The notes under the pieces: model-generated
What the model was told of the DNA's origin: nothing
The model's database searches: none
The model's input: only the letters and a program-made list of their open reading frames with translations
From: Anaeromyxobacter sp.
GTDB lineage: Bacteria > Myxococcota > Myxococcia > Myxococcales > Anaeromyxobacteraceae
Assembly: GCA_049840735.1 (NCBI GenBank)
Contig: JASGJN010000020.1
Location: 736,001 to 800,000 of the forward strand
DNA length: 64,000 bases
Direction of reading: 5' to 3'
Position numbers and translations under genes: made by a program
Part shown: one piece after another, positions 1 through 64,000 of the stretch
How positions within the stretch are numbered: position 1 is the first letter of the stretch
How the letters are laid out: every line of letters begins with the position of its first letter

Positions 1-2
1 TG

Positions 3-1220
3 CACTGCGGCGCGCTCCCCACGCCGGCGCTCGCGCACCACGCCATGGGGCTGGGGCTCCCGGCCATCGTGGTCACCGGCAGCCACATCCCGTTCGACCG
101 CAACGGCATCAAGTTCTACACGCCGCAGGGCGAGATCCTGAAGGAAGACGAGGCGGCCATCACCGCCGCCACCGTCGCGCTGCCCGAGGGCGCCTTCGCC
201 GAGGGTCGCCTGGTGCGGCCGGCGCCGCTGCCGCCGGTGGACGCCGGCGCGCTGGCGGGCTACGTGCAGCGCTACGCCGGCTTCGTGCCGGCCGGCATCC
301 TCCGCGGCCGGCGCGTCGGCCTCTACGAGCACTCCAGCGTGGCGCGCGACGTGCTGAAGGAGCTCCTGGCCGCCCTGGGCGCCGAGGTGGTCCCGCTCGG
401 CCGCACCGACACCTTCGTGCCGGTGGACACCGAGGCGGTGAGCGAGGCCGACGAGCAGAAGGCGCGCGCCTGGGTGGCGGAGCACCGGCTGGACGCCCTG
501 GTCTCCACCGACGGTGACGCCGACCGGCCGCTCATCTCCGACGAGCGCGGCGAGTTCTTCCGCGGCGACCTGGTGGGCCTGCTCTGCGCCCGGTTCCTGG
601 GCGCGCGCACGGTGGTGACGCCGGTGAGCAGCAACACCGCCGTCGAGCGCTGCGGCGCGTTCGCCCAGGTGGTGCGCACCCGCATCGGCTCGCCCTACGT
701 GATCGCCGCCATGTCCGCGCCCGGCGCCCAGGCGCCGGTGGCCGGCTACGAGGCCAACGGCGGGTTCCTGCTGGGGAGCGAGATCGTGCGCGGCGGCGCC
801 CGGCTGGCCCCGCTGCCCACCCGCGACGCCGCCCTGCCCATCGTGGCCCTGCTGGTCGCCGCCGCCGAGCGCGGCCAGCCGCTCTCCGCGCTGCGCCAGG
901 GCCTCCCGGCCCGCTTCACCGCCAGCGACCGGATCGCGGCCTTCGAGACGGCGAAGAGCCAGCGGCTGCTGGCGCGGCTCAGCGGCGATCCCGCCGCGCT
1001 GCGCGCGTTCTTCCAGCCGCTGGGCGCGCCCGCCGGCGTGGACCAGACCGACGGGCTCCGGGTGACGCTCGGGAGCGGCGAGATCGTCCACCTGCGGCCG
1101 TCCGGCAACGCCCCCGAGCTCCGCTGCTACGCCGAGGCGGACTCCCCGGAGCGCGCCCGCGAGCTGCTCGCCTGGGGCCTGCAGACCGCCCGGGCCAGCG
1201 CGGAGCAGCCCTCCACCTGA
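3..1220 (+). CDS. manB: Phosphomannomutase/phosphoglucomutase (5' end lies outside the window)
   Basis: TGSHIP phosphoserine loop, DGDADR metal-binding motif, GYEANGG sugar-binding loop, RPSGNAPELRCYAE C-terminal motif; the frame is open back to position 3. Confidence 0.92.
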   Translation, partial: HCGALPTPALAHHAMGLGLPAIVVTGSHIPFDRNGIKFYTPQGEILKEDEAAITAATVALPEGAFAEGRLVRPAPLPPVDAGALAGYVQRYAGFVPAGILRGRRVGLYEHSSVARDVLKELLAALGAEVVPLGRTDTFVPVDTEAVSEADEQKARAWVAEHRLDALVSTDGDADRPLISDERGEFFRGDLVGLLCARFLGARTVVTPVSSNTAVERCGAFAQVVRTRIGSPYVIAAMSAPGAQAPVAGYEANGGFLLGSEIVRGGARLAPLPTRDAALPIVALLVAAAERGQPLSALRQGLPARFTASDRIAAFETAKSQRLLARLSGDPAALRAFFQPLGAPAGVDQTDGLRVTLGSGEIVHLRPSGNAPELRCYAEADSPERARELLAWGLQTARASAEQPST

Positions 1221-1225
1221 GGCCC

Positions 1226-1258
1226 TGGGGGGGCCGCCGCGGACCGGCGCGGCCCCCC
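1226..1258 (+). terminator. GC-rich hairpin after manB
   Basis: A G-run followed by CCGC pairs with GCGG followed by a C-run just after the stop; no clear U-tract. Confidence 0.4.
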
Positions 1259-1275
1259 GGCCTTATACCTCCCGC

Positions 1276-2064
1276 ATGCGCTTCGCAGCCGGGGTGGACG
1301 CCTACGATCGCTCGGTCGGGCGCTATTCGCAGCAGGTGGCGCCGCGGTTCGCGGCCTTCGCCGGCGTGGACGCGCTCGCGCGCGGCCGGGTGCTGGACGT
1401 GGGCTGCGGCCCGGGGGCGCTGGCCGCCTGGCTGGCGGAGCGGCGCGGCGGCGCGGCGCTGTCCGCCGTGGACCCCACCGAGCACTTCGTGGAGGCCTGC
1501 CGGGAGCGCATCCCGGGCGCCGACGTCCGGCTCGCGCCCGCCGAGGCGCTCCCGTTCCCGGACGCGACCTTCGAGGCGGCGCTGGCGCAGCTGGTCTTCA
1601 GCTTCGTCGCCGACGGCCCGCGCGCCGCGGCGGAGATGGCGCGGGTGGTGCGCCCGGGCGGCGTGGTGGCCACCTGCAACTTCGAGGCGGAGTCCTTCGG
1701 GCCGGCCCGCGCCTTCTGGGCCGCCGCGCGCAGGTTCGATCCGGCGGCGCCGGACGACGTGCACCTGCCCTACCGGCGCGAGCCGGAGCTGCTGGGCCTG
1801 CTCCAGGGCGCGGGGCTCCGCGAGGTGCGGGCCGGGAGCTTCGACATCGAGGTGGACTACGATCGCTTCGACGAGCTCTGGGAGATGTTCGCCGGCGGCG
1901 TCGGCCCGACCGGCGGCTACCTCCTGGCGCAGCCGCCGGAGCGGCGCGAGGCGCTCCGCCAGGCCTTGCACGAGTCCCTGGGGCGCCCCCGGGCCGGGTT
2001 CGCGCTCACCGCCCGGGTCATCGCGGTGGCGGGCCGCCGGCCTGAGGCTCAGGGCTCGGCGTAG
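1276..2064 (+). CDS. Class I SAM-dependent methyltransferase
   Basis: VLDVGCGPG motif I, AEALPFPDATFE motif, 'ARVVRPGG' motif. Confidence 0.9.
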   Translation: MRFAAGVDAYDRSVGRYSQQVAPRFAAFAGVDALARGRVLDVGCGPGALAAWLAERRGGAALSAVDPTEHFVEACRERIPGADVRLAPAEALPFPDATFEAALAQLVFSFVADGPRAAAEMARVVRPGGVVATCNFEAESFGPARAFWAAARRFDPAAPDDVHLPYRREPELLGLLQGAGLREVRAGSFDIEVDYDRFDELWEMFAGGVGPTGGYLLAQPPERREALRQALHESLGRPRAGFALTARVIAVAGRRPEAQGSA

Positions 2065-4300
2065 ACCGCGGCCTCGGTCATCAGCACCGCCGGGAACTCC
2101 ACCACCCAGGCCCGGCCGTCCGGTCCGAAGCCGGCGGAGATCCCGGACCCGCTGGGCCAGGGCGAGAGCGGCTGGCACCCCCAGCTCCCCTCCGCCCGCG
2201 CGCAGAAGACGGCCGGCTCGCTGGCGTCGGGGAGCTTCCCGCTCCCCACCGCCACGATCCGCCCGTCCGGCAGGCGCTGCGCGGCCGCCACGAAGTCGTC
2301 GTAGCCGTGCTGGCACAGGTCCACCGGCGCGCCCCATGCGCCGCCCAGCTTCTCGACGTAGGCCAGCCGCTCGCCCGCGCGCCGGAGGAACAGCCCCAGG
2401 TGCCCGGCGTCGCCGGGCGCGAGCGTGAGGCCGGTGCCCGTCCCCGGCTCGACCGGCACCTGCTCCTCGAGCCACTGGCCCGCCGCGCTGCGGGTGAGCA
2501 GCGCGATGCGCGGCACGTTGACGTTGCCGGGGAACCGCTCCCAGACCAGCTGCGCCAGGAAGGCGGTCCCGTCCGGCGCCACCTGGAAGGCGGTGCGCAG
2601 CACGAAGGGGATCGGTCAGGCCGTGGAGGACGAGGGGGGTCGCGACCCAGCCCGCCCCGGTCCTGACCTGGTGAACCAGGTCCAGCCCCAGGGTCGAGGT
2701 GTCGTAGACCAGGTGCGGCGTGCCGGCCGCGTCCACGCCGAAGGTCGCGTTCTCCTGGTAGCCCGGGATGGGCAAGGCGTCCTCGGTGTGCCAGGCCCCG
2801 GCGGCGTACCAGTGGTGCGTCGCGGTCCAGACGCGCGGGTCGGACTGGGTGAGGTCGATCGAGAGCGCGTGCGGCTGGCCCTGGCCGTCGAGGAGCACGT
2901 AGGGCGGCTCGAAGCCCGCCGCCACCGGCGCCGGGTAGGCCTCCCAGCCGGAGGCGGTGGCCCGCCACACGGCGTCCGGCGAGCCGGCGTGGAAGCGCGC
3001 CGCCGCGTCCATCACCACGCGCCGCGCGGGCGGGAACGGCTGCAGCGTCCCCTCCAGCGGCACCGGGGTCGCGACCGCCGGCGCCGGAATCACCGCCTCG
3101 TCGCTGGGGGCCGCCGCCGTCCCCTTCACGGCCAGCACCCGGTAGCGCGTCCCGGGCCAGAGCAGGTCGGCCGGATCGTCGTACGACGCGGCGCCAGCCG
3201 CGAGGTCCGGGAACGACCACCAGTCCCAGAGGTCGGCGCGCTGCACGCGCAGCCCGGTGGCGGTGGTGCTGCGGTTGGTCCACTGGACGGCGAAGCCGGT
3301 GCCGGTGCCCTGCACCCGGACGTCGCGCGGCCGCACCAGCTCCAGCGCGGGCGACGTCGCGGTGACCGGCTCGCTGGTGAGCGCGCCGCGCGCGTAGGTG
3401 AGGCGGTAGACGTAGGACCTGGGGTCGAGCACGTCGGCGTCCACGTAGCGGGTGGCCGGGAACGAGACCGGCAGCACCGTCCACGCGCCGTGACCGCCGC
3501 CGGCCAGCACCTCCGCCCGGGCCAGCTCCAGCGCGTTGGCCTGGGTGGACGCGTTCTCCCAGCTCACGGTGATGGGGTCGATGGGCGCGCCCAGCGGCCG
3601 GGCGGGCTCCGCCGCCAGCCCGGTCGCCGAGCGGATGGGCCAGTCGATGTGCACGGCCGGAGCGTAGATCCAGGCGGAGAAGGTGCCGCCCAGGCCGTTG
3701 CGCAGCCGGTAGCCGTACGTGTGGCCCGGGGTCACCGCCGCGTCCTCGCAGGTCTCCGCGCCGAAGGCGCACCAAAGCGGCGTCCAGGCCCCTTCCTCCT
3801 CGGACCGCTCGGCCTGCAGCTCGCTGGCGACCAGCGAGCCGGTGCCCCGAGCGGATCACCACCGGCCCGCTGATGCCGCCGTCGGCCCAGGTGCCGGTCG
3901 CGAAGTCCACCAGGTAGGGCGGCCGGACCCCGCGCTGCGCGCTGACCTCGTTGCTCGGCGGGGAGGTGCTGGAGCCGCGGTAGGTGCGGGCCCGGAAGCC
4001 GAGCGTGACCAGCTCCGGGATCTCCGCGGGGATCGGGACGTACACCCCGATCACCTCGGGACCGCCCTCGTCGCGCCAGACCTCCTCGAACGGCCCGTCG
4101 CCGATGCGGGCCTCCACCACGTAGCCGTCGTACGAGCCGCCGGGCGGGGTCCAGGTCAGCTCCAGCTCGTCGAACGACAGCGCGTGGAGCTGGAGCGCGG
4201 AAGGCGCCCCGATGGCTGGGCCCGCGCCGCCTCCTCCGCATCCCCAGGGCGTGAGCAGCAGCACCGCGAACAGCCGCCTGCACCAGCGGGCTCGGGCCAT
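2049..4300 (-). CDS. Large putative lipoprotein with fibronectin-III-like domains and a beta-propeller-like C-terminus (two frameshifts, ~3848 and ~2610)
   Basis: Signal peptide with lipobox-like LLLTPWG-C; Fn3-like segments (APSAL..LTWTPP..GYVVE, YRVLAV, YRLTY) continue across three ORF-track frames (2081..4804, 979..3735, 2049..2603). Confidence 0.65.
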
Positions 4301-4497
4301 GGCGCGCCTCCGCCGGATCATCGACCCGCCGGGCGCAGGAGGGTGGGCGGCCAGATGGGGGCTCGGCTGGCTGGTGGGCCCGTCCTCACCTGTCCGTGGC
4401 GTGCCCGGACCCGCGCGCCGGAGAGAACGTGCTACAGCTTTGGTGCATGCGGCGCGGCGGGGCGATCCCGCTCCCCCGACGCCGGACGAGGTGGCGC

Positions 4498-4867
4498 ATG
4501 GAGGTCGAGCTCTGCCGGACCTGCGGCGGCGATGGCCGGATTCGGGAACGCGTTCGGCGGCAGCAACGCCAGGTGCCCGAGCTGTCACGGCACGGGCCGG
4601 CGCGCCGACTCCAGCGCCATGTTCCACGACGTCACCAAGACCAAGCCGTCGCACTACCGCCCTGCCCCGGTGGCGCCCGCCGGCCCGAAGGTGCCCGTCA
4701 CCAGCATGGGGATCGCGCTCGCGGCCGAGGTGAACGCCACGGCGCTCGCCGCCGAGGCCAAGTCGCGGCTGGTGGCGGAGATCATGAACCACGAGAGCAC
4801 GCACGGTCAGTGCACCAAGACCTTCGTGAAGAAGCTGCGGAAGCAGCTGAAGGCCGGCGGGAGCTGA
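4498..4867 (+). CDS. Small protein with a DnaJ-type zinc finger (frameshift ~4543)
   Basis: Joined reading MEVELCRTCGGDGRI/GNAFGGSNARCPSCHGTG gives two CxxCxGxG repeats; GAGG RBS upstream. Confidence 0.7.
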
Positions 4868-4927
4868 CGGCGGCGCGGCGGCCCCCGGCCCTTGGCCGAG
4901 GGCGCTGATCGCGGGCGCGGGGCGCGG

Positions 4928-5206
4928 CTACTTCTCTTCCTCGCAGCGCTCGAACCAGAACTTCTTGTGCGTGACCTCCGGGTCCTCCCGGACGATCTCG
5001 TTGCCGTCGTTCTTCATCGCCTTGAGCACCGTGTGCAGGTACTCCGTGCCGAGGTGCTCCTGCAGGAAGATGAGCGCCTCCTTCTCGTCGGCCCACCCGT
5101 GATCGCGCGGGTAGTGCTCCATCAGGAACTCTCGCAGGTCCACCTTCTTCAGCTTGCGGGTCTCGGTGGTGGTCCAGACCTTGGTCATTCCGAGGAGGAT
5201 CTTCAT
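4928..5206 (-). CDS. Hypothetical protein (92 aa)
   Basis: Protein-like composition (K/E/F/W rich) with strong GC3 bias, unlike the shadow ORFs. Confidence 0.75.
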   Translation of the reverse strand: MKILLGMTKVWTTTETRKLKKVDLREFLMEHYPRDHGWADEKEALIFLQEHLGTEYLHTVLKAMKNDGNEIVREDPEVTHKKFWFERCEEEK

Positions 5207-5383
5207 GCCCTTGGTCCTACCCCTGAACGCGCCCGAGTTCCAGCGCTGGGTGGCAGGCCCGTCGGACTTTCGCCTGGAGCGCCCCCCGGACGCCTGGTAG
5301 CCGGCCCGGGTGCGACGGGGTCACGGCGATGGACCGGCAGGCTGCCGTTCCCCGGTTCCCGGCGCTTGACCCAGCGCCAGGAA

Positions 5384-5866
5384 TCAGTACGGCGTCCCGT
5401 CCCGGTGGGTGATGCGCGGGCGCCCGTCCGGGCCGAAGTCGAGGGCCAGGTCCTCTCCGGGATAGGTCACCCGGTCCCCGGCGGCGCGGTCGCCGACCTC
5501 GAGCACCACCACGTCCTGCGCGGTCCGGTTCTCCAGGTGATGCGCCGTCCCGCCAGCCGGGAAGCCGGCGCACATGCCCGGCGCCAGCTCCACCTCGCCC
5601 GCGTCGGTGACGAGCGTCGGGCGCCCCTCGAGCACGTACACCCACTCGTCCTGCACGGAGTGCCGGTGGTGGAGCGCCGAGACGTCGCCGGCCGGGATGC
5701 GGGTGAGGTTCACCCCGAAGGCCCTCAGCCCGAAGGCGTCGCCCAGCGCATGCTTCACCCGCCGTGAGAGACGGGAGGCGAACGGCTCGGGCAGGAGCCG
5801 GGCGCCGGCGCGCCCGGGCACCGCGGTGGCGTGGAGGGCGATGGGGGGCTTTGCGATCTCGGACAA
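5384..5866 (-). CDS. Cupin domain protein
   Basis: LGDAFGLRAFGVNL, HHRH..QDEWVYVLEG and FPAGG.AHHLEN cupin motifs. Confidence 0.9.
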   Translation of the reverse strand: MSEIAKPPIALHATAVPGRAGARLLPEPFASRLSRRVKHALGDAFGLRAFGVNLTRIPAGDVSALHHRHSVQDEWVYVLEGRPTLVTDAGEVELAPGMCAGFPAGGTAHHLENRTAQDVVVLEVGDRAAGDRVTYPGEDLALDFGPDGRPRITHRDGTPY

Positions 5867-6105
5867 GGCCGGCTCCTGGTGGCAAGGGCAGCGCGAGGTG
5901 TGCCGCTCCCCGTCACTTATCGCATCCGCGGTCGCCCCGCTCCCGGCAGTCGCCCCGGGGAGGCTGCGGAGGGGGAGCGCCTTCCCACCCGCCGCAGGGG
6001 CCGCGGGCCCGTGCCTACGTCCACGCGACCAGCAGCTCGGCAGGGGACGAACCGGCGCGGTGCAGGCGGAGGCCGGATGTGGTCGCCGCGAGGTATGGTC
6101 CGGGC

Positions 6106-8490
6106 ATGGAGGAGGCGAGCGGCTTCATCGTGGCGGCCTGGGAGGAAGGGAGCGTCGGTCGTCCCCCGGGCGCCCGCCGTGGCGGCGTGGCCGGGCGCAT
6201 CTTCCTCACCGGACGGCTCGAGGACGGCCGGAGCTTCGCCGCGGTGTCGAAGGCGCCGCCGGCGGCGCTGTACGTCGCCCAGGCGAATGGCGCCGCCGCC
6301 GCGCAGCGCGTGCCCGGGGCGGTGCTCGACGGCGCGCCGTGGTGGGACTTCTCGGGCGGGGCGCTGGCCCGGCTGGAGGTCCGGCCGGACGCGCTCGAGG
6401 GCGCCGAGCGGGCCCTCGCGTCCGCCCACCTCCCCGTCCTCGAGCGCGAGCGGCCCCGGGCCGGCCAGCTGCTCCTGTCGCTGGGCCTGCGCGGGCCGGT
6501 GACGCTGCGGGGACGGTCCACGCCCGGACGGCGCGTGGACGCGGTGTTCGTGGACCCCGAGCTCACGCCCGGCCGGACCTCCGCTGCGCTGGCCTGGCTG
6601 GCGCTCGACCTGGAGACCGATCGCGCCGGCACGGTGCTGGCGGCCTCGCTGGCCGGGGCCGGCGGTCCGGGGGAGGTGCTGTTCCTGGGGCCGGAGCTTG
6701 GCGCCCCGGCGGTCACCTCCTTCCCCTCCGAGGCGGCCCTGCTCACCGCGCTCGCCCGGCGGATCCGGGCGCGGGATCCGGACGTGATCACCGGCTGGAA
6801 CGTGATCGACTTCGACCTGCGCGTGCTGTCCAGGCGCTTCGCGGCCTGCGGCGTCCCCTTCGACGTGGGCCGGACCGCCGACGAGGCCGCCTTCGTCGAG
6901 CGCGAGGGGCGCCGCGCCGCGTTCCAGGTCCCCGGGCGCGTGGCGCTCGACGCCATGCGGCTGGTGCGCGCCTCTGGCGAGCGCTTCGAGGACCTGTCGC
7001 TGGAGGCGGTGGCCCGGGCCCTGCTCGGCGAGGGCAAGGCGGTCGCCGCGCGCGGCCTCTCCAAGCTGGACGAGCTGGACCGGCTCCGCCGCGAGGAGCC
7101 GGCCGCCTTCTGCGCCTACTGCCTGCGGGACTCGGAGCTGGTGCTGCGCATCCTGGCCCGCACCGGCCTGGACGCGCTCACCGCCAGGCGCTCGGCGCTG
7201 ACCGGCGTCTCGCTCGAGCTGGCCTGGACCAGCATCCCCGCCTTCGAGCGCATCTACGCGGCGGAGCTGCGGGCGCGGCGGATCCTGCCGCCGCCCCGGA
7301 CCGGGCACCAGGTCTCGGGGGCCGCCGGCGGCACGGTCCTCGAGGCCATCCCCGGCATCTTCCCGGGCGTGCTGGTGTTCGACTTCCGCAGCCTCTACCC
7401 GTCCGTCATGCGCACCTTCAACGTCGATCCGCTGGCGCACGCGCGGGCGGAGCGGCGCCCGCGCGACGACGGCGACCTGGTCGCGCCCAACGGCGCCCGC
7501 TTCGAGCGCGCCCCGGGGATCCTGCCGGCCATCATCACCCGCTACGCCGCCGAGCGGGAGGCGGCGCTGGCCGCCGGCGACGACACCGCCGCCTACGTCT
7601 ACAAGATCCTGCAGAACTCCTTCTACGGCGTGCTCGGCGCAGACGGCTGCCGCTACGCCCGCACCGAGCTGGCCGGCGCCATCACCTCCTTCGGCAAGCG
7701 GTACCTGACCGCGGCGCGGGACTTCTTCGAGGCGCGCGGGCTGCGCACGCTGTACGGCGACACCGACTCCGTCTTCGTCCTCTCCGGCCTGGGCGACGCC
7801 GCCAGCTTCGAGGCGCTCACGGCCATGGGCGGCCAGCTGGCGGAGGAGCTGAACGCCGCGCTGGCCGAGGACATCGCGCGCGAGCACGGCGTCCCCTCCT
7901 TCCTGCGCATCCGCTGCGAGAAGGCCTACCGCCGCTTCTTCATCCCGCGGCTCAAGCACGACCCCACCGGCGAGGCGCGCGGCCGCGCCAAGGGGTACGC
8001 GGGCCTGCGGCTCGGGCCCGGCGGCGCGGCGGACGTGGAGGTGAAGGGGATGGAGGCGGCGCGCAGCGACTTCACGCCGCTGGCGCGCCGGTTCCAGGTC
8101 GAGCTGCTGGCGCTGGCCTTCGACGGCGCGGGCGAGGAGGCGGTGCGGGACCACTGCCGCGAGGTGGTGGGCCGCCTGCAGCGCGGCGAGCTGGACGCGG
8201 AGCTGGTGTACCGCAGGTCGCTCCGCAGGCCGGCCTCCGAGTACGACTCGGAGACCCCGGCCGTGCGGGCGGCCCGGATGCTCGGCTGGACGCGCGAGCG
8301 CGGTCGCATCTCCTACGTCATGACCCGGGCCGGTCCCGAGCCCATCCAGGCCAGCACGGGCGCGCCGCTCGACTACCCGCACTACCTGGACCGGCAGCTG
8401 CTGCCCATCGCCAGCTCGGTGGCCGAGGCGCTGGGCTGGGACGCGCGGCCGTGGTTCGGCGGCGTCTCTCAGCTGGGCCTGACCTTCTAG
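6106..8490 (+). CDS. polB: Family B DNA polymerase (DNA polymerase II)
   Basis: ExoI DLE, ExoII GWNVIDFD, ExoIII YCLRD; polymerase motifs DFRSLYPS, KILQNSFYG, YGDTDS; C-terminal QLGLTF clamp-binding-like motif. Confidence 0.93.
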   Translation: MEEASGFIVAAWEEGSVGRPPGARRGGVAGRIFLTGRLEDGRSFAAVSKAPPAALYVAQANGAAAAQRVPGAVLDGAPWWDFSGGALARLEVRPDALEGAERALASAHLPVLERERPRAGQLLLSLGLRGPVTLRGRSTPGRRVDAVFVDPELTPGRTSAALAWLALDLETDRAGTVLAASLAGAGGPGEVLFLGPELGAPAVTSFPSEAALLTALARRIRARDPDVITGWNVIDFDLRVLSRRFAACGVPFDVGRTADEAAFVEREGRRAAFQVPGRVALDAMRLVRASGERFEDLSLEAVARALLGEGKAVAARGLSKLDELDRLRREEPAAFCAYCLRDSELVLRILARTGLDALTARRSALTGVSLELAWTSIPAFERIYAAELRARRILPPPRTGHQVSGAAGGTVLEAIPGIFPGVLVFDFRSLYPSVMRTFNVDPLAHARAERRPRDDGDLVAPNGARFERAPGILPAIITRYAAEREAALAAGDDTAAYVYKILQNSFYGVLGADGCRYARTELAGAITSFGKRYLTAARDFFEARGLRTLYGDTDSVFVLSGLGDAASFEALTAMGGQLAEELNAALAEDIAREHGVPSFLRIRCEKAYRRFFIPRLKHDPTGEARGRAKGYAGLRLGPGGAADVEVKGMEAARSDFTPLARRFQVELLALAFDGAGEEAVRDHCREVVGRLQRGELDAELVYRRSLRRPASEYDSETPAVRAARMLGWTRERGRISYVMTRAGPEPIQASTGAPLDYPHYLDRQLLPIASSVAEALGWDARPWFGGVSQLGLTF

Positions 8491-8661
8491 GCGCCCAGGC
8501 GCCCGGGGCCCGTTCGCCCCACCCGCCGCCCCTCCGCGCCGCCGCATCTCGGCCGGGCGCCCGGCCGCCCAGCCGCCCGGGATACACCTTGAGTGGAACC
8601 CGACTCGCCCCCGCCGGCGCTGCGGCGCGGCCGTATCCTCGGCTCCGGCCGGAGGCGGAAC

Positions 8662-9918
8662 ATGGACACGGACGCGAGCTGCCGGTGGTGGGTCGCGGCC
8701 TCGGTTGCGGCCGCGGTTGCAGCAGGCCTGGCGTGCGGGGGCGGTGAGGGGGCAGCCCCGCCCGGCGGAGCAGACGCCGCCGCCGCTGCGCCGATCGACA
8801 CGGCGCAGGGCGGCCAGGGCGTGTGGGTGCGGCGGCTGGGAGGGCTCGGGACGGAGCAGGTGGTGTCGATGGGCGCTGGCGGGGGCGGCACCACCGTGCT
8901 GAACCTGGTCGGCGACCCGGGGCCCACCGGGCTGCCGCCGTACGACCTGGGCCTGGTGCGGCTGCGTGACGACGGCTCCATCGCGTGGGCGAAGCCGTTC
9001 CACGGGTCCTACGGCCTGACCTGGCTCTCCGTGGCCGTGAGCGGCATGGGGAACACCTTCCTCTCGTTCCACACCGACTGCGTCGTGGGGAACGGCTGCA
9101 TGGACCTCGGCGCCGGCCAGGCCACCGGGAGCGTGGTGGTGAAGCTCGACCCCTCCGGCCGCGTGGTCTGGCAGCGGGCCATCGCGGCCACCGACGGCCT
9201 CTCCGCCGTGACCGTGGACGGGAACGGCGGGGTGGCGCTGGCGGTGTACCGCGACGGGAAGCGGCTGGTCCGGTACCGCTGGGACGGCTCGCGCGTCTAC
9301 GACGTGGCCGCGCCGGACGTAGGCGGACCCGCCGGGCCATACCCGCTGGCCATCGGGCTCGACCCCGCCGGCAACCTGGCCGTTGGCGACGGGTCGGCGT
9401 TCTACGTGCTCGACCCCTCCGGCAAGCTGCGCTGGAAGGCCGACCTCGGCGCCGGCCGGATCGTCTCCATCGGCGCGACGGCGCGGGGGACGGTGGTGGC
9501 CGTGGCCGAGTTCCAGGACGTCATCGAGTGGGCCGGCACGCGCGCCATCACGCGCGGCGGGGTGAGCGGCGTCTTCCTGGCCGTCGCCGAGGCCAGCGGA
9601 GCGCCCCGGTTCGGACGCGAGGTCGGGGGAGACGAGCGATCGGTCCGGGGCGCGGCGGTGGACCCAGCCGGCCGCGTGGCCATCCTCACCACGGCCTTCG
9701 GCGGCGCCGTCCCCCGCGACCGGCTCGAGAAGTGGAACCTGGCCGGCGAGCTGCTCTGGTCGCGCGAGCTGGGCGCGACGGCCTGGGCCGTGACGGTCGA
9801 TCCCGCCTCGCACCACGTGCGCGCCGGCGGGGCGCTCTACGGGACGGTCGACTTCGGCACCGGGCCGACCACCTCCCGCGGCGACAGCGACGGCTGGGTG
9901 CTGGACGTGCTGCCTTGA
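8662..9918 (+). CDS. Putative lipoprotein with beta-propeller repeats
   Basis: Lipobox AGLA-C; repeated 'KLDPSG..W' and 'VDxxG' blade motifs; GGAGG RBS. Confidence 0.75.
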   Translation: MDTDASCRWWVAASVAAAVAAGLACGGGEGAAPPGGADAAAAAPIDTAQGGQGVWVRRLGGLGTEQVVSMGAGGGGTTVLNLVGDPGPTGLPPYDLGLVRLRDDGSIAWAKPFHGSYGLTWLSVAVSGMGNTFLSFHTDCVVGNGCMDLGAGQATGSVVVKLDPSGRVVWQRAIAATDGLSAVTVDGNGGVALAVYRDGKRLVRYRWDGSRVYDVAAPDVGGPAGPYPLAIGLDPAGNLAVGDGSAFYVLDPSGKLRWKADLGAGRIVSIGATARGTVVAVAEFQDVIEWAGTRAITRGGVSGVFLAVAEASGAPRFGREVGGDERSVRGAAVDPAGRVAILTTAFGGAVPRDRLEKWNLAGELLWSRELGATAWAVTVDPASHHVRAGGALYGTVDFGTGPTTSRGDSDGWVLDVLP

Positions 9919-10023
9919 TCCGACGGGGGGCGGACGCCGCGCGCCCGCCCCCTTTCCCGCCTCCCCTCCCCGCCCTGCACCGCCGGCTCGCGCGGGCCCG
10001 GGACCCCATGAGTGACTTGCCGC

Positions 10024-10047
10024 GTATATGACCGAGTACGCATATAC
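10024..10047. promoter_or_regulatory. Inverted repeat GTATATG-N10-CATATAC, likely ArsR operator
   Basis: Perfect 7-bp AT-rich arms ending 5 nt before the ArsR start codon; TTGCCG -35-like hexamer at 10017-10022. Confidence 0.65.
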
Positions 10048-10052
10048 CGGCC

Positions 10053-10385
10053 ATGGAATCCTCCTTCGCGATCATCGCGGAGCCGAGCCGGCGGGCCATC
10101 CTGAGCCTGCTGGCCAGCTCCGAGCGGTCGGTCGGTGAGCTCGAGCACGAGCTGCGCATGCCCCAGACCTCGGTGTCCAAGCACCTGCGCGTGCTGCGCG
10201 AGGCCGGGCTGGTGGAGTCGCGGGTCGAGGCGCAGCGGCGCGTCTACCAGCTCCGGCCCGAGCCGCTCCTGGAGGTGGACGCCTGGCTGGCCCCGTTCCG
10301 GCGCTTCTGGGCCAGCCACGTGGACGCGCTGGAGCGCCACCTCGAATCGGATGGAGCTGTCCTCAGGAAAGGAAGGCACGGATGA
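10053..10385 (+). CDS. ArsR/SmtB family transcriptional regulator
   Basis: AEPSRRAILSLL..SVGEL..QTSVSKHLRVLREAGLV winged HTH. Confidence 0.92.
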   Translation: MESSFAIIAEPSRRAILSLLASSERSVGELEHELRMPQTSVSKHLRVLREAGLVESRVEAQRRVYQLRPEPLLEVDAWLAPFRRFWASHVDALERHLESDGAVLRKGRHG

Positions 10386-10948
10386 GTCAGCGCGAGCAGT
10401 ACCGGCCCGGCCCCGCCGCCGGAGCCCGGGTGCAGGCCGACGGTGAGCAGTGGACGCTGGTCCTGGTCCGCGACCTGCGCCATCCCCCGGCGCGCGTCTG
10501 GGAGGCCCTCACGGATCCCGCGCACCTGGTGGAGTGGGCGCCCTTCAACGCCGATCGCAGCCTGGCCAGCGCGGGCGCGGTGAGGCTCGAGACCGTCGGG
10601 GCGCCCTCGCCCCAGGTCTCGGAGGGCGTGGTGAAGCGGGCCGAGCGGCCCCGGCTGCTCGAGTACAGCTGGGGCGGGAGCGACCTCCGTTGGGAGCTCG
10701 AGCCGGTCGGCGCCGGCACCCGGCTCACGCTGTGGCACGCCATCGACCGCGGCTTCATCGCCTGGGGCGCCGCCGGCTGGCACGTCTGCTTCGACGTGCT
10801 GGAGCGGTTCCTGGACGGTGAGCCCATCGGGCGCATCGTCGGCGCCGAGGCCCTGCGGTTCGAGGGTTGGCAGCGCCTGACCGCGGAGTATGCGCAGCAG
10901 TTCGGCCTCGCTCCGGCGGGCGGGCCGCCGGCCGGAGTGACCCGCTGA
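10382..10948 (+). CDS. SRPBCC/AHSA1 family protein
   Basis: RDLRHPPARVWEALTDP..W, LRWEL..GTRLTL, AGWHVCFD; ATGA overlap with the ArsR gene. Confidence 0.9.
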   Translation: MSQREQYRPGPAAGARVQADGEQWTLVLVRDLRHPPARVWEALTDPAHLVEWAPFNADRSLASAGAVRLETVGAPSPQVSEGVVKRAERPRLLEYSWGGSDLRWELEPVGAGTRLTLWHAIDRGFIAWGAAGWHVCFDVLERFLDGEPIGRIVGAEALRFEGWQRLTAEYAQQFGLAPAGGPPAGVTR

Positions 10949-10965
10949 ACGAGGAGCAGACCGAC

Positions 10966-11388
10966 ATGGACACGACCCTGCAGAAGCCGGCCCTCGCCGC
11001 CGCGCGGACCACCACCATCGCCTACTGGCTCGTCACCGGCCTGTTCAGCCTCCAGCTGGTCTTCACCGCCTACGCGCAGCTCACGCTGCCGCAGGTGGCC
11101 GAAGCCTTCACGCACCTGGGCTTCCCCGCGTACTTCCGGATCGAGCTCTCGTGGGCCAAGCTCCTGGGCGTGGCGGTGCTGCTGGCGCCGCTCCCGGCGC
11201 GGCTCAAGGAGTGGGCCTACGCCGGCTTCGCCATCGACCTCGGCTCGGCGGTCATCGCCCACCTGGCGGTGGGCGACGGCCCCGAAGCCTGGGGCTGGGC
11301 CGTCGGGACCGGGGTGCTGTGGGCGCTCTCGTATCTCCTCTGGCGCCTGCGCCCGCAGCCTCGAGGTCGGGAGCCCGCGACTGCGTGA
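10966..11388 (+). CDS. DoxX family membrane protein
   Basis: YWLVTGL, HLGFPAYF, LKEWAYAGF signature; four hydrophobic segments; GAGGAG RBS. Confidence 0.9.
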   Translation: MDTTLQKPALAAARTTTIAYWLVTGLFSLQLVFTAYAQLTLPQVAEAFTHLGFPAYFRIELSWAKLLGVAVLLAPLPARLKEWAYAGFAIDLGSAVIAHLAVGDGPEAWGWAVGTGVLWALSYLLWRLRPQPRGREPATA

Positions 11389-11433
11389 CCCTTGCCTGGG
11401 GCCCCGACCCCGGGCCTCGGGTAGGATGGTCCC

Positions 11434-12486
11434 GTGCCCCGGGCTGCTCCAGCCTCGCCCTCGCGCGGCGCCGCGCTCGGCCTCGCCGCCGCGGCGCTCT
11501 TCGGCGCGAGCACGCCGCTCGCGAAGCTGCTGGCTCCCGGCGCCAGCGCGATCATGCTGGCGGGCCTGCTGTACGTCGGCGCCGGGCTCGGGCTCGTGGG
11601 CTACGGCCTGATCCGGCGCCACCCGGGCGAGGCGCCGCTCCGGCGCGCCGATCTCCCTGCGCTCGCGGCCATGATCCTCGCCGGCGGCGTGATCGGGCCG
11701 GTGCTCCTGGTCCTCGGCCTCTCCCGCCTCTCCGGCGTGGCGGCGTCCCTCCTGCTCAACCTCGAGGCGCCCCTCACCATGGCGCTCGCCGCCCTCGCCC
11801 TGCGCGAGCGCCTCTCCGGCCGCGAGGCGACGGGGGCCGCAGCGGTGGTGGCCGGGGCGGCCCTCCTGGGCTGGTCGCCGGGGCGCGTCGAGGCCGACCC
11901 CCTCGGCGTCCTTCTGGTCGCGTGCGCCTGCGCAGCCTGGGCCGCCGACAACACGCTCAGCCAGCGGCTCTCCATCCGCGACCCCGTCGCCGTCGCGCGC
12001 GCGAAGGTGCTGCCGGCCGGCCTGTTCAACGTCCTGCTCGCGCTCCTCACCGGCGCGCAGCTCCCGTCCGCCGGGCACGCCGCGGCGGCGCTGGCCACCG
12101 GCGCGCTGGGCTACGGGGCCAGCATGGTCCTCTTCCTGCTGGCGGTGCGCGCGATGGGTGCGGCGCGGCAGGCGGCGTACTTCGCGACCGCGCCCTTCCT
12201 CGGCGCCGCGCTGGCGGTGCCGCTCCTGGGAGAGCGCCTGCTGCCGCTCCAGCTCGGCGCCGGGGCCCTGATGGCGCTCGGCGTCGCGCTCATCACCGGC
12301 GCCCACCACGGCCACACCCACGTCCACGAGCCGGTCGAGCACGAGCACGCCCACGTCCACGACGAGCACCACGCCCACGGGCACGACGACCCGATGACGG
12401 AGCCTCACAGCCACGCGCACCGGCACGAGCCGCTCGCGCACGACCACCCGCACCTGCCGGACCTGCATCACCGGCACGGGCACTGA
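11434..12486 (+). CDS. DMT/EamA family transporter with His-rich C-terminal tail
   Basis: About 10 TM segments, ALFGASTPLAK and LLLNLE motifs; tail HHGHTHVHEPVEHEHAHVHDEHH...HHRHGH. Confidence 0.9.
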   Translation: MPRAAPASPSRGAALGLAAAALFGASTPLAKLLAPGASAIMLAGLLYVGAGLGLVGYGLIRRHPGEAPLRRADLPALAAMILAGGVIGPVLLVLGLSRLSGVAASLLLNLEAPLTMALAALALRERLSGREATGAAAVVAGAALLGWSPGRVEADPLGVLLVACACAAWAADNTLSQRLSIRDPVAVARAKVLPAGLFNVLLALLTGAQLPSAGHAAAALATGALGYGASMVLFLLAVRAMGAARQAAYFATAPFLGAALAVPLLGERLLPLQLGAGALMALGVALITGAHHGHTHVHEPVEHEHAHVHDEHHAHGHDDPMTEPHSHAHRHEPLAHDHPHLPDLHHRHGH

Positions 12487-12492
12487 GCGCGA

Positions 12493-13662
12493 TCACCCCG
12501 CCCGCGCCAGGTGGGGCAGGGCCTGCGCCACCATCGCGTCCGACGCGGTCAGGCTGATCCGGAAGTAGCCAGGCTGCTTCATGATCGCGCCCGGCATGAC
12601 GAAGACGCCATGGTCGGCCAGCGCGTTCCACTGCCGCTCGGGGTCGCCGCCCCAGCGCACCCACAGGTAGAAGGTGCCCTCCGGCGGGAGGACCTGGTGG
12701 CCGCCCCGTCCCAGCGCCTCGCTCAGCGCGTCGCGCCGCCGGGCCAGCGCGGCCACGTCGATGGACAGGCGCTCCAGCGCCGGCACGGCGTACTGCATGA
12801 CGGCGTTGGGGAAGCACCAGCCCAGCGCCATCTGGCTGGCGAACAGCGCGTCACGCAGCGGCTGGCGGTCGGCGGCGGGCATCAGCGGCGAGAGGGCCAG
12901 GTAGCCGAGCCGCTGCCCCGGCGCGAGCAGGACCTTCCCGTAGCTGTAGGCGATGAGGGTCCAGGGATAGACGGCCGCCGGGCTGGTGAAGGCCCGGCCG
13001 TCGAAGCGGATCCGCCGGTAGGGCTCGTCGGACAGGAGGAAGACGCGGTGGCCGATCCGGCGCGAGGCGCGCTCCAGCAGCTCCGCCAGCCCTCCCAGCT
13101 CCTCCCGCCCGTACATCCGGCCGGTCGGGTTGTGGGGCGTGTTGACGATCACCATCCGCGTCTTCGGGCCGATGGCCGCGTCGATGGCCTGCAGATCGAG
13201 GTCGAAGCGGGGCGGGCGCAGCGCGACCGGCCTCGGCACGGCGTCGGCCTGCAGGAGCATGGGCTCGTAGCAGAACCAGCCCGGCTCGCTGAAGACCACC
13301 TCGTCCCCGGCGTCGAGGATCAGGCGGAGCGCCACCGAGATGGCCCCGAAGGCGCCCGCGGTGAGGGCCAGGTCGGGCGGCTCGAAGGGCAGGTCCAGCT
13401 CCCGGCCGACCGCCTCGGCCAGGAAGGCCTGCGGCACCTCCTCGCTGGTCTTGTAGGCGAACCAGTTCTCGTCCTGGGGGACCGCCCCCTCCCGGATGGC
13501 CGTGACCAGCCCCGGGAGCGGCAGCTCGTGCGGATTGCCGAAGGTGAAGTCGGCGATGGTGGGATCGCCGCGACGCTCACCGTACCGCGAGCTGAAGTAG
13601 AAGCCCTTGACGGCGTCGAAGGCCCGGTCGGCCGCCGAGGCCCTGTGCGAGAGGATGCCCAC
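12493..13662 (-). CDS. PLP-dependent aminotransferase class I/II (aspartate aminotransferase-like)
   Basis: NTPHNPTG, SDEPY, SYGK (PLP lysine) ..PGQRLGY. Confidence 0.92.
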   Translation of the reverse strand: MGILSHRASAADRAFDAVKGFYFSSRYGERRGDPTIADFTFGNPHELPLPGLVTAIREGAVPQDENWFAYKTSEEVPQAFLAEAVGRELDLPFEPPDLALTAGAFGAISVALRLILDAGDEVVFSEPGWFCYEPMLLQADAVPRPVALRPPRFDLDLQAIDAAIGPKTRMVIVNTPHNPTGRMYGREELGGLAELLERASRRIGHRVFLLSDEPYRRIRFDGRAFTSPAAVYPWTLIAYSYGKVLLAPGQRLGYLALSPLMPAADRQPLRDALFASQMALGWCFPNAVMQYAVPALERLSIDVAALARRRDALSEALGRGGHQVLPPEGTFYLWVRWGGDPERQWNALADHGVFVMPGAIMKQPGYFRISLTASDAMVAQALPHLARAG

Positions 13663-13671
13663 GGGGTGCCC

Positions 13672-14721
13672 TCAGGCCTTCGGCGCCGCGCCCGCCACCG
13701 AGCGCGCGATGGCCTGCTCCTCCTCGGTCATGTCCGCCGGGACGTCGGCGAAGAGCGGGGTGCTGAGGTAGCGCTCGCCGGTGTCGGGCAGCATGGCCAG
13801 GATGTTGGCCCCCTGCTCCGCCTGGGCGGCCACCTTGAGCGCGCCGGCGAAGGTCCCGCCGGAGGTGATGCCCACGAAGATCCCCTCGCGCGTGGCCAGC
13901 TCCTTCGAGCAGCGGATCGCCTCTGGCCCAGGGACGGTGATCACGCGGTCCACCAGCTTCTGCTCGACCGCGTCGCCGGTCAGCTTGGGGATGAAGTCGG
14001 GCGTCCAGCCCTGCATCGGGTGCGGCTTGAAGCTGGGGTGCGGAGCGGACGGGGTGCCGTCCGGGTTGCGCGCCTGGGCCGTGCCGCTGCCCAGCAGCGG
14101 CGCGTCCTCCGGCTCGCAGACCACGATCTTCGTCTGCGGCCGCTCCTTGCGCAGCACCCGCGCCACGCCCTTGAGCGTCCCGCCGGTGCCGTACCCGGTC
14201 ACCCAGTAGTCGAGCCGCTCGCCCGAGAAGTCCGCCAGGATCTCCTGGGCCGTGGTGCGCGAGTGGTAGTCCGGGTTGGCCTCGTTCTCGAACTGGCGCG
14301 TCATGAACCAGCCGTTCGCGGCCGCCAGGGCCTCGGTCTTCCGGATCATCCCCACCGCGCGCTCCGCCGCCGGCGTCAGCACCACCTTCGCGCCCAGGAA
14401 CCGCATCAGCCGCCGCCGCTCGATGCTGAAGGACTCGGCCATGACCAGCACCAGCGGATAGCCCTTGGCCGCGCACACCATGGCCAGGCCGATGCCGGTG
14501 TTGCCGCTGGTGGCCTCGATGACCGTCTGCCCCGGCTTGAGCGCTCCCGAGCGCTCCGCCGCCTCGATGACCGCGATGGCCAGGCGGTCCTTGACCGAGC
14601 CGAGCGGGTTGAAGGCCTCGACCTTGACGAACAGGTTCACCCCCGGTGGAGCCAACCGGTTGATCCGGACCACCGGAGTGTTCCCGATCGTCTCCAGGAT
14701 GCTCGCGTGACGTCGACCCAT
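13672..14721 (-). CDS. cysK: Cysteine synthase (O-acetylserine sulfhydrylase)
   Basis: IGNTPVV, NPLGSVKDR (PLP lysine), EATSGNTGIGLA, GTGGT, PDTGERYLST. Confidence 0.93.
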   Translation of the reverse strand: MGRRHASILETIGNTPVVRINRLAPPGVNLFVKVEAFNPLGSVKDRLAIAVIEAAERSGALKPGQTVIEATSGNTGIGLAMVCAAKGYPLVLVMAESFSIERRRLMRFLGAKVVLTPAAERAVGMIRKTEALAAANGWFMTRQFENEANPDYHSRTTAQEILADFSGERLDYWVTGYGTGGTLKGVARVLRKERPQTKIVVCEPEDAPLLGSGTAQARNPDGTPSAPHPSFKPHPMQGWTPDFIPKLTGDAVEQKLVDRVITVPGPEAIRCSKELATREGIFVGITSGGTFAGALKVAAQAEQGANILAMLPDTGERYLSTPLFADVPADMTEEEQAIARSVAGAAPKA

Positions 14722-14985
14722 GGCGCACCTCCGCAGGCGGCGGGAAGGCGCCGCGGCTGCTTGTGTAATGGGTGCGCTCCAGGGGGCCACGCGTCATGCG
14801 CTGCCCCCTGGGGGCGCCCTGTCCAGGCGACGCCCCTTGCCGACCCTGCCGTCCCCTGCCCCGCCGCTTCCCCCCACGGGCAACGCGGCGCCGCGGAGCG
14901 GCGCTGTGACCAGGTCCGGGGCGCGCACCGAGCCGCCCCGTCGCGAGTTGACGCCGCATTCGGGGCCAGGCGAAGCTCTCCCCAC

Positions 14986-16563
14986 ATGTTCCGCGACCGC
15001 TTCCGCAAGGTGTCCCAGGCCCCCACCCGCCCGGCCGCGGGCCCGGCCTCCCCGCGCTTCGACGTGGCCGAGCTCTACCGCGGCCCGGCCACGACCGAGG
15101 GCGGCCCGGAGGCCGCGGCGGTGCCGCTCGACGAGAAGCTGCGCCAGGCCTACTTCTGGATCACCAACCACGCCATCATCAACCCGTTCTACGACGTCGA
15201 GTACAGCGAGGCGCCGCCCCAGCGGCTCACCTTCGGCGACCAGGGCGTCGCGGTCACCCTGCCCTCCGACCAGAGCTACTCGAGCTACGTCCTCCTGCCG
15301 CTGCTCAACCTGGCGGTGCGCCGGCGCTGCCTGCTGGTGGGCGGCCCCGGGCGCGGCAAGACCACCATCGCCGTGCTCATGGGCGTGCTCTCCGGCTACT
15401 CGCTGCGCGAGCTGAAGCGCGGCATCCAGCACGGCCAGCCGCAGATGACGGTCTCCGACCTGCTCGGGAACCCGCTCCCGGCGAGCCTGCTGGCCGCCCA
15501 GGAGATGGACCAGGTGAAGGTGGCCTGGCGGCGCTGGCTGGGCATGCGGATCAAGATCGTGGACGAGTACAACCGCATCCCCACCCGCACGCAGTCGGCC
15601 CTGCTCACGGTCATGGCCGACGACTACGCCGAGGTCTTCGACCAGATCTACGAGTGCCCCAGGGCGGCCTGGTACCTCACCGCCAACGACGACGCCGGGG
15701 GCGGCACCTACCAGGTGATCGAGGCGCTGCGCGACCGCATCGACGTGGTGGTGAAGGCGCTCCACTTCAACACCCGCTTCCTGGGCGAGCTGCTGGCCCG
15801 GGTGGAGGAGGACGTCCGCCCGGAGGAGGTGGTCCCGCCGCAGATCGTCTTCACGCCGGAGGAGCTGGATCGCGCGCAGCAGGAGATCCTGGCGGTCGAC
15901 TTCCCCGCGCCGCTCCGCCGCCGCCTCGAGTTCTTCGCCAGCCACTTCGAGTTCCTCGAGCCGGCGGCCCGCCAGGCGGAGTACCAGACCAAGGACACCT
16001 TCAAGCTCTCCGGCCTGGAGGCGGGGGCGCTCGCCTCCGACGCCGGCAAGGACCGCCAGGCGGACCTCGGCGCGCAGACCCGCAACGGCCTCTCGGTCCG
16101 AGCCCTCATGACCAGCCTGGTCTTCTGCAAGGCCATGGCCTACTTCCGCGGCGTCCGGACCGTGGCCTTCGAGGACGTCCGGCAGATGCTGCCCTTCGTG
16201 CTCCACGACAAGCTGGTGCAGGAGCCGGACGCGCCCTGGTTCGAGGGGCAGGGGCGCGCGGCCTACCGCAGCGATCGCGTGTCCTGGATCCGCGAGCTCT
16301 TCGACCTCTCCTGCAAGGAGTACGACCGGCTCGACCTCGACCGCGACGACCCGGTCTCGAAGCTCATGGCCGAGTTCGACGCCGGGCTGGACGGCCTGGA
16401 GGAGCGGACCGTGCGCCAGCGGCTGGCCGCCATCGAGCGGACGCTCAAGGGCTGGAGCACGGGGCGCAAGCTGTACGGCCACCTCTTCGACGACCTGCTC
16501 GCGCTCAAGTACCTGCACCAGCGCTACACCAACTACCTGAGGTGGCTGCGGTGGAAGGCCTGA
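14986..16563 (+). CDS. MoxR-like AAA+ ATPase
   Basis: Walker A GGPGRGKT, Walker B IVDEYNR, sensor I TAN, ALRDR arginine finger, LSVR sensor II. Confidence 0.88.
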   Translation: MFRDRFRKVSQAPTRPAAGPASPRFDVAELYRGPATTEGGPEAAAVPLDEKLRQAYFWITNHAIINPFYDVEYSEAPPQRLTFGDQGVAVTLPSDQSYSSYVLLPLLNLAVRRRCLLVGGPGRGKTTIAVLMGVLSGYSLRELKRGIQHGQPQMTVSDLLGNPLPASLLAAQEMDQVKVAWRRWLGMRIKIVDEYNRIPTRTQSALLTVMADDYAEVFDQIYECPRAAWYLTANDDAGGGTYQVIEALRDRIDVVVKALHFNTRFLGELLARVEEDVRPEEVVPPQIVFTPEELDRAQQEILAVDFPAPLRRRLEFFASHFEFLEPAARQAEYQTKDTFKLSGLEAGALASDAGKDRQADLGAQTRNGLSVRALMTSLVFCKAMAYFRGVRTVAFEDVRQMLPFVLHDKLVQEPDAPWFEGQGRAAYRSDRVSWIRELFDLSCKEYDRLDLDRDDPVSKLMAEFDAGLDGLEERTVRQRLAAIERTLKGWSTGRKLYGHLFDDLLALKYLHQRYTNYLRWLRWKA

Positions 16564-17588
16564 GGCCGCTGCCGCCGGAGGCCCCGCTGGCGCGGGCGCT
16601 GGCCGCCGGCCGCGAGCGCTTCAACGCGCGGGTGACCGCGGCGCGTCGCGGCGGCCTGCGGCTCGACCCGGCGGCGCTGCTGGCGCACCTCGAGGACGGC
16701 GTGGCGCCGGCCGTGGCGGCGGTGGCCGCCGAGGCCCCCGGGCGCGTGCAGGCCGTCACCGAGGCGCTCTTCGACCTGTCCCTCCCGCTGGTCGCGGCCG
16801 ACCTGCTGGGGCCCGCCGCGCGGGGGCCGCTCCTGCCGCAGGCCTGGCGCGAGCTCCTGCCGCGGCTGGCCCGCCCGCTGGCCGACGCGCCGGGCCGGGT
16901 CGCGGCCGCCGTGACCAACGCGCTGCTGCACCTGGGCGACGCGCCGGCGGCCCGGCCGGCGCAGTGGATGAGCGAGCTGGGCGCGCTGGCGCGGCGCTGC
17001 GAGGGGCCCGAGGCGCTGCTCCGGGCCGGCCAGGTGCTGGCCTGGCGCGCAGGGCTGGCGCACTACCGCGCCTCGGCCCTGGCGGTCTGGGAGACGCTCC
17101 CCGAGCCGCTGGCGCGCGCCACGCTGGGCCTGCCGCCGGACGCGCCCTTCGAGCGCGAGGCCCTCCGGGCCGGCCTCCGCGATCCCTGGGCCGTGCCCGG
17201 CGCGCCCGCGCCCGAGGCCGCGCCGCGGGTGGTGGCCACGGTGGGCGGGTTCCGCGGCCTGGGCGGCCCGTTCCTGGCGCCGCCGCGGCTGGTGGCGGCG
17301 GGCGGCAGCATCTGGGCCAGCGACGGCGAGGCGGTCCACACCGTCCACGCCGACGCGTTCGGCCACACCTTGGTGCGCGCAGCCGGGCTCCGCGCCGCCG
17401 ACCTGCCGGAGGCCGCGCCGGCGCCGGCCCTGCTGCGCGACGGGACCCTGGTCCACCGCGGGGGCCGGACCCGGCTGCCCGCGCTGGCCGAGCCGGCCGC
17501 GGCGGCCGCCGCCGGCGCGCTCCTGGCGGTGCTCCCGCAGCGCAGCCACCGGCTGCTGCTGGTGGCCTGCCCCGGAGGCTGGGCGTGA
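16551..17588 (+). CDS. Hypothetical protein of the MoxR operon
   Basis: GTG start overlapping the ATPase stop; GGFRGLGGPF..PP motif; stop overlaps the next start (GTGA). Confidence 0.7.
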   Translation: MEGLRPLPPEAPLARALAAGRERFNARVTAARRGGLRLDPAALLAHLEDGVAPAVAAVAAEAPGRVQAVTEALFDLSLPLVAADLLGPAARGPLLPQAWRELLPRLARPLADAPGRVAAAVTNALLHLGDAPAARPAQWMSELGALARRCEGPEALLRAGQVLAWRAGLAHYRASALAVWETLPEPLARATLGLPPDAPFEREALRAGLRDPWAVPGAPAPEAAPRVVATVGGFRGLGGPFLAPPRLVAAGGSIWASDGEAVHTVHADAFGHTLVRAAGLRAADLPEAAPAPALLRDGTLVHRGGRTRLPALAEPAAAAAAGALLAVLPQRSHRLLLVACPGGWA

Positions 17589-19330
17589 GCGCCGGGCCGA
17601 ACGCGCTCGCGGCGCTGCAGCGCGCCTGGGCCGGCGAGTGGGAGCCCGCGCTCGCGGCCTGGAGCCGCTTCACCAAGCTGTCCGGGCCCCGCTGGTGCCT
17701 CACCGGCGCCGACGAGGCGCGGGAGCGGCTGTCCGGCTCCTTCGCGCAGATCCGGCTCACCGATCACGCGGTGGTGATCGGCCTGCGCCCCGTGCGCGAG
17801 GCCGGGCTGGAGCGCTTCGCCCGGCAGATCCTGGCGCACGAGATCGGCCACCACGTCTTCGTCCCGGGCGACCTGGCCGACCAGGCGCGGCTGCTGGCCC
17901 GGCTCCGCCGCGCGCTCCCCACCCGCGAGCCCTTCGCCGGCTACGTGGCCAACCTCTACGCCGACCTGCTCGTGAACGACCGGCTGCAGCGCGCGGCCGG
18001 CCTGGACATGGCGGCGGTCTACCGGGCGCTGCGGCGGCCCGGCGCCGATCGGCTCTGGACGCTTTACCTGCGCATCTACGAGCGGCTCTGGGCGCTGCCC
18101 CGCGGCGAGCTGGTGGCGCCCATCGACGACCCGCGGCTCGAGCTCGACGCCGACCTGGGCGCCCGGGTGATCCGCACCTACGCCCGCGACTGGCTGCGCG
18201 GCGCGGGGCGCTTCGGGACCCTGCTCCTCCCCTACCTGCTCGAGGCCGACCCGGCCGCCGGGCAGGCCTGGCTGGACACCGCCGGCGCCGGAGCTGGCGC
18301 CGCCGTGCCCGACGGGCTCGCCCTCGACGAGGCCGAGGACGGGGAGCTGCTTCACCCGGCGGAGGATCCGGCCCTCTCCGGCGTGGACGAGGCGCCGCCG
18401 GCCGGGGCGCCGGAGGCGCCGCGGGGCCAGGGGGTCGAGCAGCTCGGCGGCCAGAAGCACCGGTACCGCGAGCCCTCCGACTACGTGGACCTGATGGCTT
18501 CGCTGGGCGTGAAGGCGACCGCGCGCGAGGTGGTCATGCGCTACTACCGCGAGCGCGCGGTGCCGCACCTGCTGCCCTTCCCGTCCCGGCTGGCCCGGCA
18601 GGTGGTCGATCCGCAGCCGGAGGGCTTCGACGCCTGGGAGCTCGGCTCGCCGGTTCCGCAGATCGACTGGGTCGGCACCCTGACGCGCAACCCGGTGGTG
18701 CTCCCCGGGCTGAACGTCCTGGAGCGGGCCATGGGGACCGCCGACGGCGGCGAGCCGCGGCGCCTCCCGCTCGATCTGTACGTCGGCATCGACTGCTCGG
18801 GCTCGATGGGCAACCCGGCCGTCCGCCTCTCCTACCCGGTGCTGGCCGGCGCCATCGTCGCGCTCTCCGCGCTCCGGGCCGGCGCGCAGGTGATGGCCTG
18901 CCTCTCCGGCGAGCCGGGCAGGCACGTGGAGACGCCGGGGTTCGTCCGCGACGAGCGCGAGGTGCTGACGCTCCTCACCGACTACCTCGGCACCGGCTAC
19001 GCGTTCGGGGTCGAGCGGCTGCGCCAAACCTTCCTCCGCGGCCCACCTCCGGCGCGCCCCACCCACCTCCTGGTGGTGAGCGACGGCGACCTCTTCCACA
19101 TGCTGGGGGAGGTGCGGGACGGCTGGCAGGTCGCGGCAGAGGCCGCCCGTGTCGCCGGCGGCGGCGCCACCGCCGTGCTGCAGCTCCAGCCCGAGCGCTG
19201 GCGCGACGACCTGGACCGGCTCGAGGCGGCCGGCTGGACGGTGCACCCGGTGGACTCGGAGGAGGAGCTGGTGGCCTTTGCTCGGGCGTTCGCCCGCGCT
19301 CGCTACGCCGGTCCGGAGGAGCGTGGATGA
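17585..19330 (+). CDS. HEXXH metallopeptidase-like domain fused to a VWA domain
   Basis: HEIGHH followed by NLYADLLVN; C-terminal MIDAS elements DCSGS ... T ... SDGD. Confidence 0.85.
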   Translation: MSAGPNALAALQRAWAGEWEPALAAWSRFTKLSGPRWCLTGADEARERLSGSFAQIRLTDHAVVIGLRPVREAGLERFARQILAHEIGHHVFVPGDLADQARLLARLRRALPTREPFAGYVANLYADLLVNDRLQRAAGLDMAAVYRALRRPGADRLWTLYLRIYERLWALPRGELVAPIDDPRLELDADLGARVIRTYARDWLRGAGRFGTLLLPYLLEADPAAGQAWLDTAGAGAGAAVPDGLALDEAEDGELLHPAEDPALSGVDEAPPAGAPEAPRGQGVEQLGGQKHRYREPSDYVDLMASLGVKATAREVVMRYYRERAVPHLLPFPSRLARQVVDPQPEGFDAWELGSPVPQIDWVGTLTRNPVVLPGLNVLERAMGTADGGEPRRLPLDLYVGIDCSGSMGNPAVRLSYPVLAGAIVALSALRAGAQVMACLSGEPGRHVETPGFVRDEREVLTLLTDYLGTGYAFGVERLRQTFLRGPPPARPTHLLVVSDGDLFHMLGEVRDGWQVAAEAARVAGGGATAVLQLQPERWRDDLDRLEAAGWTVHPVDSEEELVAFARAFARARYAGPEERG

Positions 19331-19914
19331 GCGCCCAGGTGGCGGTGGAGGCGCTGACGCGCCGGCTGGCGGAGTGCCCGGAGGACTTCCTGCGCGAGCC
19401 GCGCGCGCGCGGGCTGCCCGGGGGTGAGATCGACGTGGCCGCGGTGGTGGCCGACCTGGCCCGCGACCTGGGGCTGGAGCCCTGCCCGCCCCAGGCCACG
19501 GCGCGCTGGGCCGAGGCGCCGGCGGAGGCGCGCAACGTCCTGCGGCTCACGCTCATCGGGGCCTGGCTGGCGCACGCCCCGGAGCTGCGCGCCGCAGGGG
19601 CCCTGGGGCCGCTGGTGCTGGCCTGGCTGGCCGGGGCGCTGCCGCCGCTCGCGGCGCTGGTCGCGCCGGAGCAGTTCGTCGTGGACCAGGATCGGCGCGA
19701 GGAGCTGGCGCGGAGCCTGCTCGCGGCCATCGGGCTCCTGCCGGCCGGGGAGACCGCCGCCCAGGCCGCCGATCGCCTCCAGACCCTGTCCACCGTGGAG
19801 CGGGCCCGCCTCCTGCGCGAGACCCGCGCCCAGCAGGAGCGCGCCCGCCAGCTGCGCGAACAGCTCGCGAGCGAGCGCGCCCGCCAGGCCGCCGCGCGCT
19901 ACTCGTCGGAGTGA
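19327..19914 (+). CDS. Hypothetical helical protein of the MoxR operon
   Basis: ATGA and GTGA overlaps with both neighbours; LTRRLAECP and DRREELAR segments; C-terminal coiled coil. Confidence 0.75.
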   Translation: MSAQVAVEALTRRLAECPEDFLREPRARGLPGGEIDVAAVVADLARDLGLEPCPPQATARWAEAPAEARNVLRLTLIGAWLAHAPELRAAGALGPLVLAWLAGALPPLAALVAPEQFVVDQDRREELARSLLAAIGLLPAGETAAQAADRLQTLSTVERARLLRETRAQQERARQLREQLASERARQAAARYSSE

Positions 19915-21294
19915 CCGTGGACCTCGACCAGCTGCGCAGCCTCTTCCCGCTCGCCACCGCCGCCGGCCTCGAGACCCTGCGGCGCGTGCAGCAGCACCCT
20001 GCCGCGCCGGCCTGGAGCCACCTCATCGGCGACCACGTGGTGGCCCCGGACCTGGAGGCGCTCGAGGCCTACCGCGCCGCGCTGGCTGCCCCCGCTGCGC
20101 CCGCCTCGGACCGGCCTCCGCCCCAGCTCCTGGCCTGGCTGGAGCGGCAGCGCCCCCGGGTCCGCTGGTGGCGCGAGCGGCTCCCGGAGGGCTTCGACTG
20201 GGCCGGGCGCTGGCAGGAGGTCCCCACCCTCTGCCGCGACGACCTCGCCGCCCGGGTCGAGGAGCTGGTCCCGGAGGACGAGCCGCTGGAGCGGCTCATC
20301 GTGTACGAGACCAGCGGGACCACCGGCCACGCGCTGCGCGTGCCGCACCACCCGTGCGCCGTGGCGCTCACCCACGCGCTGGCGGAGCGCGCCCTGGGCT
20401 GGCATGGCGCCGCCGTGCCCCAGGGGCCGGAGGCGGTGGCCTGCATGAACCTGCGGGCACAGGCCCGCATGTGGAGCTACCCCAGCCTCTTCTCCGCCTG
20501 GCGCGAGGCCGGCTTCGCCCGCGTGAACCTGGCCCTGCACGCCTGGCGCGGGGGCGCCGAGGACGTCCGCCGCTTCCTGGGCGACCTGCGGCCCGGGTTC
20601 CTCACCGGGAGATCCGGTGTCGCTCGCGGAGCTGCTCACGCTCGAGGTGCCCGCCCGCCCCGCCGCGCTCCTCTCCACCGCCGTGGCCCTGGCGGCGCCG
20701 CTCCGCGACACGCTCGCCGCGCGCCATGGCTGCCCCGTGCTCGACTGGTACTCCACCACCGAGACCGGCCCCATCGCCTGCTCCCGCCCCGGCGCGCCGG
20801 GGCTGGCCCTGCTCGCGCCCGACCTGTTCGTCGAGCTGCTCGACGCGTCCGGCCGCGCCGTGGCCCCCGGGCAGCGGGGAGAGATCGTCGTGACCGGCGG
20901 CAGGAACCCGTACCTCCCGCTGCTGCGCTACCGCACCGGCGACCACGCCCGGCGGGTGGTCGCACCGGGCCCGGACGGCACCCCGGCGACCTACCTGGCC
21001 GAGCTGGAGGGGCGGGCCGCGGTGATCTTCCGGGCCGCGGACGGCAGCCCGGTGAACCCGGTGGACGTCGGCCGGGCGCTCCGGCAGCGCTTCGCCGTCC
21101 TCCAGCACCGCTTCGAGCAGCGGGCCGACGGCCGCTGCCTGGCCACGCTGCGCCCGGCGCCCGGCCTGCCGGTGGACGCGGCGCAGGTCGCGGCCGAGCT
21201 CGAGCAGCTCTTCGGGCCGGGGAGCGTGGTCGAGGTGCTGATCGACCCGACGCTCGGCGGCGACGGCAAGGTGGTGCCGTACCGGAGGAGTTGA
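19911..21294 (+). CDS. Phenylacetate-CoA ligase / CapK-like adenylate-forming enzyme (frameshift ~20610)
   Basis: ETSGTTG P-loop, YSTTETG, LLRYRTGD, EGR; the halves join as LTG/DPVSLAELL. Confidence 0.82.
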
Positions 21295-21308
21295 GGTGGA
21301 AACCCGCG

Positions 21309-21701
21309 TTACTCCGGGATCTTCAGCCTCTGGCCCGGCTTGATGACGTTGGGATCCTTCAGCTGATCCCGGTTGGCCTCGAAGATCTTCTGGTACTTCG
21401 CGGCATCGCCGTAGAACTGCTTGGCGATCTTGGACAGCGTGTCACCCGAGACCACCTCGTGGACCCGGACCGGCGCCGGAAGGCTGGGGTCGATGCTGAT
21501 GTCGGCGGTCAGGTCGGCGTACTTGGCGTCGATGGCCTTGATCGCGTTCCAGACCTCGTTCCTGATCCCCTCGTTCGGCACGGCGCCGCGGATGAGCAGC
21601 TTGTCGTTCTCGAGGTGGATGTTCTTCCAGGAGACGCCGCGCGACTTTCCGAGTTCGATCACCTGCTGGTACTTGGCCTTCAACTGTTCGAGGTTCGCCA
21701 T
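21309..21701 (-). CDS. BON-like + LysM domain protein (Kbp/YgaU-like)
   Basis: C-terminal LysM HEVVSGDTLSKIAKQFYG..IFEANRD..I.PGQRLKIP; AGGAGG RBS. Confidence 0.9.
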   Translation of the reverse strand: MANLEQLKAKYQQVIELGKSRGVSWKNIHLENDKLLIRGAVPNEGIRNEVWNAIKAIDAKYADLTADISIDPSLPAPVRVHEVVSGDTLSKIAKQFYGDAAKYQKIFEANRDQLKDPNVIKPGQRLKIPE

Positions 21702-22014
21702 GCCTGTCCCTCCTGACGACGAGCAGCCACGCTCGGCTGGGTGACGCGAACAACTTCCCCGGCCATCACGATCCGGAGGGTGCAGCATCGGCCTCTTGCC
21801 GGGAGGCAGTGCTCGCCATGCGGGTACTCGCCCCAAGTTGTAGCGATCACCGCGTGAAGGGCCAGGGTCCCAAGGATCCAGCCTTCCCCGGCGACGAGCC
21901 AGGCCACCTCTTCCTCGCCGCCCGGCCAGGCGGCGGTGGGCCGGGCCAGGCGTCCCGGGTCCTCGGACTGGAGCTCCGCGTCCCGCATGACGGAAGCGCA
22001 CGGGAGCTCCCGGC

Positions 22015-23205
22015 TCACTCCCGCCGCCACTCGCGGGGCACGGCGTTGTAGGACGCGTAACGCTCCAGCCGGCCCACCAGCTGCTCCGCCTCGCGCTGCT
22101 GCCGCTCGACGAAGCCGAGCACCTCGGCCGACCCGTCGCCCGAGACGTTGGAGCTGGAGATCCGCTTCTGGATGATGATCCGGGCCTGCTGCCAGTAGGC
22201 GAGCTGCCCCTCGAACTCGGTGAAGGCGTGCCGCCACCAGGCCTCGTCGTGGCCGGCCGGCCGGTCCCGGCTCGGGGGCAGCTCCGTGAGCACCAGCTGG
22301 TGCTTCTGCGTGTCGATCTGCACCGAGTAGCCCGCCAGGAAGTCCATCCCGACCAGCCCCTCGAACGCGTCGGTCATCGAGGCCGTCACCGTGGCCGGGA
22401 CGAACTCGGTGCGGGCCTGGTCGACCGAGAGCGAGTCGAGGACCACCAGCACCGCCGGCGCCTGCCCGCCGAGGCCGCCCACGACGGTCATCAGCCGGTT
22501 GGTGCCCTTCTCGAAGACGCCCAGCCGCTCGGCCAGGGGCGCGAAGATCACGGTCTCCGGCGCGCCCGTGTCCAGCGCCAGATCGGCCGTCACCCGGCCG
22601 TTGAGCTTGACCGGGATGATGATGCGCCGCGACTGCCCTTCGAACGCCTTGTAGGGCACGACGAAGCGCTTGAGCGCGGGAGCCTGGGGCTGCTGCTGCG
22701 GGGCTGCCGGCGCGGAGGCCGCTGCGATGGACGGCGTCGGCGCCGGCGCCTCCTCCGCCACCGGCACGGGAGCCGCCTCGGGCGCTGCGCTGGCCTCCGT
22801 CGTCGGGTCCGGCGCGAGCGCCGCGGCGGGCGTGGGCGCGGGCGGTTCGGCCCGGGGCTCCGGCGTGGGGATCGCCACCGCGGGCGTCGACGGTGGCGGC
22901 GGAGAGCCGACCCATCCGCGGGCCAGGAACCCCAGGCCCGCGCTCACCACGGCGACCAGCCCGACCAGCGGGAAGCTCAGTCCCCTGGAGGACGACGGGG
23001 CAGTGCCAGCCCGGGCTTCCGGCGCGGGGTGCCCGCCACCGGGAGCCCTCGGCGGAGAACCCCTCGGGCTCGGGCCTGCGTTCACCGCCTGCGGAGCGGC
23101 CGGCCTCGACGCCGGACGCGCGCTGCGGAAGGCCGCCTTGCAGAACTCGCAGTAGAGGGCGCCGTCGGGGTTCTGCTGGTGGCACACCGGGCACAGCGTC
23201 GCCAT
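22015..23205 (-). CDS. Membrane-anchored retropepsin-like aspartic protease with N-terminal zinc ribbon
   Basis: CPVC..CEFC ribbon, single TM, Pro/Ala linker, ALDTGA catalytic motif, GLVGMDFL. Confidence 0.85.
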   Translation of the reverse strand: MATLCPVCHQQNPDGALYCEFCKAAFRSARPASRPAAPQAVNAGPSPRGSPPRAPGGGHPAPEARAGTAPSSSRGLSFPLVGLVAVVSAGLGFLARGWVGSPPPPSTPAVAIPTPEPRAEPPAPTPAAALAPDPTTEASAAPEAAPVPVAEEAPAPTPSIAAASAPAAPQQQPQAPALKRFVVPYKAFEGQSRRIIIPVKLNGRVTADLALDTGAPETVIFAPLAERLGVFEKGTNRLMTVVGGLGGQAPAVLVVLDSLSVDQARTEFVPATVTASMTDAFEGLVGMDFLAGYSVQIDTQKHQLVLTELPPSRDRPAGHDEAWWRHAFTEFEGQLAYWQQARIIIQKRISSSNVSGDGSAEVLGFVERQQREAEQLVGRLERYASYNAVPREWRRE

Positions 23206-23281
23206 GTCCGGATCTGGCCAGGTTCACGGGGCGGCGACAAGTGCAATCATCGCCGGGCGCGCCGCGCCGAGGAGCACGGGC

Positions 23282-23689
23282 TCACTTGCGCCCGCCGCGG
23301 GAGGCGCTCCGCCGTGTGGCGCCCTTGCGCTTCCCGCCGCCCTTCCCGCCCTTGACGGTCCGCCTCAGCAGCATCGCGCCCGGCGCGGCGACTGCCCCCA
23401 GGCCGCCGGTCTCCACCACCTTCTTCAACCAGGCCAAGGCCCTCGCCTTGGCCTGGCTGGGCGCGGCGCCCTGCCCGAAGATCTCGGCGAAGAGCACGAA
23501 CCCGGACCGGGCTTCGATGGTGGGGACGATCCCCTGCGCCGCGAGGCGGCCGGAGAGCTGTCCGCGGTCGTCGTAGCGCGCGCGCAGCTCCTCGTCGTAG
23601 GCCGCGAGGAGCTGGTCCGAAGGCTGCGGCTTCTCCGGCCTGGCGAGCGCCAGGGCGAAGGCGACCAGGTCGCGCTGGAAGGTGGGCAT
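23282..23689 (-). CDS. Hypothetical protein with basic C-terminal tail
   Basis: MPTFQRDLVAF... start overlaps the upstream stop; K/R/G-rich tail. Confidence 0.65.
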   Translation of the reverse strand: MPTFQRDLVAFALALARPEKPQPSDQLLAAYDEELRARYDDRGQLSGRLAAQGIVPTIEARSGFVLFAEIFGQGAAPSQAKARALAWLKKVVETGGLGAVAAPGAMLLRRTVKGGKGGGKRKGATRRSASRGGRK

Positions 23690-24749
23690 CACTTGTCCTC
23701 GTGGAAGAAGGCGAACCCGAAGCCTGCCAGCCAGTAGTCGCGCTGGCTCCTGAACTGCCCGGCGGGGTTCACGCCGTAGTAGCCGCGCAGGTAGAAGTGG
23801 GTGAAGCCGCCGAAGTTCCCCGGGTCGGGCCGGACGCCCGCGAGGGCGTTGACGGACCACTGCCACTCCTCGTTCACCGTGACGTCGGCGCGGTCGTAGC
23901 CGTAGACGGTGCGAGCGCGGAGATCGACGGACAGGAACGGCCGCCGCAGGAGCGACCAGAGCAGCGGCCGCTCCAGGCCCAGCTCGACGGCGAGCCCCGG
24001 CTCGTAGTTGCGCCTCGAGGGCGTGACGGCCCCGCCCGCCGGGTGCTCGAGCTCCCGGCTGTACCAGCTGTCGCTGCCGGTGAAGGCGATCTGCATGTAG
24101 CGCGCCTGGAAGCGCGCTCGCCAGGTCTCGAAGTCCAGCCCGAGCTGGAGGGCCCCCTCGATGCACTGGTAGCTCACGTTCACGCGGCGGAAGTCCTCGC
24201 CGTACGCCTCGATCCCGTTGAGCGTGAACTCGTCCCCGATGTGCGTGCTCTCGTGGCCCGCGTACAGCTGCGCGCCGAACACCGCCCCGGAGTCCTCACC
24301 CCCGGGCCTGGGCAGCCCCACCTGCAGCTTCGCGGCGAGGCCGAAGCGGTAGTCCACGTTCAGGATGGGATTCGATCGATCCTTGCCCAGGTCCTCGATC
24401 ATGTGGAAACCGACCGGCAGCCAGAGCCCCCAGCCCCACGCGCGCGGGCCGAGCCACTGGGACGAGGCCTGGCGCAGCTCGGTCTGCCACCCGGCGACCG
24501 GGAGCTCCCTCCCCATCGTGATGTCCCAGACCATCCCGGGCTTGTCGCTCACCGCCTGCGGCACGGCGCGCGACCAGGCCGGGAAGGCGATTCTTGAGGA
24601 TGGCCGCGCGCGGATTCCGCCAGCGCCGGCGTGAAGTAGGTGCGGTCCTTGAAGAACCACCAGCGACTCTCGATGTCGCCGGCCTGCGCCGCGTGCGCGA
24701 TGAGCAGCGCCGCGACGGCGACGGGGTGCGGGATCCGATGCTCGCGCAT
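23689..24749 (-). CDS. Exported outer-membrane beta-barrel, DUF1207-like (frameshift ~24615)
   Basis: Signal peptide (AVAALLIAHAAQA), NVDYRFG, HESTHIGDEF motif, GxNPAGQF, aromatic C-terminal strand. Confidence 0.65.
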
Positions 24750-24955
24750 GATCCAGGCCCCTCCTCTCGGAAGGCTGGCGCATTTCTGTTGCGTCCCACA
24801 CGCGTGGTCAAGGCACCAACGTGGCGCCCCGGCGGGCGCCTGCGCACCCACTTTGAGTGAGGAGGCCCGGCGGGGGCGACCCCACTGGCCCGGGACGGAG
24901 ACAGGTCGTCAGGTGCCGATGGTCGCAGCGCGGCGGCAACGGCGTCCAGATACGG

Positions 24956-24989
24956 GAAACCCCGACCGCCTCTCGGCGATCGGGGTTCC
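24956..24989 (-). terminator. Intrinsic terminator-like hairpin after fadL
   Basis: Minus strand GGAACCCCGATCGCC-GAGA-GGCGGTCGGGGTTTC, 34 nt after the stop. Confidence 0.65.
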
Positions 24990-25022
24990 GGGTTGGCGAC
25001 TTCAACCGGAGCCGAAGCCCCG

Positions 25023-26261
25023 TCAGAACCGGTACGAGACGCCCCCGTCCACCTGCAGCTGCGACATGCTGGTGGAGTAGGACGCGATCATCTGCCCCGG
25101 CGGCGGGCCGGCGTTGGCGCCGGAGATCCGGGCCTCGGGTGAGTAGATGGCGGAGGCCTGGAGCGAGAGCGCGTCGGTGACCGCCCAGCCGACGCCCACG
25201 GTGTAGTGGTCCTCGGTCACGGCCGGGAACACCAGGTTCTCGAACGCCCGCGAGGGATCGAGCGGCATCTTGCCGTGGTTGTAGCCGACCCGGAGGTCCA
25301 GGCCACGCAGGACCGTGAGCTGCGCCCCGGCCTTCAGGACCCACTGGTCCTCCCAGTTCAGGTCCCACGGCATCGTCGTGGGCTGGCGCTGCGAGTAGGC
25401 CGGCAGGCCCTTGCCCATGGTGTCCGACCAGTCGATCCACTGCAGGTCGGCGGCGATCACCAGCGAGTCGAAGGGGCGAAGGGACGCGCCCAGCGTCGCG
25501 AGCTGCGGCTGATCGAACGTCAGCTCGTCCGTCCCGCCCGGAACGTCGAAGCTGAAGTCCTGGAAGTAGCCCTTCGTCTCGTAGGCGGCGCCGATCGACA
25601 GCATCTTCACCGGCGTGAACTTCACGCCCAGGGTGGCACCGTAGCCCCAGGACGTGGCGGTCGAGTGCTTGACCTGACCGCCCATCTCGGGCGGGAGGTT
25701 TCCAGCGATGTCGTACACGAGCTGGGCCATCATGACGTTCACGGCCACGCCCACGCTGAGCTGATCACCGAACCGGTACGCCAGCCCCGGCGCGAGGCGC
25801 GCGACGAGGTAATCGGTCTTCGCCTTGCTGAGGTAGATGTTCTCCGGATACTCGACGCCCAGCCCGGAGATGCAGAACAGCCCGACGCCGGCGCTGAAGT
25901 TCCTGCCGACGGGGCTCACGAACGCGAGGGCGGGGATGGGAGAGCCGCCCCGCGTCGAGGCCACCGTCTGGCCGTCGTGCGTGAACAGGGAAGGCGGCGC
26001 CCCACCGGTGGGCGTGCCGGTGGCCTGGTGCTCCACGTCTGCCGCCAACCAGCCGACGGAGAGATCGAGCCGCTGGCCCAGCTCGGTGATGCCGGCCGGG
26101 TTCGAGGCCAGCGCGTTCCCATCCGTCGTGAAGCCGACGCCCACGCCGCCCATCGCGCTCTGCGCCGGGCCGAACCCGATCACCCGGGTGCCGTTGGTCG
26201 CATGCGCCGGCGCTGCCGCGAGCAGCGCCATCACCATCAGTGTCGTACCGATCCGTCTCAT
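25023..26261 (-). CDS. OmpP1/FadL/TodX family outer-membrane transporter
   Basis: Signal peptide then ATNG..G.G...MGG and NPAG hatch motif; C-terminal YRF. Confidence 0.9.
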   Translation of the reverse strand: MRRIGTTLMVMALLAAAPAHATNGTRVIGFGPAQSAMGGVGVGFTTDGNALASNPAGITELGQRLDLSVGWLAADVEHQATGTPTGGAPPSLFTHDGQTVASTRGGSPIPALAFVSPVGRNFSAGVGLFCISGLGVEYPENIYLSKAKTDYLVARLAPGLAYRFGDQLSVGVAVNVMMAQLVYDIAGNLPPEMGGQVKHSTATSWGYGATLGVKFTPVKMLSIGAAYETKGYFQDFSFDVPGGTDELTFDQPQLATLGASLRPFDSLVIAADLQWIDWSDTMGKGLPAYSQRQPTTMPWDLNWEDQWVLKAGAQLTVLRGLDLRVGYNHGKMPLDPSRAFENLVFPAVTEDHYTVGVGWAVTDALSLQASAIYSPEARISGANAGPPPGQMIASYSTSMSQLQVDGGVSYRF

Positions 26262-29017
26262 GTCGTGTTCTCCCGTTGTAGTCCGACCGCGGCCTCACTC
26301 CATGTCTGCAGCCGGCGAGGTGCCGGGGCGGGCTCGACGCCGCCCCGCTCCGCGCCGGCGGTCCTCCTCCTCACTCCGGAAGCCGATGCCCCGACCGGCC
26401 GGCGCGGTGGCCGCCTGGCGCGAGGGCCGTGGGGCGCCGCAGCGCCGGCTCCGGCGCGGCCAGGCGAGGCGAGGCCCTGGAATCCGTGCCCGGAGATGCG
26501 GAACGTGCCCACCATGCTGGCGAGCTCCTCGGACTGCCCGTTCAGCTCGCTGGCCGCGCTGGAGGACTCCTCGGCGCTGGCCGCGTTCTGGTGGGTGATC
26601 TTGTCCATCTCGCCGATGGCCCGGGTCACCTGCTCGAAGCCCTTGGCCTGCTCGCGGGCGGCCGTGGAGATCTCCGAGACGATGTCGGACACCTTGCCCA
26701 CGCCGGAGAGGATCTCGTCCAGCTTCCCCGCGACCTGCCGGCTGGCCAGCTCGCCCTGTCCCGTCTCGGCCACCGACTGGCGGATCAGCTCCTCCGTCTT
26801 GCCGGCGGCCTCCTTGGCGCGCAGCGCCAGCGAGCGGACCTCCTCGGCCACCACCGCGAAGCCGCGCCCGGCATCTCCGGCGCGGGCCGCCTCCACCGCC
26901 GCGTTCAGCGCCAGCAGGTTGGTCTGGAAGGCGATGTCGCTCACGTCGCGGATGATCTGCGAGGTGCCCTCGGCCGAGCTGCGGATCCTTGCCATGGCGG
27001 CCTGCATCGACTCGACCGCGCTCGCGCCCTCACGGGCGGCGGCGCTGGCCGTCTGCGCCAGCGCGTTGGCTTGATGGGCGCTCTCCGCCGCCTGCCGCAC
27101 GGTCTCGGAGACCGTCTCGACGCTGGCGGTCGTCTCCGACAGGCTCGCCGCCTGCTGGCTGGCGCCGGTGGCCACCGCCGCGGCGGAGGACGCGATCTGG
27201 GCCGAGGCGCTGGAGACGTGGGCGGCGGCGCCGGAGACCTGCGCCAGGGCCTCGTCGAGCACGTCGGCGGTCGCGTTCAGCGCGTCCTTCATCGCGGCGT
27301 GGTCGCCCCGATAGCTGCCCTCCATCCGGGCGCGGAGGTCGCGCTCGGCCAGCTGGCCCAGCACCCGGGTGGCCTCCTGGACCGGCGCGAGCAGGGCACC
27401 CAGCGCCTCGTTCACGCCCTCCATCAGGCGGCGTGACTCGTTCTGGTAGCGGGAGGGATCGGTGCGGGCCGAGAGGTCGCCGGCCGCGAGGCGCTCCAGC
27501 ACCCCGGCCAGCTCGCGCATGGGGGCGACCAGCGCGTCGAGGGTCGCGTTCACGCCCTGCACGATGGTGCCGAAGCCCCCCGGCTGCCGGCTGGCGTCGG
27601 CGCGGACGTCGAGCCGGCCCTCCACCGCCGCGCGGGAGAGGCTGGCCGCGTCCGTGACCAGGGCGCGCAGGTTGGCCCGCACCTGCTCCACGGCGTCGTT
27701 GATGAAGCGCCGCTTGCCGGGGAGCTGCTCCAGGGCGGCGTCGAAGTTGCCGCGCCCGAAGTCGGTGAAGACCGCGAGCGCCTTCCGCTGGACGGCGACG
27801 TGTGCGCTCACCATCGCGTTCAGGCCCCGCGCCATGGCCTGGTAGTCGCCCGCGAAGCGCCCCTCGTCGATGGCGGCGTCGATCTCCCCCTGCTCGTGCT
27901 CCGCGCTCATCCGGTTCATCTCGGCGATGAGCGAGCGGAGGCCGGCGCGGACCTGGTCCACCGTGTCGTTGATCACGCGCTTCTTGCCGGGGAGGGGCTC
28001 CAGGGTCGCGTCGAAGTTCCCTCGCCCGAACTCGGCGAAGATGCCGATGGCCTTCCGGCTCTGGGCGACGTGCGCCTGCACCATCTGGTTCAGCCCCTGG
28101 GCGACGGTCCGGTACTGGCCGGCGAAGCGCGCCTCGTCGATCAGCGCGTCGGTGTCGCCTGCGTCGTGGGCGGCGCTCATCCGGGACATCTCGGTGGTGA
28201 GGCTCCGGAGGCTGTGCACCACCGCGTTGAGGCTGTCGCGGACCCTGTCGAAGTCGGGGCCGCGGCTCTCGGTGAGCGGCTCGGGCAGGTCGCCCTGGGC
28301 CAGTCGCGCCAGCCGCTCGTCGATGGTGGCGAAGATGCGGGCCATGCTCACCGTGAACTGGCGGCCGATCAGGAAGCCCGGGATGGCGAGCACCCCGAAC
28401 CCGCAGGTGAGGAGGATGCCCGACCAGAAGATGACCCGGTCGACCTCGGAGGCACCGGCCGTCATCTCATCGCGGGCGAGGGCCTCGAAGGCGTCCAGCC
28501 GCGCGTTCGCGGCCTCGTGGAGCGGCTTCATGGCCACCACCGCCGCCAGCACCTCGTCGTTCGCGGCGGCCCGCGTCGGGCCGTCGGGCGCGGTCTGGTC
28601 GCGCTCGCGCTCGAGCGCCAGGGCCGAGTCTGCGGCGCGGCGCCACAGGGTCCAGGGAGCCTCGAGCTCGCGCCAGGCCCCGGACGCCTCGGGCAGCTTG
28701 GGCTGGCTGCCGAGGTCCTCGTACGCGGCGTCCATGACCCGGAGGGCCTCCGCCGCCCGCAGGTACAGATCGTTCCGGTAGTCGCTGGGGAGCCGGTCGG
28801 CGACGAGCGCCTGGACGCTCCGCATCACCTCTGCCTGGGTGTGGGACAGCTCGGAGGCCGCGATGTGGTTGGGGATCCGGCCCCGGAGGACCGCATCCGA
28901 GAGCGTGGAGAGGCGGCCGAGCACGAAGAGCCCCGCCACGAGGTCCAGGGAGAGCAGGCCTGTCACGAGCGCCAGCGTGACGATGATCCGGGTGCTGATG
29001 CGGAGCTTGCCGAACAC
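26258..29017 (-). CDS. Methyl-accepting chemotaxis protein with 4HB sensor and multiple HAMP domains
   Basis: Two TMs flanking a periplasmic domain; tandem ~90-aa HAMP repeats; IAFQTNLLALNAAVEAARAGDAGRGFAVVAEEVR signalling hairpin. Confidence 0.93.
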   Translation of the reverse strand: MFGKLRISTRIIVTLALVTGLLSLDLVAGLFVLGRLSTLSDAVLRGRIPNHIAASELSHTQAEVMRSVQALVADRLPSDYRNDLYLRAAEALRVMDAAYEDLGSQPKLPEASGAWRELEAPWTLWRRAADSALALERERDQTAPDGPTRAAANDEVLAAVVAMKPLHEAANARLDAFEALARDEMTAGASEVDRVIFWSGILLTCGFGVLAIPGFLIGRQFTVSMARIFATIDERLARLAQGDLPEPLTESRGPDFDRVRDSLNAVVHSLRSLTTEMSRMSAAHDAGDTDALIDEARFAGQYRTVAQGLNQMVQAHVAQSRKAIGIFAEFGRGNFDATLEPLPGKKRVINDTVDQVRAGLRSLIAEMNRMSAEHEQGEIDAAIDEGRFAGDYQAMARGLNAMVSAHVAVQRKALAVFTDFGRGNFDAALEQLPGKRRFINDAVEQVRANLRALVTDAASLSRAAVEGRLDVRADASRQPGGFGTIVQGVNATLDALVAPMRELAGVLERLAAGDLSARTDPSRYQNESRRLMEGVNEALGALLAPVQEATRVLGQLAERDLRARMEGSYRGDHAAMKDALNATADVLDEALAQVSGAAAHVSSASAQIASSAAAVATGASQQAASLSETTASVETVSETVRQAAESAHQANALAQTASAAAREGASAVESMQAAMARIRSSAEGTSQIIRDVSDIAFQTNLLALNAAVEAARAGDAGRGFAVVAEEVRSLALRAKEAAGKTEELIRQSVAETGQGELASRQVAGKLDEILSGVGKVSDIVSEISTAAREQAKGFEQVTRAIGEMDKITHQNAASAEESSSAASELNGQSEELASMVGTFRISGHGFQGLASPGRAGAGAAAPHGPRARRPPRRPVGASASGVRRRTAGAERGGVEPAPAPRRLQTWSEAAVGLQRENTT

Positions 29018-29094
29018 GGAGCCTCCCCCTCGAGATTTGTGACGACCCGTCCAGGCAGCCGCGCATGACGCCCAGCGACGGCCGCCCAACAGCT

Positions 29095-29110
29095 AGCACG
29101 GTGAGTGCCA
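29095..29110 (-). promoter_or_regulatory. Sigma-54 (-24/-12) promoter for the MCP-fadL unit
   Basis: Minus strand TGGCAC-TCACC-GTGCT, correct GG/GC spacing, about 80 nt upstream of the start. Confidence 0.7.
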
Positions 29111-29281
29111 CCTCCGGCGCCACGCCCTCCTCGGCCGATTCACTCTGTGTGATTCACGGGATCGGCCCCCATGGGCAGGGGACGCGCCCCTCGCCCACGG
29201 TGAAGCGGCCGGCACCCCCTGTCGCCTCGCACCCATGGTGTGGGAACGACGACGAGTGCGTGCGAGTGCGAGGGCACCGTG

Positions 29282-31426
29282 CTACCGGCGGGCGGCCGCG
29301 GGCTTCGCCGGCGGGCCGGCTCCCTCGGGCAGCGCGTAGGCCCCGGCGGTCTGCTGCAAGGACGAGGAGAGATCGTGCGCCTTGGTGGACATCTCGCCCA
29401 GCATCCTGGCGCCGTCGCGGATGGACTCGGACGCCTTCCGCATGTTCGTCAGCGCCTGCGAGACCTGGCTCACCCCGGCCTGGTGCTGCCGCGCCGAACC
29501 CTCCACCTGCCGCATCAGCCCGACGGCCTCATGGACGGTCTGGCCGAGCGCCCCCACCACCTCCCCGAGCCGCGAGACCAGCGCGCTTCCGTTCTCCACC
29601 GTCCGGGCGCCCGCCACGACCGTGTCGTCCACCTGCGCGGTGCGCTCCCGGATCTCGGCCAGGAGCTCCCGGATGGCGGACGCGGCCTTGCGGGAGTCCG
29701 CCGCCAGGCTGCGGAATCTCCCGAGAGACCACGCTGAAGCCCTTGCCCGCCTCCCCGGCGCGCGAGGCCTCGAGGGCGGCGTTGATGGCGAGGGTCGAGG
29801 ACTGGTCGGCCAGGAAGGACACCGTGTCGTTGATGTCCTCGATCTTCCGCACCCGCTCCGCGAGCGCGGTCGAGGCCTGCCCCACCTTCCCGAGCGAGGT
29901 GGAGATGGCGCCCATGGCCTGGATCGCGGACTCGACGGCCGTGCCGCCCTCCTCCACGACCGCGCTCGCCGACTCCCCTTGGCGGATCAGCTCCGACGCG
30001 CGGTCGGCGGCCACGGCCGAGGTCTGCGCCATCTCGGTGGTGGTGTTGGCCGTCTCCGTGACCGCCGCCACCTGCTCGGTGGTGGCGGCCGAGAGCTGCG
30101 CCGAGGCCGACTGCAGGTTCACCACGATGTCGGCGACGTCGCTCGAGACCGCCTGCGTCCGGCCCACCATGGCCCGCAGGTTCCCCGTCATCCGCTGGAT
30201 GGCGTCACCCAGGTCCCCCGCGACGTCGACGTCGCGCCGCAGGTCGCCCGCGGCGATGGTGCGCGCCTGGTCGGCCACCGCCTGCAGCGAGCCATGGAGC
30301 CGCTGGAAGGCCGCCCCGAGGTCGCCCGCGATCCCGCTCGACTGGATGGTCTCCCCGCGCGAGAGCGCGTCCATGCGCCCGGCCAGCTCCAGCATCGCCG
30401 CGCGTGACTCCCGGAAGGCCTGGATGAGCCCGCTCTCCCCCTCCAGCTCACGGCCGAGGTCGCCCTTGGCCATGGCGCGGAGCTGGTCGAAGGCGTGCTG
30501 CAGCTCGAACCCGATGCCGGCCGTGACGCTCGCGAGATCCCCATCTCGTCGGTCGCCGTCCAGTGCGGCAGCCGGGGAGCGCCCGCCGCGATGGCGCGCA
30601 GCGCGGCCTCGACCTCGGCGGCGGCGCGGGCCTCCCGCCGGGCGAGCATGGCGCCGGTGATCCCGAAGGCGACGAGCAGGATCAGCAGGAGGCCGAGCAC
30701 GGGCAGGCCGGCCTCGACCTCGAGCCCCCCCAGCTGCGCGCGGACCACGTCCGCGGCGTCGCCGAACCGATCCCCGGCCAGCAGCGCCAGCAGCCGGTCG
30801 CTGGCCGAGCGCCACTTCACCACCACGGTGATCCCGGCAAACGCCACCAGCGTGAGGAGGGCGATGCAGAAGGCGTACGGGAGGTACCAGCGCTGGCGCA
30901 CCCAGAACGGCCCGGACCCGGTCGGCCGCACGCCAGGATTCCGGAGCGCGATCTCCAGCACCGCCGGGCGGAGGTGCTCCTCGCAGCGGATGGCCAGGAT
31001 GGGCCCCAGGAACAGGGCCGCGAAGAGCCCGGCGATGGCCCCCAGCCAGAGCCGCTCGACGGGCCCGCCGAAGATCATGGCCGCGGCCACCGTGTACGCG
31101 GCGCCGCCCGCCGTCCAGCCGAGCGTATAGGGCAGCACCTCCATCCGTCGCGGCAGCTCCAGCAGCCGGCGGAGGCGCTCCGGATCGCCTGGCGCGTCGA
31201 AGGCGGAGCGCGTCAGCACGGTCGCGGCCACGTACTCGAAGGCCATGGCCAGGGAGACCATGGGGACCAGCACCAGGGAGGTCGAGAGGGCGGTCGTGGA
31301 CCACGAGAAGCCCAGCGAGATGGCGATCAGGTAGCCCACCACGATGGAGCTCGGGAACGAGGTGAGGCACACGCTGCCGAAGATGCGGTTGCGGATCTCG
31401 AGGGGATCGACTGCGGGTCTGGTCAT
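29282..31426 (-). CDS. Methyl-accepting chemotaxis protein with multi-TM N-terminus (frameshifts ~30535 and ~29720)
   Basis: About 6 TMs, HAMPs, LADQSSTLAINAALEASRAGEAGKGFSVV hairpin; spread over three ORF-track frames. Confidence 0.85.
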
Positions 31427-31555
31427 GAGGCCACCTGTCGGCTCGGTCGCTGGGTGGATGAGCATGTCGCGCGCTCGCGAGATTTCAGCCTACCCCACCG
31501 CGGGGGTGGGTCTCCACCGCCGGTTACAGGCTTCGGAGGTCCGGATCGGATGGCG

Positions 31556-31720
31556 CCCCTGGGTCAATGTGCACGCAGAGCGCACTCACGCTCCGTGCAA
31601 GGTATGCGCGTCGAGCCGGGCGGTCGGTCCGGGTTGGCGCGTTTCGTGACCAGGAGTCTACGGTTTCCCCTGGGTCAAGGTGCACGCAGAGCGTACTCAC
31701 CTTCCGTGCCAGGTGTGCGC
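31556..31720. repeat. Imperfect 54-bp direct repeat (31556-31609 and 31667-31720)
   Basis: CCCCTGGGTCAA(T/G)GTGCACGCAGAGCG(C/T)ACTCAC..TCCGTGC(A/C)AGGT(A/G)TGCGC, period 111 bp. Confidence 0.9.
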
Positions 31721-31764
31721 CTGGTGCGAGCCAGCCCCGCGACGATTGCGCGCCGGCGCGTGCC

Positions 31765-31793
31765 TTGACTAAACGTGACGTTACCCATAACGC
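31765..31793 (+). promoter_or_regulatory. Candidate sigma-70 promoter of the PKS with a palindrome in the spacer
   Basis: TTGACT at 31765-31770, AACGT-G-ACGTT palindrome at 31772-31782, weak -10 (CATAAC/TAACGC). Confidence 0.45.
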
Positions 31794-31805
31794 TCCTCGT
31801 CCGAC

Positions 31806-34800
31806 ATGGACAACGCGGAGCACCTGATCGCGATCATCGGCCTGGGAGCGCTGCTCCCGGACGCGGCCACCCCGGACATCTTCTGGAGCAACACGCTCTC
31901 AGGGCGCTCGGCGGTGCGCCGCCTGCGCGGCGGTGCGTGGGAGTGGGAGCAGCTGGGGCTCGCGCCCCGCGCCGCCGTGGTGGAGGGCTTCACGCCCGAC
32001 TGGCGCGCCTTCCGGATCCCGCCGGCCGACGCCGAGATCATGAACCCTGCCCAGCTGCACGTGCTCGAGGCGGGGCGCCAGGCGCTCTCGGCCGTCCGCG
32101 CGCTGCCGCGCGAGCGGACCGGCCTCTGGCTGGGCGCCACCGGGCTGGGCTGGCAGCCCGACACGGGGCTCCGGGTCCGGCTCGACGATCTCCTCGAGAC
32201 GTACCGGGCCGCGTGCGCCGACGCCGCCCTGGAGCCCTCGACCGCCGCGGCCGCGCTGGCCGACGCGCGCGCCGCGCTCGAGGCCCGGGCCCTGCCCGCC
32301 AGCGAGGAGCCGGTCGTGAACTCCGCCGCGAGCATCGCGGCCGGCCGGCTGGCCACGCTGTTCGACCTGCGCGGCCCGCACTGCGCCGTGGACGCCGGCT
32401 TCGCGTCGGGGCTGGCGGCGCTCGAGCTGGCTTGCCGGGCGCTGCGCGACCGGACCGTGGACTGCGCCATCGCAGGCGGCGCGGCGGAGCTCCTCTCCCC
32501 GGCCGAGCTGACCGCGCTGGAGCGCATGGGGGTCCTGGCCCGCGAGGCGCCGCGCCCCTTCGACGCGGCGGCTGACGGGACGGCGCCGGGCGAGGGCGCG
32601 GTCCTCTTCGCGCTCAAGCGGCTGGAGGACGCCCAGCGCGACGGCGACGACGTGCTGGCGGTGGTGCTGGGCGTCGGGAGCGGCGCGGAGGGCGCGCGCG
32701 CCCCGATGCTCGCGCCGTCCGCAGCGGGCCAGGCGATGGCGGCGCGCCGGGCGCTGGAGGAGGCGGGCGTCGGCGCGGACACCATCGGGTACCTCGAGTG
32801 CCATGGCACCGGCACGCCCCTGGGCGACGCGACCGAGCTGGCCGCGCTGGCCGAAGGGTACGCGGGCGCAGGGCCGGTCCCCATCCCCATCGGCTCCGCC
32901 AAGTCGGCGGTCGGGCACCTCCGGGGCGCAGCCGGCGCGGTGGGGCTCCTGCGCGCCGTGCTGGCGCTGTCCCGCGGGACGGTCCCCCCCAGGCCGGCTG
33001 GGCGGCGCCCTGCCCCGAGCTGGCCCGCGCCGGCGCGCCGTTCTCGGTCCCGACCACGCCGCGCCCGCTCTCCCCGCGGCGGCGCGGCCCGGGCCCGGGC
33101 CGGCGTGGCCGCGGCCTCGCTGGGCGGCATCTGCTACCACGCCATCCTCGAGGCGCCGGGGGCACGCGCGGCCGCACCGCGCGCAATCCCCTCGCCCGTC
33201 TCCAGCGGCCGCGAGCCCATCGCCGTGCTCGGCCTGGGGAGCGTCCTCCCCGGCGCGGGCGACGTGCCCGGCCTGTGGCGCGCCCTGCTGGAGGGGAGAT
33301 TGGGAATCCGCGAGGTCCCGCCCCAGCGGTGGTCGGCGGAGCGCTTCTGCGACCCTGATCCGCAGCGGCTGGAGCGGAGCTACACGCGGCTGGGCGCGTT
33401 CGCGGACACGCCCGACCTGGATCCCCGCTGGCGGGTCCCCCCGGCCTCGCAGGCGGCCGTGGACCCGACCCAGCTCCTGGCCCTGCGCGCGGCCGAGGAG
33501 GCGGTGGCCGACGCACACCTGGAGGACGGCGCGTGGGACCGGGCCCGCACCGGTGTCTTCCTCGGCTTCATGGCTTGCCAGGGGCGCAAGCTGCTGGCGG
33601 AGGTCCGCTTCCACGCGCTGCGCACGGGGGCGTACCTGCGCGAGGCGCTGGTGGCCCGCGGTGCCCCCGAGGAGCAGGTCCGCACGCTGCTCGCTCGCGC
33701 CCAGGAGCGGACCGAGGCGGCGCTGCCCCCCCTCGACGAGGACGCGCTGCCGGGCTGGCTGGGGAGCGTGGCCGCGGCCCGCATCGCCCGCCGCTTCGAC
33801 CTGCTCGGCCCGCGGCTGGCCATCGAGTCCGCCTGCGCCTCCACCCTGGCCGCGCTCCAGGCGGCGGTCCAGGCGCTGCGCGCCGGCGCCTGCGACACCG
33901 CGCTGGTCGGCGGAGCGTGGGCGGACATGCAGCCCGAGTTCTACGTGGGGAGCTGCCGGTTCAACGCGCTCTCGGCCAAGGGCAGCACGCCCTTCGACGC
34001 CCGCGCCAGCGGCTTCGTGCCGGGCGAGGGGGCGGGGTTCGTGGTGCTGCGCCGCCTCGCCGACGCCGAGCGCGACGGGCAGCGCGTCCAGGCGGTGGTG
34101 CGCGGGGTGGGGGCCTCGAGCGACGGCGCCGGCAAGTCCATCTTCGCCCCCTCGGCCGAGGGCGAGGCCACGGCCATGCGCCGCGCGCTGGAGGACGCCG
34201 GGGTGGCGCCGGGGCTGGTGGAGTACGTCGAGTGCCATGGGACGGGCACCGCGGCCGGCGACGCCGCGGAGGTGGACGCCTGCACGCGCGCCTACGGCCG
34301 CGGGCGCGAGCGGCCGCTGCGGGTGGGATCGGTGAAGTCGAACTTCGGACACCTGCTGGGCGCGGCCGGCGCGCCGGCGCTGGTGAAGGCGATCCTGGCC
34401 CTCCGCGAAGGGCTCCTCCCGCCGTCGCTGAACGTCGAGCAGCTCAACCCGGCCATCGACTTCGCCGCCGGCCCGGTCGAGGTGGTGACGCGGCCCACGC
34501 CTTGGGAGGCCGCGCCGGGCGAGCCCCGGCGCGCCGGGGTCTCCGGCTTCGGGCTGGGCGGCACGAACGTGCACGCGGTGCTGGAGCAGTACCGCTCCCC
34601 CGCCGAGCGCCGCAGCGACGCCGAGCGCTCGCGCCCGCGGCTGGAGGCCGTCGCCCTGCCCGCCCCGCGCCGCCGGATCCTGCCGGTCGCGGTGGCGACC
34701 GGGGCCGACCTGGCCGCCTGCGCGCAGGAGCTCGTGGCGCTGGCGGCTGCCGCCCGGCGCGCTGCGCCGGGCGAGTACCTGGCCCTGCTGGCCCGGGCCC

Positions 34801-37800
34801 AGCGCAGCGCCGGGGCCGGCCCGTGCCGGATGGCCGTGGTGGCGCGCGACGCCGCCACGCTCGGCGCGCGGCTCGAGCTGATGCAGAACGCGCTCGTCGC
34901 CGGCCTCGACCCGGGGCTGCTCGGCTCGCAAGGCATCTTCGTGGCGCGGGGGGACCGCCAGGGCGTGGCGGTGACGTTCCCGGGCCAGGGGCCGCAGTAT
35001 CCCAACATGCTCCGCGACGCGCTGGCGGAGTTCCCCGAGCTGGGCGAGACCCTCGACGCGGCGGACGGCGCCTACCAGGCGCTGTGCGGCAGGACGCTCC
35101 GGCAGGCCTTCTTCACCGATCGGCCTGCGGAGTATGCCCAGCGGGACGAGGACATCCACTGCGCGGTCTTCGCGGTGAACGTCGCCCTCTACCGGCTGCT
35201 CCAGGGGTACGGGCTCTGCCCGGATGCGCTCATGGGGCAGAGCGCAGGCGAGCTCGCCGCCCTGGTCGCGGCCGGGGCCGTCTCGTTCGAGGACGGGCTG
35301 GGGGTGGTCCGCGAGCGCACCGCCTCGGTCCTGGCCATCCAGACCGACGACCCGGGCAAGATGATCGCGCTCTCCTGCGGCGCCGAGGCGGCGCTGGCGC
35401 TGGCTGCAGGCATCCCTGGCTACGTGGCGCTGGCCGCCGACAACGGGCCGGACGCCTGCATCCTGTCCGCCGACGGGCGCGCGACGCCCGTGCTGGTCGA
35501 GCGCGCCGCCCGCGCCGGGATCGAGGCCACGGTCCTGGGGGTCTCGCACGGCTATCACTCGCAGCTCATCGCCGCGGCTCGGCCGCGCTACCAGGAGCAC
35601 CTGGCGCGGGTGGCCTTCCAGGCGCCGCGGCTCGAGGTGTTCTCGACCGTCACCGGGGGCTCGCTGGGCACCTTCGATCCCGGCGGCATGGTGGAGCACC
35701 TGGGCAGCCAGTTCGTGGAGCCGGTCCGGCTCCGCGCGGCGGTCGAGGCGCTGTACGCCCGCGGCGTGCGCGTCTTCGTGGAGTGCGGGCCCAAGTGGCC
35801 CCTCACCACCTTCGTCGGCCAGATCCTGGGCGACCGCCCGCACGCCGCCATCGCGACCATCCATCCCAAGGTGGGTGAGGTCGAGCAGATCCATCGCGCA
35901 CTCGCCTGCCTGTTCGTGCACGGCGCCGCTTCGCTCTTCCCCGTGGAGGACCTCGTGATGCACGCCTCACCCGCCGCTGCCGGCCACGCCTCTCCGTCGC
36001 CGTCGGAGCCCGCTCGCGCCGGCGATCTCACCGCCCTGCTCCGGGGGATCCGCGACCTCATCGACGGCTACCTCCGCGCCACCGGCGCCGAGGCCTCCCT
36101 CGCACCGACGCCGGGCGCTGCAAAGGCGAACGGCGCCACGGCCAAGACCAACGGCGTGGCGACCCATGGCGCCCACCGCGTGCCGGCGCCGGCCCCGGTG
36201 CCGGTGCAGGCGTCGGTGTCGGCGCCCGCCTCGGTGCCGGCGGCGGTCCCCTCGCCGCGCCAGGCGATCGAGCCGGCCTCGCCGCCGAGCGCTCCGGCCG
36301 AGCCCGCGCCCACGCTCGAGCTCGTGCAGGGTGCGCTGATCGACGAGTTCGCCCGCCGGACCAAGTACGTCCCATCCATGTTCAACCCCGACCTGGACCT
36401 GGAGGCCGAGCTCGGCATCGACACCGTGAAGCAGGTCGCGGTGCTCGCGGCGGTCCGCCAGCGCTTCGGCGTCGCGCCGGACCCGACCTTCAAGGTGCGG
36501 GACGCGAACACCATCGCGAAGGCCGCGGCCTGGCTGGTGGCGCGCGCCACCGGAGCGAGGGCCGGCGCCACGACGGCACCGGTCGCCTCGGCCGCACCGC
36601 CCGCACCAATCCCGCCTCCTGCCCCGGCCAAGGCCCCCGCGACCACCGCTGGGAGCACGCCGCTCCCGGCGGCCGCCCCCCCGCCGGCCGGCCTGCCGCG
36701 ACGCCCGAGGCCACGCGCGACGGCTCGGCGACGGCAATCCCTCCGGGAGCCTCGCTGGCCGAGGTCTGCGAGAAGGTGCGCCGGATGCTGCTGGACGAGT
36801 ACGTCCGCAAGACGCGCTACCCCGAGGCGATGCTCGATCCGGACCGTGACCTCGAGGCGGAGCTGGGCATCGACACCGTCCGGCAGGTCGCGGTGCTGGG
36901 CGCGGTCCGGGAGCGGCTCGGCCTGGCGCCGGATCCCCGCTTCAAGCTGCGCGACGCGAACACCATCGCCAAGGCGGCCGAGGTGCTGGCCTGGCGCCTG
37001 GTGGGCGAGGCGCCGCCTCCCTCCGGCCCGGGGCCCGGCGGCGGGCAGCCGCGACCGGGCTCGGCGGAGCCGGCCTCCGCTCACGGGACCTCCTCGGCGA
37101 GCGGCGCAACCTCGGCCATCATGGCGCCGCTGGCGAGCGCGGCGTTCGCGCCCAGCGCCGCCGCTGCGCAGCGCCCGGCCGCAGCCCTGGACCGCGCCGG
37201 GTGCGGGCCCGAGGCGGCGCCTCCTCCCGTGCCCACCTCCGCCGCGTCGCTCTCCACCGCGGCTCGCCTGCTCGAGGCCATCCTGGCCACCGCCGGCGGC
37301 GACGTGCGTGAGCTGACGGGGATCGCCGTCGGTGGCGAGGCCGGGTCCGGCAGCCCCGGTGAGCCTCGGGTCATGTCCGAGCCCCCCCACGGCGGCGCCG
37401 TCCGGCAGCATGCGGCCATGGGCGGCGCGGCCGCCGAGGCCACGGTCCGCACCGGCCCCGCGACGGCCCGGCTCGACGCGCCGCCGGAGGTCCTGGCCGC
37501 CGTCGCGCCGGTCCGGCGCGAGCGGGCGGCCGGCGGAGATGAGCTGCGCGCGGCGCTGGCGCCGGTCCTGGGAGAGGCGCGCGGCCTCCTCACCTGGGCC
37601 CGCTCCGAAGGGTTCATGTCGACCGCGGGAGGGGCGCTCCTCCCGGGCGGATCGCCGGCCGCCCGCCTGTCTGCCCTCCTGGTGGCCGCGGCCGAGCTGG
37701 CGTCCTTCGCCTGGCTGGGGCTCACCGGCGCGCCGCACGCGCTCGTCGCCATCGAGCGCGTCACCGTCCAGGCCCTGCCCCACCCCGGCGCCGAGCTCGG

Positions 37801-38020
37801 CCTCAAGGTGAAGATGATCCCGCCCGAGAGCGGGCTGTGGCGCGCCGACGTCCACGTGGTCTGCGAGGGGGAGCTGGTCGCGGAGATCCGCGGGCTGACC
37901 GGGGCCCCGGTCCGGGCCGCGCCCGCGACGCCGGGCCTCGTCGGCGACGCCGCCGAGCGCGCCTGGCGCCGCTTCTGCCGGCGGATGCGGGCGGAGCACG
38001 CGGCGGAGGAGGTGGCGTGA
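31806..38020 (+). CDS. Type I PKS/FAS subunit 1: KS(inactive)-KS-AT-ACP-ACP-hotdog-like (frameshift ~36700; compensating pair ~32990/33075)
   Basis: KS1 DAGFAS/ECHGTGT/KSAVGH; KS2 ESACAS/ECHGTGT/KSNFGH; AT FPGQG, GQSAG, HGYHS; two DLEAELGIDTV ACPs, the second in frame 36776..38020. Confidence 0.88.
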
Positions 38021-41000
38021 GCGCGGTGGGACCGATCGCCATCGTCGGGCTCGGCTGCCGGTTCGCCGGCGGGGCCGGGCCTTCGGCCTTCTTCGACCGC
38101 TGCGCCAGCGGGGCAGCGCCGGCGCGGGCCGTCCCGCCGACGCGGTTCGATCCCGAGGCGCTCGCCCACGAGCTCCCCCCCGGCGCCCGCCTGCCGATGC
38201 GCGCCGCGCTGGTGGACGAGGTCCCGCTCGACTGGAAGGCGCTCCGCATCCCGCCCATCCAGGTGGAGGGGCTCCACCTCGGCGAGCGGCTCGCCCTGCA
38301 GACCATCGTGGAGGCGATCCAGGACGCCGGGCTCCCGCCCGGACCGCGCGAGCCCCTGGACCGCGCCCAGGTCTGGCTGGCCGCGACCACCTTCGGCTCC
38401 GACGAGCGGATCGATCCCATGCGGCGGATCCGCCGCTACCGCCTGGCCGCGCCCATCCGCGAGGCGCTCGAGCGCCACGCGCCGGGCGAGGTCGAGCCGG
38501 CGCTGGCGCTCCTCGACCAGCTGGTGGACCTCGCCTCGCCCTCCATCGAGCCCGACGCGCTCTTCACCTCGGCGAGCATCGTGGCCGGCCGCGCCACGCA
38601 CCTGTCCAACTTCCGGGGCGGGCACCTGGCCATCGACGCGGGCACCGTCTCCTCGCTGGCCGCCGTGGCCGAGGCCTCGGCTGCGCTGGCGCGGGAGGAG
38701 TGCGACCTGGCCATCGTGTGCGGGGTCGCCCCCCTCGTGACGGCCTCGGCGCTGCTCGCCTTCGCCCACCGGGGCGAGCTCTGCCCGGGGGCGCCGGCAC
38801 CGTACGCTCGCGCGCCGGCCGGCACGCTGCTGGGCGAGGGGGCCTTCGCCGTGGCCCTGACCCGGCCCGCAGAGGCGGTGGGGCGGCGGGTCTACGCGGT
38901 CATCGAAGGGATCGGCGCCGCGGCCGAGCCGCGGGACGCCGGCGACGCAGGGCTGGAGCGCTGCGTGGCCCGGGCCGCGCGCGAGGCCCTGCTGGCCTCG
39001 GGGGTCTCGCCCGACGCGATCCACGCGGTCTCGAGCCGGGCGGCCGGGCTGCCCAGCGACGCCGCGGAGGCGGCGGGGCTGGCCGACGCCTACCGCGGGC
39101 GGAGCGCGCCCCTGGCGGTGGCGTCCTGCGTGCCGGCCACCGGTCACCTCCGGTGTGCAGGCGGCCTGGCAGCGCTGGTGCAGGCGGCGGTGGCCCTCCA
39201 GCGCGGCGCCTGGCCCGCGCCGCCGTCGCGGTCGGGGGACCTGGTGGGCGGGGTGGTGATGGCGGGCGCGTCGCCGGTCCGGCCCGAGCAGCGGGTGGCG
39301 GTGAGCGACGCCGGCCCCGAGCCGGTGGCGTACCACGCCGTGCTGGCGAGGCCGGGAGCCCCGGCGGCGGCGGCCCGGCCGGCGGCCCGGAGAGCCCGGC
39401 AGGCTGAGGGGTTCGCCGTGGTGGGCGTGGGGCTGGTCGCAGCCGACGCCAACGATCCCCGCAGCTACTGGAAGAACGTCCTCGAGGGCTCGGATCCGGT
39501 CAGGGACCTCCCGGCCTCGCGCTTCGACGTCGAGGCGCTGGTCGGCCGGAACGCCGAGCTGGCCCACGCCTTCCGCACGCGCCTGGCGGCGACCGTCTCG
39601 CCGCCGCCGCTCGACCTGGCCCGCTACGGGATCGCCCCGCAGGAGCTCCCGACCCTGGACCCGGCCATCCCCATCGCGCTGCTCGCCGCGGAGCAGGCGC
39701 TCCGGGGCGCCCGCTGGGAGCGGAGCGCCGGCCGGCGTGGACAGGCGGTGTTCGGCCAGCTGTCGCTTCGCGCGCGCGACGCCGCGGTGGAGATGCGGAT
39801 CGCCTTCGCCTCCACGCTGGCCCTGGCCTCCGAGGCGCTGCGCGAGGCCGGGCTCTCGCCGGAGCGCATCCGGGAGGTCCTCGCCACGGCGCGCGCCCTC
39901 TACGACGCCCGCGGAGCCGCCCACTGGACCGAGGCCCTCTCCGCCAGCACCGGGTACTCGCTCGCCGCGCGCGTGGCCGGCGCCTTCGGCCTGGGCGGCG
40001 TTCCGCTCACCGTGGACGCGGCCTGCGCCTCGTCGCTGGCGGCCGTGCGCCTGGCTTGCGACGCGCTGGCGCGAGGCGAGGTGGACCTGGCCCTGGCCGG
40101 CGGCGTGGCCTACAACCTCCTGCCCGAGTACTACGTCGGGCTCGGGCTCATGGGCGCCCTCTCGCCGCGGGGCGCCCTGCCCTTCCACGAGAACGCCGAC
40201 GGCTTCGTGCCGGCGGAGGGCGCGGCCGCGGTCGCGCTGCGGCGCCTGGCCGACGCCCGCGCCGACGGCGACGAGATCCTGGCCGTGGTCCGCGGGCATG
40301 GGATCTCCAGCGACGGCCGGGCGCTCTCCATCTACTCGCCGTCCTCCGAGGGCCAGCAGCTGGCGCTGCGCAGGGCGCTGGCCGACGCCGGGGTGGAGCC
40401 CGGGACGGTGGACCTCCTCGAGGCGCACGGCCCGGCCACGCAGCTCGGCGACCGGACCGAGATTGCCAGCTGCGCGGCGGTGTACGGTGACGCGCCCCGG
40501 CCGTCTCCCCTGGTCCTGTCGGCCTCGAAGTCGCAGGTCGGCCACACCACCAGCGCCGCCGGCATGATCGCCCTGGTCCGCGCCGTGCTCGCGCTGGGGG
40601 AGCGGGTCCTGCCCGGCTCCAACCGCCGGGGCGAGCTCGACCCCGAGCTGCACCTGGAGCGGATCCCGGCCGTGCTGCCGACCACGCCCCGCCCCTGGCT
40701 CGCTCCGCGAGGCCACCCCCGCCGCGCGGCCGTGAGCGCGTTCGGGTTGGCAGGCGTGAACCATCACCTGATCCTGGAGGAGGCGCCGGGCGCCGCGGAG
40801 GGCGAGGTGCGCGCCCCGGTGACGGTGCCGCCGGCCAGCGGCCTCGCTGCGGACCGGTTCGCCATCGAGCTCGCGCCGGTGGCGCTCCCGGAGCGGCCGC
40901 CGCTCCACGCGCTGGCCGGGCGCCGGGCCGTGGTGGTGGGCGCGCCCGGCGGCCGCGCCGAGGCGCTGGCGCAAGCGCTCGTCGCCAGTGGTCTCCAGGC

Positions 41001-43296
41001 GCGGCGCCTCGATCCGCCCGCGTCGGGCGAGCTCGAGCTCGAGGGCGTGAGCCTGGTCGTGGACGCGACCGCGCTCGAGTGGGACCCCGGGCTCCTGCTC
41101 CTCCCTGCCGCCGCGCTCGCAGCGCAGGCCCGCGCGCACGCGCAGCGGGCCGTCGCGCTGGCGCGCTCCATCCACGGGTGGATGGAGGACGCCTCCGCGG
41201 AGCGGCCGGCCATGTACGCGGCGGTCACCGCCATGGGCGGCGACCTCGGGCTCTCCGGCGGCGGCGCGGGCAACGTGCTGGGCGCGTTCCAGCATGGGCT
41301 GGCGCTGGCGCTGAAGCAGGAGCTCCCGGCCGTCCTGGTCAAGGCGCTGGACGCGCCGCCGGGACTGGCCGCGCCGGAGCTCGCCCGCGAGCTGCTGCGG
41401 GAGCTGGAGGACGGCAACGAGCGGGTCCAGGTCGGCTGGGCCGGCCGCCGGTTCGTGGTGAATCTCCGGCGCGCCGCGCACCCCGACGAAGCCGCCCCCT
41501 TGCGCGAGCTCCGGCCTGGGGACGTCTTCGTCTTCTCCGGGGGCGGCCGGGGCGTGGTGTTCGAGTGTGCGCGGGCCGTGGCGCAGCTGGGCGCGGTCGC
41601 CGTGGTGACCGGCCGCACCGCCGTGCCCGATCCGGGCGCCCCGCACGTCGGCCTCGACGACGAGGCGTTCGCCGAGTTCCGCCGCCGCGAGATTGTCCGG
41701 CGCCGGGGCGAGCCGGGGCTGACCCCGGCGCGGTTCGAGCGGGAGATGGCGCCGCTGGTCCGCGAGCGGGAGCTCCACCGCAACCTGGCGCGCGCCCGCG
41801 CCGAGGGGCTGGCCATCGAGTACGAGCCCTGCGACGTGGTCGATCCCGAGTCCGTGCGGGCGCTGGTGGCGAGGGTGCGCGCGCGGCATGGGGCCATCCA
41901 CTACCTGGGGCACGGCGCCATGATCGAGCGCTCCACCGGCCTGCCGTCGAAGACCGACCAGGACGTGGCGCGCACCGTGGACTCCAAGGTCGCCGGCCTG
42001 CTCAACCTGCTCGACGCGACGGCCGCCGATCCCATCCGCGCCGTGATCGCCTTCGGCTCCGGGGTGGCTCGCTTCGGGAACCGCGGGCAGACCGACTACG
42101 CCGGCGCGAACGCGCTCATGGCGGCGCTGCTGCCGGCGAGGCTGGCGCGCGCCGGGCACCCCGCCGCGTGCGTCACCGTGAACTGGCCGGCCTGGCGCGA
42201 GGTGGGCTGGGCAGCCTCGAACCGCGACATCGCCGCCGGCCTGGACGCCATGGGGGTGACGTCGATCCTGCCCGAGGAGGGGCGGTACTGGTTCCTGTCC
42301 GAGCTGCTCCACGGGACGGAGCCGGAGGTGCTGGTGGCCGGTGAGCGGATGCTCCACGCCTGGCCGTTCTTCGGCGCGTCCGCCGACGGGCGGCGGCCGA
42401 TTGGCCCCACCGACGACCGCGCCGCGCTGCTGGTGCCCGGCTCGTTCCCGCTGCTGGACGAGGTGATCGAGCGCGGCCCGGGTCGGCTGCTGGCGGCCCG
42501 GAGGCTCGATCCGGACCAGGAGCCCTTCCTGGCGCAGCACCTGCTGGATGGCCGCCCGGTGCTGCCGGGGGCGTTCGCCCTGGAGATGCTGGCGGAGGCA
42601 GCCTCGCTGCTCCGGCCCGGAGCGGACGTGGTCGAGGCCGTCGAGTTCCGCGTCGACGCGCCGGTGGTGAACGTCCGCGGCGCGGTGGACGTGCAGGTCG
42701 AGGCCGTGGAGGTCGGGCCAGGCCTGGTCGAGGCGCGGCTGCTGAAGCGGCTCGCCATCGAGGGCGCGCCACCCCGGATCCACGCCTCCGCCCGGCTCCG
42801 GCTCGGTGAGCGGCCCGCCAGGCCTGGCGCCTCGCCCATCCCCGAGGCCGAGGGGGTGATCCGGGCCCGGTCGTTCTATCGGACCTCGCGGGATCCGGTG
42901 GCCCTCGGCCCGCTCTTCTGCCGGGCCCAGTGGATCGAGCTCCGGGGCACGGAGGCCGTCGGCTTCATCGAGTCGCCGGACCCGGGCGGCATCGTCGGTG
43001 GCTCGACCTGCCCGGCCTTCCGGATCGATCCCCTGCTCCTCGACTCCGCGTTCCAGCTCGCCGGGAGCGTGGAGGGGTTCGGCGAGGGGTTCGTGTGCGT
43101 GCCGGTGGCGGTCCAGGCGGTGCGGGTCGGGGACGTCCCCAGGCGCGGCGAGCGCGCCCGCGGGCGCGCGGTGAGGGCCCGCGCCGAGGCGCCACGCGTG
43201 TTCTACGACGTGGTCGTGGTGGGCGAGGACGGCAGGTTGCTGCTCGACGTGGTGGGCCTCGAGCTGCGCCGCGTGGCCCAGGCGGAGGCGGCATGA
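38017..43296 (+). CDS. Type I PKS/FAS subunit 2: KS(inactive)-KS-KR-DH
   Basis: KS1 DAGTVSS (degenerate); KS2 DAACASS/EAHG/KSQVGH; KR SGGGRGV and YAGAN; DH HLLDGRPVLPG and DSAFQ; GTGA overlap with subunit 1. Confidence 0.9.
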   Translation: MSAVGPIAIVGLGCRFAGGAGPSAFFDRCASGAAPARAVPPTRFDPEALAHELPPGARLPMRAALVDEVPLDWKALRIPPIQVEGLHLGERLALQTIVEAIQDAGLPPGPREPLDRAQVWLAATTFGSDERIDPMRRIRRYRLAAPIREALERHAPGEVEPALALLDQLVDLASPSIEPDALFTSASIVAGRATHLSNFRGGHLAIDAGTVSSLAAVAEASAALAREECDLAIVCGVAPLVTASALLAFAHRGELCPGAPAPYARAPAGTLLGEGAFAVALTRPAEAVGRRVYAVIEGIGAAAEPRDAGDAGLERCVARAAREALLASGVSPDAIHAVSSRAAGLPSDAAEAAGLADAYRGRSAPLAVASCVPATGHLRCAGGLAALVQAAVALQRGAWPAPPSRSGDLVGGVVMAGASPVRPEQRVAVSDAGPEPVAYHAVLARPGAPAAAARPAARRARQAEGFAVVGVGLVAADANDPRSYWKNVLEGSDPVRDLPASRFDVEALVGRNAELAHAFRTRLAATVSPPPLDLARYGIAPQELPTLDPAIPIALLAAEQALRGARWERSAGRRGQAVFGQLSLRARDAAVEMRIAFASTLALASEALREAGLSPERIREVLATARALYDARGAAHWTEALSASTGYSLAARVAGAFGLGGVPLTVDAACASSLAAVRLACDALARGEVDLALAGGVAYNLLPEYYVGLGLMGALSPRGALPFHENADGFVPAEGAAAVALRRLADARADGDEILAVVRGHGISSDGRALSIYSPSSEGQQLALRRALADAGVEPGTVDLLEAHGPATQLGDRTEIASCAAVYGDAPRPSPLVLSASKSQVGHTTSAAGMIALVRAVLALGERVLPGSNRRGELDPELHLERIPAVLPTTPRPWLAPRGHPRRAAVSAFGLAGVNHHLILEEAPGAAEGEVRAPVTVPPASGLAADRFAIELAPVALPERPPLHALAGRRAVVVGAPGGRAEALAQALVASGLQARRLDPPASGELELEGVSLVVDATALEWDPGLLLLPAAALAAQARAHAQRAVALARSIHGWMEDASAERPAMYAAVTAMGGDLGLSGGGAGNVLGAFQHGLALALKQELPAVLVKALDAPPGLAAPELARELLRELEDGNERVQVGWAGRRFVVNLRRAAHPDEAAPLRELRPGDVFVFSGGGRGVVFECARAVAQLGAVAVVTGRTAVPDPGAPHVGLDDEAFAEFRRREIVRRRGEPGLTPARFEREMAPLVRERELHRNLARARAEGLAIEYEPCDVVDPESVRALVARVRARHGAIHYLGHGAMIERSTGLPSKTDQDVARTVDSKVAGLLNLLDATAADPIRAVIAFGSGVARFGNRGQTDYAGANALMAALLPARLARAGHPAACVTVNWPAWREVGWAASNRDIAAGLDAMGVTSILPEEGRYWFLSELLHGTEPEVLVAGERMLHAWPFFGASADGRRPIGPTDDRAALLVPGSFPLLDEVIERGPGRLLAARRLDPDQEPFLAQHLLDGRPVLPGAFALEMLAEAASLLRPGADVVEAVEFRVDAPVVNVRGAVDVQVEAVEVGPGLVEARLLKRLAIEGAPPRIHASARLRLGERPARPGASPIPEAEGVIRARSFYRTSRDPVALGPLFCRAQWIELRGTEAVGFIESPDPGGIVGGSTCPAFRIDPLLLDSAFQLAGSVEGFGEGFVCVPVAVQAVRVGDVPRRGERARGRAVRARAEAPRVFYDVVVVGEDGRLLLDVVGLELRRVAQAEAA

Positions 43297-43982
43297 CCCT
43301 CGTGGCGCTCGCGCTCAGCCGGGTGCGAGTCCACGATGCTGCGCTGACGGACCTCGACGAGCGTGAACGGGCCGCGCTCCTGCCGGGCGCCGTGCCCAAG
43401 CGGCGGGCGGAGTACGCTGCCGGGCGCCGGGCCGCACGCGCGGCGCTGGCGAGGTTCCTGGGCCAGGCCGCGGAGGGGACCGCGGTGGTGCCCGCAGGAG
43501 CGGGGGGCGGCAAGCCGCTCGTCATCGACGCCAGCGGGGCGCCCCTGGCCGACGCCCACCTGTCCATCACCCACGCCGCCGGCCTGGCAGCGGCCGCCGT
43601 CGCACCGCGCCCGATCGGCCTCGACCTGGTGACGCTCGAGCCGCTCGAAGAGGCTTTCCGTGAGGAGGCCTTCGAGCCCGGGGAGATCGCGCGCTGGGAG
43701 GCGTGGATTGGCGCGGCCCAGGGATCCGTGCAGGGTCCCTGCGTGGCGTTCGCGGCCAAGGAGGCCGTCCTGAAGTGGCTCGGGACCGGGCTCGAGCTGC
43801 CCCTCCGCGCCGTCCGCGTCGAGCCCGCCGGGCCGGGGACCCCGACGCTGCTGGGCGATGCGGTGGCAGCGCTGTCGATGCCCGTGCGCGTCGAGAGCCC
43901 CCGGGGCACTGCGCTGCTCGAGGGCTGGATCGCGGCGTCCCCTCGGCGGGTGATGGTCGGGGTGTGCGGCTCCACGCCATGA
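43293..43982 (+). CDS. 4'-phosphopantetheinyl transferase (Sfp/EntD-like)
   Basis: KRRAEYAAGR, LSITH, IGLD, FAAKEAVLK; ATGA overlap with the PKS. Confidence 0.9.
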   Translation: MTLVALALSRVRVHDAALTDLDERERAALLPGAVPKRRAEYAAGRRAARAALARFLGQAAEGTAVVPAGAGGGKPLVIDASGAPLADAHLSITHAAGLAAAAVAPRPIGLDLVTLEPLEEAFREEAFEPGEIARWEAWIGAAQGSVQGPCVAFAAKEAVLKWLGTGLELPLRAVRVEPAGPGTPTLLGDAVAALSMPVRVESPRGTALLEGWIAASPRRVMVGVCGSTP

Positions 43983-44099
43983 GGGCACCCCTCGCGCTGG
44001 TGCCAGGCTCGGCTTCACGGACCGGGTCGCCGCCAGGAAGGGCAAGACTGGAAGCAAGCGGTGGAGAAGGTGGTAGATCTCGGCGTCGAGGAGGACGAC

Positions 44100-44345
44100 A
44101 TGGGCCTGATCTCCTGGATCGTGGTGGGGCTGATTGCGGGCTGGTTGACCGGAAAGATCATGGGCGGCCCGAGCAAGGGCGTCCTGATGGACATCATCAT
44201 CGGCCTGGTCGGCGCAGTCGCCGGCGGGTTCCTGGTGGGCCTGTTCGGACTGCGACCGGAAGGCGGCATCATCTACACGATCATCGTTGCGGTGATCGGA
44301 GCCGTGGTCCTGACCTGGATCTACCGCAAGGTGACGGCTCGATAG
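44100..44345 (+). CDS. GlsB/YeaQ/YmgE (transglycosylase-associated) membrane protein
   Basis: MGLISWIVVGLIAGWL..IIIGLVGAVAGG..IIVAVIGAVVL. Confidence 0.92.
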   Translation: MGLISWIVVGLIAGWLTGKIMGGPSKGVLMDIIIGLVGAVAGGFLVGLFGLRPEGGIIYTIIVAVIGAVVLTWIYRKVTAR

Positions 44346-44377
44346 AGGTCGCTCGCGGCCCGGGGGCCGCCGCCGCA

Positions 44378-44411
44378 GGAACCCCGATCACCGGCTGGCG
44401 ATCGGGGCTCC
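44378..44411. terminator. Hairpin between convergent genes (possible bidirectional terminator)
   Basis: GGAACCCCGATCACC-GGCT-GGCGATCGGGGCTCC. Confidence 0.6.
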
Positions 44412-44451
44412 CGACGCGGCGCCGGCGAACCGGATGCCGCGGACCGGCTCG

Positions 44452-45281
44452 CTACTGCTGGACCAGCTCCACCCGCCGGTTCCTTGCCCGACCCTCCTCC
44501 GTGGCGTTGCTCGCGACCGGCGCGATGGGCCCGGCGCCACGACCGACCATGCGTCCCGCGTCGATGCCCTGCTTGGCCACCAGCGCCTGCACCACCGCCT
44601 CGGCGCGCGCCTGGGAGAGCTTGAGGTTCAGGTCGAGCGAGGCGGTGTTGTCGGTGTGCCCCACCACGTAGACCCGGAGCGCGGGGTCGGCCTTGAGCAG
44701 CTTGGCGATTCTCGGCGAGCGCGACCTCCGACTCGGGCTTCAGGTCGGCCTTCCCCGTGTCGAAGAAGATGCCCGGCACCTCCACGTGGCCGCTCTTGCT
44801 CAGCCCGGCCTTGAAGACCTCGGCGCTGGCGGCGACCTCCTGCACCATGGCCTGCCGCTCGATGATGGTCAGCATGTACCCCTTGCCCCAGGCCGTGTCG
44901 ACCTGGGCCCAGATCTCCTGGCCGTCCTTCGCGACCTTGAGCCAGGTGTAACGATTGTCCTCGAACAGGACCGTCCCGCCGATCCTGGTGATGGCCTGCT
45001 GGTGGTTGCGGATGATCGCGAGCGGGCTGGGGTACGCCTCTCCGGTCCGGATCTCGGTAGCGCAGCTCGATCCGCTTCCCTTCCACGGTGGCGTCGGTCC
45101 CCTTGCCGGTCTTGAACTTCTGGCTGTCGAAGGGGAGCACCCTGCAGGTCGCGATTCGCATGGCGTTCATGCGGGTGAAGAGCGGGTGGTCGGTGCACCC
45201 GGCCGCGTCCGCGTCCGGAGCGGCGGCGTGGACCCGAACGGCGGCGGCGACCAGCACGGCGACGACGACCAGGCGTGTCAT
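44452..45281 (-). CDS. OmpA-family peptidoglycan-binding protein (frameshifts ~45055 and ~44710)
   Basis: Signal peptide, DHPLFTR N-terminal domain, IFFDTGKADLKPES, VVGHTDN..LSQARA..NRRVELV OmpA_C domain. Confidence 0.85.
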
Positions 45282-45741
45282 GACTCTCCTCCAGCTGAAG
45301 TGGGTCGGTCTCGAAGCCAACACGTGCTCCCTGGCCACGGGGACTGGGAGCGGAGGACATCCAGGGGCGCTCCAGGCAGCGCTGCTCTACGGAGCACCAG
45401 GGCAGGATGTCACCAACCGTCAAGCGAGCGGCCGTTGGCGCGCGGGCACGAGGCCGGCGCAGCTGAGCGCCTCGCGGGATGGTGACCACCGGCAGGGCGC
45501 CGCGAGAGCGCGTCGAGTCCGCTGGGGTGGGGCGCGCGGTGCCGCTTCCACCAGGGGACCGTCGAGAGCCTCCCGCCCGATGACGGTCCCTTCGACGGAG
45601 CAAGCGAGGGTGGCTTCGAGGCCCCAGTCCGTTGCTTCCAGGCCCTCCTGATCCAGGGTTGGCTCGCCCGCCGAAGCGCCCGTGCCGTCAGCTCGGGTAG
45701 GTGCAGACCTCCCCCTGGAGGGCCAATCGTCCATCTTGTCG

Positions 45742-45759
45742 CATGTGAGCGTTCACATG
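45742..45759. promoter_or_regulatory. LacI-family operator-like palindrome
   Basis: CATGTGAGCGTTCACATG, nearly identical to the symmetric lacO core TGTGAGCGCTCACA, ~145 nt upstream of chvE. Confidence 0.75.
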
Positions 45760-45903
45760 TATGTTGCACACGCGGATGTGCTTCGGGCCGGGAGCCCCGG
45801 TCGAGAGACGTACGACGTGGAGGCAACACGAGGACGCATCGCGTGGGCGTGTCACTGTCCGTGCGGGCGATTGCCAAACCTGGTGACTCGAACAAGGAGG
45901 CGC

Positions 45904-46971
45904 ATGATGAAGCCGCTCACGGCAGTCCTGGCTTTCCTCTGCATGGCACTCGTCGCCTGGGCTGCGCCAGCAGCCGCCGCGGACAAGGGCACGGTGGGCA
46001 TCTCCATGCCGACCAAGTCCTCCGCCCGCTGGATCTCCGACGGCGAGAGCATGGTCAAGGCGTTCCAGGCGAAGGGCTACAAGACGGACCTGCAGTACGC
46101 CGAGGACGACATCCCGAACCAGCTGGCGCAGGTCGAGAACATGATCACCAAGGGGGTCAAGGTCCTGGTGATCGCCGCGATCGACGGCACCACCCTTTCG
46201 GACGCGCTGCAGAAGGCCGCCGACAAGGGCATCAAGGTCATCGCCTATGACCGGCTCATCCGCGGCTCGAAGAACGTCGACTACTACGCGACCTTCGACA
46301 ACTTCCAGGTGGGCGTGCTCCAGGCGAACTCGATCGTCGAGAAGCTCGGCCTGAAGCAGGGCAAGGGTCCCTTCAACATCGAGCTGTTCGGCGGCTCGCC
46401 CGACGACAACAACGCCTTCTTCTTCTACGACGGCGCCCTCTCCGTGCTGAAGCCGTACCTCGAGAACGGCAAGCTCGTGGTGCGCAGCAAGCAGATGGGC
46501 ATGGAGAAGGTCGGGACGCTGCGTTGGGACGGCGCGGTCGCGCAGGCCCGCATGGACAACCTGCTGTCGGCCTTCTACGGCAAGGACCGCGTCGACGCGG
46601 TGCTGTCGCCGTACGACGGGCTCTCCATCGGCATCATCTCGTCGCTCAAGGGCGTCGGCTACGGCACGCCCAAGCAGCCCATGCCGATGGTCAGCGGCCA
46701 GGACGCCGAGATCCCGTCCATCAAGGCCATCCTCCGCGGCGAGCAGGGCTCCACCGTGTTCAAGGACACGCGTGAGCTCGCCAGGGTGACCGCCGAGATG
46801 GTCGACGCCCTCCTCTCCGGGAAGGCGCCGCAGGTCAACGACAACAAGACCTACCACAACGGCATCAAGGTGGTGCCCTCCTACCTGCTGAAGCCGGTGA
46901 GCGTGGACGCCACCAACTGGAAGGCCGTCCTCGTGGGCAGCGGCTACTACAAGGAAAACCAGATCCTGTAG
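45904..46971 (+). CDS. chvE: Multiple-monosaccharide ABC transporter binding protein
   Basis: [52 protein letters not shown]. Confidence 0.93.
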
Positions 46972-46980
46972 GCTTGAGAC

Positions 46981-47018
46981 GCGCGGGGAGCCCGCCCCCG
47001 TGGGCGGGCGCCTCGCGC
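46981..47018 (+). terminator. Intercistronic hairpin after chvE (mRNA stabiliser or attenuator)
   Basis: GCCCGCCC-CCGT-GGGCGGGC stem extended by GCGCGGGG/CCTCGCGC. Confidence 0.5.
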
Positions 47019-47047
47019 AGCGACGCGGCCCGGCGAGCGGAGGGACT

Positions 47048-48586
47048 GTGGACGCACTCCTCGAGATGCGCGGCATCAGCAAGGCCTTTCACGGCGTGCC
47101 CGCGCTGACCGACGTGAACCTGGTGGTCCGCCAAGGCGAGATCCACGCCGTGGTGGGGGAGAACGGCGCCGGCAAGTCGACGCTGATGAAGGTGCTCTCG
47201 GGGGTCCACCCGCACGGAGAGTACAGCGGCGAGATCCGCTACCTGGGACAGGAGCGCCGCTTCGGCGGCATCGCCGACAGCGAGAAGCTGGGCATCATCA
47301 TCATCCATCAGGAGCTGGCCCTGGTCCCGCTCCTGTCCATCGCGGAGAACATCTTCCTCGGCAACGAGCAGGCCCGCCACGGCGTGATCGACTGGGCGCT
47401 GGCCCACAAGAAGACGCGCCAGCTGCTGGCCAAGGTCGGCCTGCGCGAGTCTCCCGCAACGCTCATCACCGACCTCGGCGTCGGCAAGCAGCAGCTCGTC
47501 GAGATCGCCAAGGCGCTGTCGAAGGAGGTCAAGCTCCTCATCCTCGACGAGCCCACGGCCAGCCTCAACGAGAGGGACAGCGACGCGCTGCTGGAGCTCC
47601 TGCTCGGGCTGAAGGCGCACGGCATCACCTGCATCCTCATCTCGCACAAGCTCCACGAGATCTCGAAGGTGGCCGACTCCATCACCGTGCTGCGGGACGG
47701 CGCCACCGTCGCCACCCTCGACTGCAGCGCCGGCCCGGTCAGCGAGGACCTCGTCATCCAGAAGATGGTCGGCCGCGAGATGACCGACCGCTACCCTCGC
47801 CGCACACCCCGCCCCGGAGAGACCGTCTTCGAGGTGCGCGACTGGCGGGTCTTCCACCCTCTCCACGCCGACCGCCAGGTGGTCAAGGGCGTGAACCTGA
47901 GCGTGCGGCGGGGCGAGATCGTCGGCATCGCCGGACTGATGGGCGCCGGCCGCACCGAGCTGGCCATGAGCCTCTTCGGCCGCTCCTGGGGCCGCCGCAT
48001 CAGCGGCAAGGTGCTCATGGACGGCCGGGAGGTCGACGTCGGCACCGTGCAGAAGGCCACCGCCCACGGGATGGCCTACGTCACCGAGGACCGCAAGGGG
48101 CTCGGGCTCGTCCTCAACGACAGCATCGCGCACAACACCACGCTGGCGCACCTGCCCGGCGTGTCGCGGCGCGGCGTCATCGACGACGGGCGCGAGCACA
48201 GGGTGGCCACGGACTTCCGCGCCAAGCTGGCCACGCGCTGCGCCGGGGTTCACCAATCGGTGGTCAGCCTGTCGGGCGGCAACCAGCAGAAGGTGGTGCT
48301 GGCCAAGTGGCTCTTCGCCGACCCCTCGGTGCTCATCCTCGACGAGCCCACCCGCGGGATCGACGTGGGCGCCAAGTTCGAGATCTACACCCTCATCGCC
48401 AAGCTGGCCGAGGAGGGCAAGGCCATCCTGATCATCTCGTCCGAGATGCCCGAGCTGCTGGGGATGTGCGACCGGCTCTACGTGATGAGCGAGGGCAGCC
48501 TCGTGGGTGAGCTCACCGCCGCCGAGGCGTCGCAGGAGCTGATCATGCGCACCATCGTGAAGGCCAGCGCCCGGACCGGGACGTAG
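47048..48586 (+). CDS. gguA: Sugar ABC transporter ATP-binding protein with two NBDs
   Basis: [35 protein letters not shown]. Confidence 0.92.
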
Positions 48587-48596
48587 AGGAGACCTC

Positions 48597-49789
48597 GTGG
48601 AACCGTCCATCGCCGTCGCGACCGCGCGCCCCACGCAGCGCACCGCGCACTTCCTGAAGCAGAACCTGCGCGAGTACGGGATGCTGCTGTCCCTCGTGGC
48701 CATCATGATCTTCTTCCAGATCATGACCGAGGGCACGCTGCTGCAGCCCCTCAACCTGACCAACCTGGTGCTGCAGAACAGCTACATCGTCATCATGGCG
48801 CTGGGGATGTTGCCGCTGATCGTGGCCGGCCACATCGACCTCTCGGTGGGCTCCTCCAGCGGCTTCATCGGCGCGCTGGCCGCGGTGCTGATGGTGACCC
48901 ACGACTGGCACTACGTCCCGGCCACCCTGGCCTGCCTGCTGATGGGGGCCCTCATCGGCGCGGCCCAGGGCTGGTTCATCGCGTTCTTCAGATCCCCTCG
49001 TTCATCGTCACGCTGGCAGGGATGCTGGTGTTCAAGGGGCTGGCGCTGGCGCTGCTGCACGGCCAGTCGGTGGGCCCGTTCCCGTACGAGTTCCAGAAGC
49101 TGAGCTCGGGCTTCATTCCCGACGCGTTCTCCGGCGCCGAGCTCCGGCTCACGTCACTGCTGGCCGGGATCGTGCTTGCGGGCGTGATGCTGGCGCTGGC
49201 CTGGCGCAGCCGCCAGAACCAGCTCGAGCACGAGATGGAGGTCGAGCCCTGGGCGCTGTTCGTCGCCCGCAACGGCGCGTTCGCCGCCGTCATCGTGGCG
49301 ATCAGCTGGCTGCTGGCCTCGTACAAGGGGCTGCCCAACGTCCTCGTCATCATGCTCGCCCTGATGGTCGCCTACGACTTCATCACGACCCGCACCGTCC
49401 TGGGGCGGCGCATCTACGCGCTGGGCGGCAACGAGAAGGCCGCGCGGCTCTCTGGCATCCGCACCGAGCGGCTCTCCTTCTACGCCTTCGTCAACATGGG
49501 CGTGCTCGCCGCGCTGGCCGGCCTGGTCTTCGCGGCGCGGCTCAACACGGCCACGCCCAAGGCCGGCCAGGGGTTCGAGCTCGACGTGATCGCCGCCTGC
49601 TTCATCGGCGGGGCCTCGGCCGCGGGCGGCGTGGGCAAGATCATGGGCGCGGTCATCGGCGCCTTCGTCATGGGCGTCATGAACAACGGCATGTCCATCC
49701 TGGGCGTCGGAATTGATTACCAGCAGGTGATCAAGGGGCTGGTGCTCCTGGCCGCGGTCTTCGTGGATGTCTACAACAAGAACAAGTAG
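48597..49789 (+). CDS. gguB: Sugar ABC transporter permease (frameshift ~48992)
   Basis: GHIDLSVGS, IPSFIVTLAG across the junction, GRRIYALGGNEKAARLSGI, FELDVIAACFIGGAS. Confidence 0.9.
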
Positions 49790-49948
49790 GGCCGTCGGCC
49801 GGGAGCGGTTCGCGAGGGTTGCCCTGGCCGTCGCCTGCGACGAGTAGGGCGGCGAGCAGCGCCGACGAACGCCTGAAGCCAGCGCTGCGCGCCGCCGCGC
49901 ACCCTGCGGCGGGCCATCTGGAGCGCTCTCTTCCGTGATTCACTCTAA

Positions 49949-49976
49949 GTGGTAACGCCGCTTGTCGGTGCCGGTG
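49949..49976 (+). promoter_or_regulatory. Candidate ECF-sigma promoter, copy 1
   Basis: GTGGTAAC-N15-CGGTG upstream of exbB; identical motif and spacing at 55635-55662. Confidence 0.6.
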
Positions 49977-50026
49977 ATCCTCTGGCGTACGGCCGCTCTC
50001 CGCGGCCCTTCACCGGAGCCCAGAAG

Positions 50027-50680
50027 ATGACCCGCCAGCTGTTCGAGCTGTTCACCCGCGCCGGCGCGGAGTGGGTGATGTTCCTCCTCGTCCTCCTCTC
50101 GATCGCCTCGGTGGCGGTGATGCTGGAGCGCCTCCTCTTCTTCGCGCAGCGCGGCCGGGAGGTGCCCGGCCTGCTGGCGCTGCTCCAGTCCGGCCGCCTG
50201 GCGGAGGCCCGTGCGCTGCTGGGCGCGCGGCGCGGCCTGGAGGCCGACGTGGCCCGGGCGGCGCTGGCCGCGGCGGACGGCGGACCGGCCTCCGTCAAGG
50301 AAGCGGTCGAGTGCGCGGTGGCGGTGGGCCGCCCCGCCTACGAGCGCGGGCTCTCGTTCCTGGGCACGCTGGGCAACAACGCGCCGTTCCTGGGCCTGTT
50401 CGGCACCGTGGTGGGCATCATCAAGGCCTTCTCCGACCTGGCCGTGGGCGGCCCGCGCGGCGCCGGAGCCGCCGCCGTGATGGCCGGCATCTCCGAGGCC
50501 CTGGTGGCCACCGCGGTCGGGATCCTGGTCGCCATCCCGGCGGTGGTGGCCTTCAACGCGTTCCAGAAGCGGCTGCGCACCCTGACCGCGCGCGCCGAGG
50601 CGGGCGGCCACGCCCTGGCCTCCTGGCTCGAGCGCGACGACGTCCGCGAGGCTGCGCTCCGGCGCACCCACGCGGCCTGA
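50027..50680 (+). CDS. exbB: MotA/TolQ/ExbB proton channel protein
   Basis: FLGTLGNNAPFLGLFGTVVGII, GISEALVATAVGILVAIPA. Confidence 0.9.
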   Translation: MTRQLFELFTRAGAEWVMFLLVLLSIASVAVMLERLLFFAQRGREVPGLLALLQSGRLAEARALLGARRGLEADVARAALAAADGGPASVKEAVECAVAVGRPAYERGLSFLGTLGNNAPFLGLFGTVVGIIKAFSDLAVGGPRGAGAAAVMAGISEALVATAVGILVAIPAVVAFNAFQKRLRTLTARAEAGGHALASWLERDDVREAALRRTHAA

Positions 50681-50707
50681 CGCCCCCCAAGCCCCGAGGA
50701 GCCAGCC

Positions 50708-51130
50708 ATGGCCGCGCACACCGGCGGAGCCGACGACGCCATCACCGGCATCAACGTCACCCCGCTCGTCGACATCACCCTCGTCCTGCTCGTCGTCTTC
50801 ATGGTCACGGCCTCGTACATCGTGAAGGAGTCGATCGAGGTGGACCTCCCCCGTGCCGCCGCCGGGGGCGAGACGGTGGGGCCCACCCTGTCCTTCGTCC
50901 TCGACCGCGGCGGCCGCCTCTACCTGGACGGCCAGCCCGCCGATGCCGCCGCCGCCCGCGCCGCCGTCCGGGCCGCGCTGGCGCGGAGCCCGGAGGCGCG
51001 CGCCATCATCGGCGCCGATCGGGCGGTCTCGCACGGCGCGGTGGTCGAGGTGATCGACCTCGTCAAGCAGGAGGGGCTCACCCGCTTCGCCATCCAGATC
51101 GAGCGCAACGCCGCCGGGGACGTGCCGTGA
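50708..51130 (+). CDS. exbD: ExbD/TolR family protein
   Basis: INVTPLVDITLVLLVVFMV, ADRAVSHGAVVEVID. Confidence 0.92.
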   Translation: MAAHTGGADDAITGINVTPLVDITLVLLVVFMVTASYIVKESIEVDLPRAAAGGETVGPTLSFVLDRGGRLYLDGQPADAAAARAAVRAALARSPEARAIIGADRAVSHGAVVEVIDLVKQEGLTRFAIQIERNAAGDVP

Positions 51131-51885
51131 CCTCGCCGTCCGACCACCCCGCGTCGCGCGGCGCCGGCCGGGCCCTGGCGCTGGCCGGGACGGCAGCCGC
51201 CTCGCTCCTGCTGCATGGGGTGGGGTGGGCCGCGGCCGCGCGGCTCACGCCGCGGGCTGCCCGAGCCACGGCCCCCGTGACGGTGGCCTTCGAGGTGGCG
51301 CCGCCGCCCCCGGCGCCGGCGCGATCCACCCCGCCGCCGCCCCCGCAACCGGTCCCCGTCCGGCGCGCGGTCCACGCCTTCAGGCGCCCCACGCCGCCGG
51401 CGGCGGACCTGCCGCCGCCTCCGCCGCCCAGCGAGGCGCCGCCGCCCGACGCACCGGCACCCCGCGCCGCCCCGCGGGTGGGAATCACGCTCTCCTCCAC
51501 GGCCACCGGCGGCGCCTTCGCCGTCGGCACTGGCAACACGCTGTACGGGCGCGCCACCGAGACGGCGGGTGACCCTGCCGAGGCCCACCCCTACGCGGCG
51601 GTGCCGGCCGCGCGGCGCTCCGTCCAGCCGCGGCTCCTGGAGCGGCCGGAGATCGCCTATCCGCCGGAGGCGCGCCGTGCCGGCGTGCAGGGGCGGGTGG
51701 GGCTGCTCTTGCGCCTCGACGCGGAAGGGCACGTCGTCTCGGCCCGCGTGCTGGAGGACCCAGGCGCCGGACTGGGCGAGGCCGCCCGCACCGCTGCGCT
51801 CCGGTTCCGCTTCTCCCCTGCGCGGCTGGACGGGGCCGCCGTCGAGACCGAGCTGCGCTTCACCTACACCTTCGTCCTGGAGTGA
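51127..51885 (+). CDS. tonB: Energy transducer TonB
   Basis: TM with SLLLH motif, Pro-rich linker, YPPEARRAGVQGRV TonB_C domain. Confidence 0.88.
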   Translation: MTSPSDHPASRGAGRALALAGTAAASLLLHGVGWAAAARLTPRAARATAPVTVAFEVAPPPPAPARSTPPPPPQPVPVRRAVHAFRRPTPPAADLPPPPPPSEAPPPDAPAPRAAPRVGITLSSTATGGAFAVGTGNTLYGRATETAGDPAEAHPYAAVPAARRSVQPRLLERPEIAYPPEARRAGVQGRVGLLLRLDAEGHVVSARVLEDPGAGLGEAARTAALRFRFSPARLDGAAVETELRFTYTFVLE

Positions 51886-51889
51886 ATTC

Positions 51890-54478
51890 ATGATCCGCGC
51901 CGTCCCCCTCGCGTTCGCCCTGGCCCTCGCGCTCCTGGGCGCGTCCCCTGCCCGCGCGGAGGCACCCCCGGGACCCGCCGGACCGGGCGCGCTCACCCGC
52001 GCCCCGGAGGTGATCGCCCCGGCCGAGCCCGACTACCCCGCCGAAGCCCGATCCGCGGGGTTGGAGGGCGAGGTCACGCTGGAGCTGGAGCTCTCCGAGG
52101 CCGGCGCCGTCACCGACGCGGTGGTGGTGAGCCCGGCCGGCCACGGCTTCGACGAGGCCGCGCTGGAGGCGGCCCGCCGGCTGCGCTTCTCGCCCGCCGA
52201 GATCGACGGCCGGCCCGCTGCGGTCCGGATCGCCTACCGCTTCACCTTCGCCCTGGCGCCTGCCGCGGCCGCGGCACCGCCGCCGGTCAACCTGCGCGGC
52301 CAGGTGGTGGAGCGAGGCACGCGCCTGCCGGTGGCGGGGGCGCGGGTGACGGCCGGCGGCGCCTCCGCGTACACCGATCGCGACGGGCGCTTCGCCCTGG
52401 CCGGCGTGCCCGAGGGCACCGTGCAGGTGGTGGTGGAGGAGCCGGAGCACCGGCGCCTCGCCTCGCCGGAGGAGGTCCGGCCCGGGCAGGCCACGGAGGT
52501 GAAGTACTGGCTGGAGCGCACCGCCCAGGGCGCCTTCGAGGTGGTCGTCACCGGCAAGCGGGAGGAGAACGAGGTCTCGCACGTGGCCATCTCGGCCGGC
52601 GAGATCCGCCGCGTCCCGGGCGTGTCGGGCGACGCCGTGAAGGTCATCCAGAACCTGCCGGGCGTGGCGCGCACGCCGGGCTTCTCCGGCGACCTGGTGG
52701 TCCGCGGCGGCAACCCGCGCGACACGCGCGTCTACGTGGACGGCCACGAGGTGCCGCAGGTCTTCCACTTCGGTGGGCTGACCAGCGTCTACTCCTCCGA
52801 GCTCATCAAGGACGTGGAGTTCGAGGCCGGCAACTTCGGCGTCCGGTACGGCCGCGCCATCGGCGGCCGCGTGAACCTCGTCACCCGTGATCCCGGCGAG
52901 CGGACCCACGCGCTCGCCGACGTGAACCTGTACCACGCCACCGGCCTCTACGAGGGGCGGCCGCGGGAGGACCTGGGGCTGGCCCTGGCGGCGCGCCGCT
53001 CCTACGCCGACGCGGTCCTGACCCGCGCGGCCGAGTCGATGACCGACGGGCCCACGCTCTCGGTCGCGCCCCGCTACTACGACCTGCAGGCCAAGGCCGC
53101 CTGGAAGGCGGGCCCGGCCGACACGCTGCGGCTCGACGCCTTCGGCTCGGACGACCGGATGGTGCTGACCGGCCTGCGCCTGGATGACAGCGTGCAGCAC
53201 CTCGACAGCTTCGAGAACGGCACCCGGTTCTGGGCGGCGACCGCCCGCTGGGATCACCGGGCCAGCGAGGACACGCGGCTCGGGGTCGAGCTGGGGGGCG
53301 GCTACGCCGCGTACACCACCACCGTGGGCGACCAGTTCTCGGAGGATGACCAGGTGTGGTCGGGCACCTTCCGCGCCGAGGTGCGGCAGCGCCTGGGCGC
53401 GCGCGCCCGGGTGGTGACCGGCGTGGACGCGCTCTGGTACCCGCGCGCCCAGCTCTCGGTGACCGCGCCGGAGATCCCGCCCGCCGGCCAGGTCCCCGAT
53501 CCCTACTCGCCCTCGCGGATCTACGAAGACACCGCCACTGGCGGCGAGGCGGGCGTGTACGTCGAGGCCACGCTCGAGCCGGTGGACGGCCTGTTCGTCG
53601 TCCCGGGCGTCCGCGCCGACCTGCACCGGACCCTGGCCTCGCTCTCCTGGGTGGACCCGCGCCTGGCGGTGCGCTGGCAGGCCAGCCCGGGCACCGCCCT
53701 CAAGGCCGCGGCCGGCCTGTACCACCAGGCCCCGTCGCTGGTGTACCTGACCGAGCAGTGGGGCAATCCGGACCTGAAGGCCGAGGGCGCCTGGCAGTAC
53801 TCGGCTGGCGTGGAGCAACGGCTGACCCCGCAGCTCTCGCTCGATCTGCAGGTCTACTGGAAGCGGCTCTTCGACCTCGCGCTCCCGACCGACGCGACGG
53901 TGGTGCGCGGTGGCCAGGAGGAGCCGCTGCGCTACACCAGCGCCGGCAGCGGCGACGCCTATGGCGCCGAGGCGCTGCTGCGCTGGGACCCGGATGGCCG
54001 CTTCTTCGGGTGGGTCGCCTACTCGCTCTCGCGCACCCGCCGCGACCAGGCGGTGGCCGGCGGGCGCATCGAGGACGAAGGCGACGCCTACGACCAGCCC
54101 CATAACCTGGTGGCGGTGGGCACCTGGGAGCTGCCGGAGCTGTGGCGAGGGCTCTCCGCCGGGTTCCGCCTCCGCTACACCACCGGGAGCCCCTACGAGG
54201 CGATCCACGGCGCCGTCTACGACGCCGACGGGGACGCGTACCAGCCGCTGGAGTCGGGCAAGCGCGGCGAGCGGATGCCGGACTTCATCCAGCTCGACCT
54301 GCGCGCCGACAAGCGCTGGACGTTCCAGGCCTGGACCCTGTCCGCCTACCTGGAGATCCAGAACGCCACCAACCGGCAGAACGCCGAGGCCGTCTCCTAC
54401 GGCTACGACTACCGCCAGCGGGCCTGGGTGACCGGCCTGCCCATCTTCCCCGCCTTCGGCGTGCGCGCCGAGTACTGA
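51890..54478 (+). CDS. TonB-dependent receptor with N-terminal TonB_C and carboxypeptidase-regulatory-like domains
   Basis: Signal peptide; YPAEARSAGLEGEV TonB_C; plug IQNLPGV..LVVRGG..YVDG; barrel ending GVRAEY. Confidence 0.9.
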   Translation: MIRAVPLAFALALALLGASPARAEAPPGPAGPGALTRAPEVIAPAEPDYPAEARSAGLEGEVTLELELSEAGAVTDAVVVSPAGHGFDEAALEAARRLRFSPAEIDGRPAAVRIAYRFTFALAPAAAAAPPPVNLRGQVVERGTRLPVAGARVTAGGASAYTDRDGRFALAGVPEGTVQVVVEEPEHRRLASPEEVRPGQATEVKYWLERTAQGAFEVVVTGKREENEVSHVAISAGEIRRVPGVSGDAVKVIQNLPGVARTPGFSGDLVVRGGNPRDTRVYVDGHEVPQVFHFGGLTSVYSSELIKDVEFEAGNFGVRYGRAIGGRVNLVTRDPGERTHALADVNLYHATGLYEGRPREDLGLALAARRSYADAVLTRAAESMTDGPTLSVAPRYYDLQAKAAWKAGPADTLRLDAFGSDDRMVLTGLRLDDSVQHLDSFENGTRFWAATARWDHRASEDTRLGVELGGGYAAYTTTVGDQFSEDDQVWSGTFRAEVRQRLGARARVVTGVDALWYPRAQLSVTAPEIPPAGQVPDPYSPSRIYEDTATGGEAGVYVEATLEPVDGLFVVPGVRADLHRTLASLSWVDPRLAVRWQASPGTALKAAAGLYHQAPSLVYLTEQWGNPDLKAEGAWQYSAGVEQRLTPQLSLDLQVYWKRLFDLALPTDATVVRGGQEEPLRYTSAGSGDAYGAEALLRWDPDGRFFGWVAYSLSRTRRDQAVAGGRIEDEGDAYDQPHNLVAVGTWELPELWRGLSAGFRLRYTTGSPYEAIHGAVYDADGDAYQPLESGKRGERMPDFIQLDLRADKRWTFQAWTLSAYLEIQNATNRQNAEAVSYGYDYRQRAWVTGLPIFPAFGVRAEY

Positions 54479-54499
54479 CCCGCACCCCTGGAGAACGCC

Positions 54500-55603
54500 A
54501 TGAGGCCCACCCTCCCGCTCGTCGCCGCCGCGCTCCTCGCCGCCGGCTGCATGCCCGATCTCGACCCTGCCTCGGAGGTCACCGGGCTCCGCGTCCTGGC
54601 CGTGCGCGCCGAGCCGCCTGAGCTCGCCCCCGGTGCGGCCGGCGCGCCCGACCGGGCCACGCTCGGTGCGCTCGTCGTGCACCCCGCCTTCACCGCCGCG
54701 CCCGACCGGCGCGCCACCGTGCTCCACGTGGCCTGCACACCCGTCCCCGGCGACCCGAGCCCCTCGCCCTGCACGCAGCTCACCGAGCTGGCCGATCCGG
54801 TGGCACTGCTGGCGCTCGTGGATCCTTCCCAGGCCTGCGCCGCGCCCGGGACCGGCGCGGCAGGGGCCATCACGCTGGCCGGCCTGGAGGCGTGCGGCGC
54901 CCTGGGCTGCGAGCCGGTGGTGGTCCTGCGCGATCCGGCCGACGCCACCTCCGCGGTGACGCTCCCCGCGCCCGGCTACGCGCTGCCGGCCGGGTACACG
55001 CTGGACCTCCCGGCCGGAAACGCCCAGCGCGTGCTGGGGGTCCAGGTCGTGGACCTGGCGCTGGCCCTCGACGCCGGGCCGGAGGCGCTCGCGCCGGTCG
55101 AGCCGGCCGCGGACGCATGCGCGGCGCTGCTGGCCGTGGCGGAGCGGTTCGGAGCCGCCTGGGCCAGCTCCGAGCACGTCACTGCCCTCAAGCGGATCAC
55201 CGTCCGCGGGCCGGACGCGCCCTCGCCGCCCAACCGGAACCCGGAGCTCACCGGCGTCACGCTGGACGGCCGCGCCCTTCCCCTGCCCGGCCAGGCGCCG
55301 GCCTCGGTGGCTGCCGGGGTAGAGGCCGGCTTGCTGCCGGTGCTCCCTGGCGATCCGGACGCGCTGCGGGAGGAGTACGTGCGCTGCGACGCCGCCGGGA
55401 GGCCCATCGAGACGCGGCGGGAGGACTGGACCTTCTCCTGGTTCGCCACCGCCGGCGAGCTGCAGCACCTGCACACCTACGACGCGACCGAGGCCGACCG
55501 CTACACGGCGCCGGGCGAGGGCCAGGTGCTGGTCTGGGCCGTGGTCCGCGACCTGCGCGGCGGGGTGGCCTGGCGCGCCGCGGCGCTGGAGGTGGCGCGC
55601 TGA
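54500..55603 (+). CDS. Cys-containing lipoprotein associated with the TBDR
   Basis: Lipobox LLAAG-C; RVLAVRAEPPE, NRNP and VRDLRGG..W motifs. Confidence 0.8.
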   Translation: MRPTLPLVAAALLAAGCMPDLDPASEVTGLRVLAVRAEPPELAPGAAGAPDRATLGALVVHPAFTAAPDRRATVLHVACTPVPGDPSPSPCTQLTELADPVALLALVDPSQACAAPGTGAAGAITLAGLEACGALGCEPVVVLRDPADATSAVTLPAPGYALPAGYTLDLPAGNAQRVLGVQVVDLALALDAGPEALAPVEPAADACAALLAVAERFGAAWASSEHVTALKRITVRGPDAPSPPNRNPELTGVTLDGRALPLPGQAPASVAAGVEAGLLPVLPGDPDALREEYVRCDAAGRPIETRREDWTFSWFATAGELQHLHTYDATEADRYTAPGEGQVLVWAVVRDLRGGVAWRAAALEVAR

Positions 55604-55634
55604 GGTGATTCCCGCGCCCCGATCTTCACCCATC

Positions 55635-55662
55635 GTGGTAACGCGGGATGCCCACCCCGGTG
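55635..55662 (+). promoter_or_regulatory. Candidate ECF-sigma promoter, copy 2
   Basis: GTGGTAAC-N15-CGGTG about 50 nt upstream of the 55712 gene. Confidence 0.6.
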
Positions 55663-55711
55663 TTTCCACTCTGGACGGGCCGCTCCGGCCCGAGGAGAGG
55701 ACCCCGAAGCC

Positions 55712-56695
55712 ATGAGCCCCCGCACCTTGCTCGCCGCCCTGTCCACCCTGGCCGCCCTGCCCGCCCTGGGCCAGGAGGCCGCACCCGCCGCGGCGCCGCC
55801 GCGGCGCCACGTCACGGTGGACGTCTCGCTGGTCCCGGGCCTGAGCATCAACGGCGAGGGACCGGTGCTGAACAACCTCTCCCTCGGCCTGGTGGCCCAC
55901 TCCACCGAGCTGCGCGGCGTGGCCCTCGCCGCGGCCCACCTGGCCGACGGCGACGTGACCGGGCTCCAGTGGACCTGGGCGGCCTCCAGCGCCGGCGGCA
56001 CCGTCCGCGGCGTCCAGCTGGCCAGCTTCGCCAACGTGGCCGGCGACCTGCGCGGCCTGCAGTGGGGCGGCGTCAACGTGACACGCCGCGGCGTCGAGGG
56101 CGTGCAGCTGGCGGTGGTCAACGTGGGCGGCGAGGTGGCGGGCTCCCAGATCGGGCTCGTCAACGTGGCGCGCAAGGTCCACGGGCTGCAGCTCGGTGTG
56201 GTCAACGTGGCCCGCGAGGCGGACGGCTCGGTCGGTGCGCTGGCGCTGGTGGGCGACGGCCGGCACCAGGCCGAGTTGTTCGCGACCGAGTTGACCCCGC
56301 TCGCGGCCGGGGTGCGGCTGGGTGGCCGCCGCGCCTACGGCGTGCTCACCGGCGGCGTGCAGCCGGAGCAGCGCCCCTCCGGCCGCACGCTCTGGACCAC
56401 CGGTGGCGGCGGCGGCGTGGGCTTCCAGCCCACGGCGCGGCTCTCGCTCGACCTGGACCTGACCGGCCAGTGCCTCTGGCTCGACGACACCGCCGAGGGC
56501 GTGGTGGGAAGCCTCCGCGCCACCGCCGGGTGGCGCTTCACGCCCTGGCTGGCCGCCTTCGCCGGGCCGACCGCGAACGTGGTGATCTCCGACGAGGCGC
56601 AGCCCGACGTGGACCTGGGGACGCAGTTCGGTGAGGGGACGGGCAGGTACCAGCGGTACTGGTTCGGCTTCGTCGCGGGCCTGCGCGTCTTTTGA
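55712..56695 (+). CDS. Exported GxQxGxxN-repeat (LA_2272-like) protein with C-terminal beta-barrel
   Basis: Signal peptide; tandem G(L/V)Q(L/I)GxVNVA repeats; amphipathic strands ending GLRVF. Confidence 0.8.
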   Translation: MSPRTLLAALSTLAALPALGQEAAPAAAPPRRHVTVDVSLVPGLSINGEGPVLNNLSLGLVAHSTELRGVALAAAHLADGDVTGLQWTWAASSAGGTVRGVQLASFANVAGDLRGLQWGGVNVTRRGVEGVQLAVVNVGGEVAGSQIGLVNVARKVHGLQLGVVNVAREADGSVGALALVGDGRHQAELFATELTPLAAGVRLGGRRAYGVLTGGVQPEQRPSGRTLWTTGGGGGVGFQPTARLSLDLDLTGQCLWLDDTAEGVVGSLRATAGWRFTPWLAAFAGPTANVVISDEAQPDVDLGTQFGEGTGRYQRYWFGFVAGLRVF

Positions 56696-56810
56696 CCGCG
56701 CCGCCCATTCGCGTCGAGCCTCCGCTCGACCGGTGGCCGCCATGAGCACTGGCGGGATGGCGTGAGGAAGCGGTAGAACGGGCCCGTCCAGCGGGCCAGA
56801 GGAGGGCGAG

Positions 56811-57320
56811 GTGGCGGTCGACGTCGAGGCGTACTACCGGGACCTGGGTCCCATGGTGCTTCGCCGCTGCCGCCGCCTCCTCCGCGACGAGGAGAAGGCC
56901 GTGGACGCCATGCACGACACCTTCGTGAACCTGCTGCGCGCTGGGGACCGGCTGTCCCACCAGGCCCCGGCGTCGCTGCTCCTGCGCATCGCCACCCACG
57001 TCTGCCTCAACCGGCTGCGCTCCGAGCGACGCCACCCCGAGGATCGCGACGAGGAGGCGCTGCTCGCCATCGCGGCGGCCGAGGAGCCCGAGGCGCAGTC
57101 CCTGTCGCGCTTCGTGCTCCGGGACATCCTCGGCCGCGAGCCGGAGTCGACGCGGGTCATGGCCGTGCTCCATCACGTGGACGGCCTCACGCTCGAGGAG
57201 GTCGGGCGGGAGGTGGGGCTCTCGGCGGCGGCCGTGCGCAAGCGGCTCCGGGGCCTCAAGGCACGGGTGGCGGCGCTGGCGGCGTTGCCCGAGTCCCCTC
57301 CCGGCGCGGAGGTCGCATGA
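56811..57320 (+). CDS. ECF RNA polymerase sigma factor
   Basis: Region 2 DAMHDTF..LLRIATHVCLNRLR; region 4 DGLTLEEVGREVGLSAAAVRKRL; GGAGG RBS. Confidence 0.9.
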   Translation: MAVDVEAYYRDLGPMVLRRCRRLLRDEEKAVDAMHDTFVNLLRAGDRLSHQAPASLLLRIATHVCLNRLRSERRHPEDRDEEALLAIAAAEEPEAQSLSRFVLRDILGREPESTRVMAVLHHVDGLTLEEVGREVGLSAAAVRKRLRGLKARVAALAALPESPPGAEVA

Positions 57321-58114
57321 GCCCGCGCCGGCCCCCCACGCCCGACGTCCTGGTCGAGCGGCTCCACGCTGGCGACCTCTCCCCCGCGGAGGCGGTGCGC
57401 GTCCGCGCACGCCTCGAGGCCGAGGGCGGCCTGGACCGGCTGGCGGCGTTGGACCGCGACGCGGCCACCTTCCGCGAGGCCCACCCGCCCGGCCCGGGGC
57501 TGGCCGAGATCCGCCGCCGGGCCGGCCTGCGGACCGGCGCTGCGCCGCGCCCGCGGCGCCGCTGGGCCATCCCTGCCTTCACCCTGGCCGCGGCGGCGGC
57601 CGCCGCCGCGCTGCTCGCGGTGGTCCGCGCGCCGGGGCTGCCCGGGCCGGGCGGCGCCGCCGGCGAGGACACGCGGCTCAAGGGTCCCGGGCCGCACCTT
57701 CAGGTTCACCGGCGCGGGCCTGGCGACGTCCCGCAGCCGCTGCCCGACGGCGCCACGGCCCGGGCCGGCGACGTGCTGCAGCTCTCCTGCGTGGCGGCCG
57801 GTGGCGCGTTCGGCGTCGTGGTCTCGATCGACGGGCGCGGCACCGTCACGCTTCACCTGCCCGACGCCCCCGGGCCGGCTGCGCGGCTCGAGGCGCGCGG
57901 CGCGGTCCCGCTGCCGCACGCCTACGCGCTCGACGACGCGCCGCAGTTCGAGCGCTTCTTCCTCGTCACCTCGAACGCTCCCTTCGACGCCGAGCTGGCC
58001 CTCGCGGCCGCGCGCCGGCTGGCCGCCTCCGGGCGGGCCGACCGCGATCCGCTCCCAGTCCCGGCGCCGCTGGCCCAGCAGGGGTTCCTGCTGGTGAAGG
58101 CCCCGGCCCGATGA
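57317..58114 (+). CDS. Putative membrane anti-sigma factor (ActD/DUF4384-like)
   Basis: ASD-like N-terminus (LVERLHAGDL..VRARL), single TM, TRLKG, AGDVLQL..VVVSIDGRG..AYALDDAP.FERFF; ATGA overlap with the sigma gene. Confidence 0.75.
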   Translation: MSPRRPPTPDVLVERLHAGDLSPAEAVRVRARLEAEGGLDRLAALDRDAATFREAHPPGPGLAEIRRRAGLRTGAAPRPRRRWAIPAFTLAAAAAAAALLAVVRAPGLPGPGGAAGEDTRLKGPGPHLQVHRRGPGDVPQPLPDGATARAGDVLQLSCVAAGGAFGVVVSIDGRGTVTLHLPDAPGPAARLEARGAVPLPHAYALDDAPQFERFFLVTSNAPFDAELALAAARRLAASGRADRDPLPVPAPLAQQGFLLVKAPAR

Positions 58115-60244
58115 TCCCTTCGCGCTCCCTGCGCCTCGCCCTGGCTGCGCTGGCCACCGCCGCCGGGCTCTCGGCTGGCCCCGCGGCCGGGCAGGCCGCG
58201 CCGCTCGCCATCCGCCGCCTCGCCCTGGTGACCGGCGCCAACGACGGCGGCCCGGAGCGCGCGCGGCTGCGCTACGCCATCAGCGACGCCGAGCGGTTCG
58301 CCCGCGTGCTGCAGCAGATGGGCGGCGTGGCCGGCCCGGACCTCATCCTGCTGCTCGACCCGGACGCCGCCGGGCTCCGCGCCGCCATGGCCGACCTGAA
58401 GCGGCGGGTGGGGCGGTCGGCGGCGGAGGCGCGGACGGAGGTCATCCTCTACTACTCCGGCCACTCCGACGAGGACGGGCTCCTGCTCCGGGGCGACCGG
58501 ATCCCCTACCGTGAGCTGCGGGCCTGGCTGGAGGGGACAGGCGCGGGGGTCCGCATCGGAATCCTCGACTCCTGCGCCTCCGGCAACTTCACCCGCGGCA
58601 AGGGCGGGATCCGGACGACGCCCTTCCTGGTGGACGCCTCGACGCAGGTCTCGGGGCAGGTGATCCTCACCTCGTCGTCGGCCGACGAGGCCTCCCAGGA
58701 GTCGGACCGGATCGGCGCCTCCTTCTTCACCCATTACCTCGTCACCGGCCTGCGCGGCGCCGCCGACGCCAGCCGCGACGGCAAGGTCACGCTCTCCGAG
58801 GTCTACCAGTTCGCGTTCCACGAGACGCTGGCCCGCACCGAGCGGACGCGCAGCGGCCCGCAGCACCCGGCCTGGGACATCGCGCTGGTGGGCGCCGGGG
58901 ACGTGGTCATGACGGATCTGCGCGGGACCGGCGCCACCCTGGTGCTGCCGGCGCCGGTGGTGGGCCGCTTCTTCGTGCGCGACGCCGGGGAGCGGCTGGT
59001 GGCCGAGCTGCGCAAGGAGGCGGGCGAGCCGGTTCTCGCTGGCGCTCGATCCCGGCAACTACCGCGTGACGCGCGAGACCGACGGGCTCCTGGTCGAGGC
59101 GCGGCTCTCGCTGGGGAGCGGCGCCACCGAGCTGCCGCGCCAGGGGTTCGAGCCGGTGCCGCGCGAGCGGACGGCCATGCGCGGTGACCAGGTGGAGGAC
59201 CTCGCCCGGATCCCGGTCGATTCTCGAATCTTCCCGCCGGTCTCGCTCAACGGCGACCGGTACGTGGAGAACCGGCTGCAGCTGGGGCTCATCGCCTCCC
59301 GCACCACCCGCCTGCGCGGCCTGGGGCTGGCGCCCGTGCTCTGGGCCGACGAGGACGTGATGGGGGCCCAGCTCGCCTACATCGGCAACTCGGCGCGGGG
59401 GAAGGTGACCGGCGTGCAGGGGGCGACGGTGGCCAACGTCTCCGGCCCGCTCTCCGGCCTGCAGGTGGCCACCGGCCTCAACCTGGCGCGCGGTCCGGTG
59501 TACGGGATGCAGCTGGCCACATTCGCGAGCTGGGCCACCGACCACGTGCACGGCGCCCAGGCGGCGGTGTTCCTCGACTACGCGCACCAGCTGACCGGGG
59601 TCCAGGTGGCCACGGTCTCCATCGCCGAGCAGGTGCAGGGTGGCCAGGTCGGGCTCGTGAACGTGGCGGACGACGCCCAGGGGGCGCAGGTAGGGCTCGT
59701 CAACGTGGCGCTCCGGGCGCGCGGCACGCAGGTGGGGCTGATCAATGTGGCCGGCGAGCTGGACGGCGCGCCGGTGGGGCTGCTCTCGCTGGCCGGCAAC
59801 GGCGAGCAGAAGGTGCTGCTCCTGGGCGACGAGAGCGGGATGCTCGGCGCCGCCGCGCTGCTGGGCAGCCAGACTTTCCACACGCTCCTCGTGGGCAGCG
59901 TCCAGCAGGCCGGTGACGGCCCTCGCACCTGGGCCGGGCTGGGGCTGGGCACACACGCAGCGAGGGGGCGGCTCCTGCTGGACGTCGACCTCGTGGCCCA
60001 GGCGGCGCAGGGCGTCTCGCAAGAGAACGTGCTCGTCACGGCGCGCGCGCTCGTGGGCTGGTCGCTCCGGCCTCCGGGGACGTGGGGGGCGGCGCTGGTG
60101 GCCGGCCCCACCGTGAACGGCTTCTTCGCCGAGGAGGGGTTCGACCCGGGGCTCGGGAGCCCGTTCTCCTGGCGCTTCGGCGGCGGCGACGGGACCGCTC
60201 GCGGCTGGCTCGGTTTCCAGATCGGCCTGCGCGCCGGCCGCTGA
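58111..60244 (+). CDS. Exported caspase-family (C14) protease fused to GxQ repeats and a beta-barrel-like domain (frameshift ~59030)
   Basis: Signal peptide; YYSGH and ILDSC catalytic dyad; SQES..SFFTHYLVTGLRGAAD..DG.VTL.E.Y; C-terminal half in frame 59066..60244. Confidence 0.85.
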
Positions 60245-60459
60245 GGTGGGGGCGCGGCGCGTCCCGTCATCGCGCGGCGGTCCCGGCAGTTCCTTCGCGC
60301 GAGTTCGGACGCGCCGGGCTCGGCTCTGCGTAGCTCAATCCCTTGGCCACGGAGCCGTGCAGCTCCAGAGCGCGCGGCGGTGGCGATCGCTCCTCACCAT
60401 CACGCACGATGGCCGGCGTGGACGCGGGAGCGGGGCCATCCCGCGGGGGTGTCACTCCC

Positions 60460-61407
60460 TCACGGGAGCACCCGCACGATCACCGCAGGCGAGGCGACCC
60501 GCAGGTCGCCGCTCTCGAAGTCGAGATCCACGTTGCCGTCTGCGTTCGCGTAGCTCACGCCGAGCACGACGTCGAGGACGGCCACGCCCTGGGGCGGGAC
60601 GAGGAACGTCTCGTAGCGGAGGTCGAAGCCGCGGAACACCGCGTCGCTGGAGACCGCGCCCACGTCCATGATGGCCCAGGGCGTCTCGAGCCGGCGGGAG
60701 AAGGCAGGCAGGGACTGGTTCGGCTCGGGCATGGGGACCGTGGGCGGCTGGTTCCACCACTCCCAGAGCTGGAGCCGCGCCGTGAGGTTCACCTGGCTGC
60801 TGGCCTCGCCACCCCAGCCGCCGTCCGCGCCCATCTGCACGACCCCGTTCAGCACCAGGAATCCGTCCACCTGGACGACCCGGAACCGATCGTCGAGGTT
60901 CTGCCACAGATACGAGAAGACGACGTCGCCGGCGCCGCTCCCGCTGGACGTCTCGCGGAACTTGACCCAGGTGTCCAGGGGAGCGTCGTGGCGGCCGGAG
61001 AGCCGGAGGTCGCGGGTGGCCACGACCTCGAACGGCGCCTGCAGCAGGTGGCTCTCGGCCACGCCGGGGGCCTGCTCGAGTTGGTGAGCCCGATCGACCG
61101 CCGCCGCGCGCGCGGCGGACGTCGCGGGTCCGGCACCCTCCAGCGCCTCCACCCGGAACCGCTCGGCGTCGCGGCGCGCGCGGGCCTGGTGCTGCTCGCG
61201 CAGCTTCTCCACGGGGGTGAGGTCGTACCCGGACTGGGCGAGGTGCGCGGCGAGAAGCTGGCCCGCCGACCGCTGGGCGGCCCGCGACGCCACCTCGCCC
61301 GGCGCCGGGATGGCCGGATCGTCGCGCAGGGCGGCCCGGCTCCTGACGGCGGCCATGATGGCCTTCACCTGGGACGTCTCGGGCAAGCGCTTCGGCACGG
61401 CCTCCAT
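60460..61407 (-). CDS. Hypothetical protein
   Basis: GAGGACGAG RBS before MEAVPKR; coding-like GC3 bias; beta-rich C-terminal half. Confidence 0.7.
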   Translation of the reverse strand: MEAVPKRLPETSQVKAIMAAVRSRAALRDDPAIPAPGEVASRAAQRSAGQLLAAHLAQSGYDLTPVEKLREQHQARARRDAERFRVEALEGAGPATSAARAAAVDRAHQLEQAPGVAESHLLQAPFEVVATRDLRLSGRHDAPLDTWVKFRETSSGSGAGDVVFSYLWQNLDDRFRVVQVDGFLVLNGVVQMGADGGWGGEASSQVNLTARLQLWEWWNQPPTVPMPEPNQSLPAFSRRLETPWAIMDVGAVSSDAVFRGFDLRYETFLVPPQGVAVLDVVLGVSYANADGNVDLDFESGDLRVASPAVIVRVLP

Positions 61408-61619
61408 CTCGTCCTCCCGGGCCCTCACCGGATGGTGCGGGACGCTCGTACGATCCACCACGGGTGCGGGCGGCGGCACCTCCCGCGATGAAGTCACCCG
61501 TGAGCAGGGGAGAGCGCCTCTCCAACCTGGGCTACGCCGGCGAGCGCTCGGGACCTGGCCGATCGCTTGCGCGCTCCGCCCGCTGGAGGGGATGAGCGAC
61601 GCTCTCCGCTCGCAGTTCC

Positions 61620-62018
61620 GCGCCGTCACGGCGCGGATCCGCACGCCTCCCGGGAGCTCCCGCTCTTCCGACTGCGGTCGCGCCTGACGATACCAGCGGT
61701 TCGCGAACCCGAGCACGCGCTCGATGGCCGGCATGACGTCGATGACGAGATCCTGGAACAGCCAGCGACACACGGGCGCGCCTTCGCGCTGGTCCTCCCG
61801 CGAAAGCCCAGCCTCCGAAGCCGATCTCCCAGCTGCGCCCAGGCCGCGTAGGTCGTGACCTCCACGACCACGTCGACATCCTGCGTGAAGCGGGGTCGCG
61901 GTGCCGCCGGATCCGTGACGAAGAGGTCGACGACCGCGCCCCCCACGAAGATCACCTCGTCCTTGAGATCGCCGAGCGCCACGACCGCCCGCGCCAGCAT
62001 GTCGAGGTTTGGCGTCAT
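61620..62018 (-). pseudogene. AbiEii-like nucleotidyltransferase toxin, frameshifted (~61800) and apparently 3'-truncated
   Basis: VFVGGA-type motif (VIFVGGA)..PRFTQDVDVVV; continues CRW..IDVMP..LGFANRWY..IRAVTA, then similarity is lost. Confidence 0.7.
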
Positions 62019-62563
62019 CGCTTGCTCCTCGAGAGCATCCGCTGGAGGAGGTCGCCTGCGACCTGCCGCTCCCGCGCTGAGCCACCGCGGATCGCGTCGA
62101 CGAGGGCGGCCGCGTCGTACATCGGCGCGTCGGCGAGGATCGCCCTGATGGTGGCCTGCGACGAGTAGAGCGGCGAGAACGACTCCCCCCGCGCCGTTCC
62201 CTCCGGGTCCGGCCAGACGGGCACCGAGCCGTCGCCGTGCGCGATGAGGTTTCGCAGCACAGGCGCAGCGTATCCGGTCGGATGGCCTCGCGTGAGCTGA
62301 CCTCGGACGACGGGGAACGCGTACTTCACGCCGTGGATCAGGAACTCCAGCAGGTTCTGCACCTGCACGCCGATGCCCTTGGGTCCGCTGGCGACCGCGA
62401 GCCTGGACAGGAGGCCGCGCTGCACCGCTGCGTGGACCTCGGACACACTCAACCCCAGCGCCGCCGCGACTTGGGGATACGACCAGGCGGCGTCCCTTCG
62501 GAGCGCGAGGTTGATCAGGACCAGGACGTCCTGAGGCTTGAGCTGGGGCGCCTTCCCTGGCAC
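62015..62563 (-). CDS. HTH antitoxin/regulator paired with the nucleotidyltransferase (type IV TA-like)
   Basis: LKPQDVLV..WSY..AAALGLSVSEVH HTH; EFLIHGVKYAFP, VWPDPEG, DAIRGG.ARER; ATGA overlap with the NTase. Confidence 0.8.
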   Translation of the reverse strand: MPGKAPQLKPQDVLVLINLALRRDAAWSYPQVAAALGLSVSEVHAAVQRGLLSRLAVASGPKGIGVQVQNLLEFLIHGVKYAFPVVRGQLTRGHPTGYAAPVLRNLIAHGDGSVPVWPDPEGTARGESFSPLYSSQATIRAILADAPMYDAAALVDAIRGGSARERQVAGDLLQRMLSRSKR

Positions 62564-62569
62564 ACGCTT

Positions 62570-62598
62570 ATGCTATTCGCGATTCGCGAATACCGCAA
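62570..62598 (-). promoter_or_regulatory. Sigma-70 promoter with a palindromic operator in the spacer
   Basis: Minus strand TTGCGG-N17-TAGCAT; perfect palindrome TATTCGCGA-T-TCGCGAATA at 62574-62592. Confidence 0.75.
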
Positions 62599-62610
62599 GC
62601 TTCGCCCCAG

Positions 62611-62792
62611 GGCCCCGCTCGCCGGCCCCGCTCGCCGGCCCCGCTCGCCGGCCCCGCTCGCCGGCCCCGCTCGCCGGCCCCGCTCGCCGGCCCCGCTCGC
62701 CGGCCCCGCTCGCCGGCCCCGCTCGCCGGCCCCGCTCGCCGGCCCCGCTCGCCGGCCCCGCTCGCCGGCCCCGCTCGCCGCAACCGCTCGCC
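62611..62792. repeat. 13-bp tandem repeat (GGCCCCGCTCGCC) x13 plus one degenerate copy
   Basis: Perfect head-to-tail units from 62611 to 62779 with no spacers. Confidence 0.95.
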
Positions 62793-62878
62793 GCGTGGCG
62801 AAGCCAGCCTTCTTGGATCTTCGCCGACATCGCTGGCCCGGCCAGGCTCCGCAGTCCGTTCCCCTCTCCCCAGAAATC

Positions 62879-62913
62879 AGAAACCCCGACCGCTTTTCGG
62901 CGATCGGGGCTCT
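62879..62913 (-). terminator. Hairpin downstream of the antitoxin gene
   Basis: Minus strand AGAGCCCCGATCGCCGAAAAGCGGTCGGGGTTTCT followed by GATTTCT. Confidence 0.6.
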
Positions 62914-62974
62914 GGGCTGGTTGCGGGGGCTCACTGGTGAGCTTGCTGCTCGGGTCGAGTTCTCGACGTGAGTG

Positions 62975-63277
62975 CTACCCCTTCGCCGCGGACCCGTGGA
63001 GCTCCAGGCCGAGCGCCCGGATGACCCGCATCACCGTGCCGAACTCCGGGTTCCCATCGGGAGAGAGCGCCTTGTAGAGCCCTTCGCGCGTGAGCCCCGT
63101 CTTGCGGGCGAGGCCCGCCATGCCACGCGCGCGCGCGATGTTGCCGAGCGCCGCCGTGATGAAGGCTGGATCCTCGCGCCCCTCCTCCAGGCAGGCCTCC
63201 CAGTACCGGGCGACGTCCGCGTCGGTCTTGAGGTGCGCCGCCGAGTCCCACTTCTTGAGCTTGAACTTGCCTGCCAT
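62975..63277 (-). CDS. Addiction-module antidote protein (HI1420/HigA-like XRE HTH)
   Basis: WDSAAHL, ALGNIARARGMAGLARKTGLTREGLYKALSPDGNPEFGTV. Confidence 0.9.
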   Translation of the reverse strand: MAGKFKLKKWDSAAHLKTDADVARYWEACLEEGREDPAFITAALGNIARARGMAGLARKTGLTREGLYKALSPDGNPEFGTVMRVIRALGLELHGSAAKG

Positions 63278-63286
63278 TCCCGACTC

Positions 63287-63450
63287 CTAGACCTGCTTCG
63301 CGAGCGCCTTGGCCGCCTCGATGTCCTTCGCCTGCGAGCCCTTGTCACCCCCGGCCAGCAGGATGACCAGCTCGCGCCCTCGCTGGACGAAGTAGATGCG
63401 ATGGCCCGGCCCGTAGTCGAGCCGCATCTCCGAGACGCCACCGCACGTCC
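63287..63450 (-). pseudogene. RelE/ParE (HI1419-like) toxin lacking its N-terminal half
   Basis: [38 protein letters not shown] is intact; upstream sequence does not resemble the family N-terminus. Confidence 0.75.
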
Positions 63451-63614
63451 TTGGTGATCGCTGGGCCCTGGAGGTACCACGCGCCAGTCGCTTGCTCGAA
63501 CGGGCGACGAACTCAAAGGTCACCGTTCCGGGAGTCCCGATCAGTGAATCGCCCCGGGAGGGAGGAACAGTAGCGTTGCCTTCCGAAAGGCGTGCAGTGC
63601 GGAGCAGCCTATTG

Positions 63615-64000
63615 TCAGTATCGCGAACGCAAGCAGATCTCGTACTCGAGTTGCAGTTCTTGTCCCTGGCGTTCTACGTCCACCGTGATCGTCGATGCCG
63701 TCCTGACCCGCTGGTAGACGTCCAGGGCGTCCTCGGGCGTGCGCACCACCATCCCATTCACGCGTCTGACAATGTCGCCGCTCTCAAGCCCTAGCGCGGC
63801 ATAGGTGTAGCCGGGTACCACGAACACCTTGAAGCCCCGCGGCTCTCCGCCCACGAATGCGGGGACGATGCGCAGGCCGTACGATCTACAGCCACCAGAG
63901 GCCGTTGGCGGATCTGCCGTCCAGGCGGCGACGCGGTAGTGGCGGGCTCCCACTCTCTCGACACAGAACTCCTCCATGCCGGGAAGCGGCTGGCAGGAGA
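63615..64000 (-). CDS. PDZ domain protein resembling the C-terminus of T2SS GspC (5' end probably outside the window)
   Basis: [47 protein letters not shown]; frame open to the window edge. Confidence 0.65.

Follow-up and report, generated by a model that had tools for sequence, protein, structure and literature searches.

Threonine at the phosphopantetheine site of carrier domains in PfaA-like synthases with linked phosphopantetheinyl transferases

Introduction

Synthases of the PfaA and HglE types combine tandem acyl carrier protein (ACP) domains of the LEADLGID type with a KS-AT-ACPn-KR-DH logic and a linked group II phosphopantetheinyl transferase (PPTase), PfaE or HetI. In Type R, a single gene of the order KS-MAT-CLF-ACP(3-6)-KR is followed by a downstream PPTase (Shulse and Allen 2011, PMC3098273); its product is uncharacterised, and the word "threonine" occurs 0 times in the main text of that paper (term search). 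Dawenol has been termed a PUFA-like polyketide (PMC8767328). Its cluster is MIBiG BGC0000044 (PMC12211065), the compound is described as conserved in Stigmatella (PMC12224551), and M. xanthus has served as an expression host for its 21-kb PKS (PMC8719831, PMC11619377).

The attachment serine of ACPs is treated as invariant and its exchange for threonine is used as a dead control, so that carrier domains with threonine at this site would be read as inactive. The E. coli ACP variant S36T is reported as one that "cannot be post-translationally modified" and gives no complementation of growth (PMC3340395). This result concerns host enzymes acting on a non-adapted ACP: S36T is an engineered, non-functional control with host PPTases, whereas in the ACPs described here threonine at the same site is conserved and comes with a PPTase of its own. 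Within the literature searched, outside of which most subscription papers lie, nothing was found on attachment of phosphopantetheine to threonine. The kinds of gene cluster involved are already known, as Type R and probably as dawenol, and threonine attachment is probably the new part.

The window cluster and related clusters

The stretch of Anaeromyxobacter DNA analysed (the window, 64,000 nucleotides) contains three genes in the order gene A, gene B and PPTase, and every start codon overlaps the preceding stop codon. The genes and domains are as follows:

31806..38020, + strand: gene A, KS0-KS-AT-ACP-ACP-(half-DH-like C-terminus), from Pfam and frame mapping against P0015; broken by indels here
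31824..33005, + strand: KS0 of gene A, VDAGFASGL, with Phe replacing the catalytic Cys and His-His retained
33201..34505, + strand: KS of gene A, Cys-His-His triad, IESACASTL (Pfam and active-site reading)
34977..35912, + strand: AT of gene A, GQSAG active site with Ser retained, HGYH motif (Pfam and active-site reading)
36336..36536, + strand: ACP1, Thr type (Pfam PP-binding, AlphaFold model, Foldseek)
36423..36425, + strand: ACC (Thr) at the phosphopantetheine site of ACP1, motif DLDLEAELGIDTVKQV
36806..36982, + strand: ACP2, Thr type (Pfam PP-binding)
36875..36877, + strand: ACC (Thr) at the phosphopantetheine site of ACP2, motif DRDLEAELGIDTVRQV
38017..43296, + strand: gene B, KS0 (IDAGTVSSL)-KS (VDAACASSL)-KR-DH (Pfam), its GTG start overlapping the gene A stop
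43293..43982, + strand: PPTase of group II (Sfp-like), 229 aa, with D111 and K156-E157 retained and the second Glu replaced by Val; coupled to gene B

The PPTase start lies within the gene B stop (ATGA at 43293-43296), in agreement with the translational coupling proposed in an earlier reading of the sequence alone (the sequence-only reading). The Cys-less KS0 domains, judged by their active sites, are probably chain-length-factor-like partners. The same three-gene form is found in two further genomes (G006 and G014) and at one metagenome locus (L218).

Like PfaA-type systems, the window cluster has tandem ACPs and a linked PPTase, and TIGR02813 is among the top NCBIfam matches, but with scores (649.5 and 407.9 bits) below the cut-off of 1010.1. 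The PfaA and HglE types carry D-S-I-K-R at the attachment site, whereas the threonine family carries D-T-V-K-Q. Among the three cluster genes, no PfaD-type enoyl reductase and no FabA-type DH partner was found. Most threonine synthases resemble Type R, with one KS-AT-KS'-ACPn-KR-DH gene and a downstream PPTase, in Acidobacteria, Chloroflexi and Elusimicrobia; a second threonine synthase of the host genome, on contig C26 and with its own PPTase, is of this Type R-like form. The window cluster is unlike Type R in consisting of two synthase genes, with the KS0-KS form and two ACPs.

Two Stigmatella proteins, ADO69379.1 and AIS92916.1, each carry five Thr ACPs and a KR. An identical copy of ADO69379.1 is found in genome G202, within a cluster of ~20 kb (AT, KS0-KS-AT, ACP5-KR, AAT-DH, KS-KS, KS-KS-DH, PPTase, DH) in which no Ser ACP was found, and which holds the genome's best PfaA match and its only ACPs of this type. 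A PPTase of its own accompanies the cluster in 5 of 5 related genomes. This cluster shares with the window its KS0-KS pairs and KS0 signature, the GQSAG AT, the Thr ACP array and the in-cluster PPTase; identity is ~40% in KS0, KS and AT, and the ACPs group together. It departs from the window cluster, which has no discrete AT, no AAT-DH gene and fewer than three KS-KS pairs, in having all of these, and it includes an additional DH. On size (~20 kb against 21 kb), PfaA likeness and genus-wide presence, the ADO69379.1 cluster is probably the dawenol synthase BGC0000044; coordinates or accessions were not found in the sources. The all-Thr Stigmatella cluster is the closest likely characterised relative; should it indeed be BGC0000044, a product would already be known for a Thr-only synthase. 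The dawenol synthase of Stigmatella aurantiaca was reportedly described by Osswald et al. in 2014.

Carrier domains

Both ACPs read LGID-T-V at the attachment site, and both are matched by Pfam PP-binding. The sequence-only reading had placed threonine at the site in each of them, and the two ACC codons are where it put them. In the AlphaFold model of ACP1 (pLDDT 97, from an alignment of 59 rows), the four-helix bundle of an acyl carrier protein is formed, and Thr40 is the first residue of helix II, where the Gx(D/H)S motif of such proteins has serine. The best Foldseek matches of the model are ACPs, with TM ~0.8 and none at E < 0.001. Sequence searches of the PDB found no close solved relative.

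The host genome has 15 PP-binding matches, of which the two in the window stand apart from the remaining 13, all with serine. It also encodes a discrete Ser ACP and other PPTases; the presence of Ser ACPs and other PPTases is common to the bacterial hosts.

Integrity of gene A in the assembly

In this assembly ACP1 and ACP2 are in different reading frames, a point that the sequence-only reading did not mention. When mapped onto the intact relative P0015, gene A switches frame at ~32984, ~33072 and ~36680, each time at a run of C:

32984..33072, + strand: compensating pair of frame switches at C runs, likely assembly errors
36676..36745, + strand: stretch with a frameshift between ACP1 and ACP2, starting at a run of seven C

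Gene A is a single open reading frame of 2036-2038 aa in G006 and G014, and the window also contains a split sugar permease that has nothing to do with the cluster. Thus, the frameshift between the ACPs is probably an assembly error. A separate question is whether the family works while this copy is a pseudogene, which is suggested by the three frame switches and by a window PPTase that deviates from the Thr-linked consensus at several positions. However, all three breaks fall at C homopolymers and two of them compensate each other, the permease is split too, and the catalytic residues are intact. The valine at the second Glu of the PPTase is common to the orthologues in G006, G014 and L218, at a position reported as non-essential (PMC4103896). 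Decay of this copy is therefore unlikely.

Distribution of threonine-type synthases

The sequence-only reading described the threonine for one cluster; it is in fact a feature of a very large family. The 210 proteins retrieved with a Thr query (two protein searches, one cluster look-up), whose Thr:Ser ratio is for that reason not a census, contain 786 related ACP domains, with Thr in 586, Ser in 189, gaps in 5 and other residues in 6. The last six are visibly degenerate repeats, and intact repeats have only Thr or Ser. By protein, 166 are Thr-only, 36 Ser-only and 8 other (3 of these mix Thr and Ser). Neighbouring residues follow the site, Thr being accompanied by V-K-Q and Ser by I-K-R. All four threonine codons (ACN) are in use, also at loci that were not chosen by pattern. 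Sequencing error at the threonine codons, which the sequence-only reading had argued against, was considered and ruled out by the 586 domains, the four codons and the closest homologues. These homologues are all Thr, so this is not a degenerate copy among serine relatives, the case that would have spoken against that reading.

A pattern scan of species genomes gave at least 123 stretches, 80 of them with organism names. Among the named matches listed are Acidobacteriota, Anaerolineae, Actinomycetota, Desulfobacteraceae, Myxococcota, Elusimicrobia, Gemmatimonadetes, Rhodothermales and Poseidoniales archaea. A metagenome scan added nine loci, three of them with the ACP type of the window (L217 left out). 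The motif is thus present in many phyla, with a PPTase linked or fused almost everywhere.

The catalytic domains around the threonine ACPs are intact. Cys-His-His is present in at least one KS in 83/83 Thr-only proteins with a full KS, and Thr-only proteins retain the AT Ser in 93/93, the KR Tyr in 88/88 and the DH His in 36/38. Serine is absent altogether from 353 of 1312 distinct Thr-type domains and exceeds 20% in no column, and hence no substitute serine exists. Together with the linked or fused PPTase, the intact domains support the carrier system put forward in the sequence-only reading, in which threonine itself would be modified.

Ten of the 15 hosts checked have no discrete full-length FabF-like gene, and some hosts may therefore use the threonine synthase as their main synthase, a role that Shulse and Allen proposed for their Type S (PMC3098273).

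Phylogeny of threonine and serine types

A KS tree of 171 rows places 37 Ser synthases in one group and two all-Ser synthases, P0154 and P0108, among Thr synthases. The fused PPTases of these two are nearest to Thr-linked PPTases. In a tree of a 39-row subset, the starred branches force three changes, and a single all-Ser clade is rejected (AU p 1e-38, on the 39-row subset and for a group named after the first tree was inspected). When the site itself and columns +1 and +3 are left out of the comparison, 154 of 155 Thr ACPs have another Thr ACP as their closest neighbour. Entire arrays have changed between Thr and Ser at least twice in bacteria, in addition to such changes among archaeal orthologues, and never to a non-hydroxyl residue; as read from these trees, the attachment site appears to move only between the two hydroxyl residues. 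A single origin of threonine was also considered but does not follow from these trees, in which the window subfamily joins the other Thr synthases with weak support (0.33 in the 171-row KS tree, 13% in the 39-row subset).

Linked phosphopantetheinyl transferases

A PPTase lies within 58 of 78 Thr loci (the 80 listed minus two duplicates). At 12 further loci the sequence ends within 1 kb of the ACPs, and in the last eight genomes a PPTase nearest to the Thr-linked ones is found just outside the locus (2) or elsewhere (6). Fusion of the PPTase to the synthase is seen in 26 proteins, 23 of them Thr-only. Ser-type control loci are few (20) and were first searched with a Thr-biased profile, and no claim of tighter linkage in Thr systems is made.

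The window PPTase has the size and domains of its class (about 230 aa, 4PPT_N and ACPS). In its Asp-Xxx-Glu magnesium triad the first and third residues, D111 and E157, are invariant and the second is Val, as it is in the orthologues of the three-gene clusters; of the triad residues in PPTases, the first and third are reported to be essential and the second not (PMC4103896). The Asp and the Lys-Glu are invariant in 92 Thr-linked PPTases. A Thr-specific signature was sought among these 92, 13 Ser-linked and 18 unlinked enzymes, and against the four PPTases of Ser versions, and none was found. The only weak candidate is G166, present in 100% of 94 Thr-linked PPTases and retained in two of the four from Ser versions. 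No PPTase residue accounts for the acceptance of threonine.

Ser versions of the synthases use PPTases of the same lineage as Thr versions, and this lineage would appear to accept both residues. A Thr-exclusive PPTase is not supported by these sequences. The "specialised PPTase" of the sequence-only reading thus holds in the sense of a dedicated, apparently co-inherited lineage, but not in the sense of an enzyme told apart by its residues.

A complex of ACP1 and the PPTase with CoA and Mg was modelled with a score of 0.92, against 0.01 for the best control; the mark applied to this score is passed by 116/157 solved pairs and by 2/215 mismatched pairs. Between runs, at least 95% of the contacts coincide, the partner has a pLDDT of at least 92, and the modelled interface includes ACP residues 39-41 and E157 of the PPTase. 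Because PPTase-carrier complexes have already been solved, the model points to likeness to such pairs only and is silent on threonine chemistry.

Marine archaea

The archaeal family gives what appears to be the strongest case for attachment to threonine. It was sampled as 41 genomes, in assemblies of undisclosed completeness, from the family of a Candidatus Poseidoniaceae archaeon (G426, locus L076). In all 41, the PP-binding matches fall within a synthase of up to ~3000 aa, apart from those of an extra modular protein in G439. The carrier motif has Thr in 40 genomes and Ser in one (G438). Each of the 41 has exactly one PPTase match, which in 34 is on the synthase's contig within ~5 kb. No Ser carrier was detected in 39 of the 41, and the sole PPTase is retained there; therefore, in these 39 genomes the only PPTase is without a detected substrate other than the Thr ACPs. 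In the five genomes searched with a second model, no discrete ACP was found, at a sensitivity at which a divergent one could be missed, and strong KS matches were confined to the synthase. The archaeal operon consists of a fabI-like reductase, the synthase and the PPTase, with a thermosome gene nearby.

Across the archaeal order, the Thr pattern is present in 53/91 genomes. Twenty of the 38 pattern-negative genomes were checked: no carrier was found in 17, the motif of G474 reads D-T-V-R-Q, and in G477 and G480 the same synthase carries Ser. In the archaeal Ser versions, the serine codons are TCN. In G481 a PPTase but no carrier was detected, and in G477 the Ser synthase but no PPTase.

The finding bears on possible fatty acyl synthesis in Marine Group II archaea, since most of the carrier domains detected in them at all are Thr-type. 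Term searches of the main text of two Poseidoniales surveys (PMC6461757, PMC6336850) found neither "polyketide" nor "acyl carrier". A broader reading, to which we give just short of an even chance, is that phosphopantetheinyl-threonine is a second carrier chemistry, with its own PPTase lineage, in a family of megasynthases. This family would take in the sole chain-elongating fatty-acid synthase detectable in Marine Group II archaea (Poseidoniaceae), and likewise in some Chloroflexota and Elusimicrobiota, with the window cluster as a secondary-metabolite offshoot.

Proposed attachment to threonine and alternative explanations

The explanation that we favour, at a probability of roughly 85%, is that a dedicated PPTase clade phosphopantetheinylates the threonine of these carriers. 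The hydroxyl of threonine at the start of helix II would be the true attachment site, onto which the co-encoded group II PPTase, with Mg, would move 4'-phosphopantetheine from CoA. The resulting holo-ACPs would serve an iterative PfaA-like synthase in which the AT loads, the KS extends, the KR reduces and the DH dehydrates, and the V-K-Q signature may shape helix II so that it suits either the additional methyl group or the enzyme.

The Thr ACPs could instead remain apo and serve for spacing or docking, with the chain carried in trans by a Ser ACP such as AcpP that the linked PPTase primes. The inactivity of S36T in E. coli ACP (PMC3340395) and the higher PUFA yield that inactive ACP repeats can bring (PMC5067506) are consistent with this, as are the discrete Ser ACP in the window's genome and genome G418, where one detected PPTase accompanies a discrete ACP-like ORF. 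However, the inactive-repeat precedent does not explain the genomes without a Ser carrier: the 39 archaeal genomes have kept their PPTase. Spacers would also tolerate alanine, yet intact repeats are confined to the two hydroxyl residues, and the PPTase is fused to the 23 Thr-only proteins. Apo spacers are accordingly quite improbable. About as improbable is a cofactor on another residue, or a threonine to which the acyl chain is bound directly as an O-ester, or which has a different cofactor. Two further threonines, in the TGY and xTL motifs, are highly conserved, but equally so in Ser-type ACPs, and the serine columns of Thr-type domains offer no other site; under direct acylation the linked and intact PPTase would have no explanation, and the same operon also occurs with Ser orthologues. 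Editing or recoding of the codon to serine would be a matter of one base between ACN and TCN, the latter being used by the archaeal Ser versions, but would have to apply to all four ACN codons in many phyla and two domains of life, and its probability is close to nil. We know of no such recoding in these groups.

If threonine is modified by the dedicated PPTase clade, more than 1000 proteins need re-examination (1265 cluster representatives with E up to 1e-10, a count that covers both the Ser and the Thr type). A PPTase that primes threonine would, if confirmed, offer a new means of labelling that might be orthogonal to AcpS and Sfp.

Products

No ER or TE domain was found in the window cluster, and a polyene-like long chain related to dawenol is therefore the most likely product; by analogy we suggest it tentatively, with the odds somewhat against it. 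Single-gene forms have other neighbours: an acyl-CoA dehydrogenase gene adjoins in 44/84 loci and ETF subunits in 14-15, and carboxyltransferases are found as well. These neighbours, or FabI in the archaea, would allow saturated chains.

Distribution and gene neighbourhoods of Thr synthases

In Thr synthases, the phosphopantetheine site of the ACPs carries Thr in place of the usual Ser. In 41 of 41 genomes from the archaeal family to which G426 (Candidatus Poseidoniaceae archaeon) belongs, the synthase, with Thr at this site in 40 and Ser in one, was detected together with a PPTase. The genes lie in an operon with a thermosome gene nearby, as at the following loci.

L288:6305-16699, fabI-like reductase, Thr-ACP megasynthase and PPTase
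L076:3935-14320 (G426), the same operon

One protein, P0049 (NCBI MBD3192858.1), whose record name points to a Heimdallarchaeota assembly, is a single chain in which the fused domains are NMO-type reductase, KS, AT, a pair of Thr ACPs, KR, DH and PPTase.

No discrete full-length FabF-like gene was found in the bacterial hosts G416, G418, G420, G422 and G427, and the sole strong KS matches in G416 and G418 are those in the Thr synthase. Of 84 loci with single-gene Thr synthases, 44 have an acyl-CoA dehydrogenase alongside and 14-15 have ETF subunits (examples at L030:3311-5032 and L065:7153-9383); this dehydrogenase may replace the absent enoyl reductase.

The Stigmatella-type array of P0002 (L230:6883-10893) begins with a degenerate ACP that has neither Ser nor Thr at the site, after which D-T-V-K-Q repeats alternate with D-T-(I/V)-T-Q repeats. 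At L224:11265-18560, a Ser-type synthase forms one KS-AT-ACP-DH chain containing two PPTase-like domains.

The window and its genome

Genes for a FadL/OmpP1-type outer-membrane transporter and for chemoreceptors flank the cluster both in the window and in G006, a relative with the same three-gene cluster; they lie on different sides in the two.

25023-31465, minus strand, transporter and chemoreceptor flank in the window
L013:289-3706, flank of the same type
29529-31465, chemoreceptor, apparently split
44321-45338, OmpA-like gene, apparently split
48597-49789, GguB-like permease, broken into two frames

Since the permease is split, and the chemoreceptor and OmpA-like gene apparently so, residual indel errors are suggested in the assembly of this genome.

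Outside the window, the same genome encodes another Thr-ACP synthase (contig C26, 134613-145445) of KS-AT-ACP2-KR organization with the DH part split off, preceded by an acyl-CoA dehydrogenase-like gene and followed by a PPTase. A paralogue with 49% identity to this PPTase is found on contig C7 (257211-257441); its catalytic Lys-Glu is changed to Arg-Gln, and it is probably inactive.

Follow-up and report, generated by a model that had tools for sequence, protein, structure and literature searches.

The DNA analysed (the window) is a 64,000-nucleotide stretch from Anaeromyxobacter sp. Gene calls and profile searches place nine co-oriented genes, exbB to the caspase, on its + strand. The first-pass annotation had named all nine in this orientation, but had not stated that the caspase gene is broken between two frames. 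The features are:

49951..49978, +: predicted ECF promoter of the TonB operon (-35 GGTAACG, 14-nt spacer, -10 CGGTGAT, one mismatch to consensus), ~77 nt 5' of the exbB ATG
50027..50680, +: exbB (PF01618, E 8.7e-31)
50708..51130, +: exbD (PF02472, E 6.7e-27)
51127..51885, +: tonB, with TM segment, proline-rich linker and TonB_C (PF03544, E 4.3e-14)
51890..54478, +: TonB-dependent receptor (TBDR), with N-terminal TonB_C, CarboxypepD_reg, plug and barrel (Pfam)
54500..55603, +: lipoprotein of no named family, lipobox LAAGC (Myxococcota relatives)
55637..55664, +: predicted ECF promoter of the GxQ-sigma-anti-sigma-caspase operon (GGTAACG-N14-CGGTGTT), ~76 nt 5' of the ATG
55712..56695, +: GxQ protein, a stand-alone β-helix plus small barrel with LA_2272 GxQ repeats (NF047436, above cut-off)
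56811..57320, +: ECF sigma factor, 169 aa (PF04542, 44 bits; TIGR02937, 58.3 against a cut-off of 42.9)
57317..58114, +: predicted anti-sigma of the ActD family, 265 aa (ortholog names, structure model, hhalign)
57674..57685, +: R-L-K-G, anti-sigma residues 120-123, predicted periplasmic site-1 cut after K122 (motif conservation)
58111..60244, +: C14 caspase-like protease, frame-broken here (PF00656; continuous ~700-aa orthologs)
58462..58575, +: catalytic His118 (58462-58464) and Cys155 (58573-58575), with D59, S116 and D153 (invariant, 71/71)
58591..58608, +: predicted self-processing loop T-R-G-K-G-G, which follows the catalytic Cys (K, G, G invariant; R 97%)
59171..59185, +: predicted release site T-A-M-R-G, where the Ig domain joins the β-helix (R/K-G in 69/69)

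Judged from sequence, these genes probably form two transcription units with one predicted promoter apiece (49951-49978 and 55637-55664), and the GxQ gene is flanked by gaps of 108 and 115 nt. The start at 49949 proposed earlier for the first gene is an upstream GTG overlapping the predicted -35 box; the orthologs align from the ATG at 50027. The ATGA coupling holds, sigma/anti-sigma and anti-sigma/caspase each overlapping by 4 nt. Neither an Rfam element nor a sigma-70 promoter or intrinsic terminator turned up in a search of the locus.

The TBDR lacks an STN domain (PF07660) by Pfam scan, which rules it out as a FecA-type transducer. The MxcH myxochelin receptor (NF038079) was also rejected as its identity, the match reaching 101 bits against a cut-off of 925 and covering the N-terminal part only. 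The lipoprotein matches no Pfam or NCBIfam family and falls in unnamed Atlas clusters; relatives occur in 71 of 151 genomes of the phylum, and in the 20 regions compared the lipoprotein gene comes right after a match to the TBDR. The GxQ protein is 36% identical to the C-terminal half of the caspase, matches the caspase cluster at an Atlas TM of 0.80 and is, by sequence and predicted structure, a caspase-less paralog of that half.

The sigma factor has regions 2 and 4 only, as in the ECF group (group 4), with PF08281 at 21.1, below the cut-off of 25.7. It may belong to ECF25, with which it agrees as far as that group is described in the parts of PMC7826278 covered here: the anti-sigma is encoded at +1, is single-pass with zinc and/or DUF4384, and the group occurs in Deltaproteobacteria, Spirochaetes and Fibrobacteres. 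The structure model of the next protein predicts a helical N-domain (helices 10-73), a TM segment (85-103), a flexible linker and an Ig-like DUF4384-type periplasmic domain (127-261). DUF4384 is detected weakly in 27 of 67 members, and a single TM is supported by KD19 of at least 1.6 in 68 of 69. Profile comparison of the N-domain with 39 FecR N-termini (hhalign: Prob 89.7, E 1.9e-6, 48 columns; 20 controls at most 0.44) indicates homology to FecR anti-sigma domains and so favours the suggestion of an anti-sigma-like protein. The FecR periplasmic domain was found in 0 of 67 members. The HxxxCxxC zinc motif is absent from the protein here, and zf-HC2 appears in 1 of 67 members (E 0.057). The paralogs L001 and L002 do carry HxxxCxxC. 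With the model as query, Foldseek gave no match at E 0.001 or better and VIA gave generic Ig folds only (Z up to 8.7), barely covering the N-domain. Full-length similarity (44% identity to a protein whose 90% cluster includes Myxococcus xanthus ActD) and the adjacent caspase gene assign the protein by sequence to the family of ActD from the Myxococcus act operon; members of this ActD-like family occur in 99 of the 151 Myxococcota genomes covered. It is very probably the cognate anti-sigma of the neighbouring sigma. K122 and G123 are invariant (67/67) and R120 is kept in 85%; the motif lies at the end of a stretch with pLDDT<50 (107-121).

The layout of the caspase is taken from the model of an ortholog, P0003: signal peptide, caspase domain (PF00656, 43.7 bits; C14 fold match, Z 18.3, rmsd 3.0 over 209 residues), Ig domain, β-helix and an 8-strand outer-membrane barrel. 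Residues 560-702 of this model resemble OprF (Z 14.2, rmsd 2.6, 119) and NspA (Z 13.3, rmsd 2.7, 128), and an N-terminal h-region is present in 65 of 69 members. The predicted barrel and signal peptide agree with the earlier proposal of a periplasmic, outer-membrane-tethered caspase. The best Foldseek matches are MALT1 paracaspase structures (PDB 8v4x, 3v4o), which also have a caspase followed by an Ig domain and share the basic P1 predicted here; the match is weak (E 8e-5, rmsd ~15 over both domains, 14-18% identity), and VIA puts other caspases equal or higher. As annotated, the dyad is kept in YYSGH (His118) and ILDSC (Cys155), and both residues are identical in all 71 aligned domains. So are D59, S116 and D153, which we take to be S1-pocket positions by their role in metacaspases; this invariance argues for selection on catalysis. 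Arg/Lys specificity would fit the conserved acidic residues of the pocket. Cleavage after Arg/Lys is described for caspase homologs in the portion of PMC8283722 covered. The R-x-K-G of the post-Cys loop, disordered in the P0003 model, has the same pattern as the R-L-K-G of the anti-sigma, and T-A-M-R-G maps to a pLDDT<50 linker (352-360 of P0003). The invariant K-G could instead be a docking or inhibitory motif. Complex prediction for the caspase domain and the ActD periplasmic part gave no verdict, scoring 0.00 and 0.01 against a mark of 0.32.

The gene-neighbourhood survey proposed earlier was run, and the trio proved conserved across phyla: of 72 myxobacterial and spirochaete loci with sufficient upstream sequence, 57 keep sigma, anti-sigma and caspase side by side, and four trios lie in this genome. 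In 13 of the 72, anti-sigma and caspase stand without an intact sigma alongside. The anti-sigma is directly 5' of the caspase in 76 of 80 loci. The same β-helix/barrel anchor bears STN behind sigma and FecR in 49 of 56 loci; these STN fusions of the GxQ protein were missed by a word-index search and found by an exhaustive one. A TBDR upstream of the STN trios was dropped as a rule, with one clear plug domain and one CarboxypepD-only protein among 36 scanned.

An ECF-type motif, RGTRACR-N14-CGGTGTT, lies upstream of 54 of 56 foreign sigma genes, and the other two loci carry it before the gene upstream of sigma. When the genome was scanned with a matrix built solely from foreign sigma promoters, the GxQ-operon site ranked first (22.9) and the exbB site second (15.4), a score which alone is within chance range, shifted-spacer controls giving 3-37 matches of at least 14. 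A pattern search here gave 2 matches against 0 in 100 shuffles, with a pattern read off those two sites. The seed pattern of the promoter motif was picked by eye from the very regions tested. Within the host family, the site before exbB occurs in 10 of the 12 genomes that have the sigma and in 0 of 7 lacking sigma (Fisher p = 7e-4, which overstates the association because the genomes are related), and at 0 of 11 paralogous exbB genes. It is retained when unlinked from sigma by 38-694 kb, the two sites being 694 kb apart in G060, and box variants co-change at both sites (GGTAGCG in G060, G134, G138 and G181; -10 GGGGTT in G172 and G173). In each of two complete genomes there are just two matches, one at the sigma operon and one at exbB, with 0 in controls. 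In other families the site is present at 8 of 16 exbB loci of sigma-bearing genomes and missing at 8, and in three spirochaete loci the motif precedes a TBDR. G105, G176 and G216 have sigma and exbB and no exbB site, exbB lying directly 3' of the caspase gene in G216; G242 has a weak exbB site (13.5), and sigma was not found there. Distant TBDR-lipoprotein loci have no site. A predicted promoter common to the sigma operon and exbB was thus found, and it tracks sigma across genomes; that both operons form the predicted regulon is highly probable. The proposed wiring of the TonB module to sigma stands in this respect and was overstated in another: the module, which adjoins the trio in 7 of 80 loci, appears to be a frequent target and not a core part of the system.

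Since the trio is conserved and its predicted promoter also lies before the TonB operon, the caspase likely cuts the inhibitor and turns uptake genes on, a reading in which the first-pass annotation is partly supported. The exported caspase would sit in the outer membrane by its barrel and hang into the periplasm on the β-helix stalk, its active-site loops unformed, as modelled. An envelope signal, probably sensed at barrel or stalk, would cluster or reshape it, and it would then cut itself at R-x-K-G and at the R-G ahead of the stalk, becoming free toward the inner membrane. Cleavage of ActD after K122 would remove the Ig-like cap, an RseP-type protease could then free the sigma (by analogy with DdvA and FoxR), and the sigma would transcribe its own operon and exbB-exbD-tonB-TBDR-lipoprotein, as promoter conservation suggests. 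The caspase-less GxQ paralog would also be transcribed by sigma and might act as a damper. That the caspase cuts ActD is likely; that it is the dedicated first protease and so turns on both operons is favoured by somewhat better than even chances.

It is also conceivable, if rather doubtful, that the pair is held together for protection: the caspase domain, or the ActD K-G linker as pseudo-substrate, would shield ActD in the way that FoxA's signalling domain shields FoxR, and a signal would break the contact and let Prc/RseP free the sigma, with the regulon unchanged. The same anchor bears STN, a binding domain, in the sigma-FecR trios; STN protects FoxR from proteolysis according to the sections of PMC11637429 covered, and DUF4384 is often fused to proteases (bioRxiv 10.1101/2022.08.17.504292, in part). 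However, all 71 domains have the same dyad and S1 residues, so catalysis appears selected, and the ActD motif mirrors the caspase's own post-Cys loop. It is unlikely that the caspase is instead a sigma output like the TonB genes, processing other periplasmic proteins (for remodelling, defence or lysis) and leaving the control of ActD to general proteases. Its gene does lie behind the sigma's promoter and has its own copy in L050, actD-caspase pairs without sigma retain the promoter, and autolytic roles are suggested in the part of PMC3501461 covered; yet the caspase stays beside the anti-sigma even when sigma leaves (76/80) while other targets vary, and the K-G motif is common to ActD and caspase.

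The caspase gene occupies two frames, 58111-59187 and 59066-60244, with one extra base at ~59,026-59,033 relative to 5 of 5 relatives, which is probably an assembly error. A genuine extra base would leave a 358-aa unanchored caspase, hence a circuit real in relatives and damaged in this strain. The break stands in the assembled sequence and no contig of read sets X1 and X2 spans it, but 6 of 43 other tested genes of the assembly are also split between frames, coding-type GC3 bias runs on in the new frame to 60244, and the C-terminal half is 47-58% identical to orthologs; this reading is very improbable. That the TonB operon is merely a neighbour, which its adjacency in 7 of 80 loci, the siteless distant loci and the mismatched -10 box at exbB would suggest, is hardly credible, given the site's retention when unlinked, its loss where sigma is not found and the co-changing boxes.

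A cleavage-controlled sigma with a caspase-fold protease has precedents, each described here from part of its source. Like DdvS/DdvA of M. xanthus (PMC11506125), the system has an ECF sigma, a single-pass anti-sigma with a helical N-domain and a periplasmic caspase-fold protease, there proposed to make a site-1 cut before RseP; the cut by DdvA's own TPR-CHAT domain is still a hypothesis in that source. Here, unlike in DdvA, a stand-alone C14 protein with a predicted outer-membrane barrel supplies the protease, and the 265-aa anti-sigma has a 135-residue Ig-like cap and neither TPR-CHAT nor zinc motif. The predicted regulon consists of uptake and envelope genes rather than CBASS/CRISPR; no CBASS/CRISPR genes were found among the downstream genes scanned, in a scan made without a defence-gene library. 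In Type III-E Csx29/Csx30/RpoE (bioRxiv 10.1101/2022.08.17.504292) a caspase-like protease cleaves the protein that binds sigma, likewise within a flexible linker, and DUF4384 occurs in some Csx30 C-terminal domains as in the anti-sigma type here, but that system is RNA-triggered, CRISPR-bound, TPR-CHAT and cytoplasmic, with no membrane-spanning relay. FecIRA/Fox (PMC11637429) likewise joins an outer-membrane protein, an inner-membrane anti-sigma and an ECF sigma, and the predicted output includes a TonB receptor; here, in contrast, STN is missing from the TBDR and a FecR domain from the anti-sigma, and the outer-membrane partner is a small protease-bearing barrel. Sigma-70/metacaspase operons of Myxococcus, Anaeromyxobacter, Haliangium and Sorangium were noted in 2012 by Asplund-Samuelsson (PMC3501461) in a cell-death framing, with no anti-sigma, anchor, promoter, regulon or mechanism in the sections covered. 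The earlier remark that no experimental description of this circuit came to notice is narrowed by DdvA, Csx29/Csx30/RpoE and the 2012 note; the literature search found no description of it, though subscription-only act papers and parts of the ECF-group supplement may contain one.

Most bacterial caspase homologs have, to our knowledge, no known substrate or role. This widespread family would gain a candidate substrate, a residue-level predicted cut site, and a predicted promoter with targets, all testable in M. xanthus or Anaeromyxobacter, and two unstudied types of sigma trio would be tied together via one outer-membrane anchor. More tentatively, with the odds somewhat against it, the β-helix and 8-strand barrel may be a general, transporter-free outer-membrane transducer with an exchangeable periplasmic head: in Bacteroidota an STN that contacts FecR, and in myxobacteria and spirochaetes a self-releasing Lys/Arg caspase that cuts ActD. 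On this view bacterial caspases would serve as dedicated outer-to-inner-membrane site-1 proteases, and ActD plus caspase a hidden sigma switch in the Myxococcus act operon.

This classic developmental operon, reportedly the subject of Gronewold and Kaiser 2001, encodes the same anti-sigma family followed by the same caspase, the gene downstream of actD in M. xanthus being presumably actE. Unlike in the trio here, act-type actD has no sigma alongside; in G118 the sigma is encoded at another place, where a second ActD-like gene but no caspase accompanies it. The literature search found no paper calling ActD an anti-sigma. ActD is recast here as a predicted anti-sigma with its own predicted promoter, all 6 act-type loci having the motif immediately 5' of actD.

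Nine co-oriented genes had been described in the first-pass annotation, and all nine are present in one orientation:

50027-50680 (+), exbB, identified by Pfam and NCBIfam
downstream of exbB (+), exbD, identified by Pfam and NCBIfam
downstream of exbD (+), tonB, identified by Pfam and NCBIfam
downstream of tonB (+), TonB-dependent receptor (TBDR) with TonB_C, CarboxypepD_reg, plug and barrel, without STN (Pfam/NCBIfam)
ending at 55603 (+), lipoprotein, no match in Pfam or NCBIfam
55712-56695 (+), GxQ gene, LA_2272 repeats (Pfam/NCBIfam)
56811-57320 (+), ECF sigma factor (Pfam/NCBIfam)
57317-58114 (+), ActD-like anti-sigma, no match in Pfam or NCBIfam
58111-60244 (+), C14 caspase (Pfam/NCBIfam)

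The ATGA overlaps coupling the last three genes and the YYSGH and ILDSC motifs of the caspase are also as described. The window DNA is high-GC and myxobacterial, with its closest protein matches in Anaeromyxobacter (75-78% identity).

The conserved core of the locus is the sigma/anti-sigma/caspase trio. Among the GTDB loci with the closest caspases (best 80 of at least 467), which by record title include Myxococcota, Spirochaetota, Bradymonadales, FCPU426 and one Gammaproteobacterium, the anti-sigma gene lies directly upstream of the caspase gene in 76/80; of the other four, two are at contig ends, one (L050) is arranged head-to-head and one has the caspase alone. The first-pass annotation had called for such a neighbourhood survey across Myxococcota and other phyla, and of the 72 surveyed loci with enough upstream DNA, 57 retain the three genes in order and 13 carry the anti-sigma-caspase pair without an intact sigma gene. 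The trio is real, widespread and directly testable. The source genome itself holds three further trios with different caspase C-termini (L001, L002 and L003, on G000 contigs C20, C13 and C26).

Several loci show variations. The caspases of L001-L003 are about 510-530 aa long and lack the β-helix; their anti-sigmas all have x-K-G after the transmembrane (TM) segment, and that of L003 appears frameshifted. Remnants of a sigma gene precede the anti-sigma gene in L012 and L023, L047 has an additional short ActD-like gene with a promoter, and in L050 the caspase and sigma genes each have a separate promoter. In genome G118 the trio is split: L140 (G118:C1:297000-298400) comprises a sigma gene and a second ActD-like gene without a caspase, and the actD-caspase pair is 3.5 Mb away.

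Orthologs of the anti-sigma carry the names ActD or ActD-like, M. xanthus ActD among them, with the caspase as the next gene; by sequence, the protein belongs to the ActD family. In its model, residues 10-73 are helical; a TM helix follows, then a linker of low confidence (107-121) and finally an Ig-like domain. Weak DUF4384 matches occur in 27 of 67 family members. When aligned with the N-termini of FecR anti-sigmas, the N-domain reaches Prob 89.7, against no more than 0.44 for controls, and the protein is a putative anti-sigma. The zinc motif is absent from the N-domain of the window protein and is kept in two of the three paralogs from L001-L003.

In the model of the caspase ortholog P0003 (pLDDT 84.6, pTM 0.50), the caspase domain (Z 18.3) is followed by an Ig-like domain and then a β-helix (Z 17.9), and the protein ends in an 8-strand barrel resembling OprF/NspA (Z 13-14). 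Small even-stranded barrels of the OmpA type place the N-terminal part of the protein in the periplasm. The caspase is thus predicted to be anchored in the outer membrane with its N-terminal part in the periplasm, and the earlier proposal of an outer-membrane-tethered periplasmic C14 protease gains support for its folds and topology from this ortholog model. The His118/Cys155 dyad and residues D59, S116 and D153 are invariant in 71/71 aligned caspase domains. The latter three align to positions of the metacaspase acidic pocket, which we take to be their role. Caspase homologs cut after Arg/Lys (PMC8283722). Three basic-Gly motifs are conserved: R-x-K-G just outside the ActD TM segment, with K and G in 67/67 members; R-x-K-G-G following the caspase catalytic Cys; and R-G ahead of the caspase β-helix in 69/69. 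Each of them falls within or borders a linker with pLDDT<50, where invariance is not explained by folding, and we infer that they are candidate cut sites.

Somewhat better than even, in our estimation, are the chances of a model in which a signal at the outer membrane would activate the anchored caspase zymogen, which would process itself and detach from its anchor. The freed caspase would cut ActD after K122, an RseP-type protease would complete its processing, and the released sigma would transcribe both the trio/GxQ and the TonB operons; the response may be dampened by the GxQ paralog, which has no caspase domain. The loops of the small barrel are short, so a cue from the periplasm or the envelope is no less plausible than a ligand from outside. 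The leading alternative, that the caspase shields ActD and does not cut it, has perhaps one chance in five.

It is rather improbable that the caspase is an output of the sigma, given the modular distribution of its anchor. Of the 150 top-ranked representatives of the β-helix/barrel module, 83 have a caspase head and 8 an STN and/or CarboxypepD_reg head, two of the latter from Chitinophaga and Niastella. The module profile is matched by 73 of 80 metagenome loci with the STN-headed form, none of which includes a caspase or ActD; where at least 1,700 nt of upstream DNA is available, the two preceding genes are an ECF sigma and FecR in 49/56 (within L255-L334). STN is the domain contacting anti-sigmas in cell-surface signalling (PMC11637429). 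One and the same anchor thus occupies the third position in two different kinds of sigma trio, a sequence pattern that argues for its being the anti-sigma's upstream partner rather than merely an output. In P0257, P0268, P0271, P0336, P0199 and P0349 this anchor carries other heads, either an unnamed domain or a fragment of a protein kinase. DUF2807 genes recur beside STN trios and also behind one myxobacterial promoter copy (L272, L287, L301, L232).

The caspase gene of the window is divided between two frames. In five orthologs (P0001-P0004 and P0015) one continuous protein of 699-704 aa matches both halves, and DNA alignment reveals one surplus base at about 59,026-59,033 relative to 5/5 relatives. 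The surplus base near 59,030 is a probable assembly error, and none of the contigs examined spans the position; genuine damage to the gene in the source strain is improbable, as frame splits also affect 6/43 other genes tested in the same assembly.

The motif RGTRACR-N14-CGGTGTT, from a seed pattern chosen by eye, lies upstream of 54/56 foreign sigma genes (within-locus rank 1-3, leave-one-out scoring), and in the remaining two loci ahead of the gene preceding sigma. With a matrix built from these foreign sites, the 6.67-Mb source genome contains 3 matches at threshold 14, the top two lying upstream of the GxQ gene (by 76 nt; score 22.9) and of exbB (by 77 nt; 15.4); the exbB score by itself proves little, because shifted-spacer controls give 3-37 matches at this threshold. 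Larger genomes contain 5-16 matches, many ahead of unrelated exported proteins. Predicted targets that recur comprise the sigma operon, the actD-caspase pair, stand-alone GxQ genes and exbB. The motif is immediately upstream of actD in 6/6 act-type loci, whose upstream genes were assigned as actABC by size and order only, and precedes 5/5 Archangium-type pairs without sigma. As the copy directly before actD is near-consensus (L027, L031, L032, L039, L040 and L046, at about 9000-9100; G118:C1:3802718), actD and the caspase gene may be transcribed separately from the upstream act genes.

The TonB module adjoins the trio in 7/80 loci (best 80 of at least 467), in three arrangements, many contigs being short. 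A comparative test is stronger than the exbB score alone. Orthologous exbB occurs in 19/92 genomes of the family; the site precedes it in 10/12 genomes where the sigma was found (score at least 11; next best -1.5), against 0/7 where no sigma was found (79-100% complete) and 0/11 paralogous exbB loci in the family. It is kept though exbB is unlinked from sigma in G060 (694 kb), G172, G173 and G182 and, outside the family, in G043 and G118 (690 kb). Two relatives, G060 and G134, have exactly two genome-wide matches each, one at the sigma operon and one at exbB, and the controls give none; box variants co-vary at the two positions. In three spirochaete loci the site is upstream of the TBDR. It is missing before exbB in G176, G216 and G105 and from distant TBDR-lipoprotein loci; outside the family it occurs at 8/16 exbB loci of sigma-bearing genomes and 1/7 where no sigma was found. 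The earlier claim that the sigma switches on the TonB module and its own operon is therefore backed by a common predicted promoter tracking sigma within the family, but half of the outside-family exbB loci lack the site. That the TonB operon is a chance neighbour is very improbable. A second exbB-exbD-tonB-TBDR-lipoprotein module of the source genome (L004, G000:C20:325000-330300) is without the motif.

In its mode of working the trio resembles regulated intramembrane proteolysis and cell-surface signalling. Unlike FecIRA, the TBDR here lacks STN and the anti-sigma a FecR domain; unlike DdvS/DdvA, TPR-CHAT is absent, and the caspase-like site-1 role of DdvA is itself a proposal (PMC11506125). 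Csx29 cuts the RpoE-binding Csx30, some members of which end in DUF4384 (bioRxiv 10.1101/2022.08.17.504292). ECF25 is a plausible candidate group for the sigma. Operons of sigma-70 and metacaspase genes were noted in the same genera in 2012, in a passage giving no mechanism (PMC3501461), and we found no description of a sigma/ActD/caspase circuit in the open-access literature.

By inspection, the genes at 45904-49789 encode a sugar ABC importer (binding protein, ATPase, permease), the permease being divided between two frames near 49,000-49,100, probably by an assembly indel. Positions 61532-63516 (minus strand) hold a nucleotidyltransferase-like/regulator pair and a short addiction-module-like pair, named by inspection only, and a 27-nt tandem repeat lies near 62,600-62,750.
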